In this document: one piece after another, positions 1 to 64,000 of the stretch
How the letters are laid out: every line of letters starts with the position of its first letter
Position numbering within the stretch: the stretch's first letter is position 1
The notes under the pieces: model-generated
What the model was told of the DNA's origin: nothing
Databases searched by the model: none
Seen by the model: the letters and a program-made list of their open reading frames with translations, nothing else
Position numbers and translations under genes: made by a program
Origin: Trypanosoma brucei
Taxonomy: Eukaryota
Assembly (NCBI GenBank): GCA_000002445.1
Contig: CM000208.1
Location: forward strand, 2,272,001 to 2,336,000
DNA length: 64,000 nucleotides
Reading direction: 5' to 3'

Positions 1-919
1 GTGGGGAACAATTGGAATTGGAGATCTCGTATCAGTGGAAAGTCACTCTGGGGAGAACACCGGGAAGGTTATTTGTGATTTGACACATATCATGAGTGAA
101 GCATCGCACATGCCAGCTGAAATGGCTCAGTGTCCGAGACATGTTCTGTGGCCGGAAGACGCATCGGCCCCTCTAGAAACGATTAACCCCAAAACAAATG
201 AGGAGGTACTGCAGCGTCTCCCCCGCGTACTACGAAGGGGAATGAATAAAGGTAAAAAGAGACTGTACTACGCCCGTCGACGCGAGAATGAGGCTCTTGA
301 CGTCGGCAATAGGCTCGTTCGGGACCGGAACTTCAATTTGGCTCTCACCAGTGTAGAGTATCAAGTCGATTTCAAACGGATAACTGTGTTTTGCAAGGGC
401 GATAGGTCGCACGTTGATCCTTCCGAGGTTCTCATCTTCTCGCAGCAACTGGCCTCCAGTCTCCGCGGCTCAATTGTTAGTGTGGTGTTCGCCAACGAAA
501 TTCCTGAGAGGTTGGATGTTACGGGATCTATAACTAAAGCCGCCTTCCAGGATATATACACCGATGCACTAGCTAAGATAAAGGAAGCAGAGAGTGCACA
601 ACCGCAGCGACAGGCATCATCATCACCTGTGAGACAATCCACAACAGCAGCAGGGGGGCCTCATAACAACATGCGCGCGTCACACATTTACCCCGATCCG
701 CAATTAGCCGCAATGAACCATACGCCTCTCATGCCATTTTATGGTGTACCGCCTCCCTTTTCTCCACCCGTTGCGCCGGGAGCGCCACCCCTAATGAATG
801 CAGTAGGTATGAATGGATTATATGGAATGACTGGAGTCCCTCCCATGAATTGGGGAATGCCCACACCACCTCCTTATATTCCTCCACATTTACCTCAAAA
901 TGTACCGGGAAGAATGTAA
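1..919 (+). CDS. PSP1 C-terminal domain-containing protein, 5'-truncated by the window edge; C-terminus is Pro/Met/Gly-rich
   Basis: The reading frame is open from position 2 to the stop at 919 (the ORF track starts at a GTG at 35). The segment ...LALTSVEYQVDFKRITVFCKGDRSHVDPSEVL... matches the conserved PSP1 C-terminal core (vdvEyqfD..K.tFyF). The first in-frame ATG is at 92, but the domain is normally C-terminal in larger proteins. Confidence 0.55.
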   Translation, partial: WGTIGIGDLVSVESHSGENTGKVICDLTHIMSEASHMPAEMAQCPRHVLWPEDASAPLETINPKTNEEVLQRLPRVLRRGMNKGKKRLYYARRRENEALDVGNRLVRDRNFNLALTSVEYQVDFKRITVFCKGDRSHVDPSEVLIFSQQLASSLRGSIVSVVFANEIPERLDVTGSITKAAFQDIYTDALAKIKEAESAQPQRQASSSPVRQSTTAAGGPHNNMRASHIYPDPQLAAMNHTPLMPFYGVPPPFSPPVAPGAPPLMNAVGMNGLYGMTGVPPMNWGMPTPPPYIPPHLPQNVPGRM

Positions 920-3430
920 AGTGGTTGGATGTGAATACATGGGAAAAGGTGGGCATGCATTTTTTTTTTTCCAATGATTGGTGGTGTTCACGTTTTTTTG
1001 TTGTTTCTGTTGTTTGTTGAGGGGAACGCAAGAAGGAAGGAGTCGCCTTTACCAAAACAATAATAAAGAAAATACGGAAGAGAAACAGGAGGAGGTAGGT
1101 TTATTGAGGCAACGAGTTTATGAGATATTTTTCGCATGTGAATGAAACCTACTCCAACACATTAGGGGTCTTAAAGAAATGAAAATTAAAAAAAAAAAAG
1201 TAGAAACATATCTGACATGAACGTAACAAACATCAGTGCAGTGTGTTTGTGTTTGTGTTTCCACATGTAGTTGGGTTATGACGTGCTACCAATCGATGGG
1301 AATGACAGAGTGATGTTGAGAATTTATATAATGAGTAAGTGAATAAAGTTACTGACGGAAATATATTGAAAGTTAAGGAAAGTGTTGGACACGAAGTAAA
1401 GGTTGTGTAGAGATGAGGGAAGTAAATGAAAGAGGGAAAAAAGAAAAGAAAAGAAAAGAGAAGAGAGGTCATATCAAATCAAGTTAAATGTGAACAACAG
1501 TTGTGAGATTTAATTCGACGTTGTGATGTGTCTTTATGTTCGCATTTTCAGTGTCTTTTTTTTTACTTTTTTCTTTTTTTTCTTTACTTTTTATTTTTAA
1601 AAAAATATTTTGGTTTCCCCCTCTTTACGTTTTGTTTGTCACTCCCCTTCTGATTGTTTATTTTTGTTTTGTTGTTATAATTATTGGTCGCGTTGTTTTA
1701 AACGTGGTGGCTCTGTGGAAGTTCGTTTCACCAACAAACTCGTGGATAATAATGTTGGTGAAACAAAACAAAGGAAAGAAAAAAAAAAAGAAACCACTAA
1801 ATGTTTTGTTAAATATTTAAAGAGATGAAAAAGTGAATCGGAGAGGTATTGGAAAGAAGAAAAGGTCGCTGCGTGTATATATATATATATATATTTATAT
1901 AAGGAACACAGACCGTCTACGTTTGGAAAAGAAAAAAAAGCAGGACATGCAAGAGAGGATGAAGGATAACAAAATCAAATGAAAGGGAAATGAGCGTATG
2001 AAATTAAAGTCAAGAGGGAGAAGGAGAAAAAAAAATCAAAAAGGAGGAAATAAAGACAACAACGATAACACATAATTTTGTTTCCACTTTTTTCTTAATA
2101 TTCAAATCACTTTAAGAATTAAAAAGAAAAGCAACAAAGGAATGTATGTAGGTAGAAACAAAAAAAAAGTGGCGGGAAGGGAAGGACGGAAAATAAGTGG
2201 AAATGTGAAAACGGCATCGGAGGTTTTTTGGGGAATCTTTTTTTTTTAAAAAAAAAAGAAGAAAAAAACAAAAAATAAATTATTTAGAGAATAGTGGAGA
2301 GGGTTAAATGGGAAAGACACAAAAGGAGGGGGAGAAGAATATGATGGAGGAAGGAAGCTTGCATAAGCAGCTTAGAACCTCATTCAATTTTTTTTTCTTG
2401 TCTTCGTGTCTCTTCTTTCTTTTTGTTTCTCCCCCCCCCCCCTCCCTCCTTTCCCTTCGTTGTTGTTGTTGTAACCTTTCTTTTTTTAATCCGTTACACT
2501 TACTACGGTTATCACTTCGTACTCTTTTTTTTTTTTTACCCATTTAACACCTAACGGTGTTTCGTTAGTTTGGGTTATTTAATATTAATTTTCCTCGTTT
2601 TGTGGGCGCATGTATTGGCTCGTATATTTATCCTCGCCCACCGCACTGAAGTGGAGGAACACCGTACGATGAAAGCGAGTAGTGTATAGTACACAAATTT
2701 TTGGATTTTTGTGTGTTTTTCTTCCGTTTTGTTTTGTTTCTTATGTGTTTGTCGCTCGTGTTTACTTTGATGTAGGAGATGGTTTTATGGGAATTATGTA
2801 AGCCCCCCTTTTTCTCTTTTTTTTTTTTGTCAATACCATTGAGGCGTCTTCATCTTTTTCCCCTCCGCACTCCACATTGTCCGGTTCAAATACACTTCAT
2901 CGCCACCTTCCTTTTCCCCCTTCATCTCCTTCGTGTATTTTTTTTCCCCCCCTTTAAACATTCCCGCTACTGTTATCATAATCATCAGCATCATCACGGT
3001 CATTACTATATTATTACTATTACTATTTTTCAGCTCATCTTTCTTTTTTATTCCCTTTTGCGTATTTTAATGACCGCCACAGCTATTCCCAGCTGCTGGT
3101 TGAGGCTTCGTTTACCCGCCTTCAGTTTCGACGTTTCCGGTTTCATCAGAACAAAAGGGAGAAAAAAAAATGAGGTCATTTCGTTTATAGTGGCTGATTT
3201 ACTTCGGCGGCACGTTCATGACATCACATGTGTTCAAACATTATGTTCACTTTGGACCGCATTCTGCATGCATGGGTTCGTCTTTCTCTCTCCCTTTGTC
3301 AATTTCTTTTGTTTCTTGTATAATTATTTTGTAATTCGTTTAAATGAATTCATCACGTGACAAAACCAAACAAAACAGAAAAAGAAAAAAAGCACTGTGA
3401 AGAAGGAAAAGGAAGGTGGTGAAGGGCACA

Positions 3431-5998
3431 ATGTTAACCTCCCACCGCATTTCGTGTCTTCAGCAAATGGAGAAACAGTTACGCCGCCTGGTGCGTGGGG
3501 AGCCGATCCTTAAGGATGCGCGTAATGGTTCCCATGGCGTCTCAGTCGCTGATTCAAACTTTAAGAGAACACATATCGCTCTGAAGAATAAACTGTTGTT
3601 TCGACGTGTGCCAATAACCCTTTCCCTTCTTGAGCGAAGCCTACTTCCCATCATTCGTATGGAAAGTTCCTCATCGCGTAAAGTTACGGGAAGTAATAAC
3701 GCCCATCCTCCGAAGGAACTCGAAGTGAATGAGGAGGTTACAGTGTCAGCAAGCAGTGCAACATTAGTTGGTTATGAGACCACCCAGAAGAGCCACTTAG
3801 TCCCTCAGCAGTCGATGTCAGCTGTCGCGAAAATCCCATTGGAAGGGCGGCAACGTCACAATAAGCGATCTATCCTTACACATTCAGAGGCTATGTTTCG
3901 CCTCTTTAGTTCGCTGCACTACTTGGAAAGCGAAAGACGAAAACTCTACCTGCACCATACCGATCGCCTGAAGCTAAAATTAACGGAAGCGGAGGCGGCT
4001 GTACGTGCAGCGGGCGGGCGCCAAGGGAAAACAGGGCCTTCACGGCGGGAAGCGATCGGCGCTGTGCGTGGTGTTAATGAAGACATTTCGATTCTTAAGG
4101 ATTCCCTTCTCGCAAGGTCATACCTCTCGGCCCGCTTGTGGCGATTCCTGTTGCGTAAAGAATTGTGGACTGCAGCTATTGAAGACTCGCGCACCAGTGA
4201 GCGAAAAGAGGTCCCCACAGTGCTAATACTACTGCTATCGCTCCAGCGCATGAGTTTTGGCATCTTGCAAGATGTCACGCAGGGCCATCACCTGAACGCC
4301 TGTTCCCCGAGGTTTGTCGTGTCCCTACCGTCGCGAAGTAGAAGGTGCAACCAAGAGGAAATCCATTCGGCAGAGCATGAAACTGGAGATGAAGGGGCAA
4401 CTTCCCAATCGGTGCATGAGGAGCGGTGCGAGACCTCTGAGGCGCCAGAGGATGACTCCATGATAACACTGATGTGTGGAACTCTGCCGTTAACTGCTCC
4501 TGAATCCGTGCAGGCGAAGAAGAGAAGGGAAATTTCTGCAGGTTCAACGGGTATGAAAAAAACGTCAAGAAACTTTGTCGGTAGTTGCCGTCCGTATCCG
4601 CGGAAGTTGCGGTGGCTGCCTCCAAGGTCATGTGACGCGCTGTCCCTGGTGGTGGACTCACTCGCATTATGTAGCGCAGTACTAACGGAGTTAAACATTA
4701 AGAATATTATTATTCAGTGGGGACAAGTGGTTGAGTTGTTTGAGGTGTTGACTGTTGTTCAGTCTACAGCTTCGCTACTACTTGCAGTAGGAGGGACTGG
4801 AGACGAAGAAGAAGTGACCAAGATGCACTCTGTGTTGAGGAACTTGGAGGATGCGATGATTGCAGTGGGTGGATCTGCCAGGCAAACCATATTAATGGAA
4901 GAGTATGAAGTTTTATCCTCTCTCTCTTCTGTCTGCGCCATTCGACTGCTGCTGGCTCTGGATGGCTTGCAGCTGCTTCCCATGTGCGAGTCTTCTTCTC
5001 AACGGTTGATCATGCAGTTGCTGTCTCGCATCTTTCCACAGCTTTCCACGGGAACACAAAGTGCCCTACTTCAGAAATCGAGACAGACTTCTTTGTTTGC
5101 CTTCGCCACCAGAGGGCACAGGTTGAAACTGTTTAGCAACTGCGGAAATAAAAGTGCGGTGACTGCTGCCTTGGAATCTATTCGATCTCGCGCCCGACTT
5201 CAGCAGCGGCAAATGCAGGCAGCCCTTCGATCCAAGTACCTGGAGGAGGTGAATACGCAGAGTATTAGTGAACTCGCACGGAACGTCTCTGTTCATTCCC
5301 TCGTTGCCGCACTAAGTCTTTTTGCACGGACTGTGCAGGATGCACGGAGGCAAGTTTATGAGACCCAAGGGCGACTTCTAACTGCATCTCTTTTTCTTAT
5401 CGAAAGCATTTTGACTGCCGTTACCTTTTCCTCACCACGTGGAGGCGACGGCATTATTCACCACAAAGATCTCGCACCACTTCTCCTGGCCCTTACTCCC
5501 CTATGGTCACTTGCGTACGAACGGTGTAAATTACTGCGAGACGTCTCTAATGTGCGTCATAACAAGTGTTTACCGGGGAAAGGTGCTGGCAGTCCTCTGG
5601 CAAAGTCAGAAGTGGTTATGGTGCGGTACGCCACAGATGTGGTGTTCAACGCTGTAAATGTAGCGCTGGTGCAGCGAGTAGAACTTGTTGAGAATGATTC
5701 CCCTCCGCATAATGCAGTGGATGGAATGGAAGTTATTTCCCCCTCGAATGTAGCAGCCATCGTCACAGCGCTTGGAAGTTGGTGTGATATTTCGCCCAAT
5801 GGCAAAGGCATATCATTTGTGGCGACGACCGCAGCGCTGTTGAAGCGACTCCTGCTTTCCGATGTGAAGATGTGGCAAGAATTACGTTTATTGAGCGATC
5901 CTCGACGAGAAGCCTTCGCTCGGGCACTGACAGAAGTGATGGGAAGCGTTGGTGCAATGGATTCTTCGGTAACAGAAGTACTTGCCTCAATTGGATAG
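3431..5998 (+). CDS. hypothetical protein (856 aa), no domain recognised by eye
   Basis: Long uninterrupted ORF. The ORF-track start at 3416 is GTG; the first ATG is at 3431. Coding-like composition with no homopolymer tracts. An upstream poly-Y-rich intergenic region lies at 2400-3400. Confidence 0.6.
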   Translation: MLTSHRISCLQQMEKQLRRLVRGEPILKDARNGSHGVSVADSNFKRTHIALKNKLLFRRVPITLSLLERSLLPIIRMESSSSRKVTGSNNAHPPKELEVNEEVTVSASSATLVGYETTQKSHLVPQQSMSAVAKIPLEGRQRHNKRSILTHSEAMFRLFSSLHYLESERRKLYLHHTDRLKLKLTEAEAAVRAAGGRQGKTGPSRREAIGAVRGVNEDISILKDSLLARSYLSARLWRFLLRKELWTAAIEDSRTSERKEVPTVLILLLSLQRMSFGILQDVTQGHHLNACSPRFVVSLPSRSRRCNQEEIHSAEHETGDEGATSQSVHEERCETSEAPEDDSMITLMCGTLPLTAPESVQAKKRREISAGSTGMKKTSRNFVGSCRPYPRKLRWLPPRSCDALSLVVDSLALCSAVLTELNIKNIIIQWGQVVELFEVLTVVQSTASLLLAVGGTGDEEEVTKMHSVLRNLEDAMIAVGGSARQTILMEEYEVLSSLSSVCAIRLLLALDGLQLLPMCESSSQRLIMQLLSRIFPQLSTGTQSALLQKSRQTSLFAFATRGHRLKLFSNCGNKSAVTAALESIRSRARLQQRQMQAALRSKYLEEVNTQSISELARNVSVHSLVAALSLFARTVQDARRQVYETQGRLLTASLFLIESILTAVTFSSPRGGDGIIHHKDLAPLLLALTPLWSLAYERCKLLRDVSNVRHNKCLPGKGAGSPLAKSEVVMVRYATDVVFNAVNVALVQRVELVENDSPPHNAVDGMEVISPSNVAAIVTALGSWCDISPNGKGISFVATTAALLKRLLLSDVKMWQELRLLSDPRREAFARALTEVMGSVGAMDSSVTEVLASIG

Positions 5999-6472
5999 GG
6001 AAGTTAGCGGTGGGAGATATTACATTTGTTTGTTTGTTTGTTTTGTTTTCAATTTGTTAACTGATGTTGGGGGGACGTCACCACTTGGAATTTTTATATT
6101 TTTGGTAGACGTTGGTTCCTCGTCAGTGTGCACTATCGTATGGAGCAAACTGGAGGAGGGAAGAGACCTCATATCCCTCCTTTTTTTTTTCGCATCGTTA
6201 CGCGGTGACCACGGATGTCTTGTTTTTATTTTCCTTTAAGATCTGCTTTGCTCCTACCGCCTCCTGGAACATCACTCTCCGCTGTCGCTTCATCAGGGGT
6301 CATCTGAAAAGCATTGAAGCTTGTAACAGCGGCAGCAAATTCAAAGAGCTAACACATCAAAACGAAATCGAAGGGTGTGGACAAAGCAGAAAAAGAAAAA
6401 AAGATAGGACAGAAGTGAGGAAAAAGTTTGGGAAACGTAACTGTTTTTTTTCTTTACTCTGTCGCGAAGAGA

Positions 6473-8035
6473 ATGGCCAAAAGTTTCCTCAAGTGGACTG
6501 GAGGCCTTGTAATCGCCGGTGGCGTTTACGCCAAAATAAAATACAAGTCCGCTTACGAAGCTGTGCATCTTGATGAGGCGGCAACGGTGCGAGCGTTTTC
6601 TACCTTCTCTATTGACAACCGCAGGGAGTTTTACGACGTTGCCGTTGTTGGTGGTGGCATCGTCGGGGTGGCGACGGCGCGTGAAATAAAGCAGAGATTC
6701 CCCAGTAAACGAGTTATAATGCTTGAGAAAGAGGCAGATGTCGCTTTGCATCAATCAAGTCACAACAGTGGTGTGGTGCATGCGGGTATGTACTACAAGC
6801 AAAATTCACTCATGGCACGCCTTTGCCCGCGGGGACACGATTTAATAATGGAGTACTGCCGGAAGAATAAGTTGCCTCTCGATCGAGTAGGGAAGCTTAT
6901 AGTTGCTGTAAAGGAGACCGAAATACCTGCAGTTGAGAATCTCTACAAGCAAGGGGTCGAAAATGGTGTGCGGGATCTCAAGATGCTGAGGGGTGAGGAG
7001 GAAATAAAGCGCGTTGAACCTAATGTTCGAGGCTTGTGCGCTCTTTACTCCCCAGATACCGCCATCACCGATTTCAGTGCGGTAGCACGCCACATGTTGA
7101 AGGAATTGTTAGCTGACCGCCAACGCGGCTTCGTGGCTCAGTTCTGCTACGAGGCACTCGACTTCGTTGGTGTGTCAATCCAAAGCAGTGAAGGAAGCAA
7201 AGTAACTACTCCACAAGAAATGGTTCTTATTCGTGGACGAGAGGGTGGCCAACTCGGTCCCGAGAAAACCGTCATGGCCAAGAATGTTGTGATGTGTTGC
7301 GGTCTCTCCAATGACTTGCTTGCCCAGCGTTCTGGAACCCCACTAAGTCACATCGGCAGAAAAGTGAAGCAAACTTTTAGCTTTCGGGGGCGTTACTACC
7401 AACTGCGACCAGAGGCCCGCAAACTTGTTTCCATGAATGTGTACCCTGCACCTGAAGAATGGAAAGGAATCAGTGTGGGGGTGCATTTTACTCCAACGGT
7501 CGATGAGCGCCGTGGTCGACAGGTGATCATAGGCCCTGGATCATCGGTAGCCACGCATCGCTACGGATATTCACCGTATTGCTTCGACGCCGACTATTGT
7601 TTTAAATCGTTCTTCAGCAAAGGTGGATGGGTAAGCCTTGTCTCCAACATTGGCACAGTTTTTCGAATGTTTGTGCTGGACACAAACCGACAGGCCTTCC
7701 TACGTGAGGCGCAGAAACTTATACCCTCGCTGCAGGATAGCGATATGGAGGAAAGTTTCTGCGGAGTAATGGGTGTTGCCGTTACACCAGACGGCAAAAT
7801 GGAAAATGACCTCGCCATGGAATTTTCCCGTCCCCGTGTTGTGGTTCCTGCCGTTCTAAAACCTGGAAAAGTGGTGGAGTTGGTTCCCAAGTCTGACGTT
7901 GCAAGTGACGGATCTGCGGTGAATGACAGGCCCCTCATGCTCAACGTCCGGAATGCACCAAGTCCCGCCGCTACGGCTTCTATGGCAATAGCGGAGGCCA
8001 TTGTTGATGCATCTGCTGAACAATTCCGCTGGTAG
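6473..8035 (+). CDS. L-2-hydroxyglutarate dehydrogenase-like FAD-dependent oxidoreductase (likely mitochondrial)
   Basis: Rossmann FAD motif DVAVVGGGIVGVATAREI and HQSSHNSGVVHAGMYY are typical of the L2HGDH/LhgO family. The ORF-track start is TTG at 6428; the first ATG is at 6473 (MAKSFLKW...). Confidence 0.8.
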   Translation: MAKSFLKWTGGLVIAGGVYAKIKYKSAYEAVHLDEAATVRAFSTFSIDNRREFYDVAVVGGGIVGVATAREIKQRFPSKRVIMLEKEADVALHQSSHNSGVVHAGMYYKQNSLMARLCPRGHDLIMEYCRKNKLPLDRVGKLIVAVKETEIPAVENLYKQGVENGVRDLKMLRGEEEIKRVEPNVRGLCALYSPDTAITDFSAVARHMLKELLADRQRGFVAQFCYEALDFVGVSIQSSEGSKVTTPQEMVLIRGREGGQLGPEKTVMAKNVVMCCGLSNDLLAQRSGTPLSHIGRKVKQTFSFRGRYYQLRPEARKLVSMNVYPAPEEWKGISVGVHFTPTVDERRGRQVIIGPGSSVATHRYGYSPYCFDADYCFKSFFSKGGWVSLVSNIGTVFRMFVLDTNRQAFLREAQKLIPSLQDSDMEESFCGVMGVAVTPDGKMENDLAMEFSRPRVVVPAVLKPGKVVELVPKSDVASDGSAVNDRPLMLNVRNAPSPAATASMAIAEAIVDASAEQFRW

Positions 8036-8085
8036 GGTGAAATTTTCGATCAATTTTGGAGGGGGGGATTCGCTTTACTCAAACC

Positions 8086-8088
<3 letters not shown>

Positions 8089-8116
<28 letters not shown>
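8089..8116. repeat. (GT)n microsatellite in the intergenic region
   Basis: gtgtgtgtgtgtgtgtgtgtgtgtgtgt is directly visible. Confidence 0.9.
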
Positions 8117-9030
8117 CTGATAATGTCGATTCAAAACGGGTTAGTACATGTGCAAATACGATGACAAGACAATCACAGTTGAGTTCGTCCGGTTTTGCAC
8201 AAGAGGAAGAAATTTAGTCCGTTCTCGTTATACTTTCTTTCAATGCCATATTCCGTATCCACCTTCGTTTGTTGGCTTATTGTTCTGCGTAGTGCAAGTG
8301 CGAAATGTTAACGGGAACACGACGGGCGTTCTGACTTGTGAGCGTTGTATGTTGCATATGTGGTAGGAAGGGTTTGCTTTCGATCATCATATCATCTTTA
8401 AAAAAAAAAAACGAAGAGGTACGAGTCAACTAGTAACGCGCAATTTATCTTTTTTTTTACTTGTTGTAGTTTTTTCCCCTACGTGTCCATTGTAGTGACG
8501 CGAAGATCCCCACTTCCCGCATGTATCTTTTTTTTATTCCTTTTGAACAGTGCCATCTCGGGAGACGAATCGTCTGTGCATAATGTTTTTATGCTGACTT
8601 ACTTCAAGAAAGTTAGTTGAGGGACTCTGTGTCTGTGTCTGTGTGTGTGTGTGTTGTGTGTGTTGCTATCTTGATGTACCAACTACTTCCCTGAAGTAAG
8701 TTCCTATCCCTCTCACTTCTGCTCCCGAGAAATTGGATTGAATGGTTTTTCTGTGGGGGATTGTCCGGTAATCATGCGCTTGCGCCAAGGCGGATGTTAC
8801 TGGTACATTACATTCTTCTATGCATATTTTTCTTGTTATTTTTTTTTAAATTTGTGATCGGTCCCCCGAAATTCCCTTGGGAATGCCTCACATTTTACTA
8901 TATACGCATATTTATGTAATTGTTTCTCTTACGTTCTTGCTGCTAACATGTTTTTCCATTTAATTTTTTTCCTTTCCTTTTGTTTTTATTTTATCGAAAG
9001 CCCCTCCCCTACTCCCGCTCCCCCGTCGGG

Positions 9031-10065
9031 ATGTCGCGCTTTCCTCACTCCAATGTTGGGTTGGTGATTGGACTGGTGAGTCTCTTGCTGCAATTGCATC
9101 GGGTGATGGTCATCACTGAGGCCGCGGCGATTAATTCCTTCACAGTCATTTTGGTTAATGACCGCAATTCGGCGGCCCTACGTGAAGCACCTACCGGAAC
9201 AACTATGCAAATACCCCCATATGTTGTACGCCTTTCAGCTGATTGGACAGTCATTGAAAACCCTCAGTGGAATGAAGTGTCATCAGAGGAGAATGACTCG
9301 GAAGGGAGGTTATTGCATTGCCGTCTGCCGCTGCCACAGGATGAGAACACAGTGCAGACGCAAGTGAAACATTACATACAACTTCAAGAGCACCGCACCG
9401 CCGTGAGAATTTGGCATTGGCTGGAAGGTATGATGAATCGAGATGGTTGTATCTTTGGTGACGGCGAAGGACCCATAACGGGGGTATCCGAGTGGTACCT
9501 ATTCTGTGTGAGGGGCGCAGTTCGAAAGGTGAATAAAACTACGGTAGCTGTTCTTTACGGAAATCGAACTTCCCAAAAGTTGCAGCAAACTGTCAGAAGG
9601 TTGGTTCACCGGGCACGGTGGAGCAGTCAAGGAAGTGAAAGATCTAAAAGTTTTAAACGCTGGACTTCCCGCATAGGCGAGTACAAGGCTAATGTAACGT
9701 GGCCCCGGTGGAATGTGGAGCGACAGTTGTGGGAGTTAATTTACCCTACGAGACGAGAGTGCCGTGCTTGGGAAGCAGATGCCGCTGCATTCGGTGAATC
9801 CCCGGAGAGGTACATCCGAAATGAAAGCCACCGGTGGAGCGACAGTCGGTCTTTTACATTACCGAGGAATAAGGAGGTGTGGGAGACTGTTGTGCGCTTA
9901 TACTGCCAGCAAAACCAGGGTGACAGGCACGTGTTGGATTGGAGTATAACGGAGGTACTCCAAACGTGTACGCACGAGGTGTTATTGCGGTCGCCAGCAG
10001 TATGCGAATGGAGCCAGGTCCTGCAAAACTTTCATGTTAATCCCATTCCCTGTATTCCAATTTAG
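9031..10065 (+). CDS. hypothetical protein with N-terminal signal peptide or signal anchor
   Basis: ORF-track start is TTG at 8980; the first ATG at 9031 gives MSRFPHSNVGLVIGLVSLLLQLHRVMVITEAAA (a hydrophobic N-terminus). Preceded by a poly-Y tract. No recognisable catalytic motif. Confidence 0.5.
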   Translation: MSRFPHSNVGLVIGLVSLLLQLHRVMVITEAAAINSFTVILVNDRNSAALREAPTGTTMQIPPYVVRLSADWTVIENPQWNEVSSEENDSEGRLLHCRLPLPQDENTVQTQVKHYIQLQEHRTAVRIWHWLEGMMNRDGCIFGDGEGPITGVSEWYLFCVRGAVRKVNKTTVAVLYGNRTSQKLQQTVRRLVHRARWSSQGSERSKSFKRWTSRIGEYKANVTWPRWNVERQLWELIYPTRRECRAWEADAAAFGESPERYIRNESHRWSDSRSFTLPRNKEVWETVVRLYCQQNQGDRHVLDWSITEVLQTCTHEVLLRSPAVCEWSQVLQNFHVNPIPCIPI

Positions 10066-10545
10066 TGGGGCCTTGAAGGGTGGCGCATCCGGCAATTGTC
10101 ACTGATCGTATGTACTAACATCGAGGTTGGTGGTGGTTGGTCGTTGTTAAGTGCTTGTTTTTGTATACGTATATATACATATATTTGTGTGTTAGTGCGT
10201 CTACGCGCATGCTGATGGACCTGCTGCTGAGTTTGCAAGCTGTGATCACCGTTTTGTGGGTTCGTGCCCATTCCCCTTCGTGGCTTTGTGCGCTTCGTTT
10301 TACAACGCTTTTGGAAGGTGAAATGGTGAGAGGGTCCGTGCATTTTCCCCACCCCTTTTCATGCACATTTAATTCCAGGCCACTGGCCGCATCACATATT
10401 CCGCATCCTCTACTCTCATGACAACCAGTTCCGTGCCCTATTTTCTTTTATACGGAAGATAAGGTTGCTTTTGCATCCCATCTCATAGGTGGGTAGCCGC
10501 TGTATATTTTTCTCTCGGCCGTGCTAGGCTGGTAAGGTACACAGT

Positions 10546-12189
10546 ATGCCAGTGGATGCGCCCTTACAGAAGTTTAGACCTCGTTGCGCCCAACGCTTGG
10601 CTGAAATTCTTAAGCCTGACGCCCTCGACGAAGAGACACGACGGCAAATATTACGCAACGTGTGCGCGGATGCGGCAGTGACTACAAATGACGGCGGTTG
10701 TAGCGTGGTGTCAGAGGAAGTAAAGCTTGGCGGAAGCTCCGGTACTGGAGGGAACTTCTCGACCATGCTGCGTGATCGTGTTGCAACCGCAAATAGTGAA
10801 CTCGTCACCGCAATGACAAAGCGGTTAAAGATGTTGGAGGCACAGCAACAAGCCTACCGCCTGGAACTTAAGGAAAAGACAGAAAAACTCAACCGCATGC
10901 AGACGGAGTGTGAAGCAGAAAAATCAAGGCGCGAGGAAGCGGAAACGCTTGTGGTAGAGTTGTTCAGCGATAAAGAGGAATTGGAGAAACAAATAATGGA
11001 AATGAAGGAATTCCTTGCTGATTATGGTCTTCAGTGGGTGGGTAATGCTGAGGGTGAAAGCGGTGGCGGATCATCCAGAACACCTAAGGAACGCGCCAAA
11101 AAATCACCTGCTACTCTTGCAGCAGAGACCTCGCCAATCCCCAATAGGGAAATGAAGCGGTTCGATCTGTACGCTGGAGATTACACCAGCGAGGCCCCGT
11201 CCCCAAGGCCTGAAAGTTCCTCACTGGCAGCCGCTGAGTCCCGCAGTACAAATATGTCTCCGGCGAGAGGGGAGTGTTCCCTCCCCGTTTCTATGGAAAT
11301 TCTACAGAAAAATGCTCGAATACTGTCAGATCATGTTGGTTTCAAGGAGGTTGCCACCAACGGGAAACGAGGCGCTATAAAGGATCGCGATGTTGTGCAG
11401 ATTGTTGTGTATAAAGATGGGATTTGCGTCAACAGTGGGCCCTTTAGGCCTTTTGGCTGGCCGCTTTGTGATGCCGTGTTGAACGATATCGCCGAAGGCT
11501 ATTATCCATACGAATTCAAGCAGCGCTATCCTGACGGGTTTCCCATTGAGATAGTTGATCAAACTTCGGTATGTTGCACTGCAGTAGGCACTCGACCGAA
11601 AAACGACAAGGTGCAAGGCACCGAACGTATGCGGGAAGGTGGCTACCAACCGGTGTCACGTGAGGAATTTCTAAAAAGACTACCGACCACACGAATTACT
11701 GCGGGAGGTCGGATTGTTGATGTACAGGGAGAGATAGCGAAAATAATTGGATGTGACAAGGGAGGCCCAAGCGGTAGCGCGGAACCTGATGATGCTTCGC
11801 TTATGAGGCATGTAACCGCATCGGAACAAAAGAAAAGGGGGAACGTAAGCAAAAGTGATGGGGAGTGTGGTGCACCAGTTGCTACTGGTACGGAGACCCC
11901 CAACAATCGTTGCAATAATACGCGGTTGCAGCTTATTGAAGGATTAGTAGCCGTGCAACTGCGGTTTCCATGTGGAAAGAGGTTAGTCTTGAATCTCTCA
12001 CCAGAGGACACCATTGGGGACTTGCGACGCGAGGTGCGATTAGCCATGCCCTCATTCACAACCGAATATAAAATTTGTCTTCCCTTTCCAGCTAAGACGC
12101 TGGGTGATGACAGCAAGACGCTGGCTGAATTGGGTCTTTTGGGAACATGCACCCTCATGATACAGCCACCAAGGGAAACAAAGTCATAG
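10546..12189 (+). CDS. SEP and UBX domain-containing protein (p47/Shp1-like p97/VCP cofactor)
   Basis: ATG at 10546. An N-terminal coiled-coil is followed by a SEP-like block (VVQIVVYKDGICVNSGPFRPFGWP...YPYEF) and a C-terminal UBX-like block (VQLRFPCGKRLVLNLSPEDTIGDLRREV...TLAELGLLGTCTLMIQ). Confidence 0.75.
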   Translation: MPVDAPLQKFRPRCAQRLAEILKPDALDEETRRQILRNVCADAAVTTNDGGCSVVSEEVKLGGSSGTGGNFSTMLRDRVATANSELVTAMTKRLKMLEAQQQAYRLELKEKTEKLNRMQTECEAEKSRREEAETLVVELFSDKEELEKQIMEMKEFLADYGLQWVGNAEGESGGGSSRTPKERAKKSPATLAAETSPIPNREMKRFDLYAGDYTSEAPSPRPESSSLAAAESRSTNMSPARGECSLPVSMEILQKNARILSDHVGFKEVATNGKRGAIKDRDVVQIVVYKDGICVNSGPFRPFGWPLCDAVLNDIAEGYYPYEFKQRYPDGFPIEIVDQTSVCCTAVGTRPKNDKVQGTERMREGGYQPVSREEFLKRLPTTRITAGGRIVDVQGEIAKIIGCDKGGPSGSAEPDDASLMRHVTASEQKKRGNVSKSDGECGAPVATGTETPNNRCNNTRLQLIEGLVAVQLRFPCGKRLVLNLSPEDTIGDLRREVRLAMPSFTTEYKICLPFPAKTLGDDSKTLAELGLLGTCTLMIQPPRETKS

Positions 12190-12683
12190 AGTTCACCTTA
12201 CGTGCAAGGATTCGTGGATCCCTGGTTTGGCTGCTAGAAATTGGTTGGCGTTGCTTCATCGGTGGTAACTTCCACACACACACACCCACCTCTTTCTTCC
12301 TCCCTCTGGTTGTATTACGTTGGTAAAGTGATTGGTTGGCGTTGCGTTGCGTATGCGTTGGGAGGCTTTCTTTTTTCTTCCTCCCTCCCACCACCTTCAA
12401 AAGAAAAAGAGGTTTCACCTGCACTCAAGCATACTTGTATCTACCTACATGTGAAGAAAGTCAACACTCCAATGGGTGGCGCTGGGGCCTGTCAGCATCG
12501 TATGCCATCATGTAAGTCACTGCTCTCTTCCCTTCGTTTTTAATATTAAATGTTTTCTAATTCATCTTCTTCTTCTACTTTGGGGCGTCTGTTGTATCAT
12601 TGAGCGCACGTGGCTGTTCCTCATTTCCGTGGTCCTGTTTGTGTGACTTGTTACAATCACGGAAAGTTACGGGTGGAGCATCT

Positions 12684-13667
12684 ATGTTTTTTCTAACCCG
12701 CTTCAAACTGGGTATGGCGGACGTCACGGCAGCCATCGGCTCCGGAAAATGCGGGGAAGTATTGCGGAAGTTGAATGAAAAGAAAGCAGTGCGTGAGCGG
12801 GAAGAGAACATAGATTATCGTCGTGCCCTTTGCTTTTTAGCGAACTCACAGGATGTCTTCCACGCGCGGCAAGCACTCTTGGAGGAGTTGCGTCACTTTC
12901 CGAACAACACTGCGGCTCGCACGCTGTTGCTTGAAGTGAACGAAACTGTTCGTCCGCTACTCATGCCACCCAAAGAGCTGCTGAAAAGTGAACCTCTCTT
13001 TGGTCTCTTGTGTGATGCGCTGCTGGATCACACGATGCTTACGTGGACGCGCCTGTACAGTTTGTATCGATTGTCCAAGGAAGTATGTAGCAAAGAGGGT
13101 GAAGGAGGCGCTCTGATGGAGTGCGGGGTTTCGGGTGGAGGCTCGGTGGTGTTGCTCGCCGTTGTGGCTGCTCATTATTCCAAGAAACCGCGCAAAATCT
13201 ACGCGCTTGACACTTTCAGTGGGATGCCGGAGCCAACTACGCATGACAACTTGGAGGAAGATGGTAATCTTAAGCCAGCAGAATCAACATCATGGGGAAG
13301 TGGCACGTGCAGCGCAACTGTGGAGAACGTTCGTCAACTAGCCAAGAACTTTGACGTGGAGGAAGGTTTAGTTGTTATTCCTGGATTATTCCATGAAACG
13401 ATGCCTAAGACGCTGAGGGAGATTAGTGACGAGGGCATTTCCATGTTGCATGTGGATGCGGACTGGTACGAGTCCACGAGGTGCGCACTGGAACTTGCAT
13501 GGCCCATGGTAAAACAAGGGGGAATGGTACAAGTGGATGATTATCACTATTGGCTTGGCTGTCGTAAGGCAGTGGATGAGTTTGCACAGCGGGAAGAGAG
13601 TGAGCATAGGCCTTTACCGATACTTCAAAACGTTGATGGAAATGCTGTGTACTTTACAAAGCCGTAG
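12684..13667 (+). CDS. TylF/MycF-like class I SAM-dependent O-methyltransferase
   Basis: ECGVSGGGSVVLLA (a SAM-binding glycine loop) and LHVDADWYEST...GGMVQVDDY match the macrocin-O-methyltransferase family layout. The ORF-track start is TTG at 12600; the first ATG is at 12684. Confidence 0.65.
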   Translation: MFFLTRFKLGMADVTAAIGSGKCGEVLRKLNEKKAVREREENIDYRRALCFLANSQDVFHARQALLEELRHFPNNTAARTLLLEVNETVRPLLMPPKELLKSEPLFGLLCDALLDHTMLTWTRLYSLYRLSKEVCSKEGEGGALMECGVSGGGSVVLLAVVAAHYSKKPRKIYALDTFSGMPEPTTHDNLEEDGNLKPAESTSWGSGTCSATVENVRQLAKNFDVEEGLVVIPGLFHETMPKTLREISDEGISMLHVDADWYESTRCALELAWPMVKQGGMVQVDDYHYWLGCRKAVDEFAQREESEHRPLPILQNVDGNAVYFTKP

Positions 13668-13921
13668 CGTTGGATCGAGGGTGAGGAAGGTCGGACTTTG
13701 TACATTTTGTTTCATCACATGCGAAAGGACCCGCAGCGTCGTGGGGCGGGGGTAGAGCAAAGGGTCGTACGGTTGTCGCTTATCGTTGTTTGCATTTATC
13801 TCCGCACAACCAATATGCCGATAAGTTTTACTAAGTGCTTCAGTCCGCGTCTCATGTTTTGCGTCTTTTCTGTAACTCCTTCACCACTGCCCGCTTTATA
13901 GAAACATATTAGTGAATAACG

Positions 13922-14737
13922 ATGGGGGAGAACCGTCGACCCTCGCGTTGGAGCTCGGAGCGCTACACAAACCTTTTTGTTCCTAATTACATCCCTCCTG
14001 AACTGATGTTGTATGACGAGGGTCAGTTTCTTCGAGCCTTTCTTCTTCGTGTCCTTTCCATCGACCTGAATCGCCTCATCGAAACGAAGCGGTGCGGTGA
14101 CTATTTCATTAATATTCCTTTGGTACCAGAGTACAACAGCGAAGGGCAGCGCACGAACACGCCGGATGAGCTCGTTGCTGAAAAGCGGTTGAAGGTGATG
14201 GATGAACTGACAAACCTCCTGCGCCAGCACTCGGAACTTGAACTTAATGCAAAAACCCAAAAGGAAGTCGTGCGCAAACGTTACTTCACACAGGAGGAAA
14301 TGGACAATGGTGCATATGGTGCTATTTTGGGTGCCCGCGGTATGGTTCATCAGGAGTTGGAGCGGCTGACCAAATGCAAGATTGTACTGGCTGGCCGTGG
14401 TATCACAAACGCACTGAAGGATACCAGTGCTAACGCTGCCCGTGTTGCTCTCGAGGATCCCCATGCCCGTATCACAGCTCCAAATGAGCAGGCGCTTCAG
14501 CACGCGATGGAGCGCATTGAGTGGATTCTTTCTGATGATCCTGAGGCACTAGAGTTCCGTGAGAACAACAGAAAACGCATGGCGCAGATTGAAGGGCGCT
14601 ATGACCCGCGCACTTGGGTTTCTCTAGCAGAAAGGAACGCAAAGAACCCACGGCGTATGGGGGAAAAACGGGAGCGGGAGGAGGAGGCAAAGGAAGAACT
14701 CGATGCGGATTTGCAGGAGTTTCTGGACGAGTTGTAG
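13922..14737 (+). CDS. SF1: KH/STAR-domain protein, splicing factor 1 (branchpoint-binding protein)-like
   Basis: GAILGARGMVHQELERLTKCKIVLAGRG matches the KH core of SF1/STAR proteins (VGRILGPRG...GCKIMVRGKG). A QUA2-like helix follows (LEDPHARITAPNEQALQHAMERIEWIL). The C-terminus is acidic and Lys-rich. ATG at 13922. Confidence 0.65.
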   Translation: MGENRRPSRWSSERYTNLFVPNYIPPELMLYDEGQFLRAFLLRVLSIDLNRLIETKRCGDYFINIPLVPEYNSEGQRTNTPDELVAEKRLKVMDELTNLLRQHSELELNAKTQKEVVRKRYFTQEEMDNGAYGAILGARGMVHQELERLTKCKIVLAGRGITNALKDTSANAARVALEDPHARITAPNEQALQHAMERIEWILSDDPEALEFRENNRKRMAQIEGRYDPRTWVSLAERNAKNPRRMGEKREREEEAKEELDADLQEFLDEL

Positions 14738-15043
14738 CTGGTGGGAGATGTGGCGACAGAATAAAACTGAAACATTTGCTGACACCATGTTTTCGGTGTT
14801 GGGGCGGAGCAACGTGTCTATCCTGTGGATATTGACTCGCTTATTGTACAGCAGTAGCAGACTCGTGCCACGCTGTCTAACTTCACCGGTGAAAGCGGTA
14901 CCGCAGGAATAACCTGACACTGTGATAGACAGAAATACCCGTTCGTTCTCTTCCTGTCATCTGCCTTCGTTGACCTTTTTTTTTCGCATTTTTTTCTTTG
15001 TATTTAAGTGTTGACGACAGCAACAGGTGGGTTCTAATTTGTT

Positions 15044-16225
15044 ATGTCAGAGAAGGAAGGAAAAGTAATACCCGAAACAAATGGCATGAAGAGACCCCGA
15101 TTTGATCCAGTGAAGCTTGGTCTACCGGAAGAGTTTACCTTAACTGACTACACACGGCTTAAGGGTTGCAGTTGCAAGGTGCCACAACCAGAACTTCTAG
15201 CACTTCTGCAAAGTGTTTCCACTACACCCGGACGGAGGGATGTTGGAATGGATTGCAGCATTGTGAAACTGCAGCACAAGGATGAGACCGGGAAACCGCT
15301 GTATATGGTATCGACAACCGATTTCTTTTTCCCCAGTGTTGAAGACCCCTACTTACAAGGCCAAATTGGGGCGGCGAATGTTCTGTCTGATCTATACAGC
15401 ACAGGAATCGACCGCTGCGATACCGTTTTGATGTTACTAGCTGCCAGTACCGACATGGATAAGACGGAGCGTGAGGTGTGCACGCAGGAAATGATGAAGG
15501 GATTTGTGGATCACGTAAGGCTAGCGGGATCTGATGTTACAGGTGGGCAAACTGTGATGAATCCGTGGCCCCTCATTGGTGGCATTGCGACGAGCGTTGT
15601 TGCAGAGTCTCAAATGATCCGTCCAACAGGGCTGCAACCCGGTGATATTTTAGTTTTGACGAAACCTTTAGGATGCCAAATCGCTGTTAATCTTAAGCAG
15701 TGGCTGCGCCGCCCGTCTCCGATCTTTGAAGAGCAGATTCAAGGAAAGATGGACTCGGAGGAGATTGAAGAACTATATAACGCTGCTGCAGATGGGATGA
15801 AGCGTCTTAACCGCATGGCGGCAGCGCTGATGCATTCGCACGGTGCCCATGGTGCAACAGATGTGACAGGTTTCGGTATTCTTGGCCACGCGAAAAACCT
15901 TGGAAGTGCACAGAAGGCTGATGTGTGTTTAGTACTTGATTCCCTTCCAATGTACAGGGGGGCCGTGAAGGCGTCGAAGCTCATGGGGGACAAATATCGC
16001 TTATTTGAGGGTTATGCAGCTGAGACCAGTGGAGGGTTACTTGTGGCGTTCGGAACGAGGGAAGAAGCGGAGGGATATATCCGTGAACTGTACGAAACTG
16101 ATGGGGAGCCGGCGTGGGTGGTTGGCCGAGTGGTGCGTAGAGAGGGGAGTGCCCCGTACGCGCTACTACAGAAAGACTATAAAATTATTGAGGTGGGAGC
16201 GAAGGTAAATGATAAGATTATTTAA
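15044..16225 (+). CDS. SPS2: selenophosphate synthetase (selenide, water dikinase); Cys-type, not selenocysteine-type
   Basis: The N-terminal motif TRLKGCSCKVPQPELLALL and the AIR-synthase-like fold motifs (GIDRCDTVLMLL, DVTGGQTV, ATDVTGFGILGHA) are present. The 393-aa length matches my recollection of TbSPS2. Confidence 0.85.
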   Translation: MSEKEGKVIPETNGMKRPRFDPVKLGLPEEFTLTDYTRLKGCSCKVPQPELLALLQSVSTTPGRRDVGMDCSIVKLQHKDETGKPLYMVSTTDFFFPSVEDPYLQGQIGAANVLSDLYSTGIDRCDTVLMLLAASTDMDKTEREVCTQEMMKGFVDHVRLAGSDVTGGQTVMNPWPLIGGIATSVVAESQMIRPTGLQPGDILVLTKPLGCQIAVNLKQWLRRPSPIFEEQIQGKMDSEEIEELYNAAADGMKRLNRMAAALMHSHGAHGATDVTGFGILGHAKNLGSAQKADVCLVLDSLPMYRGAVKASKLMGDKYRLFEGYAAETSGGLLVAFGTREEAEGYIRELYETDGEPAWVVGRVVRREGSAPYALLQKDYKIIEVGAKVNDKII

Positions 16226-16678
16226 TTGATTTGCTGGGGGAATGGAGCTGCGGTAAACTCAAGTTATTGTGTGTTCTACTGTAGGAAAGGCTGAACGTCT
16301 CCACGAAACGATCTGGACGGGGAAGGCACGGTAGCTTGGAACTCACGTTGCGTACAGGGTTTGTGTGTGCTTTCGTGGGTGCCACAGTTGGGGGTAGCTT
16401 TCCCTTTTTCCTCAGTAAGGCATTTCTTACCGTGTTCGCATATGGGTGTGTGACCGTGGGCAAGTACCAACCAAACTTCGATACGTAATTCTTCGGTTAC
16501 CGCTGCATGGCTCGACCATTGTCCTTCGTTGTTGTTCATATCTCTACTTGCCCTTTTTTTTTCGCTTTTAAATGCTTTCTGTGCCACCAGCTACTGTTAC
16601 GGTGGCTTTGACACAGCAGTTGTCTATGGAAAGCGATCGGTAATTCACCTCGAAACAGCTGCATTTCTGAGACATTAG

Positions 16679-18277
16679 ATGAGGCGGTGTGTAGCTTATG
16701 TCCAGTTGAAAGTGGGTAAGATCACACCGTCGTTGTGGTGTGTTACAATACATCACACTCGACGCTCAGTAGCACTTCCAGACCCACACTCAATTCTCAC
16801 ATCACCCGCAGGGCTTTTTGCTCTCATGAGCGGAAGAGGAAGCACTTCGTACGACAATACAAGCTGTCCGAAAGGCGTAAAGATGTCGGGGGGCCGAAGA
16901 AGAAGAAGAACAGAACACGGTAATGGAGACGGAGATGGGGATAAGTCCTCCGCAGGGAAGGGTGCTTTCTTTAACCGGGATGCTCTGTCCCTGGCGGTTC
17001 TCATTCTTCTGTTGGCCGTCACTTGGGAAGCCCTCGTTTCCCAAAAGCACATCTTCATCAACAAGCTAAAAGAGTGGGTATTCCTTACTCTCGAAGTGCG
17101 CTCCTCCCGTGAGGAGTACGCAATGATCATGGATTGGATGGGGCAACAACCTCAGGGTAAAAGGGCACGCAACATATCGTTGATGCCTATTTCGGTTATG
17201 AAGGAATCATCTAATGAAAACGAGAATGAAGCCATGAGAGGCTGCAGCGAGGATGAGTGCAGCAGTTGTGGCTTCGTGCCGGGTTTTGGTAGCCACTACA
17301 TGAAATTTGAAGGTACCCGTCTGTGGATCACCCGCTCCATCGACACTACCAAGCAGTACCGTTCATCACCTCACATGGACAGGGAGGACGAAGTGTTGCG
17401 GTTAGTATTTTTTACTCGTGACCGTGATGTTGCCCGCAGGTTCATGGAGAAGGTACGTTTGTCGTGGGAGGAGCGGTCGAGAGATACGGTTCGCGTGTAC
17501 CTTCCCGGTGGTTGGGGAAACCGTTGGGAGTTTCTTTCGCGGCGGCTGAGGCGGCCGCTCTCCACATTGCATTTGCCGGAAAGCACAACTACCATTGTTG
17601 ATGATGCGAAATTCTTTTTGTCCTCTAGGGATCTGTACATGTCACTGGGCGTTCCCTGGCGCAGGGGATACCTCTTTGAAGGGGCTCCTGGGACGGGGAA
17701 GACAAGTTTTATCCTTGCCTTAGCGAGTGAACTTTCCCTTCCCGTCTATCTCCTGTCATTGCAGTCGAAGGAACTTGATGATTCTACGCTTATAAAGTTG
17801 GTCAACTCCGTTCCACCCAGAAGTTTGCTTGTCGTAGAGGATTTGGAAGCGGCCATCAAGTCGCAAGTGGTTAGAGGCGAAGACATCTCCTCCGCGAATG
17901 TTGTTTTCAATACAGAGGTAGGCGGGGGCAGGGACTCTGGTGTTTCGTTGAGTGCCTTGCTGAACGCCATTGACGGGATCGCGAGCAGTGAGGGAAGGAT
18001 TTTGGTTATAACGACGAATGAAACAATGCGCCTCCCGGCACCTCAGGCACTTCTAAGGCCCGGGAGGATCGACCGGCGAGTCTGCTTCGGTCCTTTAGAC
18101 GCCACCATCATGCAGGAGATGCAGCATTCCTTCCTGCATTTGGTTAAACCATTCTGTGCTGATCGCGAAGGTAGTCGCGTAACACTTGAGGATTGCGGTG
18201 TCGGCGCTTTGGGAACAACCCCGGCAGAACTGCAGAATCAATTTCTTGCCGCTATTTACAGAAAATGTCGTCGATGA
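16679..18277 (+). CDS. BCS1-like mitochondrial AAA ATPase (bc1-complex assembly chaperone)
   Basis: An N-terminal TM segment (LSLAVLILLLAVTWEAL) and a BCS1-N region precede the Walker A motif (GAPGTGKTS), Walker B motif (LLVVEDLEA) and an arginine finger region. The start is the first in-frame ATG after the poly-Y/AG site at about 16545-16600. A short out-of-frame uORF lies at 16626. Confidence 0.75.
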   Translation: MRRCVAYVQLKVGKITPSLWCVTIHHTRRSVALPDPHSILTSPAGLFALMSGRGSTSYDNTSCPKGVKMSGGRRRRRTEHGNGDGDGDKSSAGKGAFFNRDALSLAVLILLLAVTWEALVSQKHIFINKLKEWVFLTLEVRSSREEYAMIMDWMGQQPQGKRARNISLMPISVMKESSNENENEAMRGCSEDECSSCGFVPGFGSHYMKFEGTRLWITRSIDTTKQYRSSPHMDREDEVLRLVFFTRDRDVARRFMEKVRLSWEERSRDTVRVYLPGGWGNRWEFLSRRLRRPLSTLHLPESTTTIVDDAKFFLSSRDLYMSLGVPWRRGYLFEGAPGTGKTSFILALASELSLPVYLLSLQSKELDDSTLIKLVNSVPPRSLLVVEDLEAAIKSQVVRGEDISSANVVFNTEVGGGRDSGVSLSALLNAIDGIASSEGRILVITTNETMRLPAPQALLRPGRIDRRVCFGPLDATIMQEMQHSFLHLVKPFCADREGSRVTLEDCGVGALGTTPAELQNQFLAAIYRKCRR

Positions 18278-18690
18278 GTTTGTGTAGTTTTTCAAATGCG
18301 TCAAGACGCCGCCGGTAGTGCAACACACTCCCTCCCCCCAAAACGGTTTGATTTGCTCCTGTTTTGAAAAGCGGGAGAAACAGTCATTAGCGGCACTTCT
18401 GGCGCACTGCACAGTTGTTCAACCCATTGCGTGTGGGGTGACTGACCACAAGTCGTATCGGTATAGTAGTGTGCAGGCGTTACCTTATCTCCTGTGCTCC
18501 GTTTGGTTAGTTCACTCTTTTCCATCTTTCTATTTATTTTTTTTGATATTGAAAACCGGTTGTTTATAGACTTGCTGCGAGGCCCTCGGAAAACTACCCA
18601 CTACGTGGAGTAGACAACACATAAACACAAACGAGTCGCTTTTAGTATTAACAGTAAGAAGAGGGAGGAGGAAAAGAAGGCAACACCGTA

Positions 18691-19824
18691 ATGTCTTCTT
18701 CAACGTGTGCCTTCAGTGCTAATCTGAGCGCTAACCGGAACGGAAATCTGCGCGTAGTCCACGGCCGCAGCAATCCGAAGCTTGCCGAAGGCATTTGCAA
18801 GGCTTTAGGTATCCCGATCACAGGTTGCCGCGTTGGCGCTTTCGCCAATGGCGAGATTAACTTGCAGGTCGTTGAGTCTATTCGCGGAGATGATATGTTT
18901 ATAATTCAACCGACATGCGGAAATGGCAATATTAATGTGAACCAGGCGGTGATGGAGCTCCTACTCATGATCCACACACTGAAACTCAGTTCGGCCAGGC
19001 GAGTTATTGCCGTTATCCCCCACTATGGCTACGCGCGGCAAGACCGCAAACAGAGCGCTCGCGTTCCGATCAGTGCTTCTGCAGTTGCACGCATGATCAC
19101 TGAACTCGGTGTTAATGGTGTTGTCACAATGGATCTTCACTGTGGACCAATTCAGGGCTTTTTCCATGGCTGCCCTGTCGCCGACCTCAGTGCAACTTCT
19201 GAGTTCGCCGCGTACGGTAAAAGCAAAATGTTTGATACAAAGGAGCTCGCCATTGTCGCTCCTGATGCCGGTGCCGTAAACCGAGCGCGACGCATGGGTG
19301 ACCGCCTCGGCGCTCGCCGCATCGTAACAATCTTGAAGCGGCGAGTGGAGGCAAACGAGGTGGACAGCATGCAACTTGTCGGTGAGGTGAAGGGATGTAC
19401 ATGCATCATCGTGGATGACATGATCGACACCGCTGGCACACTTTGTAAGGCGGCACAGGTGCTGAAGGAACATGGTGCGAAAGAGGTTCACGCGTGGGCT
19501 ACGCACGGTATTTTGACGGACCCCGCATGTGAGCGCATTAATGACTGCCCCGCACTCGTGGAAGTGGTGGTGACGGACAGTCTCCCACAGGATGAATCCC
19601 TACAGAAGTGTTCAAAGCTGAAAATCATTTCCATTGCCAAGCTTTTGGCAGAGGCAATTCAACGCATCCACTGCGAAGAGAGTCTCGAGCGCGTGGGTGA
19701 CATGTCAGCACCAACGCCACATGACCAGGACCTTATCTCCGTGGATGCATTGGTTGAGGATAGTGATTGGTCAGCCGCTTTGCAACCTCACATAATTAAG
19801 CGAGCAACCGGTGCCACTCCATAA
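18691..19824 (+). CDS. ribose-phosphate pyrophosphokinase (PRPP synthetase)
   Basis: PRPP-synthetase motifs are present: GEINLQVVESIRGDDMFIIQ, VIPHYGYARQDRK and the PRPP-binding loop IIVDDMIDTAGT. Confidence 0.85.
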   Translation: MSSSTCAFSANLSANRNGNLRVVHGRSNPKLAEGICKALGIPITGCRVGAFANGEINLQVVESIRGDDMFIIQPTCGNGNINVNQAVMELLLMIHTLKLSSARRVIAVIPHYGYARQDRKQSARVPISASAVARMITELGVNGVVTMDLHCGPIQGFFHGCPVADLSATSEFAAYGKSKMFDTKELAIVAPDAGAVNRARRMGDRLGARRIVTILKRRVEANEVDSMQLVGEVKGCTCIIVDDMIDTAGTLCKAAQVLKEHGAKEVHAWATHGILTDPACERINDCPALVEVVVTDSLPQDESLQKCSKLKIISIAKLLAEAIQRIHCEESLERVGDMSAPTPHDQDLISVDALVEDSDWSAALQPHIIKRATGATP

Positions 19825-20877
19825 GGAAAAAAAAGGGCATCTCGGGATGCTGTGTGCGTTAAAGCCCCTTTCTCCTCGCACCGAGACCGCGACCGACAAC
19901 GATCAACGAGAGCAAAAGGGAAGGCAGGATTAAGATGGCGATCGAAAGAAGGGAAAGGAGCGGGTCGCGATGATTTAATATATTAATATTAAAAAAAAAG
20001 TGTGTCAGAGCGTGGATCAGGCGGAGCGCGACGTGCTCAATCCGCGGATGGATAAAATGGAGGGAGTATGAGTAAAGGGGAGTGCACTGAAAAGAGTGAT
20101 GGTGGGATACGGGAAGCGAAGGAGTAAAGAGGGAGGGGGGTCAAGGGCTGAGCTGATCCTGTTATCATAGCCCGAGGTTAATTGCACGTTAATGTTGTAA
20201 TACATCAAAAATTGTGGCAGTGACTTGGTGACCAGATATTGTCCGTACTGCCTCAAACGCAGGCGTGTGTCGCGCCTTCGCTTCGTCACGTGGTTTCTCT
20301 TCCGGGATAATGTGTGGAAAGGGAACGAAGAAGGAGTCGCGTCACTTAAGTTACTGTGAGTGGTTCATGGGATGTCACTCGAGAGCAACGAATAATATTA
20401 GCAAATTTTATGTGTGAAGGGGAGGATAAGCAGCGCACATGCGTGTGTCGTATCTCGTGTTTCTTCCTGCTTTTTCAATATTTTAAAGTTTAGTGATGTT
20501 TTCTTGCCGCTTGACGGATTCATCACCAGGTGTACGTAAGTGTGTGCATGCATTTGTGTATGTTTGTTTGTGTGTCCGGGCAATAGCGCTGGAGTGCAGC
20601 ACTACGTTATGTTGCTTATGCTCCTCACCGTCTGTTTAATGTCTCCCTTTTTTTTTTTTCCTCTCTCTCTCTCTCTCATACTTCAATTGCTACGCTCGCG
20701 CTTGCTGTGCTTTTGACATATCTACATGGGAGGGGCACGTTGAGAAAAAAGGCAAACAAAGAGGCTCAACGTTATAAGCTGGGTGCATCAGCTTTTCATT
20801 GACAAAGATTATATTTCAACAGAGTGGAGATCTGAACGACAAGTTGGAGGAAGAGGAGGGGAGGAAAAAGAAGGAAG

Positions 20878-22353
20878 ATGATATGCCGCACATCTTTTCT
20901 GCGTAAACCCAAGGTAGTTGTTGTTGGCACGGGATGGGCGGGCTGCTACTTTGTGAGAGACACAAAACCACAATTAGCAGAACTCCACGTTTTGTCCACA
21001 CGTAACCATCACGTACTGACACCCCTTCTCCCGCAAACAACCACCGGTACGCTGGAGTTCCGCTCTATATGTGAGCCCATCACTCGCATTCAACCGGCAC
21101 TCGCACACCTTCCGAACCGTTTCTCACGTTGCTTCGTGTATGACATCAACTTCGAACAAAAGCGGGTTGATTGCATTAGCGTAGACAACACCAGCGTCGG
21201 GCCACACGCCTTAGTTAACACATTTGATGTTCAGTACGACAAACTAGTGTTGGCGCATGGTGCACAGCCAAACACGTTTAATGTTCCCGGCGCTGTGGAG
21301 AGGGCGTGTTTCCTTCGGGAGGTAAATGAAGCACGTACCATCCGCAAACGACTTGTGCAGAATATCATGACGGCGAATTTGCCCGTAACAAGTGTCGAGG
21401 AGAAGAAACGCCTTCTGCACACCGTAGTTGTGGGAGGTGGGCCCACGGGCGTTGAATTCTCCGCAGATTTGGCCGAGTTCCTGCGCGACGACGTGAAGAA
21501 CATCAACCCCGAGCTCGTTCAATTCTGCAAAGTGACAGTACTTGAGGCCGGAGAGGTTTTCAGTACATTTGATTTACGCGTGAGGGAATGGGGCAAGCGG
21601 CGGTTAGATGCCCTCGGCGTGCGAATCGTGAAGGGTAATGTTGTGGCTGTGCAAGAGAAGGAGGTGATCACAAAGAGTGGTGAAGTGTTCTCTACCGGCT
21701 TGGTGGTGTGGAGCACAGGTGTCGGACCCTCACCACTAACAAAAGAATTAAAGGTGGACCGAACGCGACAGGGGCGTATTTCCGTCGATGAGCATTTACG
21801 GGTACTGCGCGACGGCGTCCCAATTCCCGATGTGTATGCAATTGGGGACTGTGCAACCAATGAAAGCAACCCGCTACCTACTTTAGCTGCTGTCGCTTCT
21901 CGTCAAGGCGTGTATCTGGCAAAAAAAATCAACGCGGAATTAGCTGGTAAGCCATTCGCCACGCCGTTCAAATATGAGAGCCTCGGAAGCATGGTGAGTC
22001 TTGGTACTTCCAGCGCTGTTGTGGAATTAAATGGGCCACGCAAACTTGATTTTGTTGGGCTTAAGGCACTCTTCTTCTGGCGTAGTGCATACCTCAGCAT
22101 TGTGGGTTCGTGGCGTAATAGGCTTTATGTCATTGTCAACTGGCTTGGAAGCGCAATTTTTGGCCGGGATTTGACACTCATTAACGACTACAATGACGAG
22201 CGGACGTGGCTCTCTCTGGCGTCAGAGGGGGCGGCGCGCGAGAAAGTGAGCAGAATGAACAAAGTTAAAACCGATGGCGACGGCAGTAATGGAAATGAAA
22301 CAACAGCCCGTTCAAAGGTGGACTTACCCGCGACAAAGAAACAGAACGAGTAG
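20878..22353 (+). CDS. NDH2: type II (alternative, rotenone-insensitive) NADH dehydrogenase
   Basis: Two dinucleotide-binding folds are present: KPKVVVVGTGWAGC and TVVVGGGPTGVEF. The 491-aa length matches my recollection of TbNDH2. Confidence 0.8.
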   Translation: MICRTSFLRKPKVVVVGTGWAGCYFVRDTKPQLAELHVLSTRNHHVLTPLLPQTTTGTLEFRSICEPITRIQPALAHLPNRFSRCFVYDINFEQKRVDCISVDNTSVGPHALVNTFDVQYDKLVLAHGAQPNTFNVPGAVERACFLREVNEARTIRKRLVQNIMTANLPVTSVEEKKRLLHTVVVGGGPTGVEFSADLAEFLRDDVKNINPELVQFCKVTVLEAGEVFSTFDLRVREWGKRRLDALGVRIVKGNVVAVQEKEVITKSGEVFSTGLVVWSTGVGPSPLTKELKVDRTRQGRISVDEHLRVLRDGVPIPDVYAIGDCATNESNPLPTLAAVASRQGVYLAKKINAELAGKPFATPFKYESLGSMVSLGTSSAVVELNGPRKLDFVGLKALFFWRSAYLSIVGSWRNRLYVIVNWLGSAIFGRDLTLINDYNDERTWLSLASEGAAREKVSRMNKVKTDGDGSNGNETTARSKVDLPATKKQNE

Positions 22354-22442
22354 GTGAAGTTTGTGTACCAAGCAACACAATTGACCTCCCTTCGATTCTC
22401 ACACCCACGTGGCCGCTGAACATACAATTAAGGACGTGTAAA

Positions 22443-22473
<31 letters not shown>

Positions 22474-25400
22474 TTTGTATATATGTTCTTAATTATGATG
22501 ATTTATTGATGTAACATCCGCGATAATTTTTTTTTGTTCGACTCTGTTTATTTCCGATTTTTTTTTCTTTTCTGCTCCCCGTTTTTTTTTTCCTGTGTAC
22601 TCGTTGTTTTGTTTTGTTTTTTTACCTCCAGAGGTTGATGGCCGCTGGCTTTAACGTGATACCCCCCCCTCCCCCTTCAACCCGCCGCGTACGCGTGGAT
22701 ATGCACCTAAACGTACAATTGAAGATGACACAAACACGTGCGTTTGCAATTTTGTGAATGAATGCGGTGAATGTTATTGTTTTTTTTTTGTATATTTGTA
22801 AGCGTGTGTAAGTGGGTGGGAAGGAGGAAGGTGGAAAAAAGTGTTTTTGGGGTGGGAGATGGAACACCTCCTATGTTACGGGATGTGAATATATAAATAA
22901 ATAAATAAATAAATAACGTTTTTAATTTATGCGAATGGAAGAACGAAGTGTGGTTTCATTCGCATGTGCGTGGGGGGAAAAGGAAGAAAAAAAAAAGAGA
23001 AGCGGGTGGGGGTTGGGGGAAATAAAATAAAATAAAAAGGGTAGGGAAGAGGTATTGTTACTTGGTTTCTGATAAAGGCGGAGAGGAAAGGGAACAAGTC
23101 AAACACATACAAAACAAAAGAATCATATGTTTGTGAAAAGTTGAGGAAAGTGACGGTCAGGCATTGGTTGATGAGTAAAGTCGACGTGTATGACACATGC
23201 GCACTCTCTCCTCATTTCACAAAATGAAAAAATATATATATACATTCTTTAAGGGGGTTTTCCTGAACCTTTTTGCCTCCTCTAAACACGCGCGGAAGAA
23301 GGAAGATTCAAACTCGAATAACTCAAGTGTGAAGAGAAAACAATAATAATTAAAGCATCTGGAGTGTGGGGGGGGGGAAGGAGGAAAACAAAGGAGAGGT
23401 GGAAGTCGCGGCATACTTCAGCACAAATGACTCTTTGAAACTTTATTTAGCTGTCGTTTATGATTTATTTTGTTTTTCTCTTTTACCGTTCATTATACTG
23501 GCGGTCGACTGAAATTCTAACCCAATAAATGAATACGCCACGCGACGAGAGAAATAACACTGAAAGAAGAGGGGAAACAAATGTGGCAACATGAAGGAGT
23601 CGAAGGAGACAAAATGACCAGCGTTTAATCAACCGTCACGACAAACTTGGCGCATCCGGTAGGTTTTCAACCTTTCGTCCTTTGCTGCTGCTGCTGTTGT
23701 TGTTGTTGTTGAGGGGATCCAAAAGGTCGTTGCAGTTCAGTGGTGGTAACTTCGTGTTGGATGGGTTTCACTCATCTTAAAGGAAAGCGGACGAAGGAAT
23801 AATAGCAAAGGGAAAAAAAAACAAAACAAAAGGAGCTAAGCTTATCACATTATTCACTGCTGAGTGGTAGGAGGGAGGTGGGAGAGAAAGAAAAACTGAA
23901 TGAAGAAGGTAATGTTCACATATTATTATTTATTTATTATTATTATTTTTTACAGAGAACTAATCATTGATAATGTATGTGTGTTTGTTTCCACTAGTTT
24001 TCCTGTTGTTGATGTTGTTTTAAGCAAAAAAAAAAAGGAGGCGGGAAACAAGCGCCGATGCCGCTACTGCTTTGGTGGCAGTGGGGTGCGGCAGTAGTGA
24101 TGGCAGCCCATTGATAAGTTACCGTTACGTAAAACATTTATTGCGTCCCTACAGCGCGAAAGTTTCCACACAAAAATAACGTCTCTCCTTCAGAGACCCT
24201 GTTAACTATGTACTCCACTCTGAAACAAAGAGTAATCGGTTCATGTGGCAGCATTCCCTTCTGTATTTCTAACACCACTACTTCATCTCTTTCACCTCTT
24301 TTAATTTCCAACACGCATTCAAGCCATGAGCTGGTACGACCCGAAAGTCTCGTAAGCAATGACAAAAAAAAGGATGAAATGGATGTGAACATGCATATAT
24401 TATTAAACAAATAAATATATGAGAGAGGTTGGTTGCACCAGCCTTTGGCACGTATTGAGCTGAAGAAAGCCTACCGAAGGGGGAGAGGACTGCAGCGAAC
24501 TGAATGGGGTGGGTCCAAACAATGAGAAGTGGTCGCGACGAGGACCCGTCAATTTGTTTGTTTGTTTTGTTTTGTTTTGTTTTTTTTGGTGGAGGGAGGA
24601 AGCGAATACGCCCGTAAAAAAGGTGTAATCTTATGAGCCTGCATTACTTTTTAGCCCGTGCAAAGGGGGTTTGTGGCGGGTTAGTGGACGGAAATGAAAC
24701 TGTTGCAGTGGCTCCTGCGCAGCTCTCCTTTCATCACCCGCTCCATTTAGCGGGTCATAGCTGTGTTTGTCGTAGCAAAGGGGTGATGCATGTTGGGGTA
24801 AACAATACAATATTTTGGTAGCGTTATACGCTGCTTTGTGTGGGGTGGCACAAATGCAAGTGTTGGTCTCTGTTCTCTTTACTAGAATAATATATGAAGG
24901 GAGCAAGTCAGTCAGCAAATTGCTGGGAATCCGTCGCTGCATCTCTGTCAATGGTTCCCACCACCGCCGTACTCCGAGACGGGGACCGCAGCTGATTGAC
25001 ACGTAGCCTTCAAGGAGTCTGTGACGGTTTTACTTGATGGGTGGAAGCCCTTTCCACTGAGGAGACTGCTGAGAATGTGAAATGCCCATTGGTGAGAAGT
25101 AATAGCGAGGAACCCACCGAGCCTCACAGTATCTGGGAAAGAAAATAACAGAAATAATTATGGTAAATGAAAACCGGGGAAGCTACCCGCCTTCGTCCCT
25201 TCCACAAACATATTAATAGCACATCGACTCATTCGTAAGAGATATTTTAATGCTGCTGGGCCAATGTTGGTGAAGTTAGAAGTGGTTTCCTTATCTTGGT
25301 GGCAGACGGGAAGAGGAATATTAGGGACATCCCGTCCCAGTCTTTTTCCACACTATTACCTTCTAAAATTGTGTTTGAACCTCCACAAAACCAAGAAGCT

Positions 25401-26550
25401 AACATCGTAATGGGGCATGCCACACGGTGGTGAGAGGAATTGTGTGTGGAAGGAGGCGGAGTTGGCCACGCCAAGGGGAAGGAAAGGGGGGAAGATTATA
25501 AGAGGCAAATAAAACATTACTTAAAAGTGACAGTCAATATCGAAACATGCAGAAAACGTTGTTAAGGGATTGTGTGTCCACAAGGTCATCCAATTGATCA
25601 ATCGTTGGGTAGCTCAAGGAGTTATTATGCTGATTTGGTTGAATACGAACCCCTCGAAAGGCTCAAACACTTCAGTTGGTTGAGAGGTTGCGCGCACAAA
25701 TCACCGTTCCAACAGGACTGCAGAAAGATGCATCAAGTGGAAAATAAAACAAAGAAGACTTAAACGGTGAGAAAGGCTGGCAAATGTGCCACTGCACGCT
25801 ACTCAATCTTGACTAACGGTACTTCCAAATTAAATGTATATCATGGAACGGGAGTCATTATATTTAGCAGGAAAGGCGATGTAACTGAATTCTACAAGGG
25901 TTTTAGTGGGTTGGCTTGTAGTTATCGTGAACAAAGGTGACGCGATGGAAATGAATTTCAAGGGGCTATTGAAAACGATGCGACACGAAGTAAATGTGGC
26001 CATGCTAAATATTTTCATATCACTTCCCCCTCGCCGCCGTAAAGGTAGAATTTTTTGCATCATGTGGAAATCCACCCTTAAAGTCACCAACCGTCAGGTG
26101 TTCGTCTTCATGCAGCACAGTTTTTCTTTATTTTTTTTTATATTTTTGTCTCGCTGCAACGGAGGGGATCACAGAAGTGAATATGTTGGAGTGCATCGCC
26201 CCAAGAATTTGGCAGCAAAACAGTGGTAGCACTTCAAATTTGGTTTTTTTGACTATATTCACGACTGGAATAATAACACTGGTAATATAAAAATACGGCA
26301 ACGAATAATCGGACGAAATTTTTTTTCGAAGTACCACGTAAACTGTACTTTGTGTGTGCCATCAAAACAGAAACAAATCGTTATTTAAAAAAAAATAAAA
26401 ATACTTTCGGATACCCAGTGACATGTCTATTATTTTTACTATTTTGTTTTATTTACCCTCTTATTTATTTGTGGTTTTGAAAAAAAAGAAATACTTTGTG
26501 CATAATCATACAGACACAGTACAGTTTAGAGGTTGGGTTGCTAAGATAAT

Positions 26551-26745
26551 ATGAAAAAAGGCAACCGTCGCGGCCGCTACCGAAAGAGACGAAGCTCGAG
26601 ATCGCCTTTATTTTGGGTTGCGTTGGCTGCATTGGTTTTGTTGACTTTGTCGACAGGGTTGAATGTATGGCTTGCTGTTGAGTACGCATCCAAGAAAAAG
26701 GTGGAAACCAATTTGGAGCTGGCCGAGAAGGCATGCGGATTATAG
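26551..26745 (+). CDS. small ORF (64 aa) with a basic N-terminus and one TM segment; speculative
   Basis: An ATG-initiated ORF, MKKGNRRGRYRKRRSSRSPLFWVALAALVLLTLSTGLNVW..., is the only support, and a chance ORF is possible. Confidence 0.15.
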   Translation: MKKGNRRGRYRKRRSSRSPLFWVALAALVLLTLSTGLNVWLAVEYASKKKVETNLELAEKACGL

Positions 26746-27096
26746 CGTTGCCATGCTAGGCAGGTACCAACCTTGTTCTCCCTGTGGTGATGCACATTTA
26801 TAATGGACTTTTTTTTTTAGTTGTTGTTGTTACATTGTCGGTACATGCGGAAGAAGGATTGTTAGTGAATTTCTTTGTGTGTTTATTTCTCACAGGCTGT
26901 TGCGGCAAAAGTATTAAATTCCTTCTATTGTGTGAACCTACAGGACAAAGGAGGAACAGGGATGGTTTGCTTTTAAAACGATGCCACCATTTTTCTTCTA
27001 TGTTGTGCACATATGCGTTGTTGAATAAAATGAAGTAAAGAGCCCGGCCGAGTGGAGTGGCGCGGTGTGGGAATACATAAAAATAATAATAAGAAC

Positions 27097-27849
27097 ATGA
27101 GCACCTTCGCGGTACTAAATGGTGTCATAATATTAGCGGTATTCGTTGTAACCGCTGCTTGCTTAGATGATCAAAAGCCTATAAGGGAGGGAGGGAAAGC
27201 GCTGAGTGGAGAGGCTGCAAAACATCTCTGCCGCATCAAACAGATAAGTGAATTGCTCGGAAGCCGTGCAGAGTTTGAGCTAATTAGGGACGGATCCAAG
27301 TTTACCAGCGAGCGACAAGTCCTTCGTAATGTCCAGGATAAAATAACGGAAGGGGTCAAAGGCATAAATGAGTTGTTCGGTAGGCACTGTCGGCGAGTGT
27401 CCTTGGGAATTGAAGGAGGTGGGAGCGACATGCTTTCCAACCCAAATTGCGAAGATAGCGATAAAAAAGAGGGAACGGGGGAAGCCACTGACCAAGGCAG
27501 TGGGACGCTGTCTGAAGAGGGTATTATCCAGTGCGAACACGGTAATTTTCTGCGTGATTTCCTAATTCGGGGTGCCCTCGAGGCATACAGAAGTCAAATG
27601 GAGCAGTGGGAAAAGAAAAAACCGACAGAAGGAAACAAAACGAGTACGGAGGTTAAAGGGGATGAATCGTCAAAAAAACACGAGGACCAATGCCAGCAGA
27701 TGGGATACAGCGTTCATGGGGCCTGCACCGTATCAGAGCAAAAATGGAGGCAACATCTGGAAGAGGCTGTGAAGCTCATGGAAGGCATAATTGTAGTGAA
27801 AAAGGAAGACGTTTGTGGGGTATCAAAAGAAGGGGAGACGCAAAAATAA
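27097..27849 (+). CDS. hypothetical secreted protein (about 250 aa, cleavable signal peptide, 8 Cys, highly charged)
   Basis: MSTFAVLNGVIILAVFVVTAACLDDQ looks like a signal peptide. A poly-Y tract (about 26976-26998) followed by AG lies upstream. It is the only sizeable ATG ORF in an 8.7-kb gene-poor stretch. No family assigned. Confidence 0.4.
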   Translation: MSTFAVLNGVIILAVFVVTAACLDDQKPIREGGKALSGEAAKHLCRIKQISELLGSRAEFELIRDGSKFTSERQVLRNVQDKITEGVKGINELFGRHCRRVSLGIEGGGSDMLSNPNCEDSDKKEGTGEATDQGSGTLSEEGIIQCEHGNFLRDFLIRGALEAYRSQMEQWEKKKPTEGNKTSTEVKGDESSKKHEDQCQQMGYSVHGACTVSEQKWRQHLEEAVKLMEGIIVVKKEDVCGVSKEGETQK

Positions 27850-30800
27850 ATGCGGGTGACAGTGGAAGGCAATGGGGAAGTGGGGTGTAGGGAATGCCTT
27901 TTGTTTTCATTTCTTTCTTTGGGGTCCGTTGGTATCGGTAGCTGCAGGCATATAGTTGCTTGAAAGTGTGCGAGGGTAACTGCGGACGTATATGTAAATA
28001 TGCACAAATTTGTGCTTTTTCTTATTCCGGGTATTTAGGTGTGAATTATGTGTTCCCTGGAGGTAGAGTGTCATCCATATGCGTGCCCTTTGGTAGGACA
28101 CGATCTAAGATAAGGTGTATTGCGTTGGTATTCGTGATTTTTGAAGTGAGTTTCCACCGGAAAGTGTGCGTTTGTACTTAACTATTATGTCCCCCTTCTC
28201 CTTTGTTAAGGTAAGGGGGTTGAATGAACTCTGAAGCGTAAGTGTGCAGAAGTTGGCCGGAGCTCATCGGCCGTTAGGGTGCATTGACGTTTAGAAGATA
28301 AGAGGAATGAGAGCAGCGATTAAATCTTGTGCATCAACAAAAGTCAGATATCATGTGTGAGAGGGCGTGATGCAGGGAGGCAACACTAAGTTTCCGCAAA
28401 GTAATATCGGGGGCAATTCTGTAGTGTTGGTGCAGACTCCGCATTGAATCGAGAATCGGCAAATTGGGGATAGCGGTTCGGTTACCTCCCGTGGTTAGGT
28501 TAGGTGAGGAAAAGCGAAGAGGGGAAATGCACTGAATTGGGGGGCGGGAGCTGGTGACGCCTCAACGATCTTAATGCATAGCGTGACCCCTGTGTACCAA
28601 GCCGTGACGTAAGAGGACGTCATGCATTCGCAAAAGAACGAAAGCAGTTATGGCGTGTGGTGGGGGAAACGCGTACGGGTTTGAACGTGATGCCAGAGTT
28701 TTGGGTCAATACAAGGGGAACACACCAACGAGGGCAACAAGAACTGCTGCAACACGTGGTGAAGCGCAAGACAAGTACCACACCTTCCTTTTCACAGATG
28801 GGTGTGTGGATTGTAGCCCTCTCCCTGCAAGAAAGTAAGGTGCACCACACGAATTACCGATGTTGGTCGAGTTGACGCTTTTCCTCCCCGCCAGTTGAAA
28901 CGGGGGAGAGCAGGGTAGCCCGGGGGGCATTGGATCCCTCCAAATGATGGAGATAGCCTCGCTTTGTGTAGGGCTGAAATCTGAAGGCAAGCACAAATAC
29001 GCTTAGCATGTAAGTGGATCCGCACTCACGAGTGCCTGGGAATGGCATAACCGGATGACGCACAGGCAATCGATGTGAGGAGCAAGGAGGGGAGATGTTG
29101 CCGCCAACGAAGATTACCGGTCTTGAATACACAAGGGTCGTGAATGATAGGGTGCAAACGAAAGGATTGGGAGAGAGAAGATTAGTTGTGCTTCGTTCCC
29201 GGGGGGGAAAAGCAGTCAAGGAATAGGGTATAATTGAATGTAGGAAACCTGCTTCCTGTCGTGAAAGGGGAAATCAATGACCGCAGGAAATTATCCTATC
29301 CGCAGTAAATCGTATTGGTGCATGTTAACAGTTCCAAGGAAAGAAGTGAGGAGGACCTGGTTTTGCCTCACAAGAGCACTTTTTGGAGGGAGCTACACCA
29401 CGCAAAACGACAATTTTGAGCAGTTTTGGGGGGTAAGGAGACTTGATTTGGGGAGGCGGAGGAGAGGAGTCTAATGTTCATTTAGCAGCGGTGGGCCGGT
29501 GAAGAACGGAATTGTGTATGAACGGACCGCAAGTGGTAAAGTTTCCAGAAAGCGATGGAAGTAAGTGCTAATGGTCGGGACGGCCCTCGGAAGCAGCACC
29601 AGGAGCAAAAGGAAGGGGGAAAAGATGCCGAAATATTTATTGTTACATTGAAAATGGTGCACTTTATGTCGTACATTTCTGTTGTGAACAAAACCGTAAG
29701 AATAAACAAACATAACTTTATCCTGATCCCAACCGAACGAAAGAGTAAGGGAAAGGGAGATGTGTTTAAGATCAACTTCTTTTTCCATCGGTTGCTAAAT
29801 GCGTCGCCAGAGGTTTTGTTCATAAATCCCGTCTTTTGAGCATCGATGACGCCGTCGGAAGACGGCTTTTATGAAGTACCGCCTCCTCGTAGGCGACACT
29901 TGTCTTCTCCCATTCATTGCTGGTAGTTAAAATATTCATACTTGCCTAAAAGTTCTGCATCGTATGCACAATCTTAACACCATCCAACATCATACATTTG
30001 GGCGTATTTGCGCGTATCTTCACTTATATATTCCAGCAGCTCCTCTTGCCGTGACCCCTTCCTCCGAATCGTGTCTTCGTGCCGGCAATAAGTAGTATTG
30101 CGTTGGCTAAAAGCATCGCATCTGTGGTCAAATATTTAAAATGTGTGTAGTACATTGGAGGTGTACTGTGTGTTTTTCCCTTCGGACATGCAACCTGGAT
30201 TCAAAAATGCAGAGAAAACGTCGTTCGGTATTATATTCACGCACATTGGCAACTAATTCGTTTATTTTCGTTGCTGTAGGGTAACAAATGTCGCCAGGGG
30301 TCTCCGAAGCAAGGTGGTGAAGTGGACAAGGGTTCACCGGTTCCGTCCACAATTTTCTGGATAATGCGAGTGTTAATGAAAGGACGGAAGGGGACACAGT
30401 TAAAAATGACGACACCCAAGTAAAAAGTAACAGCGGTCATATCCCGCGAGTTTGTGACGCAGTTGCGGCGGCCAAGCTTTTCTCCGCGTAGTGTAGGGCG
30501 CCTACCGCTGGGATACTCGATTGTATCCGTGCCTACGTTGGTTTTGATAGGGTGCCGTGAACATGTGCCGACATAGACTTGGATTTACAAAAATATGCAG
30601 CGTGTTGGTGTTTGCGAGGGTACTGCAACACTGGTGCTTGATGGGGTTAGGTGTTGTTTTTTTTTTTTTGCGCAACCAGACAGAAAAAAAGAGGTCGTAG
30701 AATATGAACGGAGATTCGAGTGCGCCAAGAGTACTCAATTAATCTGGCACCATGCAGGGGAAGATCACGCCAACGACGCTTTATGCGGCTGGAAAATTTT

Positions 30801-31110
30801 TTCTACGTCTCAGATGGAAGTTGTGGCAAAACGGGGAAGTAAAAGACGGGGGATTGTAAGAGGTGGATGAAAATGGGCAAAAAGAAAACTCGCTAAGCAA
30901 TTCGCGCACAGCTGTAAGCCACGTGAGGGATGCATGACCTGGGAGGGTTACATTTAAATCTTCGAGGATAAATAGCCCGTATGGGCGGTAGAAGAAAGTA
31001 GGGATATACTGACATCTAAAAGCAGGACTACGACTGTTAGCGTCACCAACCTCCGGGACGCTATGTATGTGAGGGAGATTGATCGGTAGTGGAGAGTGTA
31101 CGGGTTTGTT

Positions 31111-31440
31111 ATGAAGCGAAAAATTATGAGCCTTGACTACGAAACTCGGTATTTTCATTATCCTTATGGAAAGGTGATCAAAAGGGGTGCCATACTACAT
31201 TTTGCGGGGTCGAGTAACGTGTGGAAGGAGACAATACCCAGGTACCTCAGCGAGATGAGTTGGTTCAAAGCTCTAAAAAATTCTTTCACAGAACGAGAGG
31301 CTTACAGGCGGCTGCTAGAAACAACTTCCGTTGAAATACACTCTGCAAGGGGTGCCTTTAGGTATGTAAAGCTCGGTACTGTGTGCCCCATCTCTAACGT
31401 TTCAAACCCAAATTGGTTATCTGGGGAGTTGAGAAAGTAA
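31111..31440 (+). pseudogene. truncated leading copy of the glycosyltransferase-like array gene; only the last about 105 codons are present
   Basis: From about 31127 to 31440 the sequence is identical to the 3' end of the full copies (KIMSLDYETRYFHYPYGKVIKRG...NPNWLSGELRK*). The identical downstream spacer follows. The sequence upstream of 31127 is unique, so this is the array boundary. Confidence 0.65.
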
Positions 31441-31536
31441 TGCATACGGTCAATCTGCATTGAAGATTACACCCGTAATCCGCGGCACATCGCATCGCAC
31501 TCTCTTATCCCTTACATACTCATTGCAGAAACTGAC

Positions 31537-31555
31537 GTTTTATTTTTGTTTTCAG
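31537..31555 (+). promoter_or_regulatory. poly-pyrimidine tract plus AG, a putative trans-splice acceptor 3 nt upstream of the array-gene ATG; repeated identically at 32828-32846 and 34119-34137
   Basis: gttttatttttgttttcag directly precedes gaaATG in copies 1-3. Copy 4 has gttttatttcatttttag before aaagATG. Confidence 0.5.
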
Positions 31556-31558
31556 GAA

Positions 31559-32731
31559 ATGTTGAGGAGGATCAAGGGTATTTCAACTCGTAAAAAGGGA
31601 GGGAGATTATATTTAATAGTGATTGCGCTGCTGATAGTGGTCGGGGTTATGGCGACAATGGATATAAGAAGTAGTCATACGGAAACCGGTCACGGGTTGA
31701 GAAAAGAAAATTTCCACAGTAGTTATGCACCAAGGATTAGTTATGTTGTGGTGCAAAACAGACCCTCCCCAGGGTGGTGTAGAATGCTCTTAAGCTCTAT
31801 ACTCACCAATGTGTCGGTGCTTACGTTGGGTGTGGAGGGTAAGTACGGGCATGTAAGAAGATGGACCTGGATATATAATTATGTATGGCGGGGAGAAGCG
31901 CGTGAGAGCGATGTGATTGTGATATTCGATGGGGGAGACACTTTTTTCACAGAAACACATTTAAGAGAAGATGCCATGAAGTATTTTCTGGCAACAACGC
32001 CTAGCACGCCTGAAAAGTTCAATGAAACAGAAATCATACAGGGAGCTATGACACCTCCAATGCTCTTCACGGCAGAGGTGTATTGCGCTATGCCACAGAT
32101 TGATATAATGGTAAAGCATCCAAGGAATACACCGCCTGGGAAGTGCAGGAGGTTCTACGAGCGAGCATTTGAGGCGTCCACCCGAACAGGGACAAGGGCG
32201 ATTCTGAGGGCAAATGAATCTGGAAGGTCGTATCTCAATGGCGGAGGAGTAATTGCAAGAGTATGGGCTCTGAGAGAGGCTCTGGAGGCATTCTTCCGCT
32301 TAAAAAAGCAAAGTTTTTTTTGGGGCTGTGATCAAACTATGTGGGCATTTGTGTTTTTGTGGAGTGTAACTAGACCAAGTAACGTGAAACCGAAGTTGTT
32401 TCTGAGAAGGGGAATTATGAGCCTTGACTACGAAACTCGGTATTTTCATTATCCTTATGGAAAGGTGATCAAAAGGGGTGCCATACTACATTTTGCGGGG
32501 TCGAGTAACGTGTGGAAGGAGACAATACCCAGGTACCTCAGCGAGATGAGTTGGTTCAAAGCTCTAAAAAATTCTTTCACAGAACGAGAGGCTTACAGGC
32601 GGCTGCTAGAAACAACTTCCGTTGAAATACACTCTGCAAGGGGTGCCTTTAGGTATGTAAAGCTCGGTACTGTGTGCCCCATCTCTAACGTTTCAAACCC
32701 AAATTGGTTATCTGGGGAGTTGAGAAAGTAA
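31559..32731 (+). CDS. type-II membrane protein with a PLOD/LH3-N-terminal-like GT-A glycosyltransferase domain (array copy 1, 390 aa)
   Basis: Short basic cytosolic tail (MLRRIKGISTRKKGGR) and a TM segment (LYLIVIALLIVVGVMATM) precede a luminal domain. Several blocks align with the lysyl-hydroxylase N-terminal GT domain: YVVVQNRP...LTLG (VITVAT...RTLG), DVIVIFDGGDTFF (MIIMFVDSYDVI), MLFTAEVYC (LLFSAESFC), YLNGGGVIARV (FLNSGGFIGFA), CDQTMWAFVFL (DDQLFYTRLYL). ORF-track start is TTG at 31460; the first ATG is at 31559. Confidence 0.8.
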   Translation: MLRRIKGISTRKKGGRLYLIVIALLIVVGVMATMDIRSSHTETGHGLRKENFHSSYAPRISYVVVQNRPSPGWCRMLLSSILTNVSVLTLGVEGKYGHVRRWTWIYNYVWRGEARESDVIVIFDGGDTFFTETHLREDAMKYFLATTPSTPEKFNETEIIQGAMTPPMLFTAEVYCAMPQIDIMVKHPRNTPPGKCRRFYERAFEASTRTGTRAILRANESGRSYLNGGGVIARVWALREALEAFFRLKKQSFFWGCDQTMWAFVFLWSVTRPSNVKPKLFLRRGIMSLDYETRYFHYPYGKVIKRGAILHFAGSSNVWKETIPRYLSEMSWFKALKNSFTEREAYRRLLETTSVEIHSARGAFRYVKLGTVCPISNVSNPNWLSGELRK

Positions 32732-32849
32732 TGCATACGGTCAATCTGCATTGAAGATTACACCCGTAATCCGCGGCACATCGCATCGCACTCTCTTATC
32801 CCTTACATACTCATTGCAGAAACTGACGTTTTATTTTTGTTTTCAGGAA

Positions 32850-34022
32850 ATGTTGAGGAGGATCAAGGGTATTTCAACTCGTAAAAAGGGAGGGAGATTA
32901 TATTTAATAGTGATTGCGCTGCTGATAGTGGTCGGGGTTATGGCGACAATGGATATAAGAAGTAGTCATACGGAAACCGGTCACGGGTTGAGAAAAGAAA
33001 ATTTCCACAGTAGTTATGCACCAAGGATTAGTTATGTTGTGGTGCAAAACAGACCCTCCCCAGGGTGGTGTAGAATGCTCTTAAGCTCTATACTCACCAA
33101 TGTGTCGGTGGTTACGTTGGGTATGGGAGGATGGTATGGTAACGTAAGAAGATGGACCTGGATATATAATTATGTATGGCGGGGAGAAGCGCGTGAGAGC
33201 GATGTGATTGTGATATTCGATGGGGGAGACACTTTTTTCACAGAAACACATTTAAGAGAAGATGCCATGAAGTATTTTCTGGCAACAACGCCTAGCACGC
33301 CTGAAAAGTTCAATGAAACAGAAATCATACAGGGAGCTATGACACCTCCAATGCTCTTCACGGCAGAGGTGTATTGCGCTATGCCAGATATTGATATAAT
33401 GGTAAAGCATCCAAGGAATACACCGCCTGGGAAGTGCAGGAGGTTCTACGAGCGAGCATTTGAGGCGTCCACCCGAACAGGGACAAGGGCGATTCTGAGG
33501 ATGAATGAATCCGGCAGGTCGTATCTCAATGGCGGAGGAGTAATTGCAAGAGTGTGGGCTCTGAGAGAGGCTCTGGAGGCATTCTTCCGCTTAAAAAAGC
33601 AGTGGTTTATATGGCGTTGTGATCAAACTATGTGGGCATTTGTGTTTTTGTGGAGTGTAACTAGACCAAGTAACGTGAAACCGAAGTTGTTTCTGAGAAG
33701 GGGAATTATGAGCCTTGACTACGAAACTCGGTATTTTCATTATCCTTATGGAAAGGTGATCAAAAGGGGTGCCATACTACATTTTGCGGGGTCGAGTAAC
33801 GTGTGGAAGGAGACAATACCCAGGTACCTCAGCGAGATGAGTTGGTTCAAAGCTCTAAAAAATTCTTTCACAGAACGAGAGGCTTACAGGCGGCTGCTAG
33901 AAACAACTTCCGTTGAAATACACTCTGCAAGGGGTGCCTTTAGGTATGTAAAGCTCGGTACTGTGTGCCCCATCTCTAACGTTTCAAACCCAAATTGGTT
34001 ATCTGGGGAGTTGAGAAAGTAA
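32850..34022 (+). CDS. glycosyltransferase-like array copy 2 (390 aa), about 97% identical to copy 1 at the protein level
   Basis: Same architecture as copy 1. Differences from copy 1 are confined to short patches (LTLGVEGKYGH vs VTLGMGGWYGN, PQIDIM vs PDIDIM, RANESG vs RMNESG, KKQSFFWGCDQ vs KKQWFIWRCDQ). Confidence 0.8.
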   Translation: MLRRIKGISTRKKGGRLYLIVIALLIVVGVMATMDIRSSHTETGHGLRKENFHSSYAPRISYVVVQNRPSPGWCRMLLSSILTNVSVVTLGMGGWYGNVRRWTWIYNYVWRGEARESDVIVIFDGGDTFFTETHLREDAMKYFLATTPSTPEKFNETEIIQGAMTPPMLFTAEVYCAMPDIDIMVKHPRNTPPGKCRRFYERAFEASTRTGTRAILRMNESGRSYLNGGGVIARVWALREALEAFFRLKKQWFIWRCDQTMWAFVFLWSVTRPSNVKPKLFLRRGIMSLDYETRYFHYPYGKVIKRGAILHFAGSSNVWKETIPRYLSEMSWFKALKNSFTEREAYRRLLETTSVEIHSARGAFRYVKLGTVCPISNVSNPNWLSGELRK

Positions 34023-34140
34023 TGCATACGGTCAATCTGCATTGAAGATTACACCCGTAATCCGCGGCACATCGCATCGCACTCTCTTATCCCTTACATA
34101 CTCATTGCAGAAACTGACGTTTTATTTTTGTTTTCAGGAA

Positions 34141-35319
34141 ATGGCGAAGGGAGGGAAAAGGGTAGTTGCTCGTAAAAAGGGAGGGAGATTATATTTAATA
34201 GTGATTGCGCTGCTGATAGTGGTCGGGGTTATGGCGACAATGGATATAAGAAGTAGCCATACGGAAACCGGTCACGGGTTGAGAAAAGAAAATTTCCACA
34301 GTAATTATGCACCAAGGGTTAGTTATGTTGTGGTGCAAACGAGACGCTCCCCAGGGTGGTGTAGAATGCTCTTAAGCTCTATACTCACCAACGTAAGCGT
34401 CACAACAGTTGGAATGGGCGCAGTGTACATTCATGCGTGGAGATGGACCTGGATATATAATTATATGCTACGGGAGAGGATGCATGAAGACGATGTGATT
34501 GTGATATTCGATGGGGGAGACACTTTTTTCACAGAAACACATTTAAGAGAAGATGCCATGAAGTATTTTCTGGCAACAACGCCTAGCACGCCTGAAAAGT
34601 TCAATGAAACAGAAATCTTACAGGGAGCTATGACACCTCCAATGCTCTTCACGGCAGAAAAAGGCTGCTACGCGCCGCAAATGTATATCATGACGGGTGT
34701 CGATCCCAGTAAAATACCTCAACGGGAAAGATGTTTAAATGTGTATGAAGAGGCATTTGAGGCGTCTACTCTGGCAGGGACGCAGGCTATTTTGCGGAAG
34801 CACGAATCTGGAAGGTGGCATCTCAATGGCGGAGGAGTAATTGCAAGAGTGTGGGCTCTGAGAGAGGCCCTAGATGTTTTCTTCGCGCTCAAAAGGCAGA
34901 GTTACAAATGGTGGTGTGATCAAAGTATGTGGTCATTGATTTTAGCGTGGAGTGTCAGCAGACCAAAGCACGTGAAACCGGTGTTGCTTCTGAGAAGGGG
35001 AATTATGAGCCTTGACTACGAAACTCGGTATTTTCATTATCCTCATACAACGCCGATTAGGACAGGAGTGATCCTACATTTTCCAATGCCGATCGTTTTG
35101 TGGAAAAACAAAATGGCAAAATACGTTGGTGAGACGACATGGTTTAGGGCTTTGCGAGATTCCGAAGGAAGACAGAAGACAGTGGCAGATTACTTAAAGA
35201 CCGTTTATGTGGATATTCGCTTCGTCTTTGGGTTCAAAAAGTGGAGGAAGTTTAGCAGCGTGTGCAGCATAAGCGATGTTGTGAACCCAAACTGGCTAAG
35301 TGGTGTGTTGAGAAAGTAA
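34141..35319 (+). CDS. glycosyltransferase-like array copy 3 (392 aa), a mosaic with an identical 5' end and a diverged middle and 3' end
   Basis: The spacer and the 5'UTR-proximal sequence are identical to copies 1 and 2 (ATG at 34141). The catalytic core is conserved (VIVIFDGGDTFF, LFTAE, LNGGGVIARVWALREAL, WWCDQSMW) and the C-terminal 80 aa are diverged. Confidence 0.75.
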   Translation: MAKGGKRVVARKKGGRLYLIVIALLIVVGVMATMDIRSSHTETGHGLRKENFHSNYAPRVSYVVVQTRRSPGWCRMLLSSILTNVSVTTVGMGAVYIHAWRWTWIYNYMLRERMHEDDVIVIFDGGDTFFTETHLREDAMKYFLATTPSTPEKFNETEILQGAMTPPMLFTAEKGCYAPQMYIMTGVDPSKIPQRERCLNVYEEAFEASTLAGTQAILRKHESGRWHLNGGGVIARVWALREALDVFFALKRQSYKWWCDQSMWSLILAWSVSRPKHVKPVLLLRRGIMSLDYETRYFHYPHTTPIRTGVILHFPMPIVLWKNKMAKYVGETTWFRALRDSEGRQKTVADYLKTVYVDIRFVFGFKKWRKFSSVCSISDVVNPNWLSGVLRK

Positions 35320-35443
35320 CACCAGCGCTTGACCTGTACCATAATATCATGCCCCCTATACGCTGCGTGTCGGCACGCCATTCACCAGGATGTATGAATA
35401 CACTGTGTGTGGAAATCCGTGTTTTATTTCATTTTTAGAAAAG

Positions 35444-36625
35444 ATGAAAGGAACTAAGAAATTTTATGGTAAAAGAAGGAAGAGAACGTGTGTAATAGGT
35501 GCGGCACTTCTGCTTATCTTTTTACTTTGTCGCATGCTGTTTATCCGGACGGAAGAAGTGGAAGACACCACGTTTGAGGAGGGTTGTTGGGAGCGTGAGA
35601 TGCGCAGCGAAGGAGTGGGAGATGTAAAGGTGCGTTACGTCGTGATACAGACGAAGCCCTCCCCAGGTTGGTGTAGAATGCTTGTAAGCTCTCTCGTTGT
35701 TGGTATTGATGTAATTACAATAGGACTCGATGGCGTGTACCATCACACCTCGAGGCCACATTGGTTGCTGAACTACATAGAAAGTGCGGGGTTAAGTGAT
35801 GACGATGTGATTGTGACATTTGATGGTGCGGACACAGTATTTGTGAACAAGCATAACCTCCAGTGCGCTATTAGCAAGTTCATATCAACGACACCGAGCA
35901 AACCAGAAAATTTCGATGAGGAAAAAATACTGAAAGGCGTCCAAAAGTCTCCACTCCTGTTTACTGCTGAAAGGGGGTGTTTTGCCTCTCAACTAAGCGT
36001 TTTGTTTTCAATAAGAGGCAGAAAACACGAAAAGAGGTGTGAGCGGTTCTATAGGGGGGAGATTTCAAAGGCCAAAGCAACCGGCGCGGAACGGGTGATG
36101 CGGATGCCAAAGAGTGGGCGGGCGTATCTTAATGCTGGTGGGGTGATCGGGAGGGTGTGGGCATTTAAGGAAGCAATAGGAGGATTTTCAAAACTTAGAG
36201 AAAAGAGTGACAGATGGTGGTGTGATCAGACAATTTGGACCATTCTCTTTGCCTGGAGCGTCAATCAACAGGACACTGGGGGTAAAGCAGTGCACTTGAG
36301 AAAGGGTCTGATTTCTCTAGACTACGATGCGAGGTATTTTCTCATTCCTTCGTACACTTCCCCAATTCGAAGCATGATATTGCATTTTTCCGGGCTTATT
36401 AGAGACTGGAAGTGGTGGTTTCCAGGTGTTGTGAGGAGGTTGGTATGGATACAGAGAATGAGAGATGATGTGTATCAGAGAGACAGTAGGAGTTTGCTAA
36501 CTAAGACCAGCTTAACGATCTACGGCGCTAAAGGAGAAAAATATATTCGTAAGTTTGCCGATGTTTGCAACGTTGATGAGGCCGTGGACTACACGTGGCT
36601 GTCGACGGTCCGAAGTAAGCATTAG
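35444..36625 (+). CDS. glycosyltransferase-like array copy 4 (about 393 aa), the most diverged paralogue
   Basis: The start is chosen by analogy with the other copies: the ATG right after poly-Y/AG gives MKGTKKFYGKRRKRT plus a TM segment (CVIGAALLLIFLLC). The ORF track begins at an upstream ATG at 35390. Family blocks are conserved: YVVIQTKPSPGWCRMLVSS, VIVTFDGADTVF, LLFTAERGC, YLNAGGVIGRVWAF, WWCDQTIW. Confidence 0.7.
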   Translation: MKGTKKFYGKRRKRTCVIGAALLLIFLLCRMLFIRTEEVEDTTFEEGCWEREMRSEGVGDVKVRYVVIQTKPSPGWCRMLVSSLVVGIDVITIGLDGVYHHTSRPHWLLNYIESAGLSDDDVIVTFDGADTVFVNKHNLQCAISKFISTTPSKPENFDEEKILKGVQKSPLLFTAERGCFASQLSVLFSIRGRKHEKRCERFYRGEISKAKATGAERVMRMPKSGRAYLNAGGVIGRVWAFKEAIGGFSKLREKSDRWWCDQTIWTILFAWSVNQQDTGGKAVHLRKGLISLDYDARYFLIPSYTSPIRSMILHFSGLIRDWKWWFPGVVRRLVWIQRMRDDVYQRDSRSLLTKTSLTIYGAKGEKYIRKFADVCNVDEAVDYTWLSTVRSKH

Positions 36626-38432
36626 ATACTACAGGTCAGCGTGAGACCGGCTGTTTCTACGGATGTGTGTACACAGGATTTTATACGTTGTGGGTTGCCG
36701 TCCACTCCGCGGCAAATCACCTTAGGTGCCACTGTTGACATCAAAAGGTTTTTCGAAGACAGTCTTTAAAAATTTATGTAAATTCGCTCCCTGCAATCGC
36801 GAGTTGGCGTTGTTTTGTAAACACGTGGATCCGCGTAAACGAAAAAAAAACAGCGATCCCAGTGTCGTTGGGATCTTCTACTGATGCCTGCAACGATGTG
36901 GCCACCGAAAAATAAAGGTAACCGTTTTTTTTTTTTAGCACCGTACTCGTTCGCTATTTACGGATGAAAATGAGGGGGAGTAGTGGGTATGTAGATTTCG
37001 AATGCCGTATCGTGGTGTTATTGGTGACTTTCTGTAAAACAAGCAGTTCAAAGGGGGAGTGTGATTATTATCGTCAAACTTTTAGATGAGAGCTTGCATT
37101 CAAGGCGCGTGTTGTGGCAGAAAACACGGGCTGCTCCCTGAGGTAGTGCAAGCCGTGTGCTCGTATAACGCCATCCGGTGCAGTGGTGGTTGGTGTGGTG
37201 GTGTTCCGCGACACCGACATGTCGGGAGGTGTCTGTGAGATTGAGGGGTTTATGTGGGAATATGATATCGTAGCAATGTTTTATGGCGCAGACACGTCTT
37301 TAGCGCAGGCCGAGTTTGTGGAGGAAGAGACACACCTTTGCGAATAGCTCACCAAAAATTAAAATGACAAACACATGGCGAGAGTCATTTTGCTTGGAAC
37401 AATGTTCCCCTCAATAATTTTCCGATCGAGAGGGGATGTTACCTCCTACGGATGTATGTCATGCTAGTGGTGTAGAACAAAAGTTCACAGTGGTACGAAA
37501 GTGTGTGAATATACGAGACTGGATGAGTGGGAAGGAGCTTATGGAGGGCTCGTCACGGTTGGGCTGCAGAATGCATGCCCAAACGGCATCGGTAAAAGTG
37601 GAAGAGTTTAAACGCTCAGAGAACCCTTTAAATCACTTTGTCAACGCCAGGATGGAGAACTTCAACTGATGGTGCGGCTACTATATAAGCGCTGGCGTTT
37701 CCGTACAATGTGACAGAGTACGTATTCGGGGAGGCGTTTACTCCCTCTCTACGGGGACCCATGTCCCTTAACTACAACTTCCAATGGTTTGGCAACGCCA
37801 CACTCAAAACAAACCTCACTTCCACTATTGCCCATTCGGGGTGAGATAATTGGGAGGGTGAGCTTGCCGATGACTGGGAGACTGTCATTGTGGTACCGAC
37901 AACTTGAACCACCGGAGAGGTGACAGTGAACGAAGGAGCATTCACTTTCGGAGCCTTTAGTGGCACAACGTAAGGAGAGAAAGTGCCTTCGAACAACCTC
38001 GGTGACGTGCGTCGAATCAATAGGACGGTGAAATATAAATGGCTAATGAGACCATTTAAGTGAAGTTAGCTGACGCCAGCACCATGTGTTTGCATTTATT
38101 TCACCGTGGCGTGCCTCGTATTTCTCCGCAATGAAGTTGGGTAGACATCTTCACCATTGTTGAGGACGTGGTATGCATCTATTGAATAGTGGATCTTGTC
38201 CCTAAAAACTGCCGAAACGTGGACGAAGAGCTCTCATAAAAAGGATTTCGATTTTACGCTGCTGTGCGTGAGTCAGGATAAAGAGGTGGCGTGATTTTAA
38301 TTGGTTCCATTGGAAATGCCTGTGATTTAGAGGAGTTCTTAGTGAAATCTCGAGCGCGCACAATAGTGATAAAACGAAAAAGAGGGATGTGAGGGGGAGG
38401 GCGTGCCGGTCATATAAAGGATATTCCAAACT

Positions 38433-38648
38433 ATGAGCTTCATGGGAAAGACGCTTGTTTTGTGCGCGCTATTTTTCCGAACAAGTAGCAGGGGTACAAT
38501 CTCGCTTCAGGTTGCGCTGCAGCAGATTGATGTCCATGATATAACTACCTCTCCCGTGGATAAGAGCCGTTCCATTACTCGAAAATTAGGTAGGGTAGAG
38601 AGCGCGGGGTGGCGACCAGAAGTTTTGATTCGGAAGAAATTATTGTAG
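38433..38648 (+). CDS. small ORF (71 aa) with a hydrophobic N-terminus; speculative
   Basis: ATG ORF, MSFMGKTLVLCALFFRTSS... No other support. Confidence 0.12.
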   Translation: MSFMGKTLVLCALFFRTSSRGTISLQVALQQIDVHDITTSPVDKSRSITRKLGRVESAGWRPEVLIRKKLL

Positions 38649-39625
38649 ATTATGTTTGTCGCCGTGTGTTTTCCTCTTACCTTATCAGTTTTCAACTACA
38701 GTGATGGCATTCCATCGGGAGTGGTCCGACTAATCTTGGAACCACCCTCGGGAGCGAGTCGCTCTGTGGGCAATTTGGGAGAAGACAGGACTTGTGATAC
38801 CGAGATGTTAAAATAAATTTAAAGTAGTTGTATAACGTCTAAGAATTCAAAGGTGTATACAGTTGAATGTTTAATCCTGGGCGTGCTCATGAAGTAAATT
38901 GGTTACTTGGGGGTTATGGAAGCGAAATTAGTATGTTTTTTGTGGGCTTGTTGTATTCATGATCATCTAGAGAAAAGCATTGACGTACGAAAAGCTGATT
39001 ACAGTGGATTGAGGGAACGGAAGGCCAGTTGCCCATTTGAGAGGGAACGCCAGCGGGAGTCTTCCAAGAGACGGTTAGCTCTCACTATATGCCAGTTTGT
39101 TGCCGATTGTCTGTGAAATTTATAATTCAAGTGGAAGACATCACTCTTCTCAGATCATATCTGAGTTTAAAAGAATTGGGATACCCCTGTTGCTCAAATA
39201 TTCCACCATAAAAAACGAAAGATCTTCACTTGGTAGCGTCGGATTAACTGTGCGTCCGGTTTCTCATATTCAGAACATCAATTGGAACTCCCACTCTATA
39301 GTGTGCCACGTCAGTGTTCTTCAATTTCCAAAGAGAGGGAGATTTTGTGACGGCAGCTTCATACCGCAGCGGGGGTCTTGGTGTGTATGCAGAGATTGCT
39401 TACTTGATGTGCACCACTCAGTTGCAACATCCTTGGCGTAGTTAACGGACAAAATTTAAAAATTTTATTGCTTTGAAAAAAAAATGAATTTGTGTTAAAT
39501 GATATCTTAACATTTAAATGCTTTTCTTAGCAAATGATTGCAAATAACTTTGCGTTAAATGGAATGATCTTGTTTTTCATGCTGTCTTGTGAAGGGACGT
39601 TAAATTTGCAACAGCTAGGATAATA

Positions 39626-40228
39626 ATGAGAACGAATAGTCTCAACATCGGAGCAGTTTTGGGGGTGATGTTGGTAGTGGTTGACATTGAAGCACAGGGA
39701 ACAGGTGCCGTGTCCGCGTCGCATTGCACTTTCAACCAGCGCTCCGGTGTTTCTAAGAAGGAAGAGCTAGGGGACGCTATGAAGGTAGATAATGTCTTTC
39801 CAGGAGGCCCTAAAAAAGACGTTTTGGTGTCGTGTGCCAATAAGAGTCGTCAGACAGCGGCAGGGATTTTCGTTCACTGGTGCTGCAGGTGTGAATCAGA
39901 AACCAGTGGCGACAGGGGCAATGTTTGCGAATTTTTTGGAGATTGTGAATGTGATGATATCTATTCAACCTCAAACGTCCCTAAATGCGTTAAAGGAGAC
40001 CACATGTGGAGGGACTCTTCTACTGCGCTGCGGGCGGTTCTTCAGGATGTCAAGGGGAGAGACGCTTGTAACATCTCAACACCTAATGGAAAAGAGATAT
40101 TGATGAAGCTTACGAGAGAAGAGCTCACATCTAATATAGCACCTCAGGATTCGTCCTCCAAAATATTCTTGTTTCTGCTGGCTGCGCTGCTCATGCAGGA
40201 CGAATCTGTGGCACAAACCTCCAATTAG
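39626..40228 (+). CDS. small Cys-rich putative surface protein (200 aa) with an N-terminal signal peptide and a C-terminal hydrophobic segment (GPI-signal-like or short TM anchor)
   Basis: MRTNSLNIGAVLGVMLVVVDIEAQG looks like a signal peptide. There are about 12 Cys, including CCRCESETSGDRGNVCEFFGDCECDD. The C-terminus is ...SSSKIFLFLLAALLMQDESVAQTSN. A poly-Y tract followed by AG lies upstream, at about 39560-39615. Confidence 0.4.
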   Translation: MRTNSLNIGAVLGVMLVVVDIEAQGTGAVSASHCTFNQRSGVSKKEELGDAMKVDNVFPGGPKKDVLVSCANKSRQTAAGIFVHWCCRCESETSGDRGNVCEFFGDCECDDIYSTSNVPKCVKGDHMWRDSSTALRAVLQDVKGRDACNISTPNGKEILMKLTREELTSNIAPQDSSSKIFLFLLAALLMQDESVAQTSN

Positions 40229-52700: not shown

Positions 52701-53029
52701 TTGAAGCAATATACTTGGACTATAACCCAATCGGTGAAATTGGGGGGGAAGCACTGTACAATGTGTTAAAGGTTAACCACCAGATCCATACGCTTTTGCT
52801 TGAGGGAACAAATGTACCTGAGGAAATTTGGGAGGAAATATTAAGTCTGCTGCGCGTTAATGAGACAGCAAATCACGAAAGAATCGACATGAGGGCTATT
52901 CGTCTTGAAGAAGTAAATGATGAGACTCAGTTTCGCAGTACTGATTACGCGATATCGCAAGAACAAAAAGTTGGGATTGACGCTTTTAAGGCTTACGAAA
53001 GTTCGGTTCGGGCTCTTGTGAAAGAGTAG
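49781..53029 (+). CDS. ribonuclease-inhibitor-like leucine-rich-repeat protein (1082 aa)
   Basis: There are dozens of 28-29-residue RI-type LRRs (e.g. LNLESNSITDRGAQRLAHALRTNASLQHLNLSNNSITDVGAGDF). ATG at 49781. Confidence 0.8.
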   Translation: MEKTQPFNDLICQVARVGVTNVQWCGEKMNDSQLDTLISAMELSPVRIENINLSKNEITSAGASLLCTYIKKNSNIKEVYLNENLIDDAGAREFISIFNNQVHPTIFDVSGNQCSSAVVNNLALLAKQDQHSKEIHQSLLAGEAEELDISGMNINKIDPRLLTFFILDTHALRSLIVSGCAAGDAGATLIGDLLKNSAVSHVDLSDNDISDAGVSQFIERADLLHHPTITSISFSKNIRISNYGMQQMSKTLFNTNDVITSFDVSDTSVTSSVRSTIAHECELNKEPSCLKRAVAAIRTNDPSCTSVNLQWERLTQTAARFVAPVLKLNTIMLELNLGNTSAGDKGAELLAAALQQNKTLRILGLANNNITSRGAKVLFQRLHQQGVLEELNLANNRIDDEAETSILNTLQLNPTIKVLNLVNNLLSGDCMSEIDELILLNQAPKTVQTIVSDIENRPASVTKVALSGKTGEEYCNDTSVRILCNALVLNKVVTTVDLSKNVVGDIGVTYLCEMLMTNSTIVELNLESNSITDRGAQRLAHALRTNASLQHLNLSNNSITDVGAGDFVDTLRFNYALTSILFEKTTVTSDLRTKIAEAADMNKEPRGFKDVMYMLRDGSIKTPKLDLARKNCPRPITDESVNTLCVQLRGISVVRELILSGNSVGTEGCKSIGKLLAHEGSGICHIDLSLNPVDDEGLGELAKGLLSKNCVLQILNLRGTEVTSTGIINLTNTVKANATLREVIVPERVSADVFCRMNQELMVNAQPKSLKPLLTSINENEVIPLLVFKDPVLPFTDAACHLLCAAIVNNEHITSVDMSNNKLTSDSVPFIAEALSSCPKITSVNLSHNEIDETGGYELVKCLAENDYVTTLSLEGNPIPEEVIFKLNELLHLNRGSIDLKKILLKHRKGRLADKTINLNSKGKQYKLNDEDVRLLCEVMVECGSIRAVDLGMNMITDVGCEMIADALLQAPRIEAIYLDYNPIGEIGGEALYNVLKVNHQIHTLLLEGTNVPEEIWEEILSLLRVNETANHERIDMRAIRLEEVNDETQFRSTDYAISQEQKVGIDAFKAYESSVRALVKE

Positions 53030-54949
53030 CGTGAGCACGAACAGAAAACCCTTTCCTGATGTTTTCTAGAACACGAGTAGAAAGCAACCGAGCATATTTT
53101 GGAGAAAAATAAAACAGCGACAAGAAGGTATGTAAAAACAATAGCATGTATATCTCAATGAAAGGTAGTAAAAGCTGCTGCAAGCATTCAGAGGAAATGC
53201 AGAATTATGTACTGTTTTTTTTTTTTGAAATCAGAGTTCTACTCATTACAACTTACTCACACCTAGACCAATAATATGTCCTTGTGTACCGTGCAAACTA
53301 CAAAAAGTGAGAATGATCCCAAGTTAAATACCCTTTTGCCGCTTCAACGTATTGCTATTTTTCTTCATTTCTAATTTTCTGATACTTAGTTGAAAGCCGC
53401 GCACATGCTGCGGCCAAGGCACATTATTACCTCCACATATCCTCCTTGCCGTATCACTTCTGCGTTGAGTTGTTGTTGTCGTGTGTTTTCCCGATGAACC
53501 GGCCGCTGGTTTGTAAGCCACTTCTTCGTGTACAAAAGCTGAGTCTTGGGGCACGTGCAGATGTTTGGTGGTGCTGTATTTTGGTTTGTTTATGCCGGTT
53601 GCATCAAAAAGTTCCGTGAGAGATTGATAGTTCCTTGTTTAGTCGTTAAGACGGAAACTTGCCGTCCTTATTTTTTCGAATTGGTGTGTGTTCCAAGATA
53701 TAATCAGAGTAGTGCGCAGAATGAGCTGCAGCTCTTCATAGGCTACACGAGATACTCTTTGATTTTGTCACAAGGAGGTCACCCAGACGTACAAGGGATG
53801 AACTGTGCCCGAATCAATCGCTTCAACTCTGAGGCCGCAAATGAAGAAGGTTTTGTTGATGTTCTTGTGCACGAGGGGGTAAACCGCAAAACTTCTTCGA
53901 CAATATCATTCCCAAGGTATGCTGCACCTCCAAAAGAGACAGTCAGTAAGAGAAAAGTGCGGGGTTAGTGGGGTTGCGGGGTGTACTATGGTGCATATAC
54001 CTTTTTGATACTTGTATTTGTGTATCAAACTGAAAAGGATTCGGAATCAACTCGGCAAATGTTACTCGCTAATTTCCCTTTTGGTCTGCACGGCGACACT
54101 TGTTATGCCCACCGCGGCACGGTGCGGTCACTTGTGCTGTCGTTTTTTGAGTAATGGGTTTGTAGTTTACACCGAGCAATTTGCCCAACTGGTTGCAAAG
54201 TCTTTGTTCTTTTTTGGGGGCTTTTGCGGTTGGATTTCGCTGTTGTGGCTAGTGTCATGGTGTGACCAAACGGTGTGCCGTCCTTCGTTACCATTCACGC
54301 TGGTTGCTCCTTGGAGGCTATGAAAACTTCGGGTGCACTGGCTTTGCTGCCCCGCCTCGCACTTTTTGTTTGCACTCGCTGAGTGGTCGAACCGTATGTT
54401 ACGTGGAGGGCATGTTGCAGTTTTCGCCTGCGTTGTGGGTTCTTGATATGAAGATAGCAGTGTAGGGCGTTGAATTGGCGGGACATTTGGTTGCGACCGT
54501 GATGGTCGCTGGTTCAGTGTGCGAATGCAAGAATGGCAGTAGTTTAGTGTAAATGGCCGCCGTTTTTGTTTTTCCAGCGCAGTATGTGGTACCGTGAGTA
54601 GCGCAAAGCGAAAAAGTGTCTTCCCTTTCACTCGACACATCGTGAACGCCGTACGTCACATATGAATGGTAGTCGGAAGCAAACGACCCGTAGTACAAAG
54701 GCGTTGTTTGCGTTTCAACACCTTCTATAAGGATGTGGCTGCATGGATATGCTCTTTTCCCGCTACCCCCACAGGGACAAAGCGGAAGGTGCATGTAGTC
54801 GTTGTAACTCAGCAACTGCATCTCCGTATGCAGCCTCTGCTTTTCTTTTCTATTTTGTTTGCACCTCTCTACTGATATGGTTGCAGTTGGTTTGCATGCT
54901 CTTGGGCTGCGTGTAACGGTTTTCTCGTAGCGAAGGTGTACTGTTATTT

Positions 54950-56251
54950 ATGTCGTCGTCGCGGGCCCACCAACCCTTGTTCGTCCTGAAGCAGCATTGT
55001 AGTGCTGTTTCGACCTGCGCTCTGGACGGCCAGGGGGTGTTTGCCAACTTTTTGCTTAGTGGCGACGTCGACGGAATAGTTAGGTTGTGGGATTTGGAGC
55101 TGCGTGAGGCTCTGTTTTCGTTTCATCCGGTCCAAACCGTGAGAGGGAGCACGAAGATGGTAACGGAGGGGTCATTTTCTTCTTCGGCTGGGGATGGCGT
55201 GCTGCAGGTCGGGTTCCTTTCCTTTACAGAAGCGGTCGCTGACAGTGCAGAGACTACGGAGGTTTGGTTTTACACACAATGTCGAAATCAACAACTTTAT
55301 GTGTGGAAAATTCGCTTATGCGATTTTGATAGTGGATTTGGTGGTGAGGAATGCGGCTTGGAGACTGAGAAGTTTGTGGAGCTACTGCATACAATTGATG
55401 TACCGCAGCACGGGTTCTGCCCGGTGCCTTCTGTCTGTTCCTCCCCAACTAAGTTTCTACTCGCAGTTCCGCATGACAGCAATGGAATTGTTAGCCTATG
55501 GGATGTCTGTTTGATTTCTCGAACACCCCTGTCTTGTGAAGGGTTAAAAGTTAATTGTTCGCGGTCTTTCTCTGCTGCCGGTACCCTGGCGAAATGTGGT
55601 ACAATAATGTGTATTAGTTTTCGAGATTCGACCCACATCGCAGTTGCGTTTGAGAGCGGGAACGTTTCACTCAACAGTACGTGCGGCCTGCAGCTGGCGA
55701 TAATTCGTGCTTTTGCGGAAACAGCAGTTGCGTGTGTGTGGTCCGGTGCTGCGCTTCTCGTAACATCGGCTGAGGGCCGTCTTCAGTGCTATACAGTAGT
55801 CGAAAGCACTGCGGAGACTCGAGACGACGCTGGGAGTGCTACTGTTACGAATATCTCTCTCGTTTTGAGGTGGGAAGTCACCCTCTCAAAGGGTTTAGGG
55901 TGTGTGGCATTGCAGCGCCATCTAGTGGTCGTTGGCTCCTGGGATCACACACTGCGTCTGTTTGATGAAGGTTCGGGCCGGGTTATTTCCATTTTAACCT
56001 TTCACAATTCTACTGTTAACAGTGTTGCAATGCCACCAGATAATGTAGCGGGCTGCGCATTGTTTGGATATGACGTGCGGCGCCCCCGTTGGTGTGATGG
56101 TGGCACCGTTTCTTGCAGTGGCAAGCAAAGTACAAACGATCAAAAGGATAAAGACGTGTACCTTTTCGCATCCGCGGGTGGAGACTATGCTGTCGCTGTG
56201 TGGCGCGTGGACTTCAAAACACTTACCGCTCTTTCGCGTGACACGCTATAA
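54950..56251 (+). CDS. WD40-repeat protein (433 aa)
   Basis: WD-like blocks are present: GDVDGIVRLWDL, SNGIVSLWDV, VVGSWDHTLRLFD and GGDYAVAVWRV. ATG at 54950. Confidence 0.7.
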   Translation: MSSSRAHQPLFVLKQHCSAVSTCALDGQGVFANFLLSGDVDGIVRLWDLELREALFSFHPVQTVRGSTKMVTEGSFSSSAGDGVLQVGFLSFTEAVADSAETTEVWFYTQCRNQQLYVWKIRLCDFDSGFGGEECGLETEKFVELLHTIDVPQHGFCPVPSVCSSPTKFLLAVPHDSNGIVSLWDVCLISRTPLSCEGLKVNCSRSFSAAGTLAKCGTIMCISFRDSTHIAVAFESGNVSLNSTCGLQLAIIRAFAETAVACVWSGAALLVTSAEGRLQCYTVVESTAETRDDAGSATVTNISLVLRWEVTLSKGLGCVALQRHLVVVGSWDHTLRLFDEGSGRVISILTFHNSTVNSVAMPPDNVAGCALFGYDVRRPRWCDGGTVSCSGKQSTNDQKDKDVYLFASAGGDYAVAVWRVDFKTLTALSRDTL

Positions 56252-56630
56252 AGATGTACTTCGTTTCCCCCTGGGCTTGTTTGTGTTTCTACCGCGCCAT
56301 GAAGGTGTGGTGGTGGTATACAGCGCCGTAAGGTTTTAGTGCGCGCTTCAGTTACAGTTGGCCTCCGGCGTGAGAGGTCACGCCCGGAACTTTGTGGTTT
56401 GCTTTTGATGGCCGGTAGCGGCGCATAGAGAGGTTTGTGTTATGTCGTTCTCTTTCCTTTCCTTTCTTTTTTTTGGGGGGGGGGCTCTGGTTTGGTGAAC
56501 AGACGCTATTTCAGCGGCGTATTTCAAAATATCAACGGTTACGGGGTGCATCTATTGAGCCAGTCGTAGAACAAAAGAAAACAGCACTAATAAGGCGGAA
56601 TAAGTGACGGCAACTCGTGGCTTACTTCCC

Positions 56631-58247
56631 ATGCTAGGTGACCGCTACGCCGTACTTAAGGCACTGGGAAAGGGCACCTATGGGCAAGTTTTACTCTGTC
56701 ACGACACAAAAACTGGGGCGCAAGTAGCCATCAAGGTTGCACGGGGTGACCCCGCGTACCGCCGCGCAGCTATGAATGAAATTGGAGTGCTGCGGGCCCT
56801 GGTAAACAACGGAGATACGTTGAACATGCTAGGATACTTTGAGCATCGTAAGTGTCTTTGTATTGTGACTGAGGTTCTCCAAATGAGCCTGTTGGACATT
56901 CTACAAGGGAGGGGATACCGTCCTTTGCCGTTGCGTGACGTGCACGTCATTGCAGGGCGTGTTCTTCGGGCGCTTGCAGCGCTCCATGATATTGGATACA
57001 TGCACTGCGACGTTAAGCCGGAAAATGTCATGCTTCGTCCTCCCACTGTGCACCACGACACAGAACAAGATTTCAAAGGAACCTGTCTTATTGATTTTGG
57101 AGCGGTGCGTCAGTTTCGTGATAACAGATACTACGACATCCAGTCACTTTGGTATCGTGCGCCCGAGGTTATGCTATGTGTTCCCTACACACATCGTATT
57201 GACTCATGGAGTGTAGGGTGTCTACTGTATGAGCTTTACACGGGAGAGCCGCTCTTTTATGGGGCGAACCCACAAGATTTACTGAGCCTGATATCCCACA
57301 CTGTTGGATTGCCGCGGCAAGAGAGGTCGATGTGCGGTGCGGATTATCCTGCTCAGAGTGTTGTGTGGAGGGGAAATGCGGTGGATGCGGAAACAAATAT
57401 ACGCCACCTCGTTCTCAAGCTACGTAGCAAAACTGCGGAAAACTGTAAGTCAGGTCAGCTACTAGCGGAGGAGGAAGCTTTTGTGAACTTGATTTCGAGG
57501 CTCCTTGAACCAGATGAGAGAAGAAGGTTATCTTGTTCTGACGCCCTAAGTCATCCCTTTTTTACGCAGCATTGTGTACATGGGGGTCACATCGAGCCTA
57601 CCGTATTTCGGGCGGGTAGCGATGAAGAAAGCAGCGTATGTGGATCGTCTCCCTCCGCTGACTTCGTTTCATCATCATGCAACGCAGCGTCTTCCGGTGT
57701 CAGTGTTGCTCGATGGGAGAAGCGACCTGGATTTGCCGCTCAGTCGCAGCGCCGACAGCAGCTTTCCTTTCCTCCAAGCGACTGTACTAGAATACCTCTT
57801 GTTGGGGTTGTTGGCCATCCTACTGGGGTCGTGATAACTTCTTCGCAACCGTCACTGGCCTCCAGCATACCCGGTTCGCCTTTACACCTGCTTCTTCCAC
57901 CTGTTGCGTACCCCAACACGGTAACCGCCCTCCATTCGGCACCTGCTCAAGTTCATCAACAGGTTCATGTACCACCGCTATTTGTAGGGGCGAGGACATG
58001 CACGGGGGCTCCCGCACCCCCGAACTACCCCAACAATGCAGCGGCTAGCGCTGGACGGAGTGGCATTGGCGCGCGCTTTGGAAATGATAGCCGCAACCGT
58101 GACAACAGAATGATGGCGGCTGACCCACCTGGACCTGCTTCATTACAAATGGTACGTGTCGCGCCGTGTGCTGCAGTTTCGTCAATGTACAAGGTTCTTG
58201 TGGGAAACCCCATGGGACCGGTGCTTTACGCCTCCTCAAAAGCCTGA
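56631..58247 (+). CDS. serine/threonine protein kinase, CMGC group (DYRK-like), with a Pro/Ser/Ala-rich C-terminal tail
   Basis: The kinase motifs are present: glycine loop LGKGTYGQV, VAIK, HCDVKPENVML, DFG, and YYDIQSLWYRAPEV (activation-loop Tyr, CMGC arginine). The ORF-track start is GTG at 56604; the first ATG at 56631 is immediately before the G-loop. Confidence 0.8.
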   Translation: MLGDRYAVLKALGKGTYGQVLLCHDTKTGAQVAIKVARGDPAYRRAAMNEIGVLRALVNNGDTLNMLGYFEHRKCLCIVTEVLQMSLLDILQGRGYRPLPLRDVHVIAGRVLRALAALHDIGYMHCDVKPENVMLRPPTVHHDTEQDFKGTCLIDFGAVRQFRDNRYYDIQSLWYRAPEVMLCVPYTHRIDSWSVGCLLYELYTGEPLFYGANPQDLLSLISHTVGLPRQERSMCGADYPAQSVVWRGNAVDAETNIRHLVLKLRSKTAENCKSGQLLAEEEAFVNLISRLLEPDERRRLSCSDALSHPFFTQHCVHGGHIEPTVFRAGSDEESSVCGSSPSADFVSSSCNAASSGVSVARWEKRPGFAAQSQRRQQLSFPPSDCTRIPLVGVVGHPTGVVITSSQPSLASSIPGSPLHLLLPPVAYPNTVTALHSAPAQVHQQVHVPPLFVGARTCTGAPAPPNYPNNAAASAGRSGIGARFGNDSRNRDNRMMAADPPGPASLQMVRVAPCAAVSSMYKVLVGNPMGPVLYASSKA

Positions 58248-61200
58248 GATGAAAGGGGAAAGGGGTCAGTTGATGCTACTTTCTTTTTTCTTTTGTCTTT
58301 GTAAACTCTCTTTTTCACTTTCCCCATCATTTTCTTTCTTTTCTTTCTCTTTACTACCTCTCCATACGCCCGTACAGAGGCATATGTTTGTTTCTTTGCG
58401 TTTGATCGCGTTCCTCCATTTCTCTTCCCATCCCACTCCATTATCGAACGTGGACGGGTGAGATGACCGCCGAATTTTCGTGTAGGTGGGGATGGTTGAC
58501 GAATACCACTTGAGGATATCTTAAGAGACAATTTTTTTTTTTTTTTTGGGGGGGGGAGGGTTTGCTGTTGTAACCGCGTGAAGGGGGAGAGGTGACATTT
58601 TTTTTTTCTTTTACAGTATGTTTAATCGTAAGTGCACACATCGGAAGGAGTGCTGTCGTACTAATATATATGTGTGAGCTGGTAATAACAAGAAATATGG
58701 AAGCTTCTGAGCAAAACGGCTGGCTACTTCCTTCCCTTTCTGCTCCATGTTTTGTTTCACCAGGTTGAGAAGCTGATTTCACCGAGTTTCTACTGCCGAT
58801 TATGGTTCTTGGCTGCATTTCATTTTTTACTTTATTTGCTCTACTTCATTTATGCGGCACCGAATGGGTGGTCACTTAGCTGGTGTGGCACCACTTTTTT
58901 TTATTGTTATTATTAAAGAGAAGGGAGAAAGAGAGAGAGGTGAGGAGAGACAGTAAATAATTAAGTAAAAGAACTAAAATGTAACAAGAGTAAAGGGGAA
59001 AACATTTTCTTCTTCCTCTCGTTTCTCCCCCAACCAACCAACCAACCGGCCAACTAAGGGCGCATTTCTCTATCTTTCGCAGTGAGGGTGGGATTAAAAG
59101 GTGTGTGTGTCTGTGTATGGTGGGGGGGGGAGAGCGGAAGGGTTTCAGGGTTACGGTTTTGTTTTTTTGTTGGTGTTGTTGTTTTATTTCACTAAAATTA
59201 ATTGTTATCTATTGCGTTGTTAGTTTTTTCTTCATGTTAGAACACAGATTATCCCGCACGCACACTCACGATGCAGGACGAAAGGGAAACAAGAGGGGAC
59301 CGTGTGCGTCTATGTAGAGGAAAGCATATGATTTCAGTGTACAGTTTCCATCCTTCTTACCACAGGCAAAAACACATGTGGATGAAAATTTCCCTCAGAG
59401 GAGAAGTTCAAGCTGAGCATCTTATTGTTTTCCTTTCGTACTGCATGTATGTGATACTGTGCTTACACTTTGTTCGCGCAACATTGCCCCCTTTCCGCTC
59501 CCTTTCTCCCCTTCCAGTTCGGTCCCACCACATGCTGCATATCTTTTTACCTTGCCGTACGCGTATGTGGTGGTGGCTGTGTGGGAAAGAAGAAGAAGGC
59601 GTCGCGGTAGGGCGTGTTATGTATATATATATATATATATATAACAAATATGCTACGCGTGCAGAAATTATTCCCTGCACATTTTGGTTTTGCTCGTTTG
59701 GTTCATTTTTTTGTTTTTACCTTTGCTCCTTGACTAGGCATAACACAGCACGACTTGCATTTAAATAGTTCCGTTTAGACACCCCTTTATATATTTACTT
59801 ACGGTGGGAATGAAAGAAGGAAGGACAGAAGGGAAGGAAAAGCGAAGAATTAAGTGATTGTAGCCCGGGGTGTATATTCATGCCCGTCAGTTTCTCTATT
59901 CCCCTCACTTTTTTTTTGGTTTTACAGAATTTTAAAAAGATGAAGTAAACAATGATCATTATTATTAACAGAAAGAAAAGTCAGGGAATTGTTCGATTTT
60001 TCTTTTGTCCCTGCTTCTGCTACTGTTGTTTCTGAAGCCATTTTGGTTTACTCCAGAGCACTCTACGTGAAGTATGGGTGACGGAACACAGGGAGAGGAG
60101 GTATGGGAGAAGAAGGCATAAAGAAAGAGAGAGAAAAAGGTAAAGCCGAGTGATGAGAAAGTAAGTAAGAGAAGAGAAAAATAAAGGGAAAAATAACATG
60201 ATAAACGTTGCGAGTAATGTGTTTGTGTGAGGAGGAGAAATATGGATGAATGCTACGTGTGTGTGTGTAGGGGAGGAAGGGAATAATAAGGCAAAGAAAA
60301 TAGTTATAAAAAGGAGTTGATGAGCCTGTCGTTGTCTCACACCGCCAACTCGAGTGACAAAAAAAAACGACAGTAATGGTTAGGCAAGGCGGCAACAATA
60401 AGGCCAATCTTTGTTGTTATCGTTGCCTTGTTCGCGCTATGTCCTCTTCTTTATTACCGTACACTATTTAGACCCTCGTTTATTACCCCTCATTGATTTA
60501 CATCGGTGCCCAATAAACGTACTGCCTTTTCCATTGCTGTACAAATCTTTTTTGTCCTTTTTTAGTGATTTTTTGTTTTTGTTTCTCCCCCTTCTATGGC
60601 TGTTTTTCCCCTTCTAGGGTTCACTTTTTTTCACATTCGTGTGGAATGCGGAGTAGTGGCAAGTGACGTATAGAAGAGAGGAAAGGGGAAAAAGAGGCGT
60701 AACACGGAAGCGAAACTCGTGTGTGTAGGGGGAGGGGGATGAGGAGAAAGGGAATCTGTCAGCTGATTTTTTTTTTCATAAATGAATTGTTCGCTTGCTG
60801 TTTTTGTTTGTCTGGTATATATGTGTTTATATATTTATGTATTTACGTATATGTGTGTGAAAACGAAGTAAAATGGTGGGTGGACAATGAGGGCGGCCGT
60901 GGGGGTTACCCAGAGGTCCTGATTGGTGGTGTGGTGCATCAATAAAAGATGGGGATGGGCGGCTGTAAGTCCGTTTCTTTTTTTTTTCCAAAAGAAAAGG
61001 AAAGGGGAAAGCGGGACGCTACGCACCATGCAAAGTGCAACAAACGCCCCTTGTCGCCGTAGCCTTATATCCATTCCCCTGATACTATAGAAAGCGGTGT
61101 AATATATATATATATATATATATGAACATGTTGCTGGTGTGAAGATCCATTCCCCTCCCGCTTACATACATCTGCATGTTTTTGCGTACGTGGTTGAATC

Positions 61201-62231
61201 CTTCTACGCTGCAGAATATTCAACTCCCACATTTGTCGGTAGTTGTTACGGCATTTTTTTTTTAAAAAAAAGGATTTGTGACTGCAGTGTGATTTTGTGT
61301 TCAACGGTTAACACATTATTGTTATTGCTATCACCGTCTATATATACAAGTTTTTTTTTGTGTGTGTGTATGTGTGCCGCTTATAGTAGTAAATTCTTTT
61401 ACCTTTTCTATTTATTTTCCAGACCCTTTCACATTTCTATTTCTGCATTTTCTTATTAAGAACAAAATAAAATTACTTTGGTGCTTGCTTTACATTCTTT
61501 TTTCTTTTTGTGGTGCTACATTTTGCCTTTGCGTGCGTGATTCTGTAAGGTAATTTCCAGAAATGGTCGGGGTTAAATTGAGCGAACTCGATCCCGAGGA
61601 AGACGGAGGTGAGGTGTTTTTTTTTTTTTTAATCGCAGACTTCATCTTTTGTGTGATGCTTTTGTTGTAGCCATGAAATGACGTCCCACATTACCATTCT
61701 TTTTTGTTTTCACATGATCGGTAGAAGAGGAGAAATCGTTCTTTTTTTTTCCTCTTTTTCACTAAACAGTTTAATTCGGTGGAGGACGAGAGGGTCATAT
61801 ATGTCTTTGTGTATGCGTGTTTTTTTTTTTGTTTCGGAAGGAAGCAAAATCAAAGTAATAAGAGGATAGAAACTTTTCATAGGCAAACAAAGGAATAATA
61901 ATAATAATAATGATAGTAAGAAGGTGAAGGAGCAAAGGGATGCCTTCACCTTCGTTTGTTTGCCGATTTTTCAGTATTCACTCATTCGTTCACTCATTCT
62001 TTTCTTTTTTTTTCTTTTTCGTACCCACACGCCGTTGTCTTTTGCACTGCCATCGTCATCCCTCCGGTGCCTTATTTTTATATTTTTGGCACGCTTCTCC
62101 TAATTGCCCGCTGGTCCATAACCCGTGTTCAACGCTTTATACTTTCAACTGACCTGTTGTTTGTTCTTTTTGTGTGTCATTTGGTTTTGTTTTACTTCTC
62201 TTTTTGTTTTTTTTCTTTTTCTTTGTTTTTT

Positions 62232-62266
<35 letters not shown>

Positions 62267-64000
62267 GAGCGGTAGCGTGGCCACGCGCGGATATGTTGCA
62301 CGGTTCGGTTGGAAATGAGCAGCTGTAATCACTCTGAGAGGTGTTTATTTTTAAAAGGTTCCGGTAAAGTGCGGGCGCCACATAAATGTGGACACTTTGC
62401 GTGGTGCATGTAATTTCTACGTTCCATAAGGGAGACAGGAGAACATGAGCAACGGCTGTGAAGACAGAAGGGAAATCAATAAGCAACAACAGTAGCAACT
62501 AAAAAGAAAGAAGAAAAAAGAAAAGAAAACAGTAGCAATAGAAAAAACAGTAATCCAACTGTGCAAACATTTGTGTGCACTACATTTTTTTTTTTTTGCA
62601 CACCTCGTTTTTTTTTTCTTTCGCGTCTCTTCTTCCATCTTTTTAGCGAATTTTTATTTTTGTTTGGTGAGGAGGGGGAGGGTGAAGTGGACGGGTTCAT
62701 ATGAAGTGGGTAGCAGGGGATGACATGAAGGATGTGGTATTTTTTTTTATATTTTTCATCTTTTCAGTTTAACCACACTTCTGTTTTACTTCTTTGCCTC
62801 CCCCGTTCCTCCCCTTCTTTTACCTTTTCATTTTTTTTAAAGTCTTAAAAAAAATAATCTTTCACTCGCGTGTAGAAGGGTACTGGCGCTTTTTTCTTTA
62901 TTATTGTGAGGGAAATTTTTGTTCTCTTTTCGTTATTTTCCCCTGTTTTTTTTTGTTTCTTTTTGTATCATTTAGATATACTTTTTCAGTGAGTGGTGCC
63001 CCTCTTGTCCTTTTTTTTAAAAAAATTTTGGCCTGCCGACGCACCCCTAAAAAATGTGCTGAATTTCTCCCTTTTTCACTTGAAGACGCACTTCAAAAGG
63101 GGGGAAAAGAAGTGACGGCACTTCGCCAGAGAGTCTCATCACTGAGTTGTGTGTCTATGTATATATTTATCTATTTATTTTCTGCTTGTTTATTAAATAA
63201 ATGAATAAATAAATAAATAAATATATATATATATATTGCGTGTGTTTGTGTGTGTGTGTGTGTGCGTCTACATTTCCTTTCCCTTTTCTCTCTGTATTTA
63301 CTGGTAACATTTCTCGTGCTTATTGCCGAGTTTCAGCCGACGATGCGGCTGCCGCATCCGAGCAATTCAACGTGGTATTGCCGCGTTCCCTTCTTTTTTT
63401 TTTTCCTTTTACCTTTTTTACTCCTTTCCATTTTTTCTTCCTTTTGCAAATTCATCTACGGGGGTTGCGATCCCTTATTTTTGTTCCTCTTCCTTCATTT
63501 TCTCTATTCTTTCCTCTCCGTTATGCTTTTCTTTTTCTTTTTTTTTTCGGTGGCCGCCAGTAGTACCCTTTCGTTTGATTGCCGTAACATTTGTACCGCA
63601 TCGCCCCTACAGTTCCCCGTTTTCTCCTTCACTTTTTTTCTTTTTTCTTTTTTTTTTTTGTTACCCCTCGTGTAACTGCGGGAACTGCTGCTGCATTCCG
63701 TAGTTCACATGTGTTTGGCTCATTTGTTGGCGGGAGCGGCGGCGATGTAACGGCTATCAGTGGGCGTGTGCGTGTGTTGTGTGATTGCGGGGAAAATATT
63801 TGGCTTCGCACATGCGGGGAAGAAATTATTTGACCCGTTATTACTTTAATACCGTCAAGTTGGTAATGGATGTGCAATCGAAGGGAATGAATGCTGATTG
63901 TGAGGGTGCGTGGGATGTGTGTGTGTGTTTTTTTTTTAATTATTGTTGTTGTTTATTTATTTATTTTTCCGAGCATATGTGCCTTTGTTGTATTTCATAC

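What the first reader, a model, noticed from the sequence alone, without database searches (positions are those of the whole stretch)
22354..31110. 8.7-kb gene-poor stretch upstream of the array inside an otherwise dense polycistron
Elsewhere in the window CDSs recur every 1.5-3 kb. Between the NDH2 stop (22353) and the array there is no ORF longer than about 260 aa on either strand. Apart from microsatellites ((TA)n 22453-22480, (AAAT)n 22893-22916, (CTG)n/(GTT)n 23686-23712, (GTTTT)n 24558-24580) the sequence is not low-complexity, especially at 28.2-31.0 kb. Candidates are a long UTR, a lncRNA, snoRNA genes, decayed genes, or a region where the ancestral gene order was disrupted when the array was acquired.
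Basis: seen in the sequence. Interest (0 to 1): 0.5.

Follow-up and report, generated by a model that had tools for sequence, protein, structure and literature searches.

The report
ISG-like gene plus decayed ESAG3 spacer
The "empty" 8.7 kb in this Trypanosoma brucei chromosome 10 window is ordinary, already annotated lineage-specific spacer: it holds one small bloodstream-stage surface-protein-like gene and a decayed copy of the neighbouring ESAG3 array gene, and the rest is non-coding sequence in which I found no recognisable element.

Summary

The stretch is not empty:
[quoted passage not shown] It matches Pfam ISG65-75, has coding-like codon usage, and shows pN/pS of about 0.2. It is reported 27-fold up in bloodstream forms.
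- **Decayed ESAG3 copy.** About 30274-31437 is a frameshifted ESAG3 pseudogene, the degenerate first unit of the ESAG3 array.
- **The remainder.** 22.4-26.8 kb and 27.85-30.27 kb gave no protein-family, Rfam, tRNA, repeat or cross-species match. It carries several polypyrimidine/AG processing signals, so it is read as UTR or unannotated non-coding transcript.

Synteny shows the ancestral neighbour of NDH2 is a tyrosine phosphatase (T. cruzi, T. melophagium, L. major). That gene is absent here with no detectable relic. The 22.4-48.4 kb interval is therefore a T. brucei-specific island at a synteny break.

snoRNA, retroelement and hidden long-ORF readings are not supported. Two published bloodstream-specific lncRNAs may map here, but I could not anchor their coordinates. 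Interest is low.

The parts
22354..22526 (+). NDH2 3' trailer, with an A12 run and (TA)n at 22440-22484. This is a candidate proximal polyadenylation zone.
   Evidence: Sequence read; TRF. Assigning it as a poly(A) zone is inference from its position upstream of the polypyrimidine tract.
22527..22631 (+). 103-nt polypyrimidine tract followed by the first AG at 22630-22631. It is the strongest trans-splice-acceptor-like signal in the region, 175-275 nt after the NDH2 stop.
   Evidence: Polypyrimidine scan score 44, the highest between 20 and 49 kb; sequence. Use as a splice site is inferred, not shown.
22632..26807 (+). About 4.2 kb of ORF-free, T. brucei-specific non-coding sequence with microsatellites and further PPT/AG signals (first AG at 24593, 26163, 26487). 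It is read as a long UTR and/or unannotated non-coding transcript(s).
   Evidence: No Pfam hit in six-frame segments. No Rfam, tRNA or repeat match. No phosphatase relic. No DNA similarity to other species. The 107-aa + ORF at 25906-26229 is frameshifted in T. b. gambiense. 22354-24600 is indel-rich between strains.
26808..27096 (+). T10 tract plus AG (26819-26820) and the ~276-nt candidate 5' UTR of the ISG-like gene.
   Evidence: The splice-site assignment is inferred.
27097..27849 (+). [quoted passage not shown] It has an N-terminal signal-like hydrophobic segment, 8 Cys, and no C-terminal TM or GPI-type hydrophobic segment.
   Evidence: Pfam ISG65-75 at 41.7 bits against a 25.1 cut-off. 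100% identical to XP_823168. Codon score 0.208, within the range of real CDSs. pN/pS 0.2. Profile hit to ISG65 PDB chains at E about 0.002. 27-fold up in bloodstream forms (PMC10048164 Table S6).
27850..30273 (+). About 2.4 kb of complex, ORF-free sequence after the ISG-like stop, with PPT/AG signals at 27897-27941 and 28190-28210. It is read as the ISG-like 3' UTR and/or a separate non-coding transcript.
   Evidence: No Pfam, Rfam or repeat hits. The 121-aa minus-strand ORF 28854-29219 is frameshifted in two other strains. Divergence from T. b. gambiense is 0.6-1.0% with few indels.
30274..31437 (+). Decayed ESAG3 copy (psi-ESAG3, 'unit 0'). The N-terminal two thirds are frameshifted and about 30% identical. 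The C-terminal third (31108-31437) is 97% identical to copy 1. Homology is detected from 30523; the 5' limit of 30274 is extrapolated.
   Evidence: Colinear ESAG3-profile hits in three successive frames: 30523-30684 (model positions 84-134), 30668-30796 (131-173), 30831-30983 (187-234) and 31108-31437 (280-389, E 2e-48). The spacing is 914 bp against 915 bp expected.
31559..36625 (+). Context: four intact ESAG3-like genes forming the array (Tb927.10.9460 and following).
   Evidence: sources name them ESAG / ESAG3-like. PMC4288722 and PMC3957582 call Tb927.10.9460/9470/9480 putative ESAG3.

Best explanation
The window is T. b. brucei TREU927-type chromosome 10. The 8.7 kb after NDH2 is the left part of a T. 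brucei-lineage-specific island (about 22.4-48.4 kb) that sits where the ancestral NDH2-to-tyrosine-phosphatase adjacency was lost. The stretch has five parts. (1) The NDH2 trailer, followed by a very strong polypyrimidine/AG signal. (2) About 4.2 kb of non-coding, partly low-complexity sequence. (3) One small intact gene, Tb927.10.9450, a truncated ISG65/75-family protein with a signal sequence but no membrane anchor, expressed mainly in bloodstream forms. (4) About 2.4 kb of non-coding trailer. (5) A decayed ESAG3 copy that is the degenerate first unit of the ESAG3 array. How it most likely works: the stretch is transcribed by read-through Pol II as part of the polycistron. Coupled trans-splicing and polyadenylation at the PPT/AG sites cut it into one mRNA (ISG-like) plus long UTRs or non-coding by-product RNAs. 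Stage regulation would then be post-transcriptional. Shown here: the ORF inventory, the gene's identity, the pseudogene, the synteny, and the absence of other recognisable elements. Inferred: which PPT/AG sites are used, the UTR extents, and the transcription and regulation mode.
For: Identity and annotation: the ISG-like ORF is 100% identical to XP_823168 (Tb10.6k15.0940), and Tb927.10.9450 is named 'invariant surface glycoprotein, putative'. Coding status: Pfam ISG65-75 above the gathering score; ORF length P about 0.003 and codon score 0.208 against 0.08-0.30 for conserved CDSs; intact in four strains, with 3 non-synonymous and 4 synonymous changes against T. b. gambiense (pN/pS 0.2, compared with 0.16 pooled for housekeeping neighbours). 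Expression: 27-fold up in bloodstream forms by nanopore direct RNA sequencing (PMC10048164 Table S6). psi-ESAG3: colinear frameshifted profile hits with exact spacing. Nothing else found: six-frame Pfam scan, Rfam at gathering score and at E<=1, tRNA (63), repeats (7, 64), other ISG-like or ESAG3 relics (53, 60). Synteny. NDH2 to ADH is 26.0 kb here against 8.9 kb in T. cruzi. PPT/AG signals.
Against: 24.6-30.3 kb diverges somewhat less from T. b. gambiense (0.90%, about 5 gap openings in 5.7 kb) than the upstream intergenic spacers do (1.42%, 8 gap openings in 3.0 kb). That could mean some constraint, or merely fewer slippage-prone repeats. Minus-strand stop-free segments of 100 codons or more are in excess (12 against 5.5 expected), although their codon scores are at or below zero and one of the longest is frameshifted in other strains. 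DNA-level comparison with ingi/RIME/DIRE consensus sequences and with the rest of the T. brucei genome was not possible with these tools.
Confidence: 0.75

Rival explanations
1. One or both non-coding blocks (22.6-26.8 kb, 27.9-30.3 kb) encode discrete, stable, bloodstream-specific lncRNAs. One candidate is the published nanopore locus nt_4823.1 (Tb927_10_v5.1:2334878-2336931, +, 2054 nt, 24-fold up in bloodstream forms). Such RNAs might act on the adjacent surface-gene island.
For: Kruse & Goringer list two novel intergenic + strand lncRNAs on chromosome 10, at 2.335 and 2.350 Mb. Both are strongly up in bloodstream forms, as are Tb927.10.9450.9465 and .9510. From gene-number interpolation, which is my own rough estimate, NDH2 lies near 2.32-2.33 Mb. 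The PPT/AG geometry allows a placement at 28039-30092 together with 42686-43189. Several PPT/AG signals flank ORF-free blocks of about 2 kb.
Against: I could not anchor the window to v5.1 coordinates. The geometric test gave several equally valid placements, some outside this region. There is no Rfam match, no divergent homologues and therefore no covariation test, and no evidence of function.
Confidence: 0.35
2. The ORF-free 4.7 kb after NDH2 is the decayed remnant of the ancestral downstream genes (the tyrosine phosphatase and the hypothetical genes seen in T. cruzi).
For: In T. cruzi, T. melophagium and L. major a Y_phosphatase gene lies 2.2-2.7 kb downstream of NDH2. It is missing at this position in T. 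brucei.
Against: A profile HMM of the three phosphatases searched with all filters off against the six-frame window gave nothing better than E=3, and those hits lie outside the region. tblastn at E<=5 gave only scattered chance hits. There is no Y_phosphatase Pfam hit and no DNA similarity to the other species' downstream regions.
Confidence: 0.05
3. The stretch hosts snoRNA or other small structured RNA genes.
For: Trypanosome snoRNA clusters do sit in inter-CDS regions of polycistrons (general knowledge).
Against: There is no Rfam hit at gathering score in the whole window, and none at E<=1 with permissive filters in 22354-31110. There are no tandem or dispersed repeats of the kind snoRNA clusters form and no tRNAs.
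Confidence: 0.04
4. The complex sequence at 28.2-31.0 kb is a degenerate retroelement (ingi/RIME/DIRE) or another dispersed repeat.
For: Retroelements are frequent at synteny breaks and next to ESAG3 pseudogenes in T. brucei (general knowledge, not tested here).
Against: No reverse-transcriptase or endonuclease Pfam hit appears in any stop-free segment of 45 aa or more on either strand. There is no internal repeat and no copy elsewhere in the 64-kb window. The 30.3-31.4 kb part is explained by psi-ESAG3.
Confidence: 0.07

Closest known systems
ISG65/ISG75 invariant surface glycoproteins of T. brucei (Pfam PF11727)
   Same: N-terminal signal-like segment. Pfam ISG65-75 match above the gathering score. 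The conserved N-terminal 'G-K-L..E.A..LC..K' motif and the C-terminal 'W..KP...C...CT.SE..W' motif align to ISG65 PDB chains 7pi6_A and 8ovb_C. Up-regulated in bloodstream forms (PMC10048164).
   Different: Only 250 aa, with no transmembrane helix and no cytoplasmic tail. It is very divergent: the only non-orthologous relative found among 1.84 billion representatives is Tb927.2.1600, at 27% identity and E 7e-4. It is single-copy and sits in a chromosome-internal housekeeping polycistron.
ESAG3 / ESAG3-related genes and pseudogenes
   Same: 30.27-31.44 kb matches an ESAG3 profile colinearly and abuts four intact ESAG3-like genes.
   Different: This copy has frameshifts and in-frame stops. Only its last 110 codons are kept homogeneous with copy 1 (97% identity).
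Intergenic lncRNA loci of T. brucei (Guegan et al. 2022, PMC9200285; Kruse & Goringer 2023, PMC10048164)
   Same: ORF-free blocks of about 2-4 kb bounded by PPT/AG signals inside a Pol II polycistron, next to stage-regulated genes.
Lineage-specific surface-gene islands at synteny breaks in the TriTryp genomes (comparative genome papers of 2005; recalled, not re-read here)
   Same: Conserved flanks (NDH2 on the left, ADH and the LRR protein on the right) enclose species-specific content made of surface-family genes and pseudogenes.
   Different: No retroelement or structural RNA was detected in this island.

Membership tests
ISG65/75 family (for ORF 27097-27849) | Sequence match to the family ectodomain profile (Pfam PF11727) above the curated cut-off | tested here: met
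   41.7 bits against a 25.1 cut-off, E 1.1e-10; residues 101-244 match profile positions 150-268 of 281. A profile of the ORF and its paralogue hits ISG65 PDB chains at E about 0.002.
ISG65/75 family (for ORF 27097-27849) | N-terminal signal peptide | tested here: met
   The only strongly hydrophobic 19-residue windows start at residues 3-5 (Kyte-Doolittle 2.4-2.6). No dedicated signal-peptide predictor was available.
ISG65/75 family (for ORF 27097-27849) | Single C-terminal transmembrane helix plus a short lysine-containing cytoplasmic tail (type I membrane topology) | tested here: not met
   There is no hydrophobic segment after the signal sequence. The ORF ends ...VVKKEDVCGVSKEGETQK only 6 residues after the Pfam match. 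No continuation was found in other frames downstream.
ISG65/75 family (for ORF 27097-27849) | Elongated helical-bundle ectodomain fold | tested here: inconclusive
   The AlphaFold2 model built from a 6-sequence alignment has mean pLDDT 37.6. It predicts long helices but is not trustworthy, so no fold search was run.
ISG65/75 family (for ORF 27097-27849) | Bloodstream-stage expression | tested here: met
   From the literature only: Tb927.10.9450 is 27.25-fold higher in bloodstream than procyclic forms, adjusted p 5e-13 (PMC10048164 Table S6).
ESAG3 family (for 30274-31437) | Colinear similarity to an ESAG3 profile over most of its length | tested here: met
   Model positions 84-389 of 389 are covered by four colinear hits with the expected spacing. 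The strongest has E 2e-48; the three weak ones are individually non-significant (E 0.008, 2.5, 2).
ESAG3 family (for 30274-31437) | Intact open reading frame of about 390 aa | tested here: not met
   The hits lie in three different frames with in-frame stops, so this is a pseudogene.
snoRNA / known structured RNA | Covariance-model match to an Rfam family | tested here: not met
   0 hits at gathering score and 0 hits at E<=1.
ingi/RIME/DIRE retroelements | Reverse-transcriptase or endonuclease coding remnants, or similarity to the element consensus | tested here: inconclusive
   There are no RT or endonuclease Pfam hits. Comparison with the consensus DNA was not possible with these tools.
Trypanosome lncRNA locus | A discrete trans-spliced, polyadenylated transcript lacking coding potential | not testable with these tools
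   Lack of coding potential is shown. Transcript existence could not be tested, and the published candidate nt_4823.1 could not be anchored to the window.

The most novel reading that the evidence does not exclude
The ~2.4-kb block between the ISG-like gene and psi-ESAG3 (and/or the 4.2-kb block upstream) produces a discrete bloodstream-specific lncRNA, possibly the published nt_4823.1. This RNA would be functionally coupled to the co-regulated, T. brucei-specific ISG-like/ESAG3 island, for example by controlling its stage-specific expression inside an otherwise constitutive Pol II polycistron.
Probability: 0.08. Interest if true: 0.45.

Novelty: already known. Interest (0 to 1): 0.15.

Why it matters
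It matters little beyond annotation hygiene. The stretch is part of the reference T. brucei genome, and its one gene is already annotated and has published expression data.

What this check adds:
- The "gap" lies at a synteny break where the ancestral NDH2-phosphatase adjacency was replaced by a T. brucei-specific island of surface-family genes.
- The ESAG3 array is flanked on both sides by decayed copies, which is evidence of birth-and-death turnover.
- The ISG-like gene lacks a membrane anchor, so it may be a secreted ISG relative.

If the non-coding blocks prove to be the published bloodstream-specific lncRNAs, the locus would be a compact place to study stage-specific regulation inside a constitutive polycistron.

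Tried and rejected
1. **Six-frame Pfam scan, both strands.** All 104 stop-free segments of 45 aa or more were scanned. Only ISG65-75 was significant. DUF4234 at E 5.5e-4 is a hydrophobic chance hit once 104 tests are allowed for. My first attempts to submit whole frames failed on stop codons or length.
2. **Rfam, tRNA and repeats.** Rfam at gathering score and at E<=1, the tRNA scan, TRF, direct and inverted repeats, and a self-BLASTN all gave nothing beyond microsatellites.
3. **Relic of the ancestral phosphatase or the T. cruzi hypothetical genes.** Profile HMM and tblastn were both negative.
4. **Further ISG-like relics, or a frameshifted C-terminal TM continuation.** None found.
5. **Segmental duplication from the paralogue locus on chromosome 2 (Tb927.2.1600).** No DNA similarity.
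6. **Conserved NDH2 3' UTR across species.** No DNA similarity.
7. **Anchoring the window to Tb927_10_v5.1, to place lncRNAs nt_4823.1 and nt_4829.2.**
   - The TREU927 assembly is not in the gene-position index.
   - No paper text or supplement gave coordinates.
   - A PPT/AG geometry test was not unique.
8. **Logan contigs carrying NDH2.** All three end inside the (TA)n tract, which is an assembly break, so they say nothing about the poly(A) site.
9. **Small ORFs.** 25906-26229 (+) and 28854-29219 (-) are frameshifted in other strains. 29555-29839 (+) has a coding-like codon score (0.148) but shows no substitutions between strains, so it is uninformative.
10. **Structure prediction of the ISG-like protein.** pLDDT was 37.6, so no fold search was run.

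Full report
**Source of the window.** The window is Trypanosoma brucei chromosome 10.
- The NDH2 protein (20878-22353) is identical to that of a T. equiperdum contig and 99% identical to T. b. gambiense DAL972.
- The 250-aa and 200-aa ORFs at 27097-27849 and 39626-40228 are identical to TREU927 proteins XP_823168 (Tb10.6k15.0940) and EAN78346 (Tb10.6k15.0880).
- All long ORFs lie on the + strand, as expected for one polycistron.

**The observation.** Between 22354 and 31110 the only ORF of 150 aa or more is 27052-27849 (+). It is 265 aa from GTG, 250 aa from the ATG at 27097, and 271 codons stop to stop. Nothing else exceeds 140 codons.
- CDS spacing is 4743 bp from NDH2 to the ISG-like ATG, and 3709 bp from its stop to the first intact array gene. 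The six conserved upstream genes are 254-1053 bp apart.
- So the stretch really is ORF-poor. It is not gene-free, however, and the polycistron is not otherwise dense: 40.3-48.3 kb is a second such stretch.

**The ORF is a real gene.**
- It matches Pfam ISG65-75 at 41.7 bits, against a cut-off of 25.1.
- Its length is improbable for this composition (P about 0.003). Its codon-usage score of 0.208 lies within the 0.08-0.30 range of the window's conserved CDSs, while other ORFs in the region score about zero or below.
- It is intact in TREU927, T. b. gambiense and two T. equiperdum assemblies. Against T. b. gambiense it has 3 non-synonymous and 4 synonymous changes (pN/pS 0.2), compared with 0.16 pooled for five housekeeping neighbours. 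The counts are small.
- Sources name it "T. brucei spp.-specific protein" or "invariant surface glycoprotein". [quoted passage not shown]
- An exhaustive HMMER search of 1.84 billion representatives found only its own orthologue cluster and Tb927.2.1600 (310 aa, 27% identity, E 7e-4).
- A profile of these sequences hits ISG65 chains 7pi6_A and 8ovb_C at E about 0.002, through conserved N- and C-terminal motifs.
- It has an N-terminal hydrophobic segment but no C-terminal transmembrane or GPI-type segment, and no continuation in another frame. It is therefore an anchor-less ISG relative.
- The AlphaFold2 model was too poor to use (pLDDT 37.6).

**The right end is a decayed array unit.** The array genes are ESAG3-like (PMC4288722 and PMC3957582). 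I built an HMM from the four window copies plus seven database relatives and searched the six-frame translation. It gave a colinear chain of hits:

| Window coordinates | Model positions | Frame | E-value |
|---|---|---|---|
| 30523-30684 | 84-134 | 0 | 0.008 |
| 30668-30796 | 131-173 | 1 | 2.5 |
| 30831-30983 | 187-234 | 2 | 2 |
| 31108-31437 | 280-389 | 0 | 2e-48 |

- From position 84 to 389 the genomic span is 914 bp, against 915 bp expected.
- Conserved motifs survive (TWIY..., DG, G.MTP, LN.GG.IAR), interrupted by stops and frameshifts.
- About 30274-31437 is therefore an ESAG3 pseudogene whose last 110 codons are 97% identical to copy 1.
- A second decayed copy lies after the array, at 37252-37632 and 37752-37856.

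**The remaining ~6.6 kb (22.4-26.8 and 27.85-30.27 kb).**
- No Pfam family other than ISG65-75 matched any of the 104 stop-free segments of 45 aa or more on either strand. That excludes reverse transcriptase, endonuclease, phosphatase and cyclase domains.
- There was no Rfam match even at E<=1, no tRNA, and no repeats beyond the microsatellites.
- There were no further ISG-like or ESAG3 relics.
- There was no DNA similarity to the paralogue's locus or to the NDH2-downstream regions of T. cruzi, T. melophagium, T. vivax or L. major.
- Two of the longer small ORFs are frameshifted in other strains.
- On the + strand a 103-nt polypyrimidine tract (22527-22629) is followed by AG only 175-275 nt after the NDH2 stop. 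Further PPT/AG signals have their first AG at 24593, 26163, 26487, 26819, 27940, 28209 and 30678.
- By the established coupling of trans-splicing and polyadenylation in trypanosomes, this predicts one mRNA (ISG-like) plus long UTRs or ORF-less processed RNAs. Which sites are actually used is inferred, not shown.
- Divergence from T. b. gambiense is 0.69% in upstream CDSs, 1.42% in upstream intergenic spacers and 1.10% across the region. 22.35-24.6 kb is indel-rich. 24.6-30.3 kb shows 0.90% divergence with few indels. That is a weak and ambiguous hint of constraint.

**Evolutionary context.** Upstream of NDH2 the gene order (UBX, methyltransferase, KH/SF1, SPS2, BCS1, PRPP synthetase) is conserved in T. 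vivax, T. cruzi, T. melophagium and L. major.
- Downstream, the last three species have a Y_phosphatase gene 2.2-2.7 kb after NDH2. T. vivax has a strand switch there.
- In T. cruzi a zinc-ADH and an LRR protein follow. These match window 48376-49380 and 49781-53029.
- NDH2 to ADH is 8.9 kb in T. cruzi and 26.0 kb here.
- No phosphatase relic is detectable.
- The interval 22.4-48.4 kb is thus a T. brucei-specific island containing the ISG-like gene, ESAG3 genes and pseudogenes, a T. brucei-specific 200-aa ORF and ORF-free sequence. It sits at a synteny break.

**Possible lncRNAs.** Kruse & Goringer list two novel intergenic + strand lncRNAs on chromosome 10: nt_4823.1 (2334878-2336931, 24-fold up in bloodstream forms) and nt_4829.2 (2349525-2350028, 54-fold up).
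- Their neighbourhood and co-regulation with Tb927.10.9450, .9465 and .9510 make it plausible that one lies in this stretch.
- I could not anchor the window to v5.1 coordinates.
- A PPT/AG geometry test allowed 28039-30092 together with 42686-43189, but it also allowed other placements. This remains a lead only.

**Verdict.** This is ordinary, already annotated lineage-specific spacer: one small ISG-family gene, one ESAG3 pseudogene, and UTR or non-coding sequence. The snoRNA, retroelement-coding, ancestral-gene-relic and hidden long-ORF readings are not supported. Interest is low.

Noticed in passing
window 40300-48375: A second ORF-poor stretch of about 8 kb (no ORF over 200 aa) with a different composition: GC about 0.50-0.55, negative GC and AT skew, and many polypyrimidine tracts on the + strand. 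No Pfam hit appeared in 119 stop-free segments from 36.6-48.4 kb.
   Followed up: partly
window 37252-37632 and 37752-37856: A second decayed ESAG3 copy lies just downstream of the array (profile E 2.8e-4 and 9.8e-3, colinear). The array is therefore flanked by pseudogenised units on both sides.
   Followed up: partly
window 31460-36625; L014 5789-8721: ESAG3 array copy number varies. The window has four intact copies (copies 1 and 2 are 97.6% identical, copy 3 is 69% and copy 4 is 36% identical to copy 1). T. b. gambiense has only two plus the 109-aa fragment. A T. evansi paper (PMC4288722) reports that Tb927.10.9460/9470 are missing in STIB805.
   Followed up: partly
window 31460-35319: The spacers between ESAG3 copies 1-3 are only about 100-120 bp and stay open in frame. 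That is why ORF listing reports 423-425-aa TTG-start ORFs that nearly abut each other. These spacers are unusually short for trans-splicing and polyadenylation signals.
   Followed up: no
L006 11417-14627 (T. vivax), L007/L012/L013: In T. vivax the polycistron ends right after NDH2, with convergent minus-strand genes from 13137. T. cruzi, T. melophagium and L. major instead keep a tyrosine phosphatase as the next gene. The NDH2-to-next-gene spacer is the longest in each of these loci (2.2-2.7 kb).
   Followed up: partly
window 22354-31110, minus strand: There is an excess of stop-free segments of 100 codons or more on the minus strand (12 observed against 5.5 +/- 2.2 in Markov simulations, P about 0.007). 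Their codon scores are non-coding. The likely cause is the purine-rich + strand and local composition, but this is not fully explained.
   Followed up: partly
window 29301-30270: This is the least diverged non-coding sub-interval: 0.62% against T. b. gambiense, 0 differences against T. equiperdum OVI, and no indels. It includes a 94-aa + ORF (29555-29839) with a coding-like codon score (0.148) and no substitutions to test.
   Followed up: partly
window 39626-40228: This 200-aa ORF is identical to Tb10.6k15.0880, a 'T. brucei spp.-specific protein' with no Pfam domain. It may be Tb927.10.9510, reported 18-fold up in bloodstream forms, but that ID mapping is unverified.
   Followed up: partly
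L003-L005 (Logan contigs carrying NDH2): All three short contigs end exactly 110 nt after the NDH2 stop, inside the (TA)n tract. This is an assembly break at low complexity, not evidence for a poly(A) site.
   Followed up: yes

What the first reader, a model, noticed from the sequence alone, without database searches (positions are those of the whole stretch)
27097..27849. Isolated ORF for a secreted, Cys-containing, highly charged 250-aa protein in the gene-poor stretch
It has a clean signal peptide (MSTFAVLNGVIILAVFVVTAAC), 8 cysteines, no TM segment and an acidic/Lys-rich middle. A poly-Y tract followed by AG lies upstream. It sits in the same island as the glycosyltransferase array and could be a secreted or surface-associated partner, or a decaying member of a lineage-specific surface family (VSG/ESAG-related folds cannot be excluded by eye).
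Basis: partly seen in the sequence, partly recalled or inferred. Interest (0 to 1): 0.5.

Follow-up and report, generated by a model that had tools for sequence, protein, structure and literature searches.

The report
Anchorless ISG-family bloodstream protein of T. brucei
The ORF is a real, already catalogued Trypanosoma brucei gene (Tb927.10.9450) for a small secreted-type relative of the invariant surface glycoproteins that lacks any membrane anchor, yet is abundantly made in bloodstream parasites and recovered with surface-labelled proteins.

Summary
Window 27097-27849 (+) is a 250-codon ORF with an N-terminal signal peptide, 8 Cys, no other hydrophobic segment and a highly charged body. 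It is the longest ORF in a 9.1-kb gene-poor stretch (P about 0.002 by simulation).

It is gene Tb927.10.9450 (old ID Tb10.6k15.0940) of T. brucei TREU927 chromosome 10. The frame is intact at 99% identity in T. b. gambiense and two T. equiperdum genomes.

It passes the Pfam threshold for the ISG65-75 family (PF11727, E 1.5e-10), and the match runs co-linearly over nearly the whole profile. So it is a compact but complete ISG-type ectodomain that stops before the linker, transmembrane helix and cytoplasmic tail of canonical ISGs. Its only other relative is Tb927.2.1600 (27% identity).

Published data rule out decay:
- mRNA is 5.1-fold higher in bloodstream forms.
- SILAC protein is about 7-fold higher in bloodstream forms.
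- In the bloodstream surface proteome it has 13 peptides, 50% coverage and 36-fold enrichment, with signal comparable to ISG65.

The neighbouring "glycosyltransferase array" is four ESAG3/ESAG3-like genes, co-upregulated in bloodstream forms.

Most likely it is a soluble ISG-fold protein held at the surface or flagellar pocket, probably by a partner. That step is inferred. It is an uncharacterised member of a known family, of modest interest.

The parts
27097..27849 (+). Coding sequence of Tb927.10.9450 (old ID Tb10.6k15.0940; XP_823168.1 / UniProt Q38A30): 250 aa plus TAA stop.
   Evidence: The sequence matches the TREU927 protein exactly. GeneDB gives location Tb927_10_v5:2337653-2338405(+), length 250, 27.549 kDa, which matches 753 nt and the computed 27548.8 Da.
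27097..27162 (+). Signal peptide, residues 1-22 (MSTFAVLNGVIILAVFVVTAAC). Cleavage is after A21 or C22.
   Evidence: It is the only hydrophobic segment. Published SignalP is 0.967. The paralogue's mature N-terminus aligns at LDDQ, which favours cleavage after C22. This is inferred.
27175..27384 (+). N-terminal part of the ISG-type domain (residues 27-96), including the helix-1 motif L..EAAKHLCRIK.
   Evidence: Scanned alone, it matches PF11727 positions 20-86 at 13.5 bits, and PF11727 is the only family listed. The motif aligns to ISG65 'LTKEGAAALCKMKHLADKV' in the PDB chains.
27403..27513 (+). Gly/Ser/acidic loop, residues 103-139, predicted non-helical.
   Evidence: Both AF2 models show no secondary structure here. 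Its position corresponds to the disordered head loops of ISG65. This is inferred, because the models have low confidence.
27583..27786 (+). C-terminal part of the ISG-type domain (residues 163-230), with the conserved C-x10-C-T-V-S-E-x-x-W-R motif and the last helix.
   Evidence: It matches PF11727 positions 213-269 of 281 at 32.9 bits, E 5e-8. It aligns to ISG65 residues 209-249 of 8ovb_C and is conserved in Tb927.2.1600.
27634..27642 (+). The single N-glycosylation sequon, N180-K-T.
   Evidence: Found by pattern search. Occupancy was not tested.
26990..27035 (+). Proximal poly-pyrimidine tract (26990-26999) and first downstream AG (27034-27035), a candidate trans-splice acceptor giving a 61-nt 5'UTR without upstream ATG.
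   Evidence: From. It is invariant in T. b. gambiense and T. b. equiperdum. Its use was not verified.
26808..26820 (+). Distal C-T10 tract followed at once by AG, an alternative candidate splice acceptor (276-nt 5'UTR, 6 upstream ATGs).
Evidence: From.

Best explanation
The ORF is the functional gene Tb927.10.9450 of Trypanosoma brucei. It is a compact, anchorless member of the invariant surface glycoprotein (ISG65-75, PF11727) superfamily.

Shown:
- It has a signal peptide followed by one complete ISG-type ectodomain. The domain is predicted helical and carries the conserved helix-1 Cys motif and the C-x10-C-TVSE-W motif before the last helix.
- The protein stops about 20 residues after the domain. 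It has no linker, transmembrane helix, cytoplasmic tail or GPI signal.
- mRNA and protein are several-fold higher in bloodstream than in procyclic forms.
- The protein is cell-associated. It is strongly recovered when live bloodstream cells are surface-labelled, at a level like ISG65.

Inferred:
- After signal-peptide cleavage in the ER it travels the secretory pathway to the flagellar pocket and cell surface as a soluble helical bundle.
- It is kept there peripherally. This could be by non-covalent or disulphide binding to a membrane-anchored partner or to the coat. Seven Cys in the mature protein would leave one unpaired, for example C240.
- Like ISG65, which binds complement C3b, it serves to bind a host or parasite ligand at the host-parasite interface.

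The gene sits in a T. brucei-specific, bloodstream-upregulated island together with four ESAG3-like genes.
For: Identity:
- The sequence matches TREU927 Tb10.6k15.0940 exactly.
- The Tb927.10.9450 record has the same length, mass and 753-nt span.

Family:
- PF11727 scores E 1.5e-10, 41.3 bits, against a cut-off of 25.1.
- The two halves match profile positions 20-86 and 213-269 co-linearly.
- The paralogue Tb927.2.1600 also hits PF11727, at E 6.6e-20.
- A profile of the two proteins finds ISG65 chains 8ovb_C, 7pi6_A and 7zgj_C as the best PDB hits, with co-linear motifs.

No anchor:
- The hydropathy profile shows no C-terminal or internal hydrophobic segment.
- No homologous C-terminal remnant lies downstream.

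Expression:
- The microarray shows 5.1-fold more mRNA in cultured bloodstream forms than in procyclics, with signal 12081 against 13-18k for ISG65.
- The SILAC log2 PCF/BSF ratio is -2.85, similar to ISG75 at -2.81.
- In the surface proteome it has 84 PSMs, 13 peptides, 50.4% coverage and 35.9-fold enrichment. It is present in all four labelled replicates at 0.5-3.2e-6, against 0.9-2.3e-6 for ISG65.

Conservation:
- The 250-aa frame is intact in T. b. gambiense, T. b. equiperdum and T. equiperdum OVI.
Against: - No microscopy or fractionation of this protein exists in the literature I could search, so surface or pocket residence rests on one labelling study. One of the two 'dead cell' controls in that study also gave signal, 9.2e-7.
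- A partner, a ligand and the free cysteine are all inferences.
- Structure prediction failed (pLDDT 42 and 37), so the three-helix bundle is not demonstrated.
- Within-species variation does not show purifying selection. Polymorphism is 0.93% in the ORF, 0.83-1.49% in the flanking intergenic DNA and 0.75% in NDH2. There are 4 synonymous and 4 nonsynonymous changes over four genomes.
- Canonical ISG features (TM helix, ubiquitylatable tail) are absent, so ISG trafficking rules cannot apply.
Confidence: 0.6

Rival explanations
1. It is a freely secreted soluble factor. The anchorless ISG-fold protein is released through the flagellar pocket into the host, for example as a decoy for a host ligand. 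It appears in the 'surface' proteome only because pocket-lumen and endosomal content is labelled too. No membrane partner exists.
For: It has a signal peptide and no anchor of any kind. The labelling reagent reaches the flagellar pocket, and the surface set includes pocket and endosomal proteins. GRESAG9 is a precedent for secreted ESAG-related proteins.
Against: It was quantified in washed whole-cell lysates (SILAC). It was also recovered at ISG65-like intensity from washed, labelled cells in four of four replicates. That much retention is not expected for a freely released protein. The evidence is indirect.
Confidence: 0.2
2. It is an anchor-less relic. An ancestral GPI- or TM-anchored ISG-like gene lost its C-terminus, for example by a nonsense mutation. 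The truncated product is still made but is functionally neutral and drifting.
For: The nearest paralogue, Tb927.2.1600, carries a 64-residue C-terminal extension ending in a hydrophobic, GPI-signal-like tail. After the TAA the frame stays open for 37 codons ending in a moderately hydrophobic stretch, CLLFSFLSLGSVGIGS. ORF polymorphism equals that of the intergenic flanks, and dN/dS (about 0.3 from 8 sites) is not significantly below 1.
Against: The stop codon and frame are identical in four genomes, with no indel in 753 nt. The PF11727 match is complete and ends where the ORF ends. No similarity to the paralogue's tail lies downstream. The post-stop 'hydrophobic' stretch is simply a pyrimidine-rich tract, and an open run of 37 codons is expected about 17% of the time (my estimate). 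The protein is abundant and stage-regulated.
Confidence: 0.12
3. It is a resident of the ER, Golgi or endo-lysosomal lumen, for example acting with the neighbouring ESAG3-like proteins. Its surface-proteome enrichment is an artefact.
For: It is adjacent to ESAG3-like genes and co-upregulated 4-5-fold with them. Tagged ESAG3 did not localise to the surface. Signal appeared in one lysed-cell control.
Against: There is no ER-retrieval-type C-terminus; the protein ends GETQK. It is 35.9-fold enriched over the unlabelled and lysed controls, whereas abundant ER and lysosome markers were depleted by the same procedure. ESAG3 itself was not enriched.
Confidence: 0.08

Closest known systems
ISG65 (T. 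brucei 65-kDa invariant surface glycoprotein; complement C3/C3b receptor; PDB 7pi6, 8ovb, 7zgj)
   Same: Both belong to Pfam family PF11727. They share a signal peptide, the helix-1 'AAxxLCxxK' motif and the 'C-x10-C-T-x-[ST]-E-x-W' motif before the last helix, in the same order. Both show bloodstream-form up-regulation and comparable intensity in the surface-labelled proteome.
   Different: ISG65 is a type I membrane protein of about 436 aa. It has helices of 42-49 residues, long disordered head loops, a 46-residue linker, a TM helix and a cytoplasmic tail. The ORF product is 250 aa with shorter predicted helices and no linker, TM or tail. Sequence similarity is too low for phmmer. C3b binding was not tested.
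Tb927.2.1600 (P0005; 310-aa T. brucei-specific hypothetical protein, labelled ISG in UniProt)
   Same: It is the only detectable paralogue in 1.84 billion representative proteins: 27% identity over residues 16-236, E 7e-4 against the library and E 8e-9 by tblastn. They share the mature N-terminus LDDQxP, five aligned Cys and a PF11727 hit.
   Different: It has a 64-residue C-terminal extension ending in a hydrophobic, GPI-signal-like tail. Its mRNA is roughly constitutive, 1.5-fold. It is absent from the bloodstream surface-proteome tables.
ISG75 / ISG64 and the chromosome-5 'ISG-like' genes (Tb927.5.310, .410-.430, .630; cell-surface phylome Fam49)
   Same: They belong to the same Pfam family and show bloodstream-form up-regulation of similar size at mRNA and protein level.
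   Different: All are listed with one TM domain, and several (for example ISG64 and Tb927.5.410) are assigned to Fam49. Tb927.10.9450 has no phylome family assigned and its only 'TM' is the signal peptide.
ESAG11 (expression-site-associated gene 11; phylome Fam3)
   Same: It is reported to be a highly modified ISG derivative. It is small, has a signal peptide and no TM, and is bloodstream-upregulated. In expression sites it lies near ESAG3, as this ORF lies next to an ESAG3-like array (the expression-site gene order is from my own knowledge).
   Different: The surface-proteome paper counts ESAG11 among ESAGs predicted to carry a signal peptide, GPI site or TM, and localises it to the cell body and flagellum membrane. 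GPI anchoring is from my own knowledge. This protein has no GPI signal. I could not obtain ESAG11 sequences, so direct similarity is untested.
ESAG7 (anchorless subunit of the ESAG6/ESAG7 transferrin receptor)
   Same: It is the working analogy only. It is a secretory protein of a surface-family fold that lacks its own anchor and stays at the pocket by pairing with an anchored relative (established knowledge).
   Different: It belongs to a different fold family (VSG-derived). Its partner is a near-identical paralogue encoded next to it. No such partner is identified here, and the only paralogue is 27% identical and on another chromosome.

Membership tests
ISG65-75 superfamily (Pfam PF11727) | Sequence match to the family profile above the curated gathering score | tested here: met
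   The whole protein scores 41.3 bits, E 1.5e-10, against a cut-off of 25.1. The C-terminal half alone scores 32.9 bits. The N-terminal half scores 13.5 bits at the co-linear profile positions 20-86.
ISG65-75 superfamily (Pfam PF11727) | N-terminal signal peptide (secretory entry) | tested here: met
   Hydropathy peaks at 2.6 over residues 1-23. Published SignalP is 0.967.
ISG65-75 superfamily (Pfam PF11727) | Elongated three-helix-bundle ectodomain | tested here: inconclusive
   AF2 gave long helices at 27-55, 72-102, 140-173 and 214-232, but pLDDT was only 42 and 37. Foldseek against PDB gave no hits. The conserved motifs are co-linear with ISG65 helices 1 and 4.
Canonical ISGs (ISG65/ISG75/ISG64) | Type I topology: linker, single C-terminal TM helix and short cytoplasmic tail used for ubiquitin-dependent sorting | tested here: not met
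   No hydrophobic window above 1.0 exists beyond residue 29, and the protein ends about 20 residues after the domain. No TM or tail remnant is found in any downstream frame.
Canonical ISGs (ISG65/ISG75/ISG64) | Bloodstream-form-enriched expression | tested here: met
   This rests on published data. mRNA is 5.1-fold up in bloodstream forms. The protein log2 PCF/BSF ratio is -2.85.
Canonical ISGs (ISG65/ISG75/ISG64) | Location at the cell surface, flagellar pocket or endosomes | tested here: inconclusive
   It is 35.9-fold enriched in the surface-labelled proteome. It has not been localised by tagging or microscopy in any text I could search.
Canonical ISGs (ISG65/ISG75/ISG64) | N-glycosylation | not testable with these tools
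   One sequon, N180-K-T, is present. Occupancy is unknown.
ESAG11 (Fam3) | C-terminal GPI-addition signal | tested here: not met
   The C-terminus is hydrophilic...KKEDVCGVSKEGETQK. The published PredGPI value of 0.94 (1 minus false-positive rate) is at a level also given to an RNA helicase in the same table.
ESAG11 (Fam3) | Sequence similarity to ESAG11 proteins | not tested
   No ESAG11 sequence could be retrieved. The three homology searches and the representative search returned only the orthologues and Tb927.2.1600.
VSG / VSG-related | Match to VSG N- or C-terminal domain profiles | tested here: not met
   A Pfam scan at E up to 1 lists only PF11727.
   Array members have no Pfam family and no PDB sequence relative. 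They are annotated ESAG3/ESAG3-like.

The most novel reading that the evidence does not exclude
Tb927.10.9450 is the soluble subunit of a so far unrecognised heteromeric receptor of bloodstream T. brucei. An anchorless ISG-fold protein, as abundant as ISG65, would be held on the surface or pocket membrane by pairing with an anchored protein, possibly through its odd cysteine, as ESAG7 pairs with ESAG6. Together they would bind a host serum factor. That would add a new architecture to the ISG family and a new invariant, exposed antigen.
Probability: 0.15. Interest if true: 0.7.

Novelty: new member of a known kind. Interest (0 to 1): 0.33.

Why it matters
Invariant proteins exposed on bloodstream African trypanosomes are few. 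They are sought as diagnostics, vaccine candidates and drug-uptake routes. ISG65 and ISG75 have known roles: a complement C3b receptor and the mediator of suramin uptake.

An uncharacterised ISG-family protein that matches ISG65 in surface-labelled abundance yet has no anchor raises two concrete, testable questions: what holds it on the cell, and what it binds.

For genome annotation the result is ordinary. The gene is already catalogued and automatically labelled as an ISG.

Tried and rejected
Searches and predictions that led nowhere:
- Single-sequence phmmer against PDB gave no hit. Only a two-sequence profile reached ISG65, and weakly, at E 0.02-0.9.
- Three word-indexed homology searches and the full HMMER scan of 1.84 billion representatives returned only the 99%-identical orthologue cluster and one paralogue. 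No deep alignment could therefore be built.
- AlphaFold2 on the single sequence and on the two-sequence alignment gave pLDDT 42 and 37. Foldseek against PDB with the better model gave zero hits. I ran no further search on unusable models.
- Looking for a lost anchor, tblastn of the paralogue and of its C-terminal 75 residues found nothing downstream of the ORF. The in-frame 37-codon extension after the TAA is invariant in the three other genomes examined but derives from a pyrimidine tract. I regard it as chance.
- The selection test has too few sites: 8 polymorphic sites, 4 synonymous and 4 nonsynonymous.
- The bacterial promoter/terminator scan was at shuffle level and is irrelevant for a trypanosome.
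- Rfam found no RNA family in the window.
- The genomic context of Tb927.2.1600 could not be fetched.
- The Shimogawa 2015 surface-biotinylation paper is not held.

Explanations rejected:
- Chance ORF (plus the MS evidence).
- Pseudogene or decaying copy.
- VSG relative.
- Partner of a glycosyltransferase.

Full report
**1. Observation**

The sequence at 27097-27849 (+) is an ATG-to-TAA ORF of 250 codons. The product is 27.55 kDa with pI 5.7.

- It has 8 Cys, at residues 22, 45, 98, 118, 146, 199, 210 and 240.
- It has 29 Glu, 22 Lys and 27 Gly, and one N-X-T sequon (N180).
- Its single hydrophobic segment is at the N-terminus. No 19-residue window beyond residue 29 exceeds a Kyte-Doolittle mean of 1.0.

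It is the only ORF over 125 codons in the 9.1-kb interval between the NDH2 gene (20878-22353) and the tandem array that starts at 31460. Only 2 of 1000 Markov simulations of that interval gave an ORF this long.

Pyrimidine tracts followed by AG lie upstream. The proximal pair (26990-26999, AG at 27034) would give a 61-nt 5'UTR free of upstream ATGs.

**2. Identity**

The protein is identical to T. brucei brucei TREU927 Tb10.6k15.0940 (XP_823168.1, UniProt Q38A30). Its 90% cluster holds three more 250-aa proteins, from T. b. gambiense DAL972 ('T. brucei spp.-specific protein'), T. b. equiperdum and T. equiperdum OVI ('invariant surface glycoprotein, putative').

The current ID is Tb927.10.9450. 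A GeneDB header in the Urbaniak supplement gives Tb927_10_v5:2337653-2338405(+), length 250, 27.549 kDa. That matches the 753-nt span and the mass I computed. NDH2 upstream is Tb927.10.9440 / Tb10.6k15.0960.

**3. Family**

Pfam places the protein in ISG65-75 (PF11727) at E 1.5e-10, 41.3 bits, against a gathering score of 25.1. Scanning the two halves separately shows the match is co-linear across almost the whole 281-position profile:

| Residues | Profile positions | Score |
|---|---|---|
| 27-96 | 20-86 | 13.5 bits |
| 163-230 | 213-269 | 32.9 bits |

So the ORF encodes a compact but complete ISG-type domain, not a fragment.

A HMMER scan of 1.84 billion representative proteins found just one further relative, Tb927.2.1600 (310 aa, 27% identity). 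That protein hits PF11727 at 6.6e-20. The two share the mature N-terminus LDDQxP and the motifs LCRxK, HCR, NC, KPT and C..GYS...CTVSE..WR.

A profile of the two finds ISG65 chains (8ovb_C, 7pi6_A, 7zgj_C) as the top PDB sequences. The helix-1 motif and the pre-helix-4 Cys motif are aligned in order. In ISG65 those elements flank a three-helix bundle: helix 1 at 36-84, helix 2 at 100-144, helix 4 at 259-300. A 46-residue linker and a TM helix follow.

My AF2 models predict long helices in the corresponding places but are of low confidence (pLDDT 42 and 37). Foldseek gave nothing. The fold therefore remains inferred from sequence.

**4. What is missing**

Canonical ISGs are type I membrane proteins. 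This protein ends about 20 residues after the domain with a hydrophilic tail (...KKEDVCGVSKEGETQK).

No frame downstream encodes a TM helix plus Lys-rich tail, and nothing downstream resembles the paralogue's GPI-signal-like C-terminal extension.

The 37 in-frame codons after the TAA end in a mildly hydrophobic stretch and are invariant in the three other genomes examined. They coincide with a pyrimidine-rich tract, and I treat them as chance.

**5. Is it alive?**

- (a) A signal peptide is predicted: SignalP 0.967, signal-anchor 0.031.
- (b) A transcript is detected. In Jensen et al. 2009 (PMC2771046) the gene is 5.1-fold higher in cultured bloodstream than in procyclic forms (q 0.05), with signal 12081 against 13-18k for ISG65. 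It falls in expression cluster 8, with log ratios +0.71, +0.72, +0.29, -1.81 and -2.27; these five values presumably correspond to three bloodstream and two procyclic conditions, though I did not read the column key.
- (b, continued) Protein is detected. Urbaniak et al. 2012 (PMC3344917) quantified it by SILAC at log2 PCF/BSF = -2.85, next to ISG75 at -2.81. Gadelha et al. 2015 (PMC4587319) found it in the surface-labelled proteome of live bloodstream cells with 84 PSMs, 13 peptides, 50.4% coverage and 35.9-fold enrichment. It was present in all four labelled replicates at 4.8e-7 to 3.2e-6, against 8.9e-7 to 2.3e-6 for ISG65.
- (c) The frame is intact in four genomes, with no indel.

Variation is too low to test selection. 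There are 8 polymorphic sites, 4 synonymous and 4 nonsynonymous. ORF polymorphism is 0.93%, against 0.83-1.49% in the flanks and 0.75% in NDH2.

The protein is not mentioned in the main text of any paper in the searchable library under its current ID. It was not among the proteins the Gadelha study tagged. The cell-surface phylome column is blank for it, whereas several ISG-family entries are Fam49.

**6. Context**

The downstream 'glycosyltransferase array' is four tandem ESAG3/ESAG3-like genes, Tb10.6k15.0920-0890, which include Tb927.10.9460 and Tb927.10.9470.

- They have no Pfam domain and no PDB relative.
- They are 4.1-5.4-fold up in bloodstream forms.
- Their copy number varies between genomes.

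A further signal-peptide ORF at 39626-40228 is probably Tb10.6k15.0880 and is also bloodstream-upregulated. The flanking NDH2 gene is instead higher in procyclics.

The ORF thus lies in a T. brucei-specific, bloodstream-upregulated island of secretory-pathway genes inside a housekeeping polycistron. Jackson et al. 2013 report ESAG11 as an ISG derivative. ESAG11 and ESAG3 are near neighbours in expression sites (my own knowledge). An ESAG11-like affinity of this gene is therefore a lead, but I could not test it.

**7. Mechanism**

Shown: secretory entry, an ISG-type domain, no anchor, bloodstream-stage expression, cell association, and accessibility to a surface-labelling reagent.

Inferred: the mature soluble helical protein reaches the flagellar pocket or surface and is held there peripherally. 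The most economical way is binding to an anchored partner or to the coat. If cleavage follows C22, as the paralogue alignment suggests, the mature protein has 7 Cys. One of them, plausibly C240, would be free for an intermolecular disulphide. By analogy with ISG65 and C3b it would bind a host or parasite ligand.

Rivals:
- A freely secreted factor (0.2).
- A truncated, drifting relic that is still expressed (0.12).
- A lumenal resident whose surface enrichment is an artefact (0.08).

**8. Verdict**

This is a real, already catalogued and automatically ISG-labelled gene that has never been studied individually. It is best filed as a divergent, anchorless member of the ISG superfamily. It does not meet the topological definition of canonical ISGs.

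Interest is modest for genome scanning. It is somewhat higher for trypanosome surface biology, because of the protein's abundance and its unexplained retention on the cell.

Noticed in passing
window 31460-36625: There are four tandem copies (period about 1291 nt) of ESAG3/ESAG3-like genes (Tb10.6k15.0920-0890; Tb927.10.9460/9470 among them). They have no Pfam or PDB match, so they are not recognisable glycosyltransferases. All are 4.1-5.4-fold up in bloodstream forms. Copy number differs between genomes: 4 in TREU927, 2 called in T. b. gambiense, 1 in each equiperdum assembly, and two reported missing in T. evansi STIB805.
   Followed up: partly
window 39626-40228: This 200-aa ORF is probably Tb10.6k15.0880 ('hypothetical T. 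brucei specific', 4.4-fold up in bloodstream forms). It has a signal peptide, many Cys (CC-R-C and C-E-C-D clusters) and a C-terminal hydrophobic stretch (KIFLFLLAALLM) that could be a GPI or TM signal. It has no Pfam hit and no similarity to the ISG-like ORF.
   Followed up: partly
window 27850-27963: After the TAA stop the same frame stays open for 37 more codons (MRVTVEGNGEVGCRECLLFSFLSLGSVGIGSCRHIVA*), ending in a mildly hydrophobic stretch. The sequence is identical in the three other genomes examined. It overlaps a pyrimidine-rich tract and is probably chance, but a relic GPI signal is not strictly excluded.
   Followed up: partly
window 20878-40228: Stage regulation switches within one + strand polycistron. 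NDH2 is higher in procyclic forms (2.2-fold). The next six genes (the ISG-like ORF, four ESAG3-like genes and the 200-aa ORF) are all 4-5-fold higher in bloodstream forms. This looks like a co-regulated, lineage-specific island with unusually long intergenic spacers (4.7 kb and 3.6 kb around the ISG-like gene).
   Followed up: no
window 22354-27096: The 4.7-kb spacer upstream of the ORF has most of the indel variation between subspecies: 100 gapped columns, against 0 in the ORF and 3 in the 2.5 kb downstream. It also holds several short AT-rich microsatellites (22451-22484, 22888-22916, 23921-23952, 24553-24588).
   Followed up: no
L002 4277-5263 (T. b. equiperdum locus): In the T. b. equiperdum assembly the NDH2 gene is called as only 328 aa, against 491 aa in TREU927, T. 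b. gambiense and T. equiperdum OVI. This could be a truncation, an assembly error or a gene-calling difference. I did not examine it.
   Followed up: no

What the first reader, a model, noticed from the sequence alone, without database searches (positions are those of the whole stretch)
31780..32330. Differences between the two near-identical copies are packed into about four short patches that are also hypervariable in copies 3 and 4
Copy 1 and copy 2 are base-for-base identical over most of their 1291-bp units. Their differences cluster as follows: about 10 nt changes within about 40 bp at 31812-31852 vs 33103-33143 (LTLGVEGKYGH vs VTLGMGGWYGN), one codon Q to D (PQIDIM vs PDIDIM), GCA to ATG (A to M in RANESG vs RMNESG), and a patch giving KKQSFFWGCDQ vs KKQWFIWRCDQ. 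The same four positions read TTVGMGAVYIHAW / PQMYIM / RKHESGRWH / KRQSYKWWCDQ in copy 3 and ITIGLDGVYHHTSRPHW / ... / REKSDRWWCDQ in copy 4. This is the pattern expected for specificity loops under diversifying selection (acceptor or donor specificity), or for patchwork gene conversion from diverged donors, against a background homogenised by concerted evolution.
Basis: seen in the sequence. Interest (0 to 1): 0.7.

Follow-up and report, generated by a model that had tools for sequence, protein, structure and literature searches.

The report
Patchy differences between twin trypanosome glycosyltransferases
Two neighbouring, almost identical ESAG3-like sugar-transferase genes of Trypanosoma brucei differ only in four short patches; these are old, recombination-shuffled pieces of sequence that encode loops around the enzyme's substrate pocket, so the two enzymes probably share a scaffold but handle different substrates.

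Summary
The window is T. brucei brucei TREU927 chromosome 10. It holds four tandem ESAG3-like (GRESAG3, Fam53) genes, published as array Tb105a (Jackson 2007). Copies 1 and 2 differ at 26 of 1291 bases. All 26 lie within 507 bp, and 25 fall in four patches (clustering P<1e-5).

Diversifying selection on point mutations is not supported:
- Inside the patches, synonymous sites are as diverged as between ancient paralogues (pS 0.75, pN 0.27, ratio about 0.35).
- Six of seven synonymous differences lie within four codons of a replacement (P about 1e-5).
- Eight of ten replaced codons need at least two base changes.
- The rest of the unit, spacers included, has one difference.

Copy 3 shows the same block-and-island pattern.

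The structural guess holds. The AlphaFold2 model (pLDDT 90.7) matches the LH3 GT domain. Patches A, B and D align to the LH3 glycoloop, Trp145/Trp148 gate and poly-Asp segment. They include the equivalents of ESAG3 H84 and W242. "Hypervariable" is only partly right, because several sites are conserved family-wide.

Different substrate specificity is inferred, not shown. No donor sequence was found.

The parts
31111..31440 (+). Partial unit 0: the last 109 codons of an ESAG3-like gene, identical to the 3' ends of copies 1 and 2. The array starts here.
   Evidence: tblastn; repeat family D1 at 100%. It is identical to the 109-aa 'ESAG3, fragment' of T. b. gambiense DAL972, P0010.
31441..31558 (+). 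118-nt intergenic spacer with a pyrimidine tract and AG. It is 100% identical in spacers 0>1, 1>2 and 2>3; spacer 3>4 is diverged.
31559..32731 (+). Copy 1 CDS (390 aa, EAN78342). A type II membrane, GT-A, ESAG3-like glycosyltransferase.
32850..34022 (+). Copy 2 CDS (390 aa, EAN78343, equal to P0001).
34141..35319 (+). Copy 3 CDS (392 aa, EAN78344). A mosaic: blocks 100% identical to copies 1 and 2 alternate with diverged islands.
   Evidence: PMC1855330
35390..36625 (+). Copy 4 CDS (411 aa, EAN78345). The divergent array member (36% identity) with its own spacer.
31820..31852 (+). Patch A in copy 1 (copy 2: 33111-33143). 11 nt differences: L88V, V92M, E93G, K95W, H98N, plus 3 synonymous codons. 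It covers the end of strand 87-92 and loop 93-100. It aligns to ESAG3 74-84 (Y82, H84) and to the LH3 glycoloop G72-G87.
32096..32098 (+). Patch B in copy 1 (copy 2: 33387-33389). CAG to GAT, Q180D. It aligns to ESAG3 Q166 (3 residues after cavity residue Y163) and to LH3 W148 in the W145/W148 gate loop.
32210..32224 (+). Patch C in copy 1 (copy 2: 33501-33515). GCA to ATG (A218M) plus synonymous changes in S221 and G222. It lies in loop 211-224, just before the strand that carries N227 and G229-G230. Its structural role is unresolved.
32263..32263 (+). Lone synonymous difference (V235, GTA vs GTG; copy 2: 33554). Copies 3 and 4 read GTG, as copy 2 does.
32311..32326 (+). Patch D in copy 1 (copy 2: 33602-33617). 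7 nt differences: Q251 synonymous, S252W, F254I, G256R. It lies in loop 250-257. Residue 256 aligns to ESAG3 W242 (W242A is inactive). The patch aligns to the LH3 poly-Asp segment.
   Evidence: bioRxiv 10.64898/2026.01.27.701950
31928..31939 (+). D124-G-G-D127 metal-binding DxxD motif of copy 1. It is identical in all four copies.
32330..32335 (+). D258-Q259 of copy 1, equivalent to ESAG3 E244/Q245 and LH3 D191/Q192. It lies immediately 3' of patch D and is conserved.
32489..32491 (+). H311 of copy 1, equivalent to ESAG3 H297 and LH3 H253 (C-terminal metal-binding His). Conserved.

Best explanation
The finding lies in the first two genes of a four-gene tandem array of ESAG3-like (GRESAG3, Fam53) glycosyltransferases on T. 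brucei TREU927 chromosome 10.

Gene conversion and/or unequal crossing-over keeps the repeat units identical across the GT-A core, the transmembrane stem, the C-terminal subdomain and the spacers. Four short tracts (3 to 33 bp) carry divergence as old as that between distant paralogues. They were either left unconverted or imported as micro-tracts from diverged family members.

These tracts encode loops around the sugar-donor/acceptor cavity: the shortened 'glycoloop', the gate loop and the loop preceding the catalytic Asp-Gln pair. The result is two enzymes with one scaffold and an intact catalytic centre, but ten different residues, at least seven of them in cavity-lining loops.

Shown: the mosaic structure, the age signal in the patches, and the mapping to loops and cavity elements by homology.

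Inferred: that selection keeps the two cavity versions apart because they give different acceptor (or donor-sugar) preferences.
For: Identity of the locus: copies 1 to 4 are EAN78342-45 of TREU927 on the 4,054,025-bp chromosome.

Mosaic structure:
- 26 differences in 1291 bp, clustered at P<1e-5.
- Patches: pS 0.75 and pN 0.27. Rest of the CDS: 1 synonymous and 0 replacement differences in 367 codons.
- Six of 7 synonymous differences lie within 4 codons of a replacement (P=9e-6). Eight of 10 replaced codons need at least 2 base changes.
- The spacers are 100% identical.
- Copy 3 shows the same architecture: blocks at about 100% nt identity (codons 11-83, 118-172, 220-240 and 282-299, with 0-5 differing codons each) alternate with islands. 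All four patches fall in those islands.
- The copy 3 islands are closer to P0005/P0092 than to copy 1. This matches the published ectopic conversion from Tb10.70.2860 at 519-628 bp (PMC1855330).
- Copy 3 differs from its gambiense orthologue by a four-residue patch (KKGG vs RRRV). At 6 of the 7 differences between them, the brucei copy 3 carries the copy 1/2 state.

Structure:
- AlphaFold2 model of copy 1: pLDDT 90.7.
- The top ten PDB matches are all LH3 (E down to 4.7e-10).
- hhalign against the LH3 GT domain: probability 98.5%.
- Replaced positions correspond to ESAG3 residues 74, 78, 79, 81, 84, 166, 204, 238, 240 and 242.
- Three of 4 patches lie within 3 residues of the cavity aromatics Y82, H84, Y163 and W242 named in the cryo-EM paper (P 0.005-0.015).
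- The catalytic residues D124xxD127, H311, G229-G230 and D258-Q259 are intact.
- Charged replacements come in opposite-charge pairs (E93+K95 in copy 1, D180+R256 in copy 2), so the net charge is unchanged.
Against: - No donor sequence was found for any patch allele. None is in the array or the window, and none appears among annotated intact family proteins.
- N98 and D180 of copy 2 are unique among 75 homologues. That is odd for import from a functional paralogue.
- Patch B is a single codon. This is very short for a conversion tract, and equally for a retained island.
- Both copies lack the Trp equivalent to ESAG3 W242, whose W242A mutant is inactive. One or both could be poor enzymes.
- No coordinates were available, so closeness to the pocket rests on alignment to published residues, not on measured distances.
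- Patch C has no known structural role.
- T. b. gambiense DAL972 has no copy 1 or 2. Their age therefore cannot be checked.
Confidence: 0.6

Rival explanations
1. Neutral mosaic. The patches are by-products of recombination with no functional meaning. Conversion works only where sequences are already similar (the conserved core). Diverged loop segments are skipped, or heteroduplex across them is rejected, so islands of divergence persist by themselves.
For: - The homogenised blocks coincide with the conserved GT-A core.
- The same core block (about codons 133-170) is also identical between the chromosome 11 pair P0003 and P0004, and is where the gambiense chimera P0006 crosses over.
- pN/pS in the patches (0.35) is like ordinary paralogue divergence.
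Against: - The island boundaries are extremely tight (3 to 33 bp) within otherwise perfect identity.
- Replaced positions include family-invariant cavity residues (H98, Q180, G93) rather than tolerant sites.
- Three of 4 patches coincide with named cavity residues (P about 0.01).
- The charged changes are pairwise compensated.
Confidence: 0.2
2. Interface tuning. In ESAG3 the active-site clefts of two protomers face each other, and Y82, H84, Y163 and W242 line the cavity between protomers. On this reading the patches change which partners can pair (homo- versus hetero-oligomers), not substrate choice.
For: - The cryo-EM description of the head-to-head dimer cavity.
- Patches A, B and D map onto those residues.
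- The ESAG3 interface residues H54 and W345 are R/K and R/K/Y in copies 1 to 4, so assembly already differs from ESAG3.
Against: - The same loops are the donor-sugar and acceptor elements in monomeric LH3 GT domains.
- There are no data on GRESAG3 oligomers.
Confidence: 0.1
3. Artefact. Copies 1 and 2 are two alleles, or an arbitrary number of repeat units laid in tandem by the assembler, so the 'two genes' are not both present on one chromosome.
For: - The gambiense assembly has only partial unit 0 followed by copies 3 and 4.
- The gambiense genome paper states that repeat copy number in assemblies can be arbitrary and is hard to tell from allelic variation (PMC2854126).
Against: - Both sequences are in-frame with no indels.
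- The differences are multi-base codon replacements, not sequencing errors.
- Even if they were allelic, the patch pattern between two real sequences would stand.
Confidence: 0.07
4. Classical diversifying selection. Recent point mutations in specificity loops were fixed by positive selection after the copies had been homogenised.
For: - The replacements concentrate in cavity loops.
- Patch B is a single codon with two changes.
Against: - pN/pS is about 0.35 in the patches.
- Synonymous changes cluster with the replacements (P about 1e-5), and 8 of 10 codons are multi-hit, while the background has 1 change in about 1,100 bp of CDS.
- There is no base-specific mutation pattern, as a targeted mutator would leave.
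Confidence: 0.03

Closest known systems
Expression-site ESAG3 of T. brucei (Mn2+-dependent UDP-glucose:VSG O-glucosyltransferase; bioRxiv 10.64898/2026.01.27.701950)
   Same: - Same protein family: the profile built from the window copies hits canonical ESAG3 (P0018) at E=1.2e-83.
- GT-A fold resembling LH3.
- The DxxD motif, C-terminal His, Gly-Gly loop and acidic-Gln pair are conserved.
   Different: - Only about 28-30% identity.
- Located in the chromosome core, not in an expression site.
- An N-terminal transmembrane anchor instead of a signal peptide.
- The equivalent of gating W242 is G in copy 1 and R in copy 2. Y163 is A in both, and H84 is N in copy 2.
- Interface residues H54 and W345 are not conserved.
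- Activity and substrates are unknown.
Human LH3/PLOD3 glycosyltransferase domain and its 'hot spots' (PMC10342707)
   Same: - Best structural match, with a profile-profile probability of 98.5%.
- Patches A, B and D align to the glycoloop, the W145/W148 gate loop and the poly-Asp segment. These are the elements shown by mutagenesis to control LH3 Glc-T activity.
   Different: - 16% identity.
- The glycoloop equivalent is 9 residues shorter.
- There is a large insertion after the gate loop and an extra C-terminal subdomain.
- No lysyl hydroxylase domains.
- Pfam GT_PLOD does not hit copies 1 to 4 directly.
[quoted passage not shown]
   Same: This is the same locus (Tb10.6k15.0910). The paper reports concerted evolution of copies 1 to 3, a segregated copy 4 with its own UTRs, and ectopic gene conversion into copy 3 from Tb10.70.2860 at 519-628 bp.
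   Different: In the passages searched, the paper does not discuss the four copy 1/copy 2 patches or any structural meaning. The family's fold and function were unknown in 2007.
Human ABO blood-group transferases GTA and GTB (own knowledge)
   Same: Two GT-A enzymes that are nearly identical, where a handful of pocket residues decide substrate specificity.
   Different: These are alleles of one gene that differ by point substitutions. Their donor-sugar switch is proven, whereas here specificity is only inferred.

Membership tests
ESAG3 / GRESAG3 (Fam53) protein family | Significant sequence similarity to ESAG3 proteins | tested here: met
   All hits to copy 1 are T. brucei 'ESAG / ESAG3-like' proteins. 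The profile hits canonical ESAG3 (P0018) at E=1.2e-83. P0018 clusters with the Lister 427 expression-site ESAG3s.
ESAG3 / GRESAG3 (Fam53) protein family | Catalytic set: DxxD, C-terminal His, Gly-Gly loop, acidic-Gln pair | tested here: met
   D124/D127, H311, G229/G230 and D258/Q259 are present in all four copies.
ESAG3 sensu stricto (expression-site O-glucosyltransferase) | Gating Trp242, cavity residues Tyr163 and His84, and interface residues His54 and Trp345 | tested here: not met
   The W242 equivalent is G in copy 1 and R in copy 2. Y163 is A in both. H84 is N in copy 2. H54 is R and W345 is R.
ESAG3 sensu stricto (expression-site O-glucosyltransferase) | Location in a telomeric VSG expression site | tested here: not met
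   The array is flanked by core housekeeping genes on the same strand (NDH2, PRPP synthetase, BCS1, kinase and others).
ESAG3 sensu stricto (expression-site O-glucosyltransferase) | UDP-glucose-specific O-glucosylation of VSG Ser; octadecameric ring | not testable with these tools
   This needs biochemistry and structural work.
GT-A fold, LH3/PLOD-type glycosyltransferase domain | Fold similarity to the LH3 GT domain | tested here: met
   Model pLDDT 90.7. Foldseek ranks 1-10 are all LH3 (E down to 4.7e-10; TM 0.66 on 6wfv), followed by mimivirus R699.
GT-A fold, LH3/PLOD-type glycosyltransferase domain | Sequence-profile relationship to the PLOD GT domain | tested here: met
   hmmsearch of the family profile against the PDB gives LH3 at E=8.6e-8. 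hhalign gives 98.5% probability, E=3.5e-15. A distant family member hits Pfam GT_PLOD at 5e-9. Copies 1 to 4 alone give no Pfam hit.
GT-A fold, LH3/PLOD-type glycosyltransferase domain | Glycoloop with a uridine-stacking aromatic (LH3 Trp75) | tested here: inconclusive
   The loop is 9 residues shorter. hhalign pairs invariant Y96 with W75, but HMMER places the gap differently.
Concerted evolution with gene-conversion mosaics | Non-coding spacers and synonymous sites identical between copies, with sharply bounded diverged tracts | tested here: met
Concerted evolution with gene-conversion mosaics | An identifiable donor for the diverged tracts | tested here: not met
   No match to either patch A allele in the window or in metagenomes. 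Copies 3 and 4 are not donors. For copy 3 a donor is published and is consistent.
Sites under diversifying (positive) selection | dN/dS above 1 at the variable sites | tested here: not met
   pN/pS is about 0.35 in the patches, with pS saturated. A site-model test with many sequences was not possible.
Targeted hypermutation (for example DGR-like, adenine-specific) | Base-specific substitution pattern | tested here: not met
   All classes of substitution occur among the 26 differences.

The most novel reading that the evidence does not exclude
The GRESAG3 family may use short segmental gene conversion to shuffle cavity-loop 'cassettes' on a constant GT-A scaffold. This would generate glycosyltransferases with new acceptor or donor-sugar specificities. 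Glycan diversity on the trypanosome surface, for example extension of the O-glucose that ESAG3 puts on VSG, would then be diversified by the same kind of mosaic recombination that diversifies VSGs.
Probability: 0.1. Interest if true: 0.8.

Novelty: new member of a known kind. Interest (0 to 1): 0.45.

Why it matters
A 2026 preprint identified ESAG3 as the VSG O-glucosyltransferase. It asks which of about 50 intact GRESAG3 genes extend the sugar, and whether family members differ in specificity. Copies 1 and 2 form a natural minimal pair for that question. They share the same scaffold and differ at only ten residues, at least seven of which sit in loops that control substrate handling in LH3 and line the ESAG3 cavity. 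Expressing both and swapping patches would be a compact way to find specificity determinants in this family. The locus is also a clean example of concerted evolution that stops short at functional loops.

Tried and rejected
- Exact-protein look-ups for copy 1, copy 2 and P0001 found no contigs, so no DNA from other strains or loci could be fetched.
- A metagenome scan with a pattern spanning patch A found nothing.
- The second word-indexed homologue search, with a 42-sequence alignment, returned only eight proteins, seven of them already found in the first search.
- The first AlphaFold2 run, with 10 sequences, was unusable (pLDDT 49). The 75-sequence alignment fixed this.
- Pfam gives no hit for copies 1 to 4.
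- A PDB sequence search with copy 1 alone found nothing, and the ESAG3 cryo-EM entry is not in the copy.
- The idea that the patches are family-wide hypervariable sites was tested and rejected.
- A base-specific mutator was rejected.
- An rRNA or other Rfam element near the array was not found.
Full report
**What the locus is.**
The four ORFs at 31559-32731, 32850-34022, 34141-35319 and 35390-36625 are exact matches to EAN78342 to EAN78345 of Trypanosoma brucei brucei TREU927. They sit on the 4,054,025-bp chromosome and are named 'expression site-associated gene (ESAG) / ESAG3-like protein'. A partial unit lies upstream at 31111-31440. It holds the last 109 codons and is identical to the 3' ends of copies 1 and 2.

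The array is in the chromosome core, among housekeeping genes on the same strand. Jackson (2007, PMC1855330) described it as tandem array Tb105a (Tb10.6k15.0910). In that account copies 1 to 3 evolve in concert and copy 4 is segregated by its own UTRs. Copy 3 was hit by ectopic gene conversion from Tb10.70.2860 at 519-628 bp, one of only two such cases the study found in the genome.

**Checking the observation.**
Units 1 and 2 (period 1291 bp) differ at 26 positions, all between 31820 and 32326. Eleven lie in 31820-31852, two at 32096/32098, five in 32210-32224, one at 32263 and seven in 32311-32326.

By codon the differences are (numbering +1):
- Patch A: L88V, V92M, E93G, K95W and H98N, with synonymous changes in G94, Y96 and G97.
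- Patch B: Q180D.
- Patch C: A218M, with synonymous changes in S221 and G222.
- A lone synonymous change in V235.
- Patch D: synonymous Q251, then S252W, F254I and G256R.

Random placement never reproduced the clustering in 100,000 trials. The 118-nt spacers 0>1, 1>2 and 2>3 are identical.

**How old the patches are.**
- In the 23 patch codons, pS is 0.75 and pN is 0.27. In the other 367 codons there is one synonymous difference and no replacement.
- These patch values match ordinary divergence between the old paralogues: copy 1 vs copy 4 gives pS 0.83 and pN 0.42.
- Six of the seven synonymous differences lie within four codons of a replacement (P=9e-6). Eight of ten replaced codons need two or three base changes, which never happened in 200,000 simulations of independent substitutions.
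- The substitutions show no base preference.

So the patches are not recent point mutations fixed by positive selection. They are short tracts of old sequence set in a freshly homogenised background. That is the signature of gene conversion, whether the tracts were imported or simply never converted.

**The same process elsewhere in the array and family.**
- Copy 3 against copy 1 alternates between blocks at or near 100% nucleotide identity and strongly diverged islands. The blocks are codons 11-83, 101-108, 118-172, 220-240 and 282-299, each with 0-5 differing codons. The islands are codons 84-100, 109-117, 173-219, 241-281 and 300-390. All four copy 1/copy 2 patches fall in these islands.
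- In the islands, copy 3 is closer to P0005/P0092, a chromosome 10 paralogue, than to copy 1: 13/17 vs 8/17 residues, and 26/47 vs 21/47. This agrees with Jackson's donor.
- Copy 3 differs from its T. b. gambiense orthologue at seven residues. Four are consecutive (KKGG vs RRRV), and at six of the seven the brucei gene carries the copy 1/2 state. Copy 4 differs from its orthologue at only two scattered residues.
- On chromosome 11, the adjacent pair P0003/P0004 shares an identical core block. The gambiense protein P0006 is a chimera that crosses over in that block, which matches the 'ESAG, 1 vs 2 copies' entry in PMC2854126.

**No donor found.**
Neither patch A allele occurs elsewhere in the window or in metagenomes. 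Copies 3 and 4 are not donors at the nucleotide level. At protein level, copy 2 patch A resembles P0003/P0004 (GMGGWYGH), and copy 1 patches C and D resemble P0004 (RANESG, WGCDQ). But N98, D180 and R256 of copy 2 are unique among 75 homologues, and E93 of copy 1 is rare. Both copies therefore carry derived states. Import and retention cannot be separated without the rest of the genome.

**What the protein is.**
- Pfam finds nothing.
- A full HMMER search gave 81 relatives. With 75 of them, AlphaFold2 gave a confident model (pLDDT 90.7, pTM 0.84).
- The ten best PDB matches are all human LH3, followed by mimivirus R699.
- The family profile finds LH3 by sequence (E=8.6e-8), and hhalign gives 98.5% probability.
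- A 2026 preprint shows that expression-site ESAG3 is a Mn2+-dependent, UDP-glucose-specific O-glucosyltransferase of VSG3. It has an LH3-like GT-A fold and forms an 18-mer ring.
- P0018 is that ESAG3. Its numbering reproduces H54, Y82, H84, D110 and D113.

**Where the patches sit.**
In the model, the patches lie in loops 93-100, 174-194, 211-224 and 250-257; only L88 and V92 are in a strand.

Aligned to ESAG3, the replaced residues correspond to positions 74, 78, 79, 81, 84, 166, 204, 238, 240 and 242. The preprint names Y82, H84, Y163 and W242 as lining the cavity between head-to-head protomers, and reports W242A as inactive. Two replacements hit H84 and W242 exactly, and three of four patches lie within three residues of these four aromatics (P=0.005-0.015).

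Aligned to LH3:
- Patch A corresponds to the glycoloop G72-G87.
- A177 and Q180 correspond to the gating residues W145 and W148.
- Patch D corresponds to Y185-D189 of the poly-Asp segment.

PMC10342707 shows that the glycoloop covers the donor, that the poly-Asp segment contacts the glycoloop and the glucose, and that the W145/W148 loop shapes the acceptor entrance. Patch C has no assigned role.

It was checked against every residue number cited in that paper and against the fragments printed. No coordinates were available, so these are homology mappings and not measured distances.

**Not simply hypervariable.**
The ten positions are no more variable than average across the family (P=0.65), and H98, Q180 and G93 are conserved. 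Thirteen expression-site ESAG3 variants are not enriched for variation there, and ESAG3 156-182 is invariant.

The pattern is one of positions conserved within a paralogue or orthologue group but different between groups. That is what specificity-determining positions look like. It is also what decay of one copy would look like. All catalytic residues are intact in both copies, and the charged replacements come in compensating pairs. Both points argue mildly against decay.

**Verdict.**
The mechanism that made the pattern is mosaic concerted evolution, which is known for this array. Positive selection on point mutations is rejected. The structural guess, an LH3-like pocket lined by these loops, is supported by homology to two mutagenised and structurally characterised enzymes. 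That the two cavity versions confer different substrate preference is a reasonable but untested inference. Interface tuning, neutral persistence and assembly or allelic artefact remain as lesser rivals.

Noticed in passing
window 31111-31440; protein P0010: T. b. gambiense DAL972 annotates a 109-aa 'ESAG3, fragment' identical to partial unit 0. It is followed directly by the orthologues of copies 3 and 4. Copies 1 and 2 are therefore absent or collapsed in that assembly. The identical 3' ends of units 0, 1 and 2 would allow deletion by unequal crossing-over.
   Followed up: partly
window 34174-34185 (copy 3 residues 12-15): Copy 3 differs from its gambiense orthologue by four consecutive residues (KKGG vs RRRV). 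At 6 of the 7 differences between them, the brucei gene has the copy 1/2 state. This is a second, recent, short conversion-like patch in the same array.
   Followed up: yes
proteins P0003, P0004 (TREU927 chr 11, adjacent genes) and P0006 (DAL972): P0006 is a chimera: P0004 up to about residue 168, then P0003 onward. The crossover lies in a 35-residue block identical between the two. The same core region is homogenised between copies 1/2 and copy 3 in the window.
   Followed up: yes
window copies 1-4, residues equivalent to ESAG3 H54 and W345 (copy 1 R68, R365): The two residues whose stacking holds the ESAG3 head-to-head dimer are not conserved in any of the four array genes (R/K and R/K/Y). 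These proteins may not form the ESAG3-type 18-mer.
   Followed up: partly
window copies 1 and 2, residues 95 and 256: In the subclade of copies 1 and 2, P0003 and P0004, the Trp equivalent to ESAG3 W242 is lost (G, R, L, G). Members other than copy 1 instead have Trp at position 95 in the facing loop. Copy 1 has Trp at neither position. This may be a compensatory relocation of an aromatic residue.
   Followed up: no
window 27052-27849 (+): An ORF of 265 aa matches only the C-terminal part of the Pfam ISG65-75 invariant surface glycoprotein family (E=1e-10). It is probably a truncated or degenerate ISG-like gene upstream of the array.
   Followed up: no
window 40200-48400: About 8 kb with higher GC (0.49-0.54) and reversed GC skew. 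It has no ORF of 200 aa or more on either strand, no Pfam hit for the ten longest open stretches, no Rfam family and no tandem repeats. Its nature is unexplained.
   Followed up: partly
window 39626-40228 (+): A 200-aa Cys-rich ORF with a hydrophobic N-terminus and C-terminus and no Pfam match. It could be a small surface-protein gene.
   Followed up: no
window 35320-35389 and 35390-35443: The spacer before copy 4 is shorter (70 nt) and unrelated to the other spacers after the first 11 bases. The annotated copy 4 start adds 18 residues upstream of the Met that aligns with the starts of copies 1 to 3.
   Followed up: no

What the first reader, a model, noticed from the sequence alone, without database searches (positions are those of the whole stretch)
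39626..40228. Small Cys-rich ORF with signal peptide and C-terminal hydrophobic tail, candidate GPI-anchored or type-I surface protein
The 200-aa ORF has N-terminal MRTNSLNIGAVLGVMLVVVDIEAQG, about 12 cysteines including a CC.C...C...C.C cluster, and a C-terminus SSSKIFLFLLAALLMQDESVAQTSN. The 10 hydrophilic residues after the hydrophobic stretch argue for a short TM anchor rather than a classical GPI signal, but either would place it on the surface. It lies 3 kb downstream of the glycosyltransferase array in otherwise ORF-less DNA, so it is a plausible substrate or companion.
Basis: partly seen in the sequence, partly recalled or inferred. Interest (0 to 1): 0.55.

Follow-up and report, generated by a model that had tools for sequence, protein, structure and literature searches.

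The report
Orphan trypanosome secretory protein gene
The ORF is a real, already annotated but uncharacterised Trypanosoma brucei-only gene (Tb927.10.9510) that is transcribed and translated. It probably encodes a small disulfide-rich secretory glycoprotein, and whether or how that protein is held in a membrane is still unknown.

Summary
The 200-aa ORF at 39626..40228 (+) exists as described, except that it has 10 cysteines, not about 12. The window is T. brucei TREU927 chromosome 10 and the ORF is Tb927.10.9510 (old ID Tb10.6k15.0880), annotated as a hypothetical, T. brucei spp.-specific protein.

- **Coding evidence:** ORF length alone is not significant (17% of simulations reach 200 aa). Codon usage, codon-position composition and both hydrophobic ends are far beyond chance (0 of 1245 simulated ORFs).
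- **Conservation:** the ORF is intact in four Trypanozoon genomes.
- **Expression:** published ribosome profiling shows footprints in both life stages. Its mRNA is about 3-4 fold higher in bloodstream than in procyclic forms.
- **Homology:** there is no homologue outside Trypanozoon, no Pfam or PDB match and no usable AF2 model.
- **C-terminus:** the hydrophobic run is only 11 residues with an acidic tail. This fits a type I transmembrane anchor poorly. It resembles a GPI signal except for the 10 polar residues that follow.
- **Surface evidence:** the protein is absent from a bloodstream-form surface proteome that detects its neighbour Tb927.10.9450.
- **Neighbouring array:** the upstream array is ESAG3-related and has a GT-A fold, so the glycosyltransferase label holds. 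Nothing links it functionally to this ORF.

Overall this is ordinary and of modest interest.

The parts
39568..39594 (+). Interrupted polypyrimidine tract (CTTGTTTTTCATGCTGTCTTGTG) followed by an AG at 39593-39594. This is a putative spliced-leader acceptor and would give a 5' UTR of about 31 nt.
   Evidence: Read directly from the sequence. Its role as a trans-splice site is inferred, not shown.
39626..40228 (+). Coding sequence of Tb927.10.9510 (Tb10.6k15.0880; UniProt Q38A24): 200 codons plus a TAG stop.
   Evidence: ORF. Product identical to P0002 = EAN78346.1. Chromosome coordinates Tb927_10_v5:2350182-2350784 match the window offset of 2310556 derived. Coding statistics. Ribosome footprints.
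39626..39694 (+). Predicted cleavable signal peptide, residues 1-23 (or 1-25). It has an n-region MRTNS, an h-region LNIGAVLGVMLVVV and a c-region DIEA|QG.
   Evidence: Kyte-Doolittle 12-residue maximum of 3.0, reached by 0 of 1245 simulated ORFs. The -3/-1 rule was checked by eye. SignalP was not run.
39695..40150 (+). Predicted lumenal/extracellular domain, residues 24-175. It holds all 10 cysteines (an even number, so up to 5 disulfides), including the cluster C86-C87-x-C89-(11)-C101-(5)-C107-x-C109. It has two N-glycosylation sequons: N72-K-S (39839-39847) and N149-I-S (40070-40078).
   Evidence: There is no Pfam, PDB or other homologue. The AF2 single-sequence model has pLDDT 35.7 and is uninformative.
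40133..40156 (+). Candidate GPI omega region. Option one is N170 (omega), I171, A172 (omega+2), followed by the polar spacer PQDSSSK. Option two is D175 or S176 with a small omega+2.
   Evidence: Rule-based reading of the sequence against the general architecture of GPI signals (own knowledge). No predictor was run.
40163..40195 (+). C-terminal hydrophobic segment IFLFLLAALLM, residues 180-190 (11 residues).
   Evidence: Kyte-Doolittle 11-residue mean of 3.15, reached by 0 of 1245 simulated ORFs. It is the longest hydrophobic run apart from the signal peptide.
40196..40228 (+). Polar, net-acidic C-terminal extension QDESVAQTSN (residues 191-200) plus the TAG stop. The first codon, CAG (Q191), is one transition away from TAG.
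   Evidence: Sequence. The extension is identical in protein sequence in all four Trypanozoon genomes. There is one synonymous difference at 40207.

Best explanation
This is Tb927.10.9510, a bona fide orphan protein-coding gene restricted to Trypanozoon. It sits in a T. brucei-specific island between two conserved genes (NDH2 and an oxidoreductase). The island also holds an ISG-like gene and an ESAG3-related glycosyltransferase array.

The gene is transcribed within the + strand polycistron. Its mRNA is about 3-4 fold more abundant in bloodstream than in procyclic forms and rises when RBP10 is expressed. The mRNA is translated in both stages.

Inferred fate of the protein:
- It enters the ER through a cleavable signal peptide (cleavage after A23 or G25).
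- It folds into a domain of about 150 residues with up to five disulfides and up to two N-glycans.
- It carries a C-terminal element that looks like a GPI-attachment signal: omega N170 or D175/S176, a polar spacer and an 11-residue hydrophobic stretch. This element is extended by 10 polar residues.

The most likely outcome is a low-abundance GPI-anchored or otherwise weakly membrane-associated glycoprotein of the secretory/endocytic system or cell surface, not a type I transmembrane protein.

Shown here: the gene is coding, is translated, shows stage bias in mRNA and is lineage-restricted. Inferred only: signal-peptide cleavage, disulfides, glycosylation, GPI addition and location.
For: **Identity**
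-.

**Coding signature**
- Codon log-likelihood is +0.084 bits/codon, about 4 SD above 1245 simulated ORFs. All other frames are negative.
- Codon-position composition matches the window's real genes, and the score exceeds their leave-one-out mean of 0.064.

**Protein features**
- Both hydrophobic ends are beyond all 1245 simulated ORFs.
- All 10 cysteines lie between them.

**Conservation**
- The ORF is intact and free of indels in T. b. gambiense, a second T. brucei-group assembly (GCA_003543875.1) and T. equiperdum. It has 2, 1 and 0 substitutions, against roughly 5-6 differences expected per 600 bp from the flanks. Its bin is the lowest or joint-lowest.

**Translation**
- Translational efficiency is 2.20 in bloodstream forms (rank 1349 of 7782) and 2.11 in procyclic forms (rank 1692). 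The gene is among those with at least 5 reads in all four libraries (Vasquez et al. 2014, PMC3973304).

**mRNA**
- RPM is 33/24 in bloodstream forms and 7/7 in procyclics. After RBP10 induction it is 20/21 and then 25/42.
- log2 fold changes are 1.41, 2.32 and 1.74, with adjusted P from 1e-3 to 1e-9 (Mugo and Clayton 2017, PMC5568443). The assignment of columns in that table was inferred from its legend.

**Poor fit to a TM anchor**
-.
Against: - No homologue exists anywhere outside Trypanozoon. Long-term purifying selection therefore cannot be shown.
- Divergence among the four available genomes is only 0.2-1%, so the ORF being intact is weak evidence.
- ORF length itself is within chance.
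- No protein-level evidence was found.
  - The gene is absent from the Gadelha 2015 bloodstream surface-proteome tables, which list its neighbours 9430, 9440 and 9450.
  - It was not found in the held TrypTag or Dejung supplement text (those files are incomplete).
- Pseudogenes also receive translational-efficiency values in the ribosome-profiling table.
- The 10 polar residues after the hydrophobic stretch are atypical for GPI signals, which normally end in the hydrophobic run (own knowledge). GPI addition may therefore fail.
- AF2 gives no confident fold.
Confidence: 0.6

Rival explanations
1. The protein is a soluble secreted or ER/endosome-lumenal protein. The signal peptide works, but the C-terminal element is neither a GPI signal nor a TM anchor. 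The protein is then secreted, or retained and degraded. The short hydrophobic helix would serve in oligomerisation or as a degradation/retention determinant.
For: - The hydrophobic run is only 11 residues and is followed by an acidic tail.
- The protein is absent from the surface-labelled proteome.
- From memory, Bohme and Cross 2002 (J Cell Sci) reported that VSG lacking a functional GPI signal is retained in the ER and degraded rather than reaching the surface.
Against: - The segment is as hydrophobic as a signal-peptide core. It is preceded by a textbook small-residue/polar-spacer arrangement (N-I-A ... PQDSSSK). That combination is hard to explain if it has no membrane-related role.
- No ER-retrieval motif such as MDDL or KQDL is present at the C-terminus (sequence).
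Confidence: 0.2
2. The protein is a type I transmembrane surface protein with a short TM helix and a 10-residue cytoplasmic tail.
For: - Hydrophilic residues follow the hydrophobic stretch.
- T. brucei invariant surface glycoproteins such as ISG65/75 are type I proteins (own knowledge), and an ISG-like gene lies in the same island.
Against: - Eleven hydrophobic residues give a helix of about 16 Angstrom, which cannot span a bilayer.
- The summed insertion free energy for 19-21-residue windows is +8 to +10.5 kcal/mol.
- K179 is on the lumenal side and the tail is net -2, contrary to the positive-inside rule.
- There is no Pfam ISG match.
Confidence: 0.07
3. The ORF is a non-functional or very young (de novo or decaying) ORF in lineage-specific DNA. 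It is transcribed only because everything in a trypanosome polycistron is transcribed, and it is translated incidentally.
For: - It is an orphan with no homologue.
- It lies in a T. brucei-specific island with no counterpart in the syntenic T. cruzi or T. vivax regions.
- ORF length is within chance.
- Neighbouring ORFs are annotated 'hypothetical protein, unlikely'.
- There is no proteomic detection and no confident fold.
Against: - Codon usage and codon-position composition are those of real genes and are frame-specific, unlike the neighbouring chance ORFs.
- A signal peptide, an even number of cysteines confined to the ectodomain and a C-terminal anchor-like element occur together, which is not seen in simulated ORFs.
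- Translational efficiency is in the top ~20%.
- mRNA level is stage-regulated.
- The ORF has fewer substitutions than its flanks and no indels.
Confidence: 0.13

Closest known systems
GPI-anchored trypanosome surface proteins and their C-terminal signals (VSG, procyclins)
   Same: - N-terminal signal peptide.
- Cysteine-containing, N-glycosylated ectodomain.
- Small omega and omega+2 residues, a polar spacer and a short hydrophobic stretch. From my own knowledge, VSG signals have hydrophobic tails of only 8-15 residues.
   Different: - Known signals end with the hydrophobic residues. Here 10 polar, net-acidic residues follow.
- There is no sequence similarity to any VSG, procyclin or other family.
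- GPI addition is untested.
Invariant surface glycoproteins and ESPs of bloodstream-form T. brucei (ISG65/75; Gadelha et al. 2015, PMC4587319)
   Same: - Lineage-restricted, low-abundance secretory proteins with mRNA enriched in bloodstream forms.
- The same genomic island carries an ISG65-75-like gene, Tb927.10.9450. That protein is strongly enriched in the surface proteome.
   Different: - There is no PF11727 match.
- The protein is not detected in that surface proteome.
- It is much smaller, at about 150 residues mature.
- It lacks a proper TM domain with a lysine-bearing cytoplasmic tail.
Acceptor loops of the ESAG3 O-glucosyltransferase (bioRxiv 10.64898/2026.01.27.701950)
   Same: - ESAG3 glucosylates Ser/Thr in short Cys-flanked, Gly/Ser-rich loops of class B VSGs. 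Examples are CTGSASEGLC, CNGGTSSAAC and CDGIGGSNGGKC.
- This ORF has Cys-flanked Ser/Thr loops: C89-ESETSGDRGNV-C101 and C109-DDIYSTSNVPK-C121. It also lies 3 kb from four ESAG3-related genes.
   Different: - The resemblance is only in loop type. No motif is shared, and any Cys-rich protein has such loops.
- The neighbouring genes are GRESAG3 paralogues of unknown specificity, not expression-site ESAG3.
- No glycoproteomic data exist for this protein.
Taxonomically restricted (orphan) genes
   Same: - No homologue outside a very young clade.
- Short, with no predicted fold.
- Located in lineage-specific DNA.
   Different: - Unlike many candidate de novo ORFs, it has gene-like codon usage, targeting signals at both ends and ribosome footprints.

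Membership tests
GPI-anchored protein (C-terminal GPI-attachment signal) | N-terminal ER signal peptide | tested here: met
   It has a basic n-region, a 14-residue h-region and A/G at -1 with I/A at -3. Its hydrophobicity exceeds all 1245 simulated ORFs. The test is rule-based only; SignalP was not available.
GPI-anchored protein (C-terminal GPI-attachment signal) | Small omega and omega+2 residues followed by a polar spacer | tested here: met
   N170-I-A172 is followed by PQDSSSK. The alternative is D175-S-S177 with a very short spacer (sequence).
GPI-anchored protein (C-terminal GPI-attachment signal) | Hydrophobic stretch of about 8-20 residues that runs to, or nearly to, the C-terminus | tested here: not met
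   The hydrophobic stretch is present (11 residues, 180-190). However, 10 polar residues (QDESVAQTSN) follow it.
GPI-anchored protein (C-terminal GPI-attachment signal) | Covalent GPI on the mature protein | not testable with these tools
   This needs PI-PLC/GPI-PLC release, CRD epitope detection, or ethanolamine/myristate labelling.
Type I single-pass transmembrane protein | Hydrophobic helix of about 18-23 residues | tested here: not met
   The run is 11 residues. The best 19-residue window sums to +8.2 kcal/mol on the Hessa scale. The Kyte-Doolittle 19-residue maximum at the C-terminus is below 1.47, against the usual threshold of 1.6.
Type I single-pass transmembrane protein | Positive-inside charge distribution | tested here: not met
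   K179 precedes the hydrophobic run. The tail contains D and E and no K or R.
ISG65/75 family (PF11727) | Match to the family profile | tested here: not met
   There are no Pfam families even at E = 10. The neighbour at 27052-27849 does match, with E = 1.1e-10.
VSG / ESAG families | Detectable sequence homology | tested here: not met
   Word-indexed and exhaustive HMMER searches return only the Trypanozoon orthologue cluster. There is no Pfam hit.
Protein-coding gene of T. brucei | Frame-specific coding statistics | tested here: met
Protein-coding gene of T. brucei | Ribosome occupancy | tested here: met
   Published translational efficiencies are 2.20 (BF) and 2.11 (PF). Footprint periodicity was not inspected.
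Protein-coding gene of T. brucei | Protein detected | tested here: inconclusive
   It is not in the Gadelha 2015 tables. The other proteome supplements are held only in part.

The most novel reading that the evidence does not exclude
Tb927.10.9510 could be a T. brucei-specific invariant glycoprotein of the bloodstream or metacyclic stage. Under this reading its Cys-flanked Ser/Thr loops (for example C89-ESETSGDRGNV-C101) are O-glycosylated by the adjacent ESAG3-related GT-A glycosyltransferases. That would make it the first non-VSG substrate or partner of this enzyme family. Its extended GPI-like C-terminus would be a new variant of anchoring or retention signal.
Probability: 0.05. Interest if true: 0.6.

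Novelty: already known. Interest (0 to 1): 0.22.

Why it matters
Taken as it stands, this is one of many uncharacterised lineage-specific hypothetical genes of T. brucei, with the typical look of a secretory or surface protein. It has been in the annotation since 2005 and appears in public expression datasets.

It would matter modestly if the protein proved to be an invariant antigen that is enriched in bloodstream forms and found only in Trypanozoon. That would give it some diagnostic or vaccine interest.

It would also matter if its unusual C-terminus showed how trypanosomes handle a GPI-like signal with a polar extension.

The surrounding island is an ISG-like gene, a GRESAG3 array and this orphan, inserted between conserved housekeeping genes. 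It is a tidy example of surface-related gene innovation in a chromosome core.

Tried and rejected
- **Homology:** Pfam at E up to 10, the 5.8-billion-protein word-indexed search, exhaustive phmmer over 1.84 billion representatives and PDB sequences. All returned nothing beyond the Trypanozoon orthologues.
- **Structure:** single-sequence AF2 gave pLDDT 35.7. No fold search was attempted on it.
- **Paralogues:** tblastn of the ORF against the rest of the window, to test for a relation to the ISG-like gene, found nothing.
- **Synteny:**
  - The T. cruzi locus L006 shows NDH2, then a tyrosine phosphatase, then the oxidoreductase, all within 10 kb.
  - The T. vivax locus L004 has different upstream genes.
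  - tblastn and tblastx found no trace of the ORF or of any shared intergenic coding remnant.
  - The T. congolense orthologue of the anchor gene is not on record, so the closest outgroup could not be examined.
- **Rfam:** no RNA family in the window.
- **Literature:**
  - No paper mentions the gene ID, old ID or accessions in its main text.
  - TrypTag and Dejung supplements held no entry, but the stored files are incomplete.
  - A search for the column header of the Mugo and Clayton DESeq sheet failed. Column identities were therefore inferred from the legend and from agreement with the RPM values.
- **Error corrected:** an early assumption that a second ISG-like gene lay at about 29.7 kb was my own coordinate error. 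There is only one, at 27097-27849.
- **Cysteine content:** 'Cys-rich' was rejected as a statistically distinctive feature.

Full report
**1. Observation**

The + strand carries an ATG-to-TAG ORF of 200 codons at 39626..40228.

It has 10 cysteines, not about 12, at residues 34, 70, 86, 87, 89, 101, 107, 109, 121 and 148. It also has two N-x-S sequons, at N72 and N149.

It starts 3.0 kb after the last gene of the upstream tandem array. It is the longest ATG-ORF in the gene-poor stretch 36626-48375.

**2. Is it more than chance?**

Length is not. In 1000 second-order Markov simulations of that 11.75-kb stretch, the longest ATG-ORF averaged 168 +/- 37 aa. 17% reached 200 aa.

Content is.
- I built a codon model from 13 solid genes of the window and compared it with the local non-coding background. 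The ORF scores +0.084 bits/codon.
- 1245 simulated ORFs of at least 120 aa average -0.084 +/- 0.042 and none reaches the observed value.
- The ORF's five other frames are all negative. The other real chance ORFs nearby (179, 124, 123 and 114 aa) are negative too.
- In leave-one-out tests the 13 genes themselves average 0.064.
- The ORF's base composition by codon position (G1 0.36, C1 0.14) matches theirs (G1 0.35). It differs from the chance ORFs, which have G1 0.23-0.27 and C1 0.30-0.36.
- No simulated ORF matches the hydrophobicity of either the N-terminal or the C-terminal segment.
- Cysteine content (5%) is not distinctive against random ORFs, since 25% reach it. However, all ten cysteines lie between the two hydrophobic ends.

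**3. Identity**

The product is identical to EAN78346.1 / Q38A24, named 'hypothetical protein Tb10.6k15.0880' in T. b. brucei TREU927. The same sequence occurs in T. equiperdum. It differs by K53R from the T. b. gambiense DAL972 'T. brucei spp.-specific protein' CBH16067.1.

Tb927.10.9520 is given as Tb927_10_v5.1:2352676-2353047 in an ORFeome supplement. That is the 123-aa ORF at window 42120-42491, which fixes the window offset at 2310556.

The offset predicts chromosome 10 coordinates 2350182-2350784 for this ORF. Vasquez et al. 2014 list exactly that location for Tb927.10.9510, 'hypothetical protein'.

**4. Relatives**

The word-indexed search of 5.8 billion proteins and the exhaustive phmmer over 1.84 billion representatives both return only the Trypanozoon cluster. 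Pfam gives nothing at E up to 10, and PDB sequences give nothing. Single-sequence AF2 gives pLDDT 35.7.

The ORF is intact and free of indels in three further assemblies: T. b. gambiense (L001), GCA_003543875.1 (L002) and T. equiperdum (L003).
- It has 2, 1 and 0 substitutions: one K53R change and one synonymous change.
- Its flanks average roughly 5-6 differences per 600 bp, including frequent indels.
- Its bin is the lowest or joint-lowest of about 20.
- This agrees with constraint, but it is weak evidence at 0.2-1% divergence.

In T. cruzi, NDH2 and the oxidoreductase that flank this region lie within about 9.3 kb, with a phosphatase gene between them. In T. brucei they are 26 kb apart. T. 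vivax has different upstream genes. Neither species shows any trace of the ORF. T. congolense could not be retrieved.

**5. Expression (published data)**

[quoted passage not shown] Its translational efficiency is 2.20 in bloodstream forms (rank 1349) and 2.11 in procyclics (rank 1692) (PMC3973304).

*RNA-seq.*
- RPM is 33 and 24 in bloodstream forms and 7 and 7 in procyclics.
- One and two days after RBP10 induction in procyclics it is 20/21 and 25/42.
- log2 changes are 1.41, 2.32 and 1.74, all significant (PMC5568443).
- The three following column pairs (0.40, 0.58, 0.98; adjusted P above 0.2) are probably the tsetse midgut, proventriculus and salivary-gland comparisons. I infer this from the table legend.

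*Protein level.* The gene is absent from the Gadelha et al. 2015 bloodstream surface-proteome tables. Those tables list 9430, 9440 and 9450 and then jump to 9570. No paper mentions the gene in its main text.

**6. Anatomy and likely mechanism**

*N-terminus.* It has a basic n-region (R2), a 14-residue h-region and a c-region DIEAQG. Cleavage at IEA|QG or AQG|TG is allowed by the -3/-1 rule. This is too short for a signal anchor, so I infer a cleavable signal peptide.

*C-terminus.* The hydrophobic run IFLFLLAALLM is only 11 residues.
- The Hessa-scale sum (values from memory) is -3.9 kcal/mol for the run itself. It is +8.2 to +10.5 kcal/mol for 19-21-residue windows.
- K179 lies on the lumenal side and the tail QDESVAQTSN is net -2.
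- A bilayer-spanning type I anchor is therefore unlikely.

*GPI-like layout.* The arrangement N170-I-A172 / PQDSSSK / 11 hydrophobic residues follows the general omega / spacer / hydrophobic-tail plan of GPI signals. From my own knowledge, VSG signals have hydrophobic tails as short as 8 residues. The 10-residue polar extension breaks the rule that the signal ends in the hydrophobic stretch.

*An untested idea.* The first codon of the extension (CAG) is one transition from TAG. An ancestral stop there would have given a canonical signal.

*Best reading.* This is a translated secretory glycoprotein with a GPI-like C-terminus of uncertain efficiency. The mode of anchoring and the location remain open.

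**7. Context**

The upstream array consists of a partial copy at 31096-31440 and four full copies up to 36625.
- It is ESAG3-related. [quoted passage not shown]
- It has no Pfam or PDB sequence match.
- An AF2 model built from an 8-sequence alignment has pLDDT 73.5 and pTM 0.74. It is most similar to the GT domain of human LH3/PLOD3 (Foldseek E = 3.6e-7) and to mimivirus R699.
- It has an invariant D145-x-x-D148 motif.
- This agrees with a 2026 preprint. The preprint shows that expression-site ESAG3 is an LH3-like GT-A O-glucosyltransferase. The enzyme acts on Ser/Thr in Cys-flanked VSG loops. The preprint proposes that GRESAG3 paralogues may extend the glycan.

The 'substrate or companion' idea has only two points in its favour: adjacency, and the generic presence of Cys-flanked Ser/Thr loops in the ORF. 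I keep it as a low-probability novel reading.

**8. Verdict**

The gene is already annotated and present in public datasets, but it is uncharacterised. Interest is low to modest.

Noticed in passing
window 31096-36625 (+): This is a tandem array of ESAG3-related (GRESAG3) genes: a C-terminal fragment plus four full copies of 411-425 aa. They are type II-like, with an N-terminal helix.

The predicted GT-A fold is closest to the human LH3/PLOD3 GT domain, and a DxxD motif (D145/D148) is invariant.

Copy number differs between assemblies. The window has two more copies than L001 and L002.
   Followed up: yes
window 27097-27849 (+): This is a small (250 aa) ISG65-75-like gene with a signal peptide but no C-terminal TM (Pfam PF11727, E = 1.1e-10). 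It is Tb927.10.9450.

It was abundantly detected in the Gadelha 2015 bloodstream surface proteome: 84 spectra, 13 peptides, 50% coverage and about 36-fold enrichment.
   Followed up: partly
window 22354-48375: The interval between NDH2 (20878-22353) and the zinc-binding oxidoreductase (48376-49380) is 26 kb in T. brucei. In T. cruzi it is about 9.3 kb and holds a tyrosine-phosphatase gene that has no remnant here.

The T. brucei interval is a lineage-specific island of surface/secretory genes: the ISG-like gene, the GRESAG3 array and Tb927.10.9510.
   Followed up: partly
window 42000-48000 (+): This 6-kb stretch has higher G+C (0.50-0.54) and a pyrimidine-rich + strand (GC skew about -0.09, AT skew -0.14 to -0.20).

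It holds only short ORFs with non-coding codon statistics. One of them is annotated Tb927.10.9520 'hypothetical protein, unlikely', and its length varies between strains (123, 139 and 147 aa).

The nature of this stretch was not determined. It could be a long UTR or a degenerate element.
   Followed up: no
window 40196-40198: The codon immediately after the C-terminal hydrophobic stretch is CAG (Q191), one transition from TAG. A stop at this position would leave a canonical GPI-type C-terminus (...SSSKIFLFLLAALLM).

All four Trypanozoon genomes have CAG, so this remains an idea without evidence.
   Followed up: no
window 39792-40103 (+): A 103-aa ATG-ORF lies in the +1 frame, wholly inside the 200-aa ORF. 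Its codon score is near zero or negative (+0.011 and -0.026), so it is most likely a chance overlap.
   Followed up: partly
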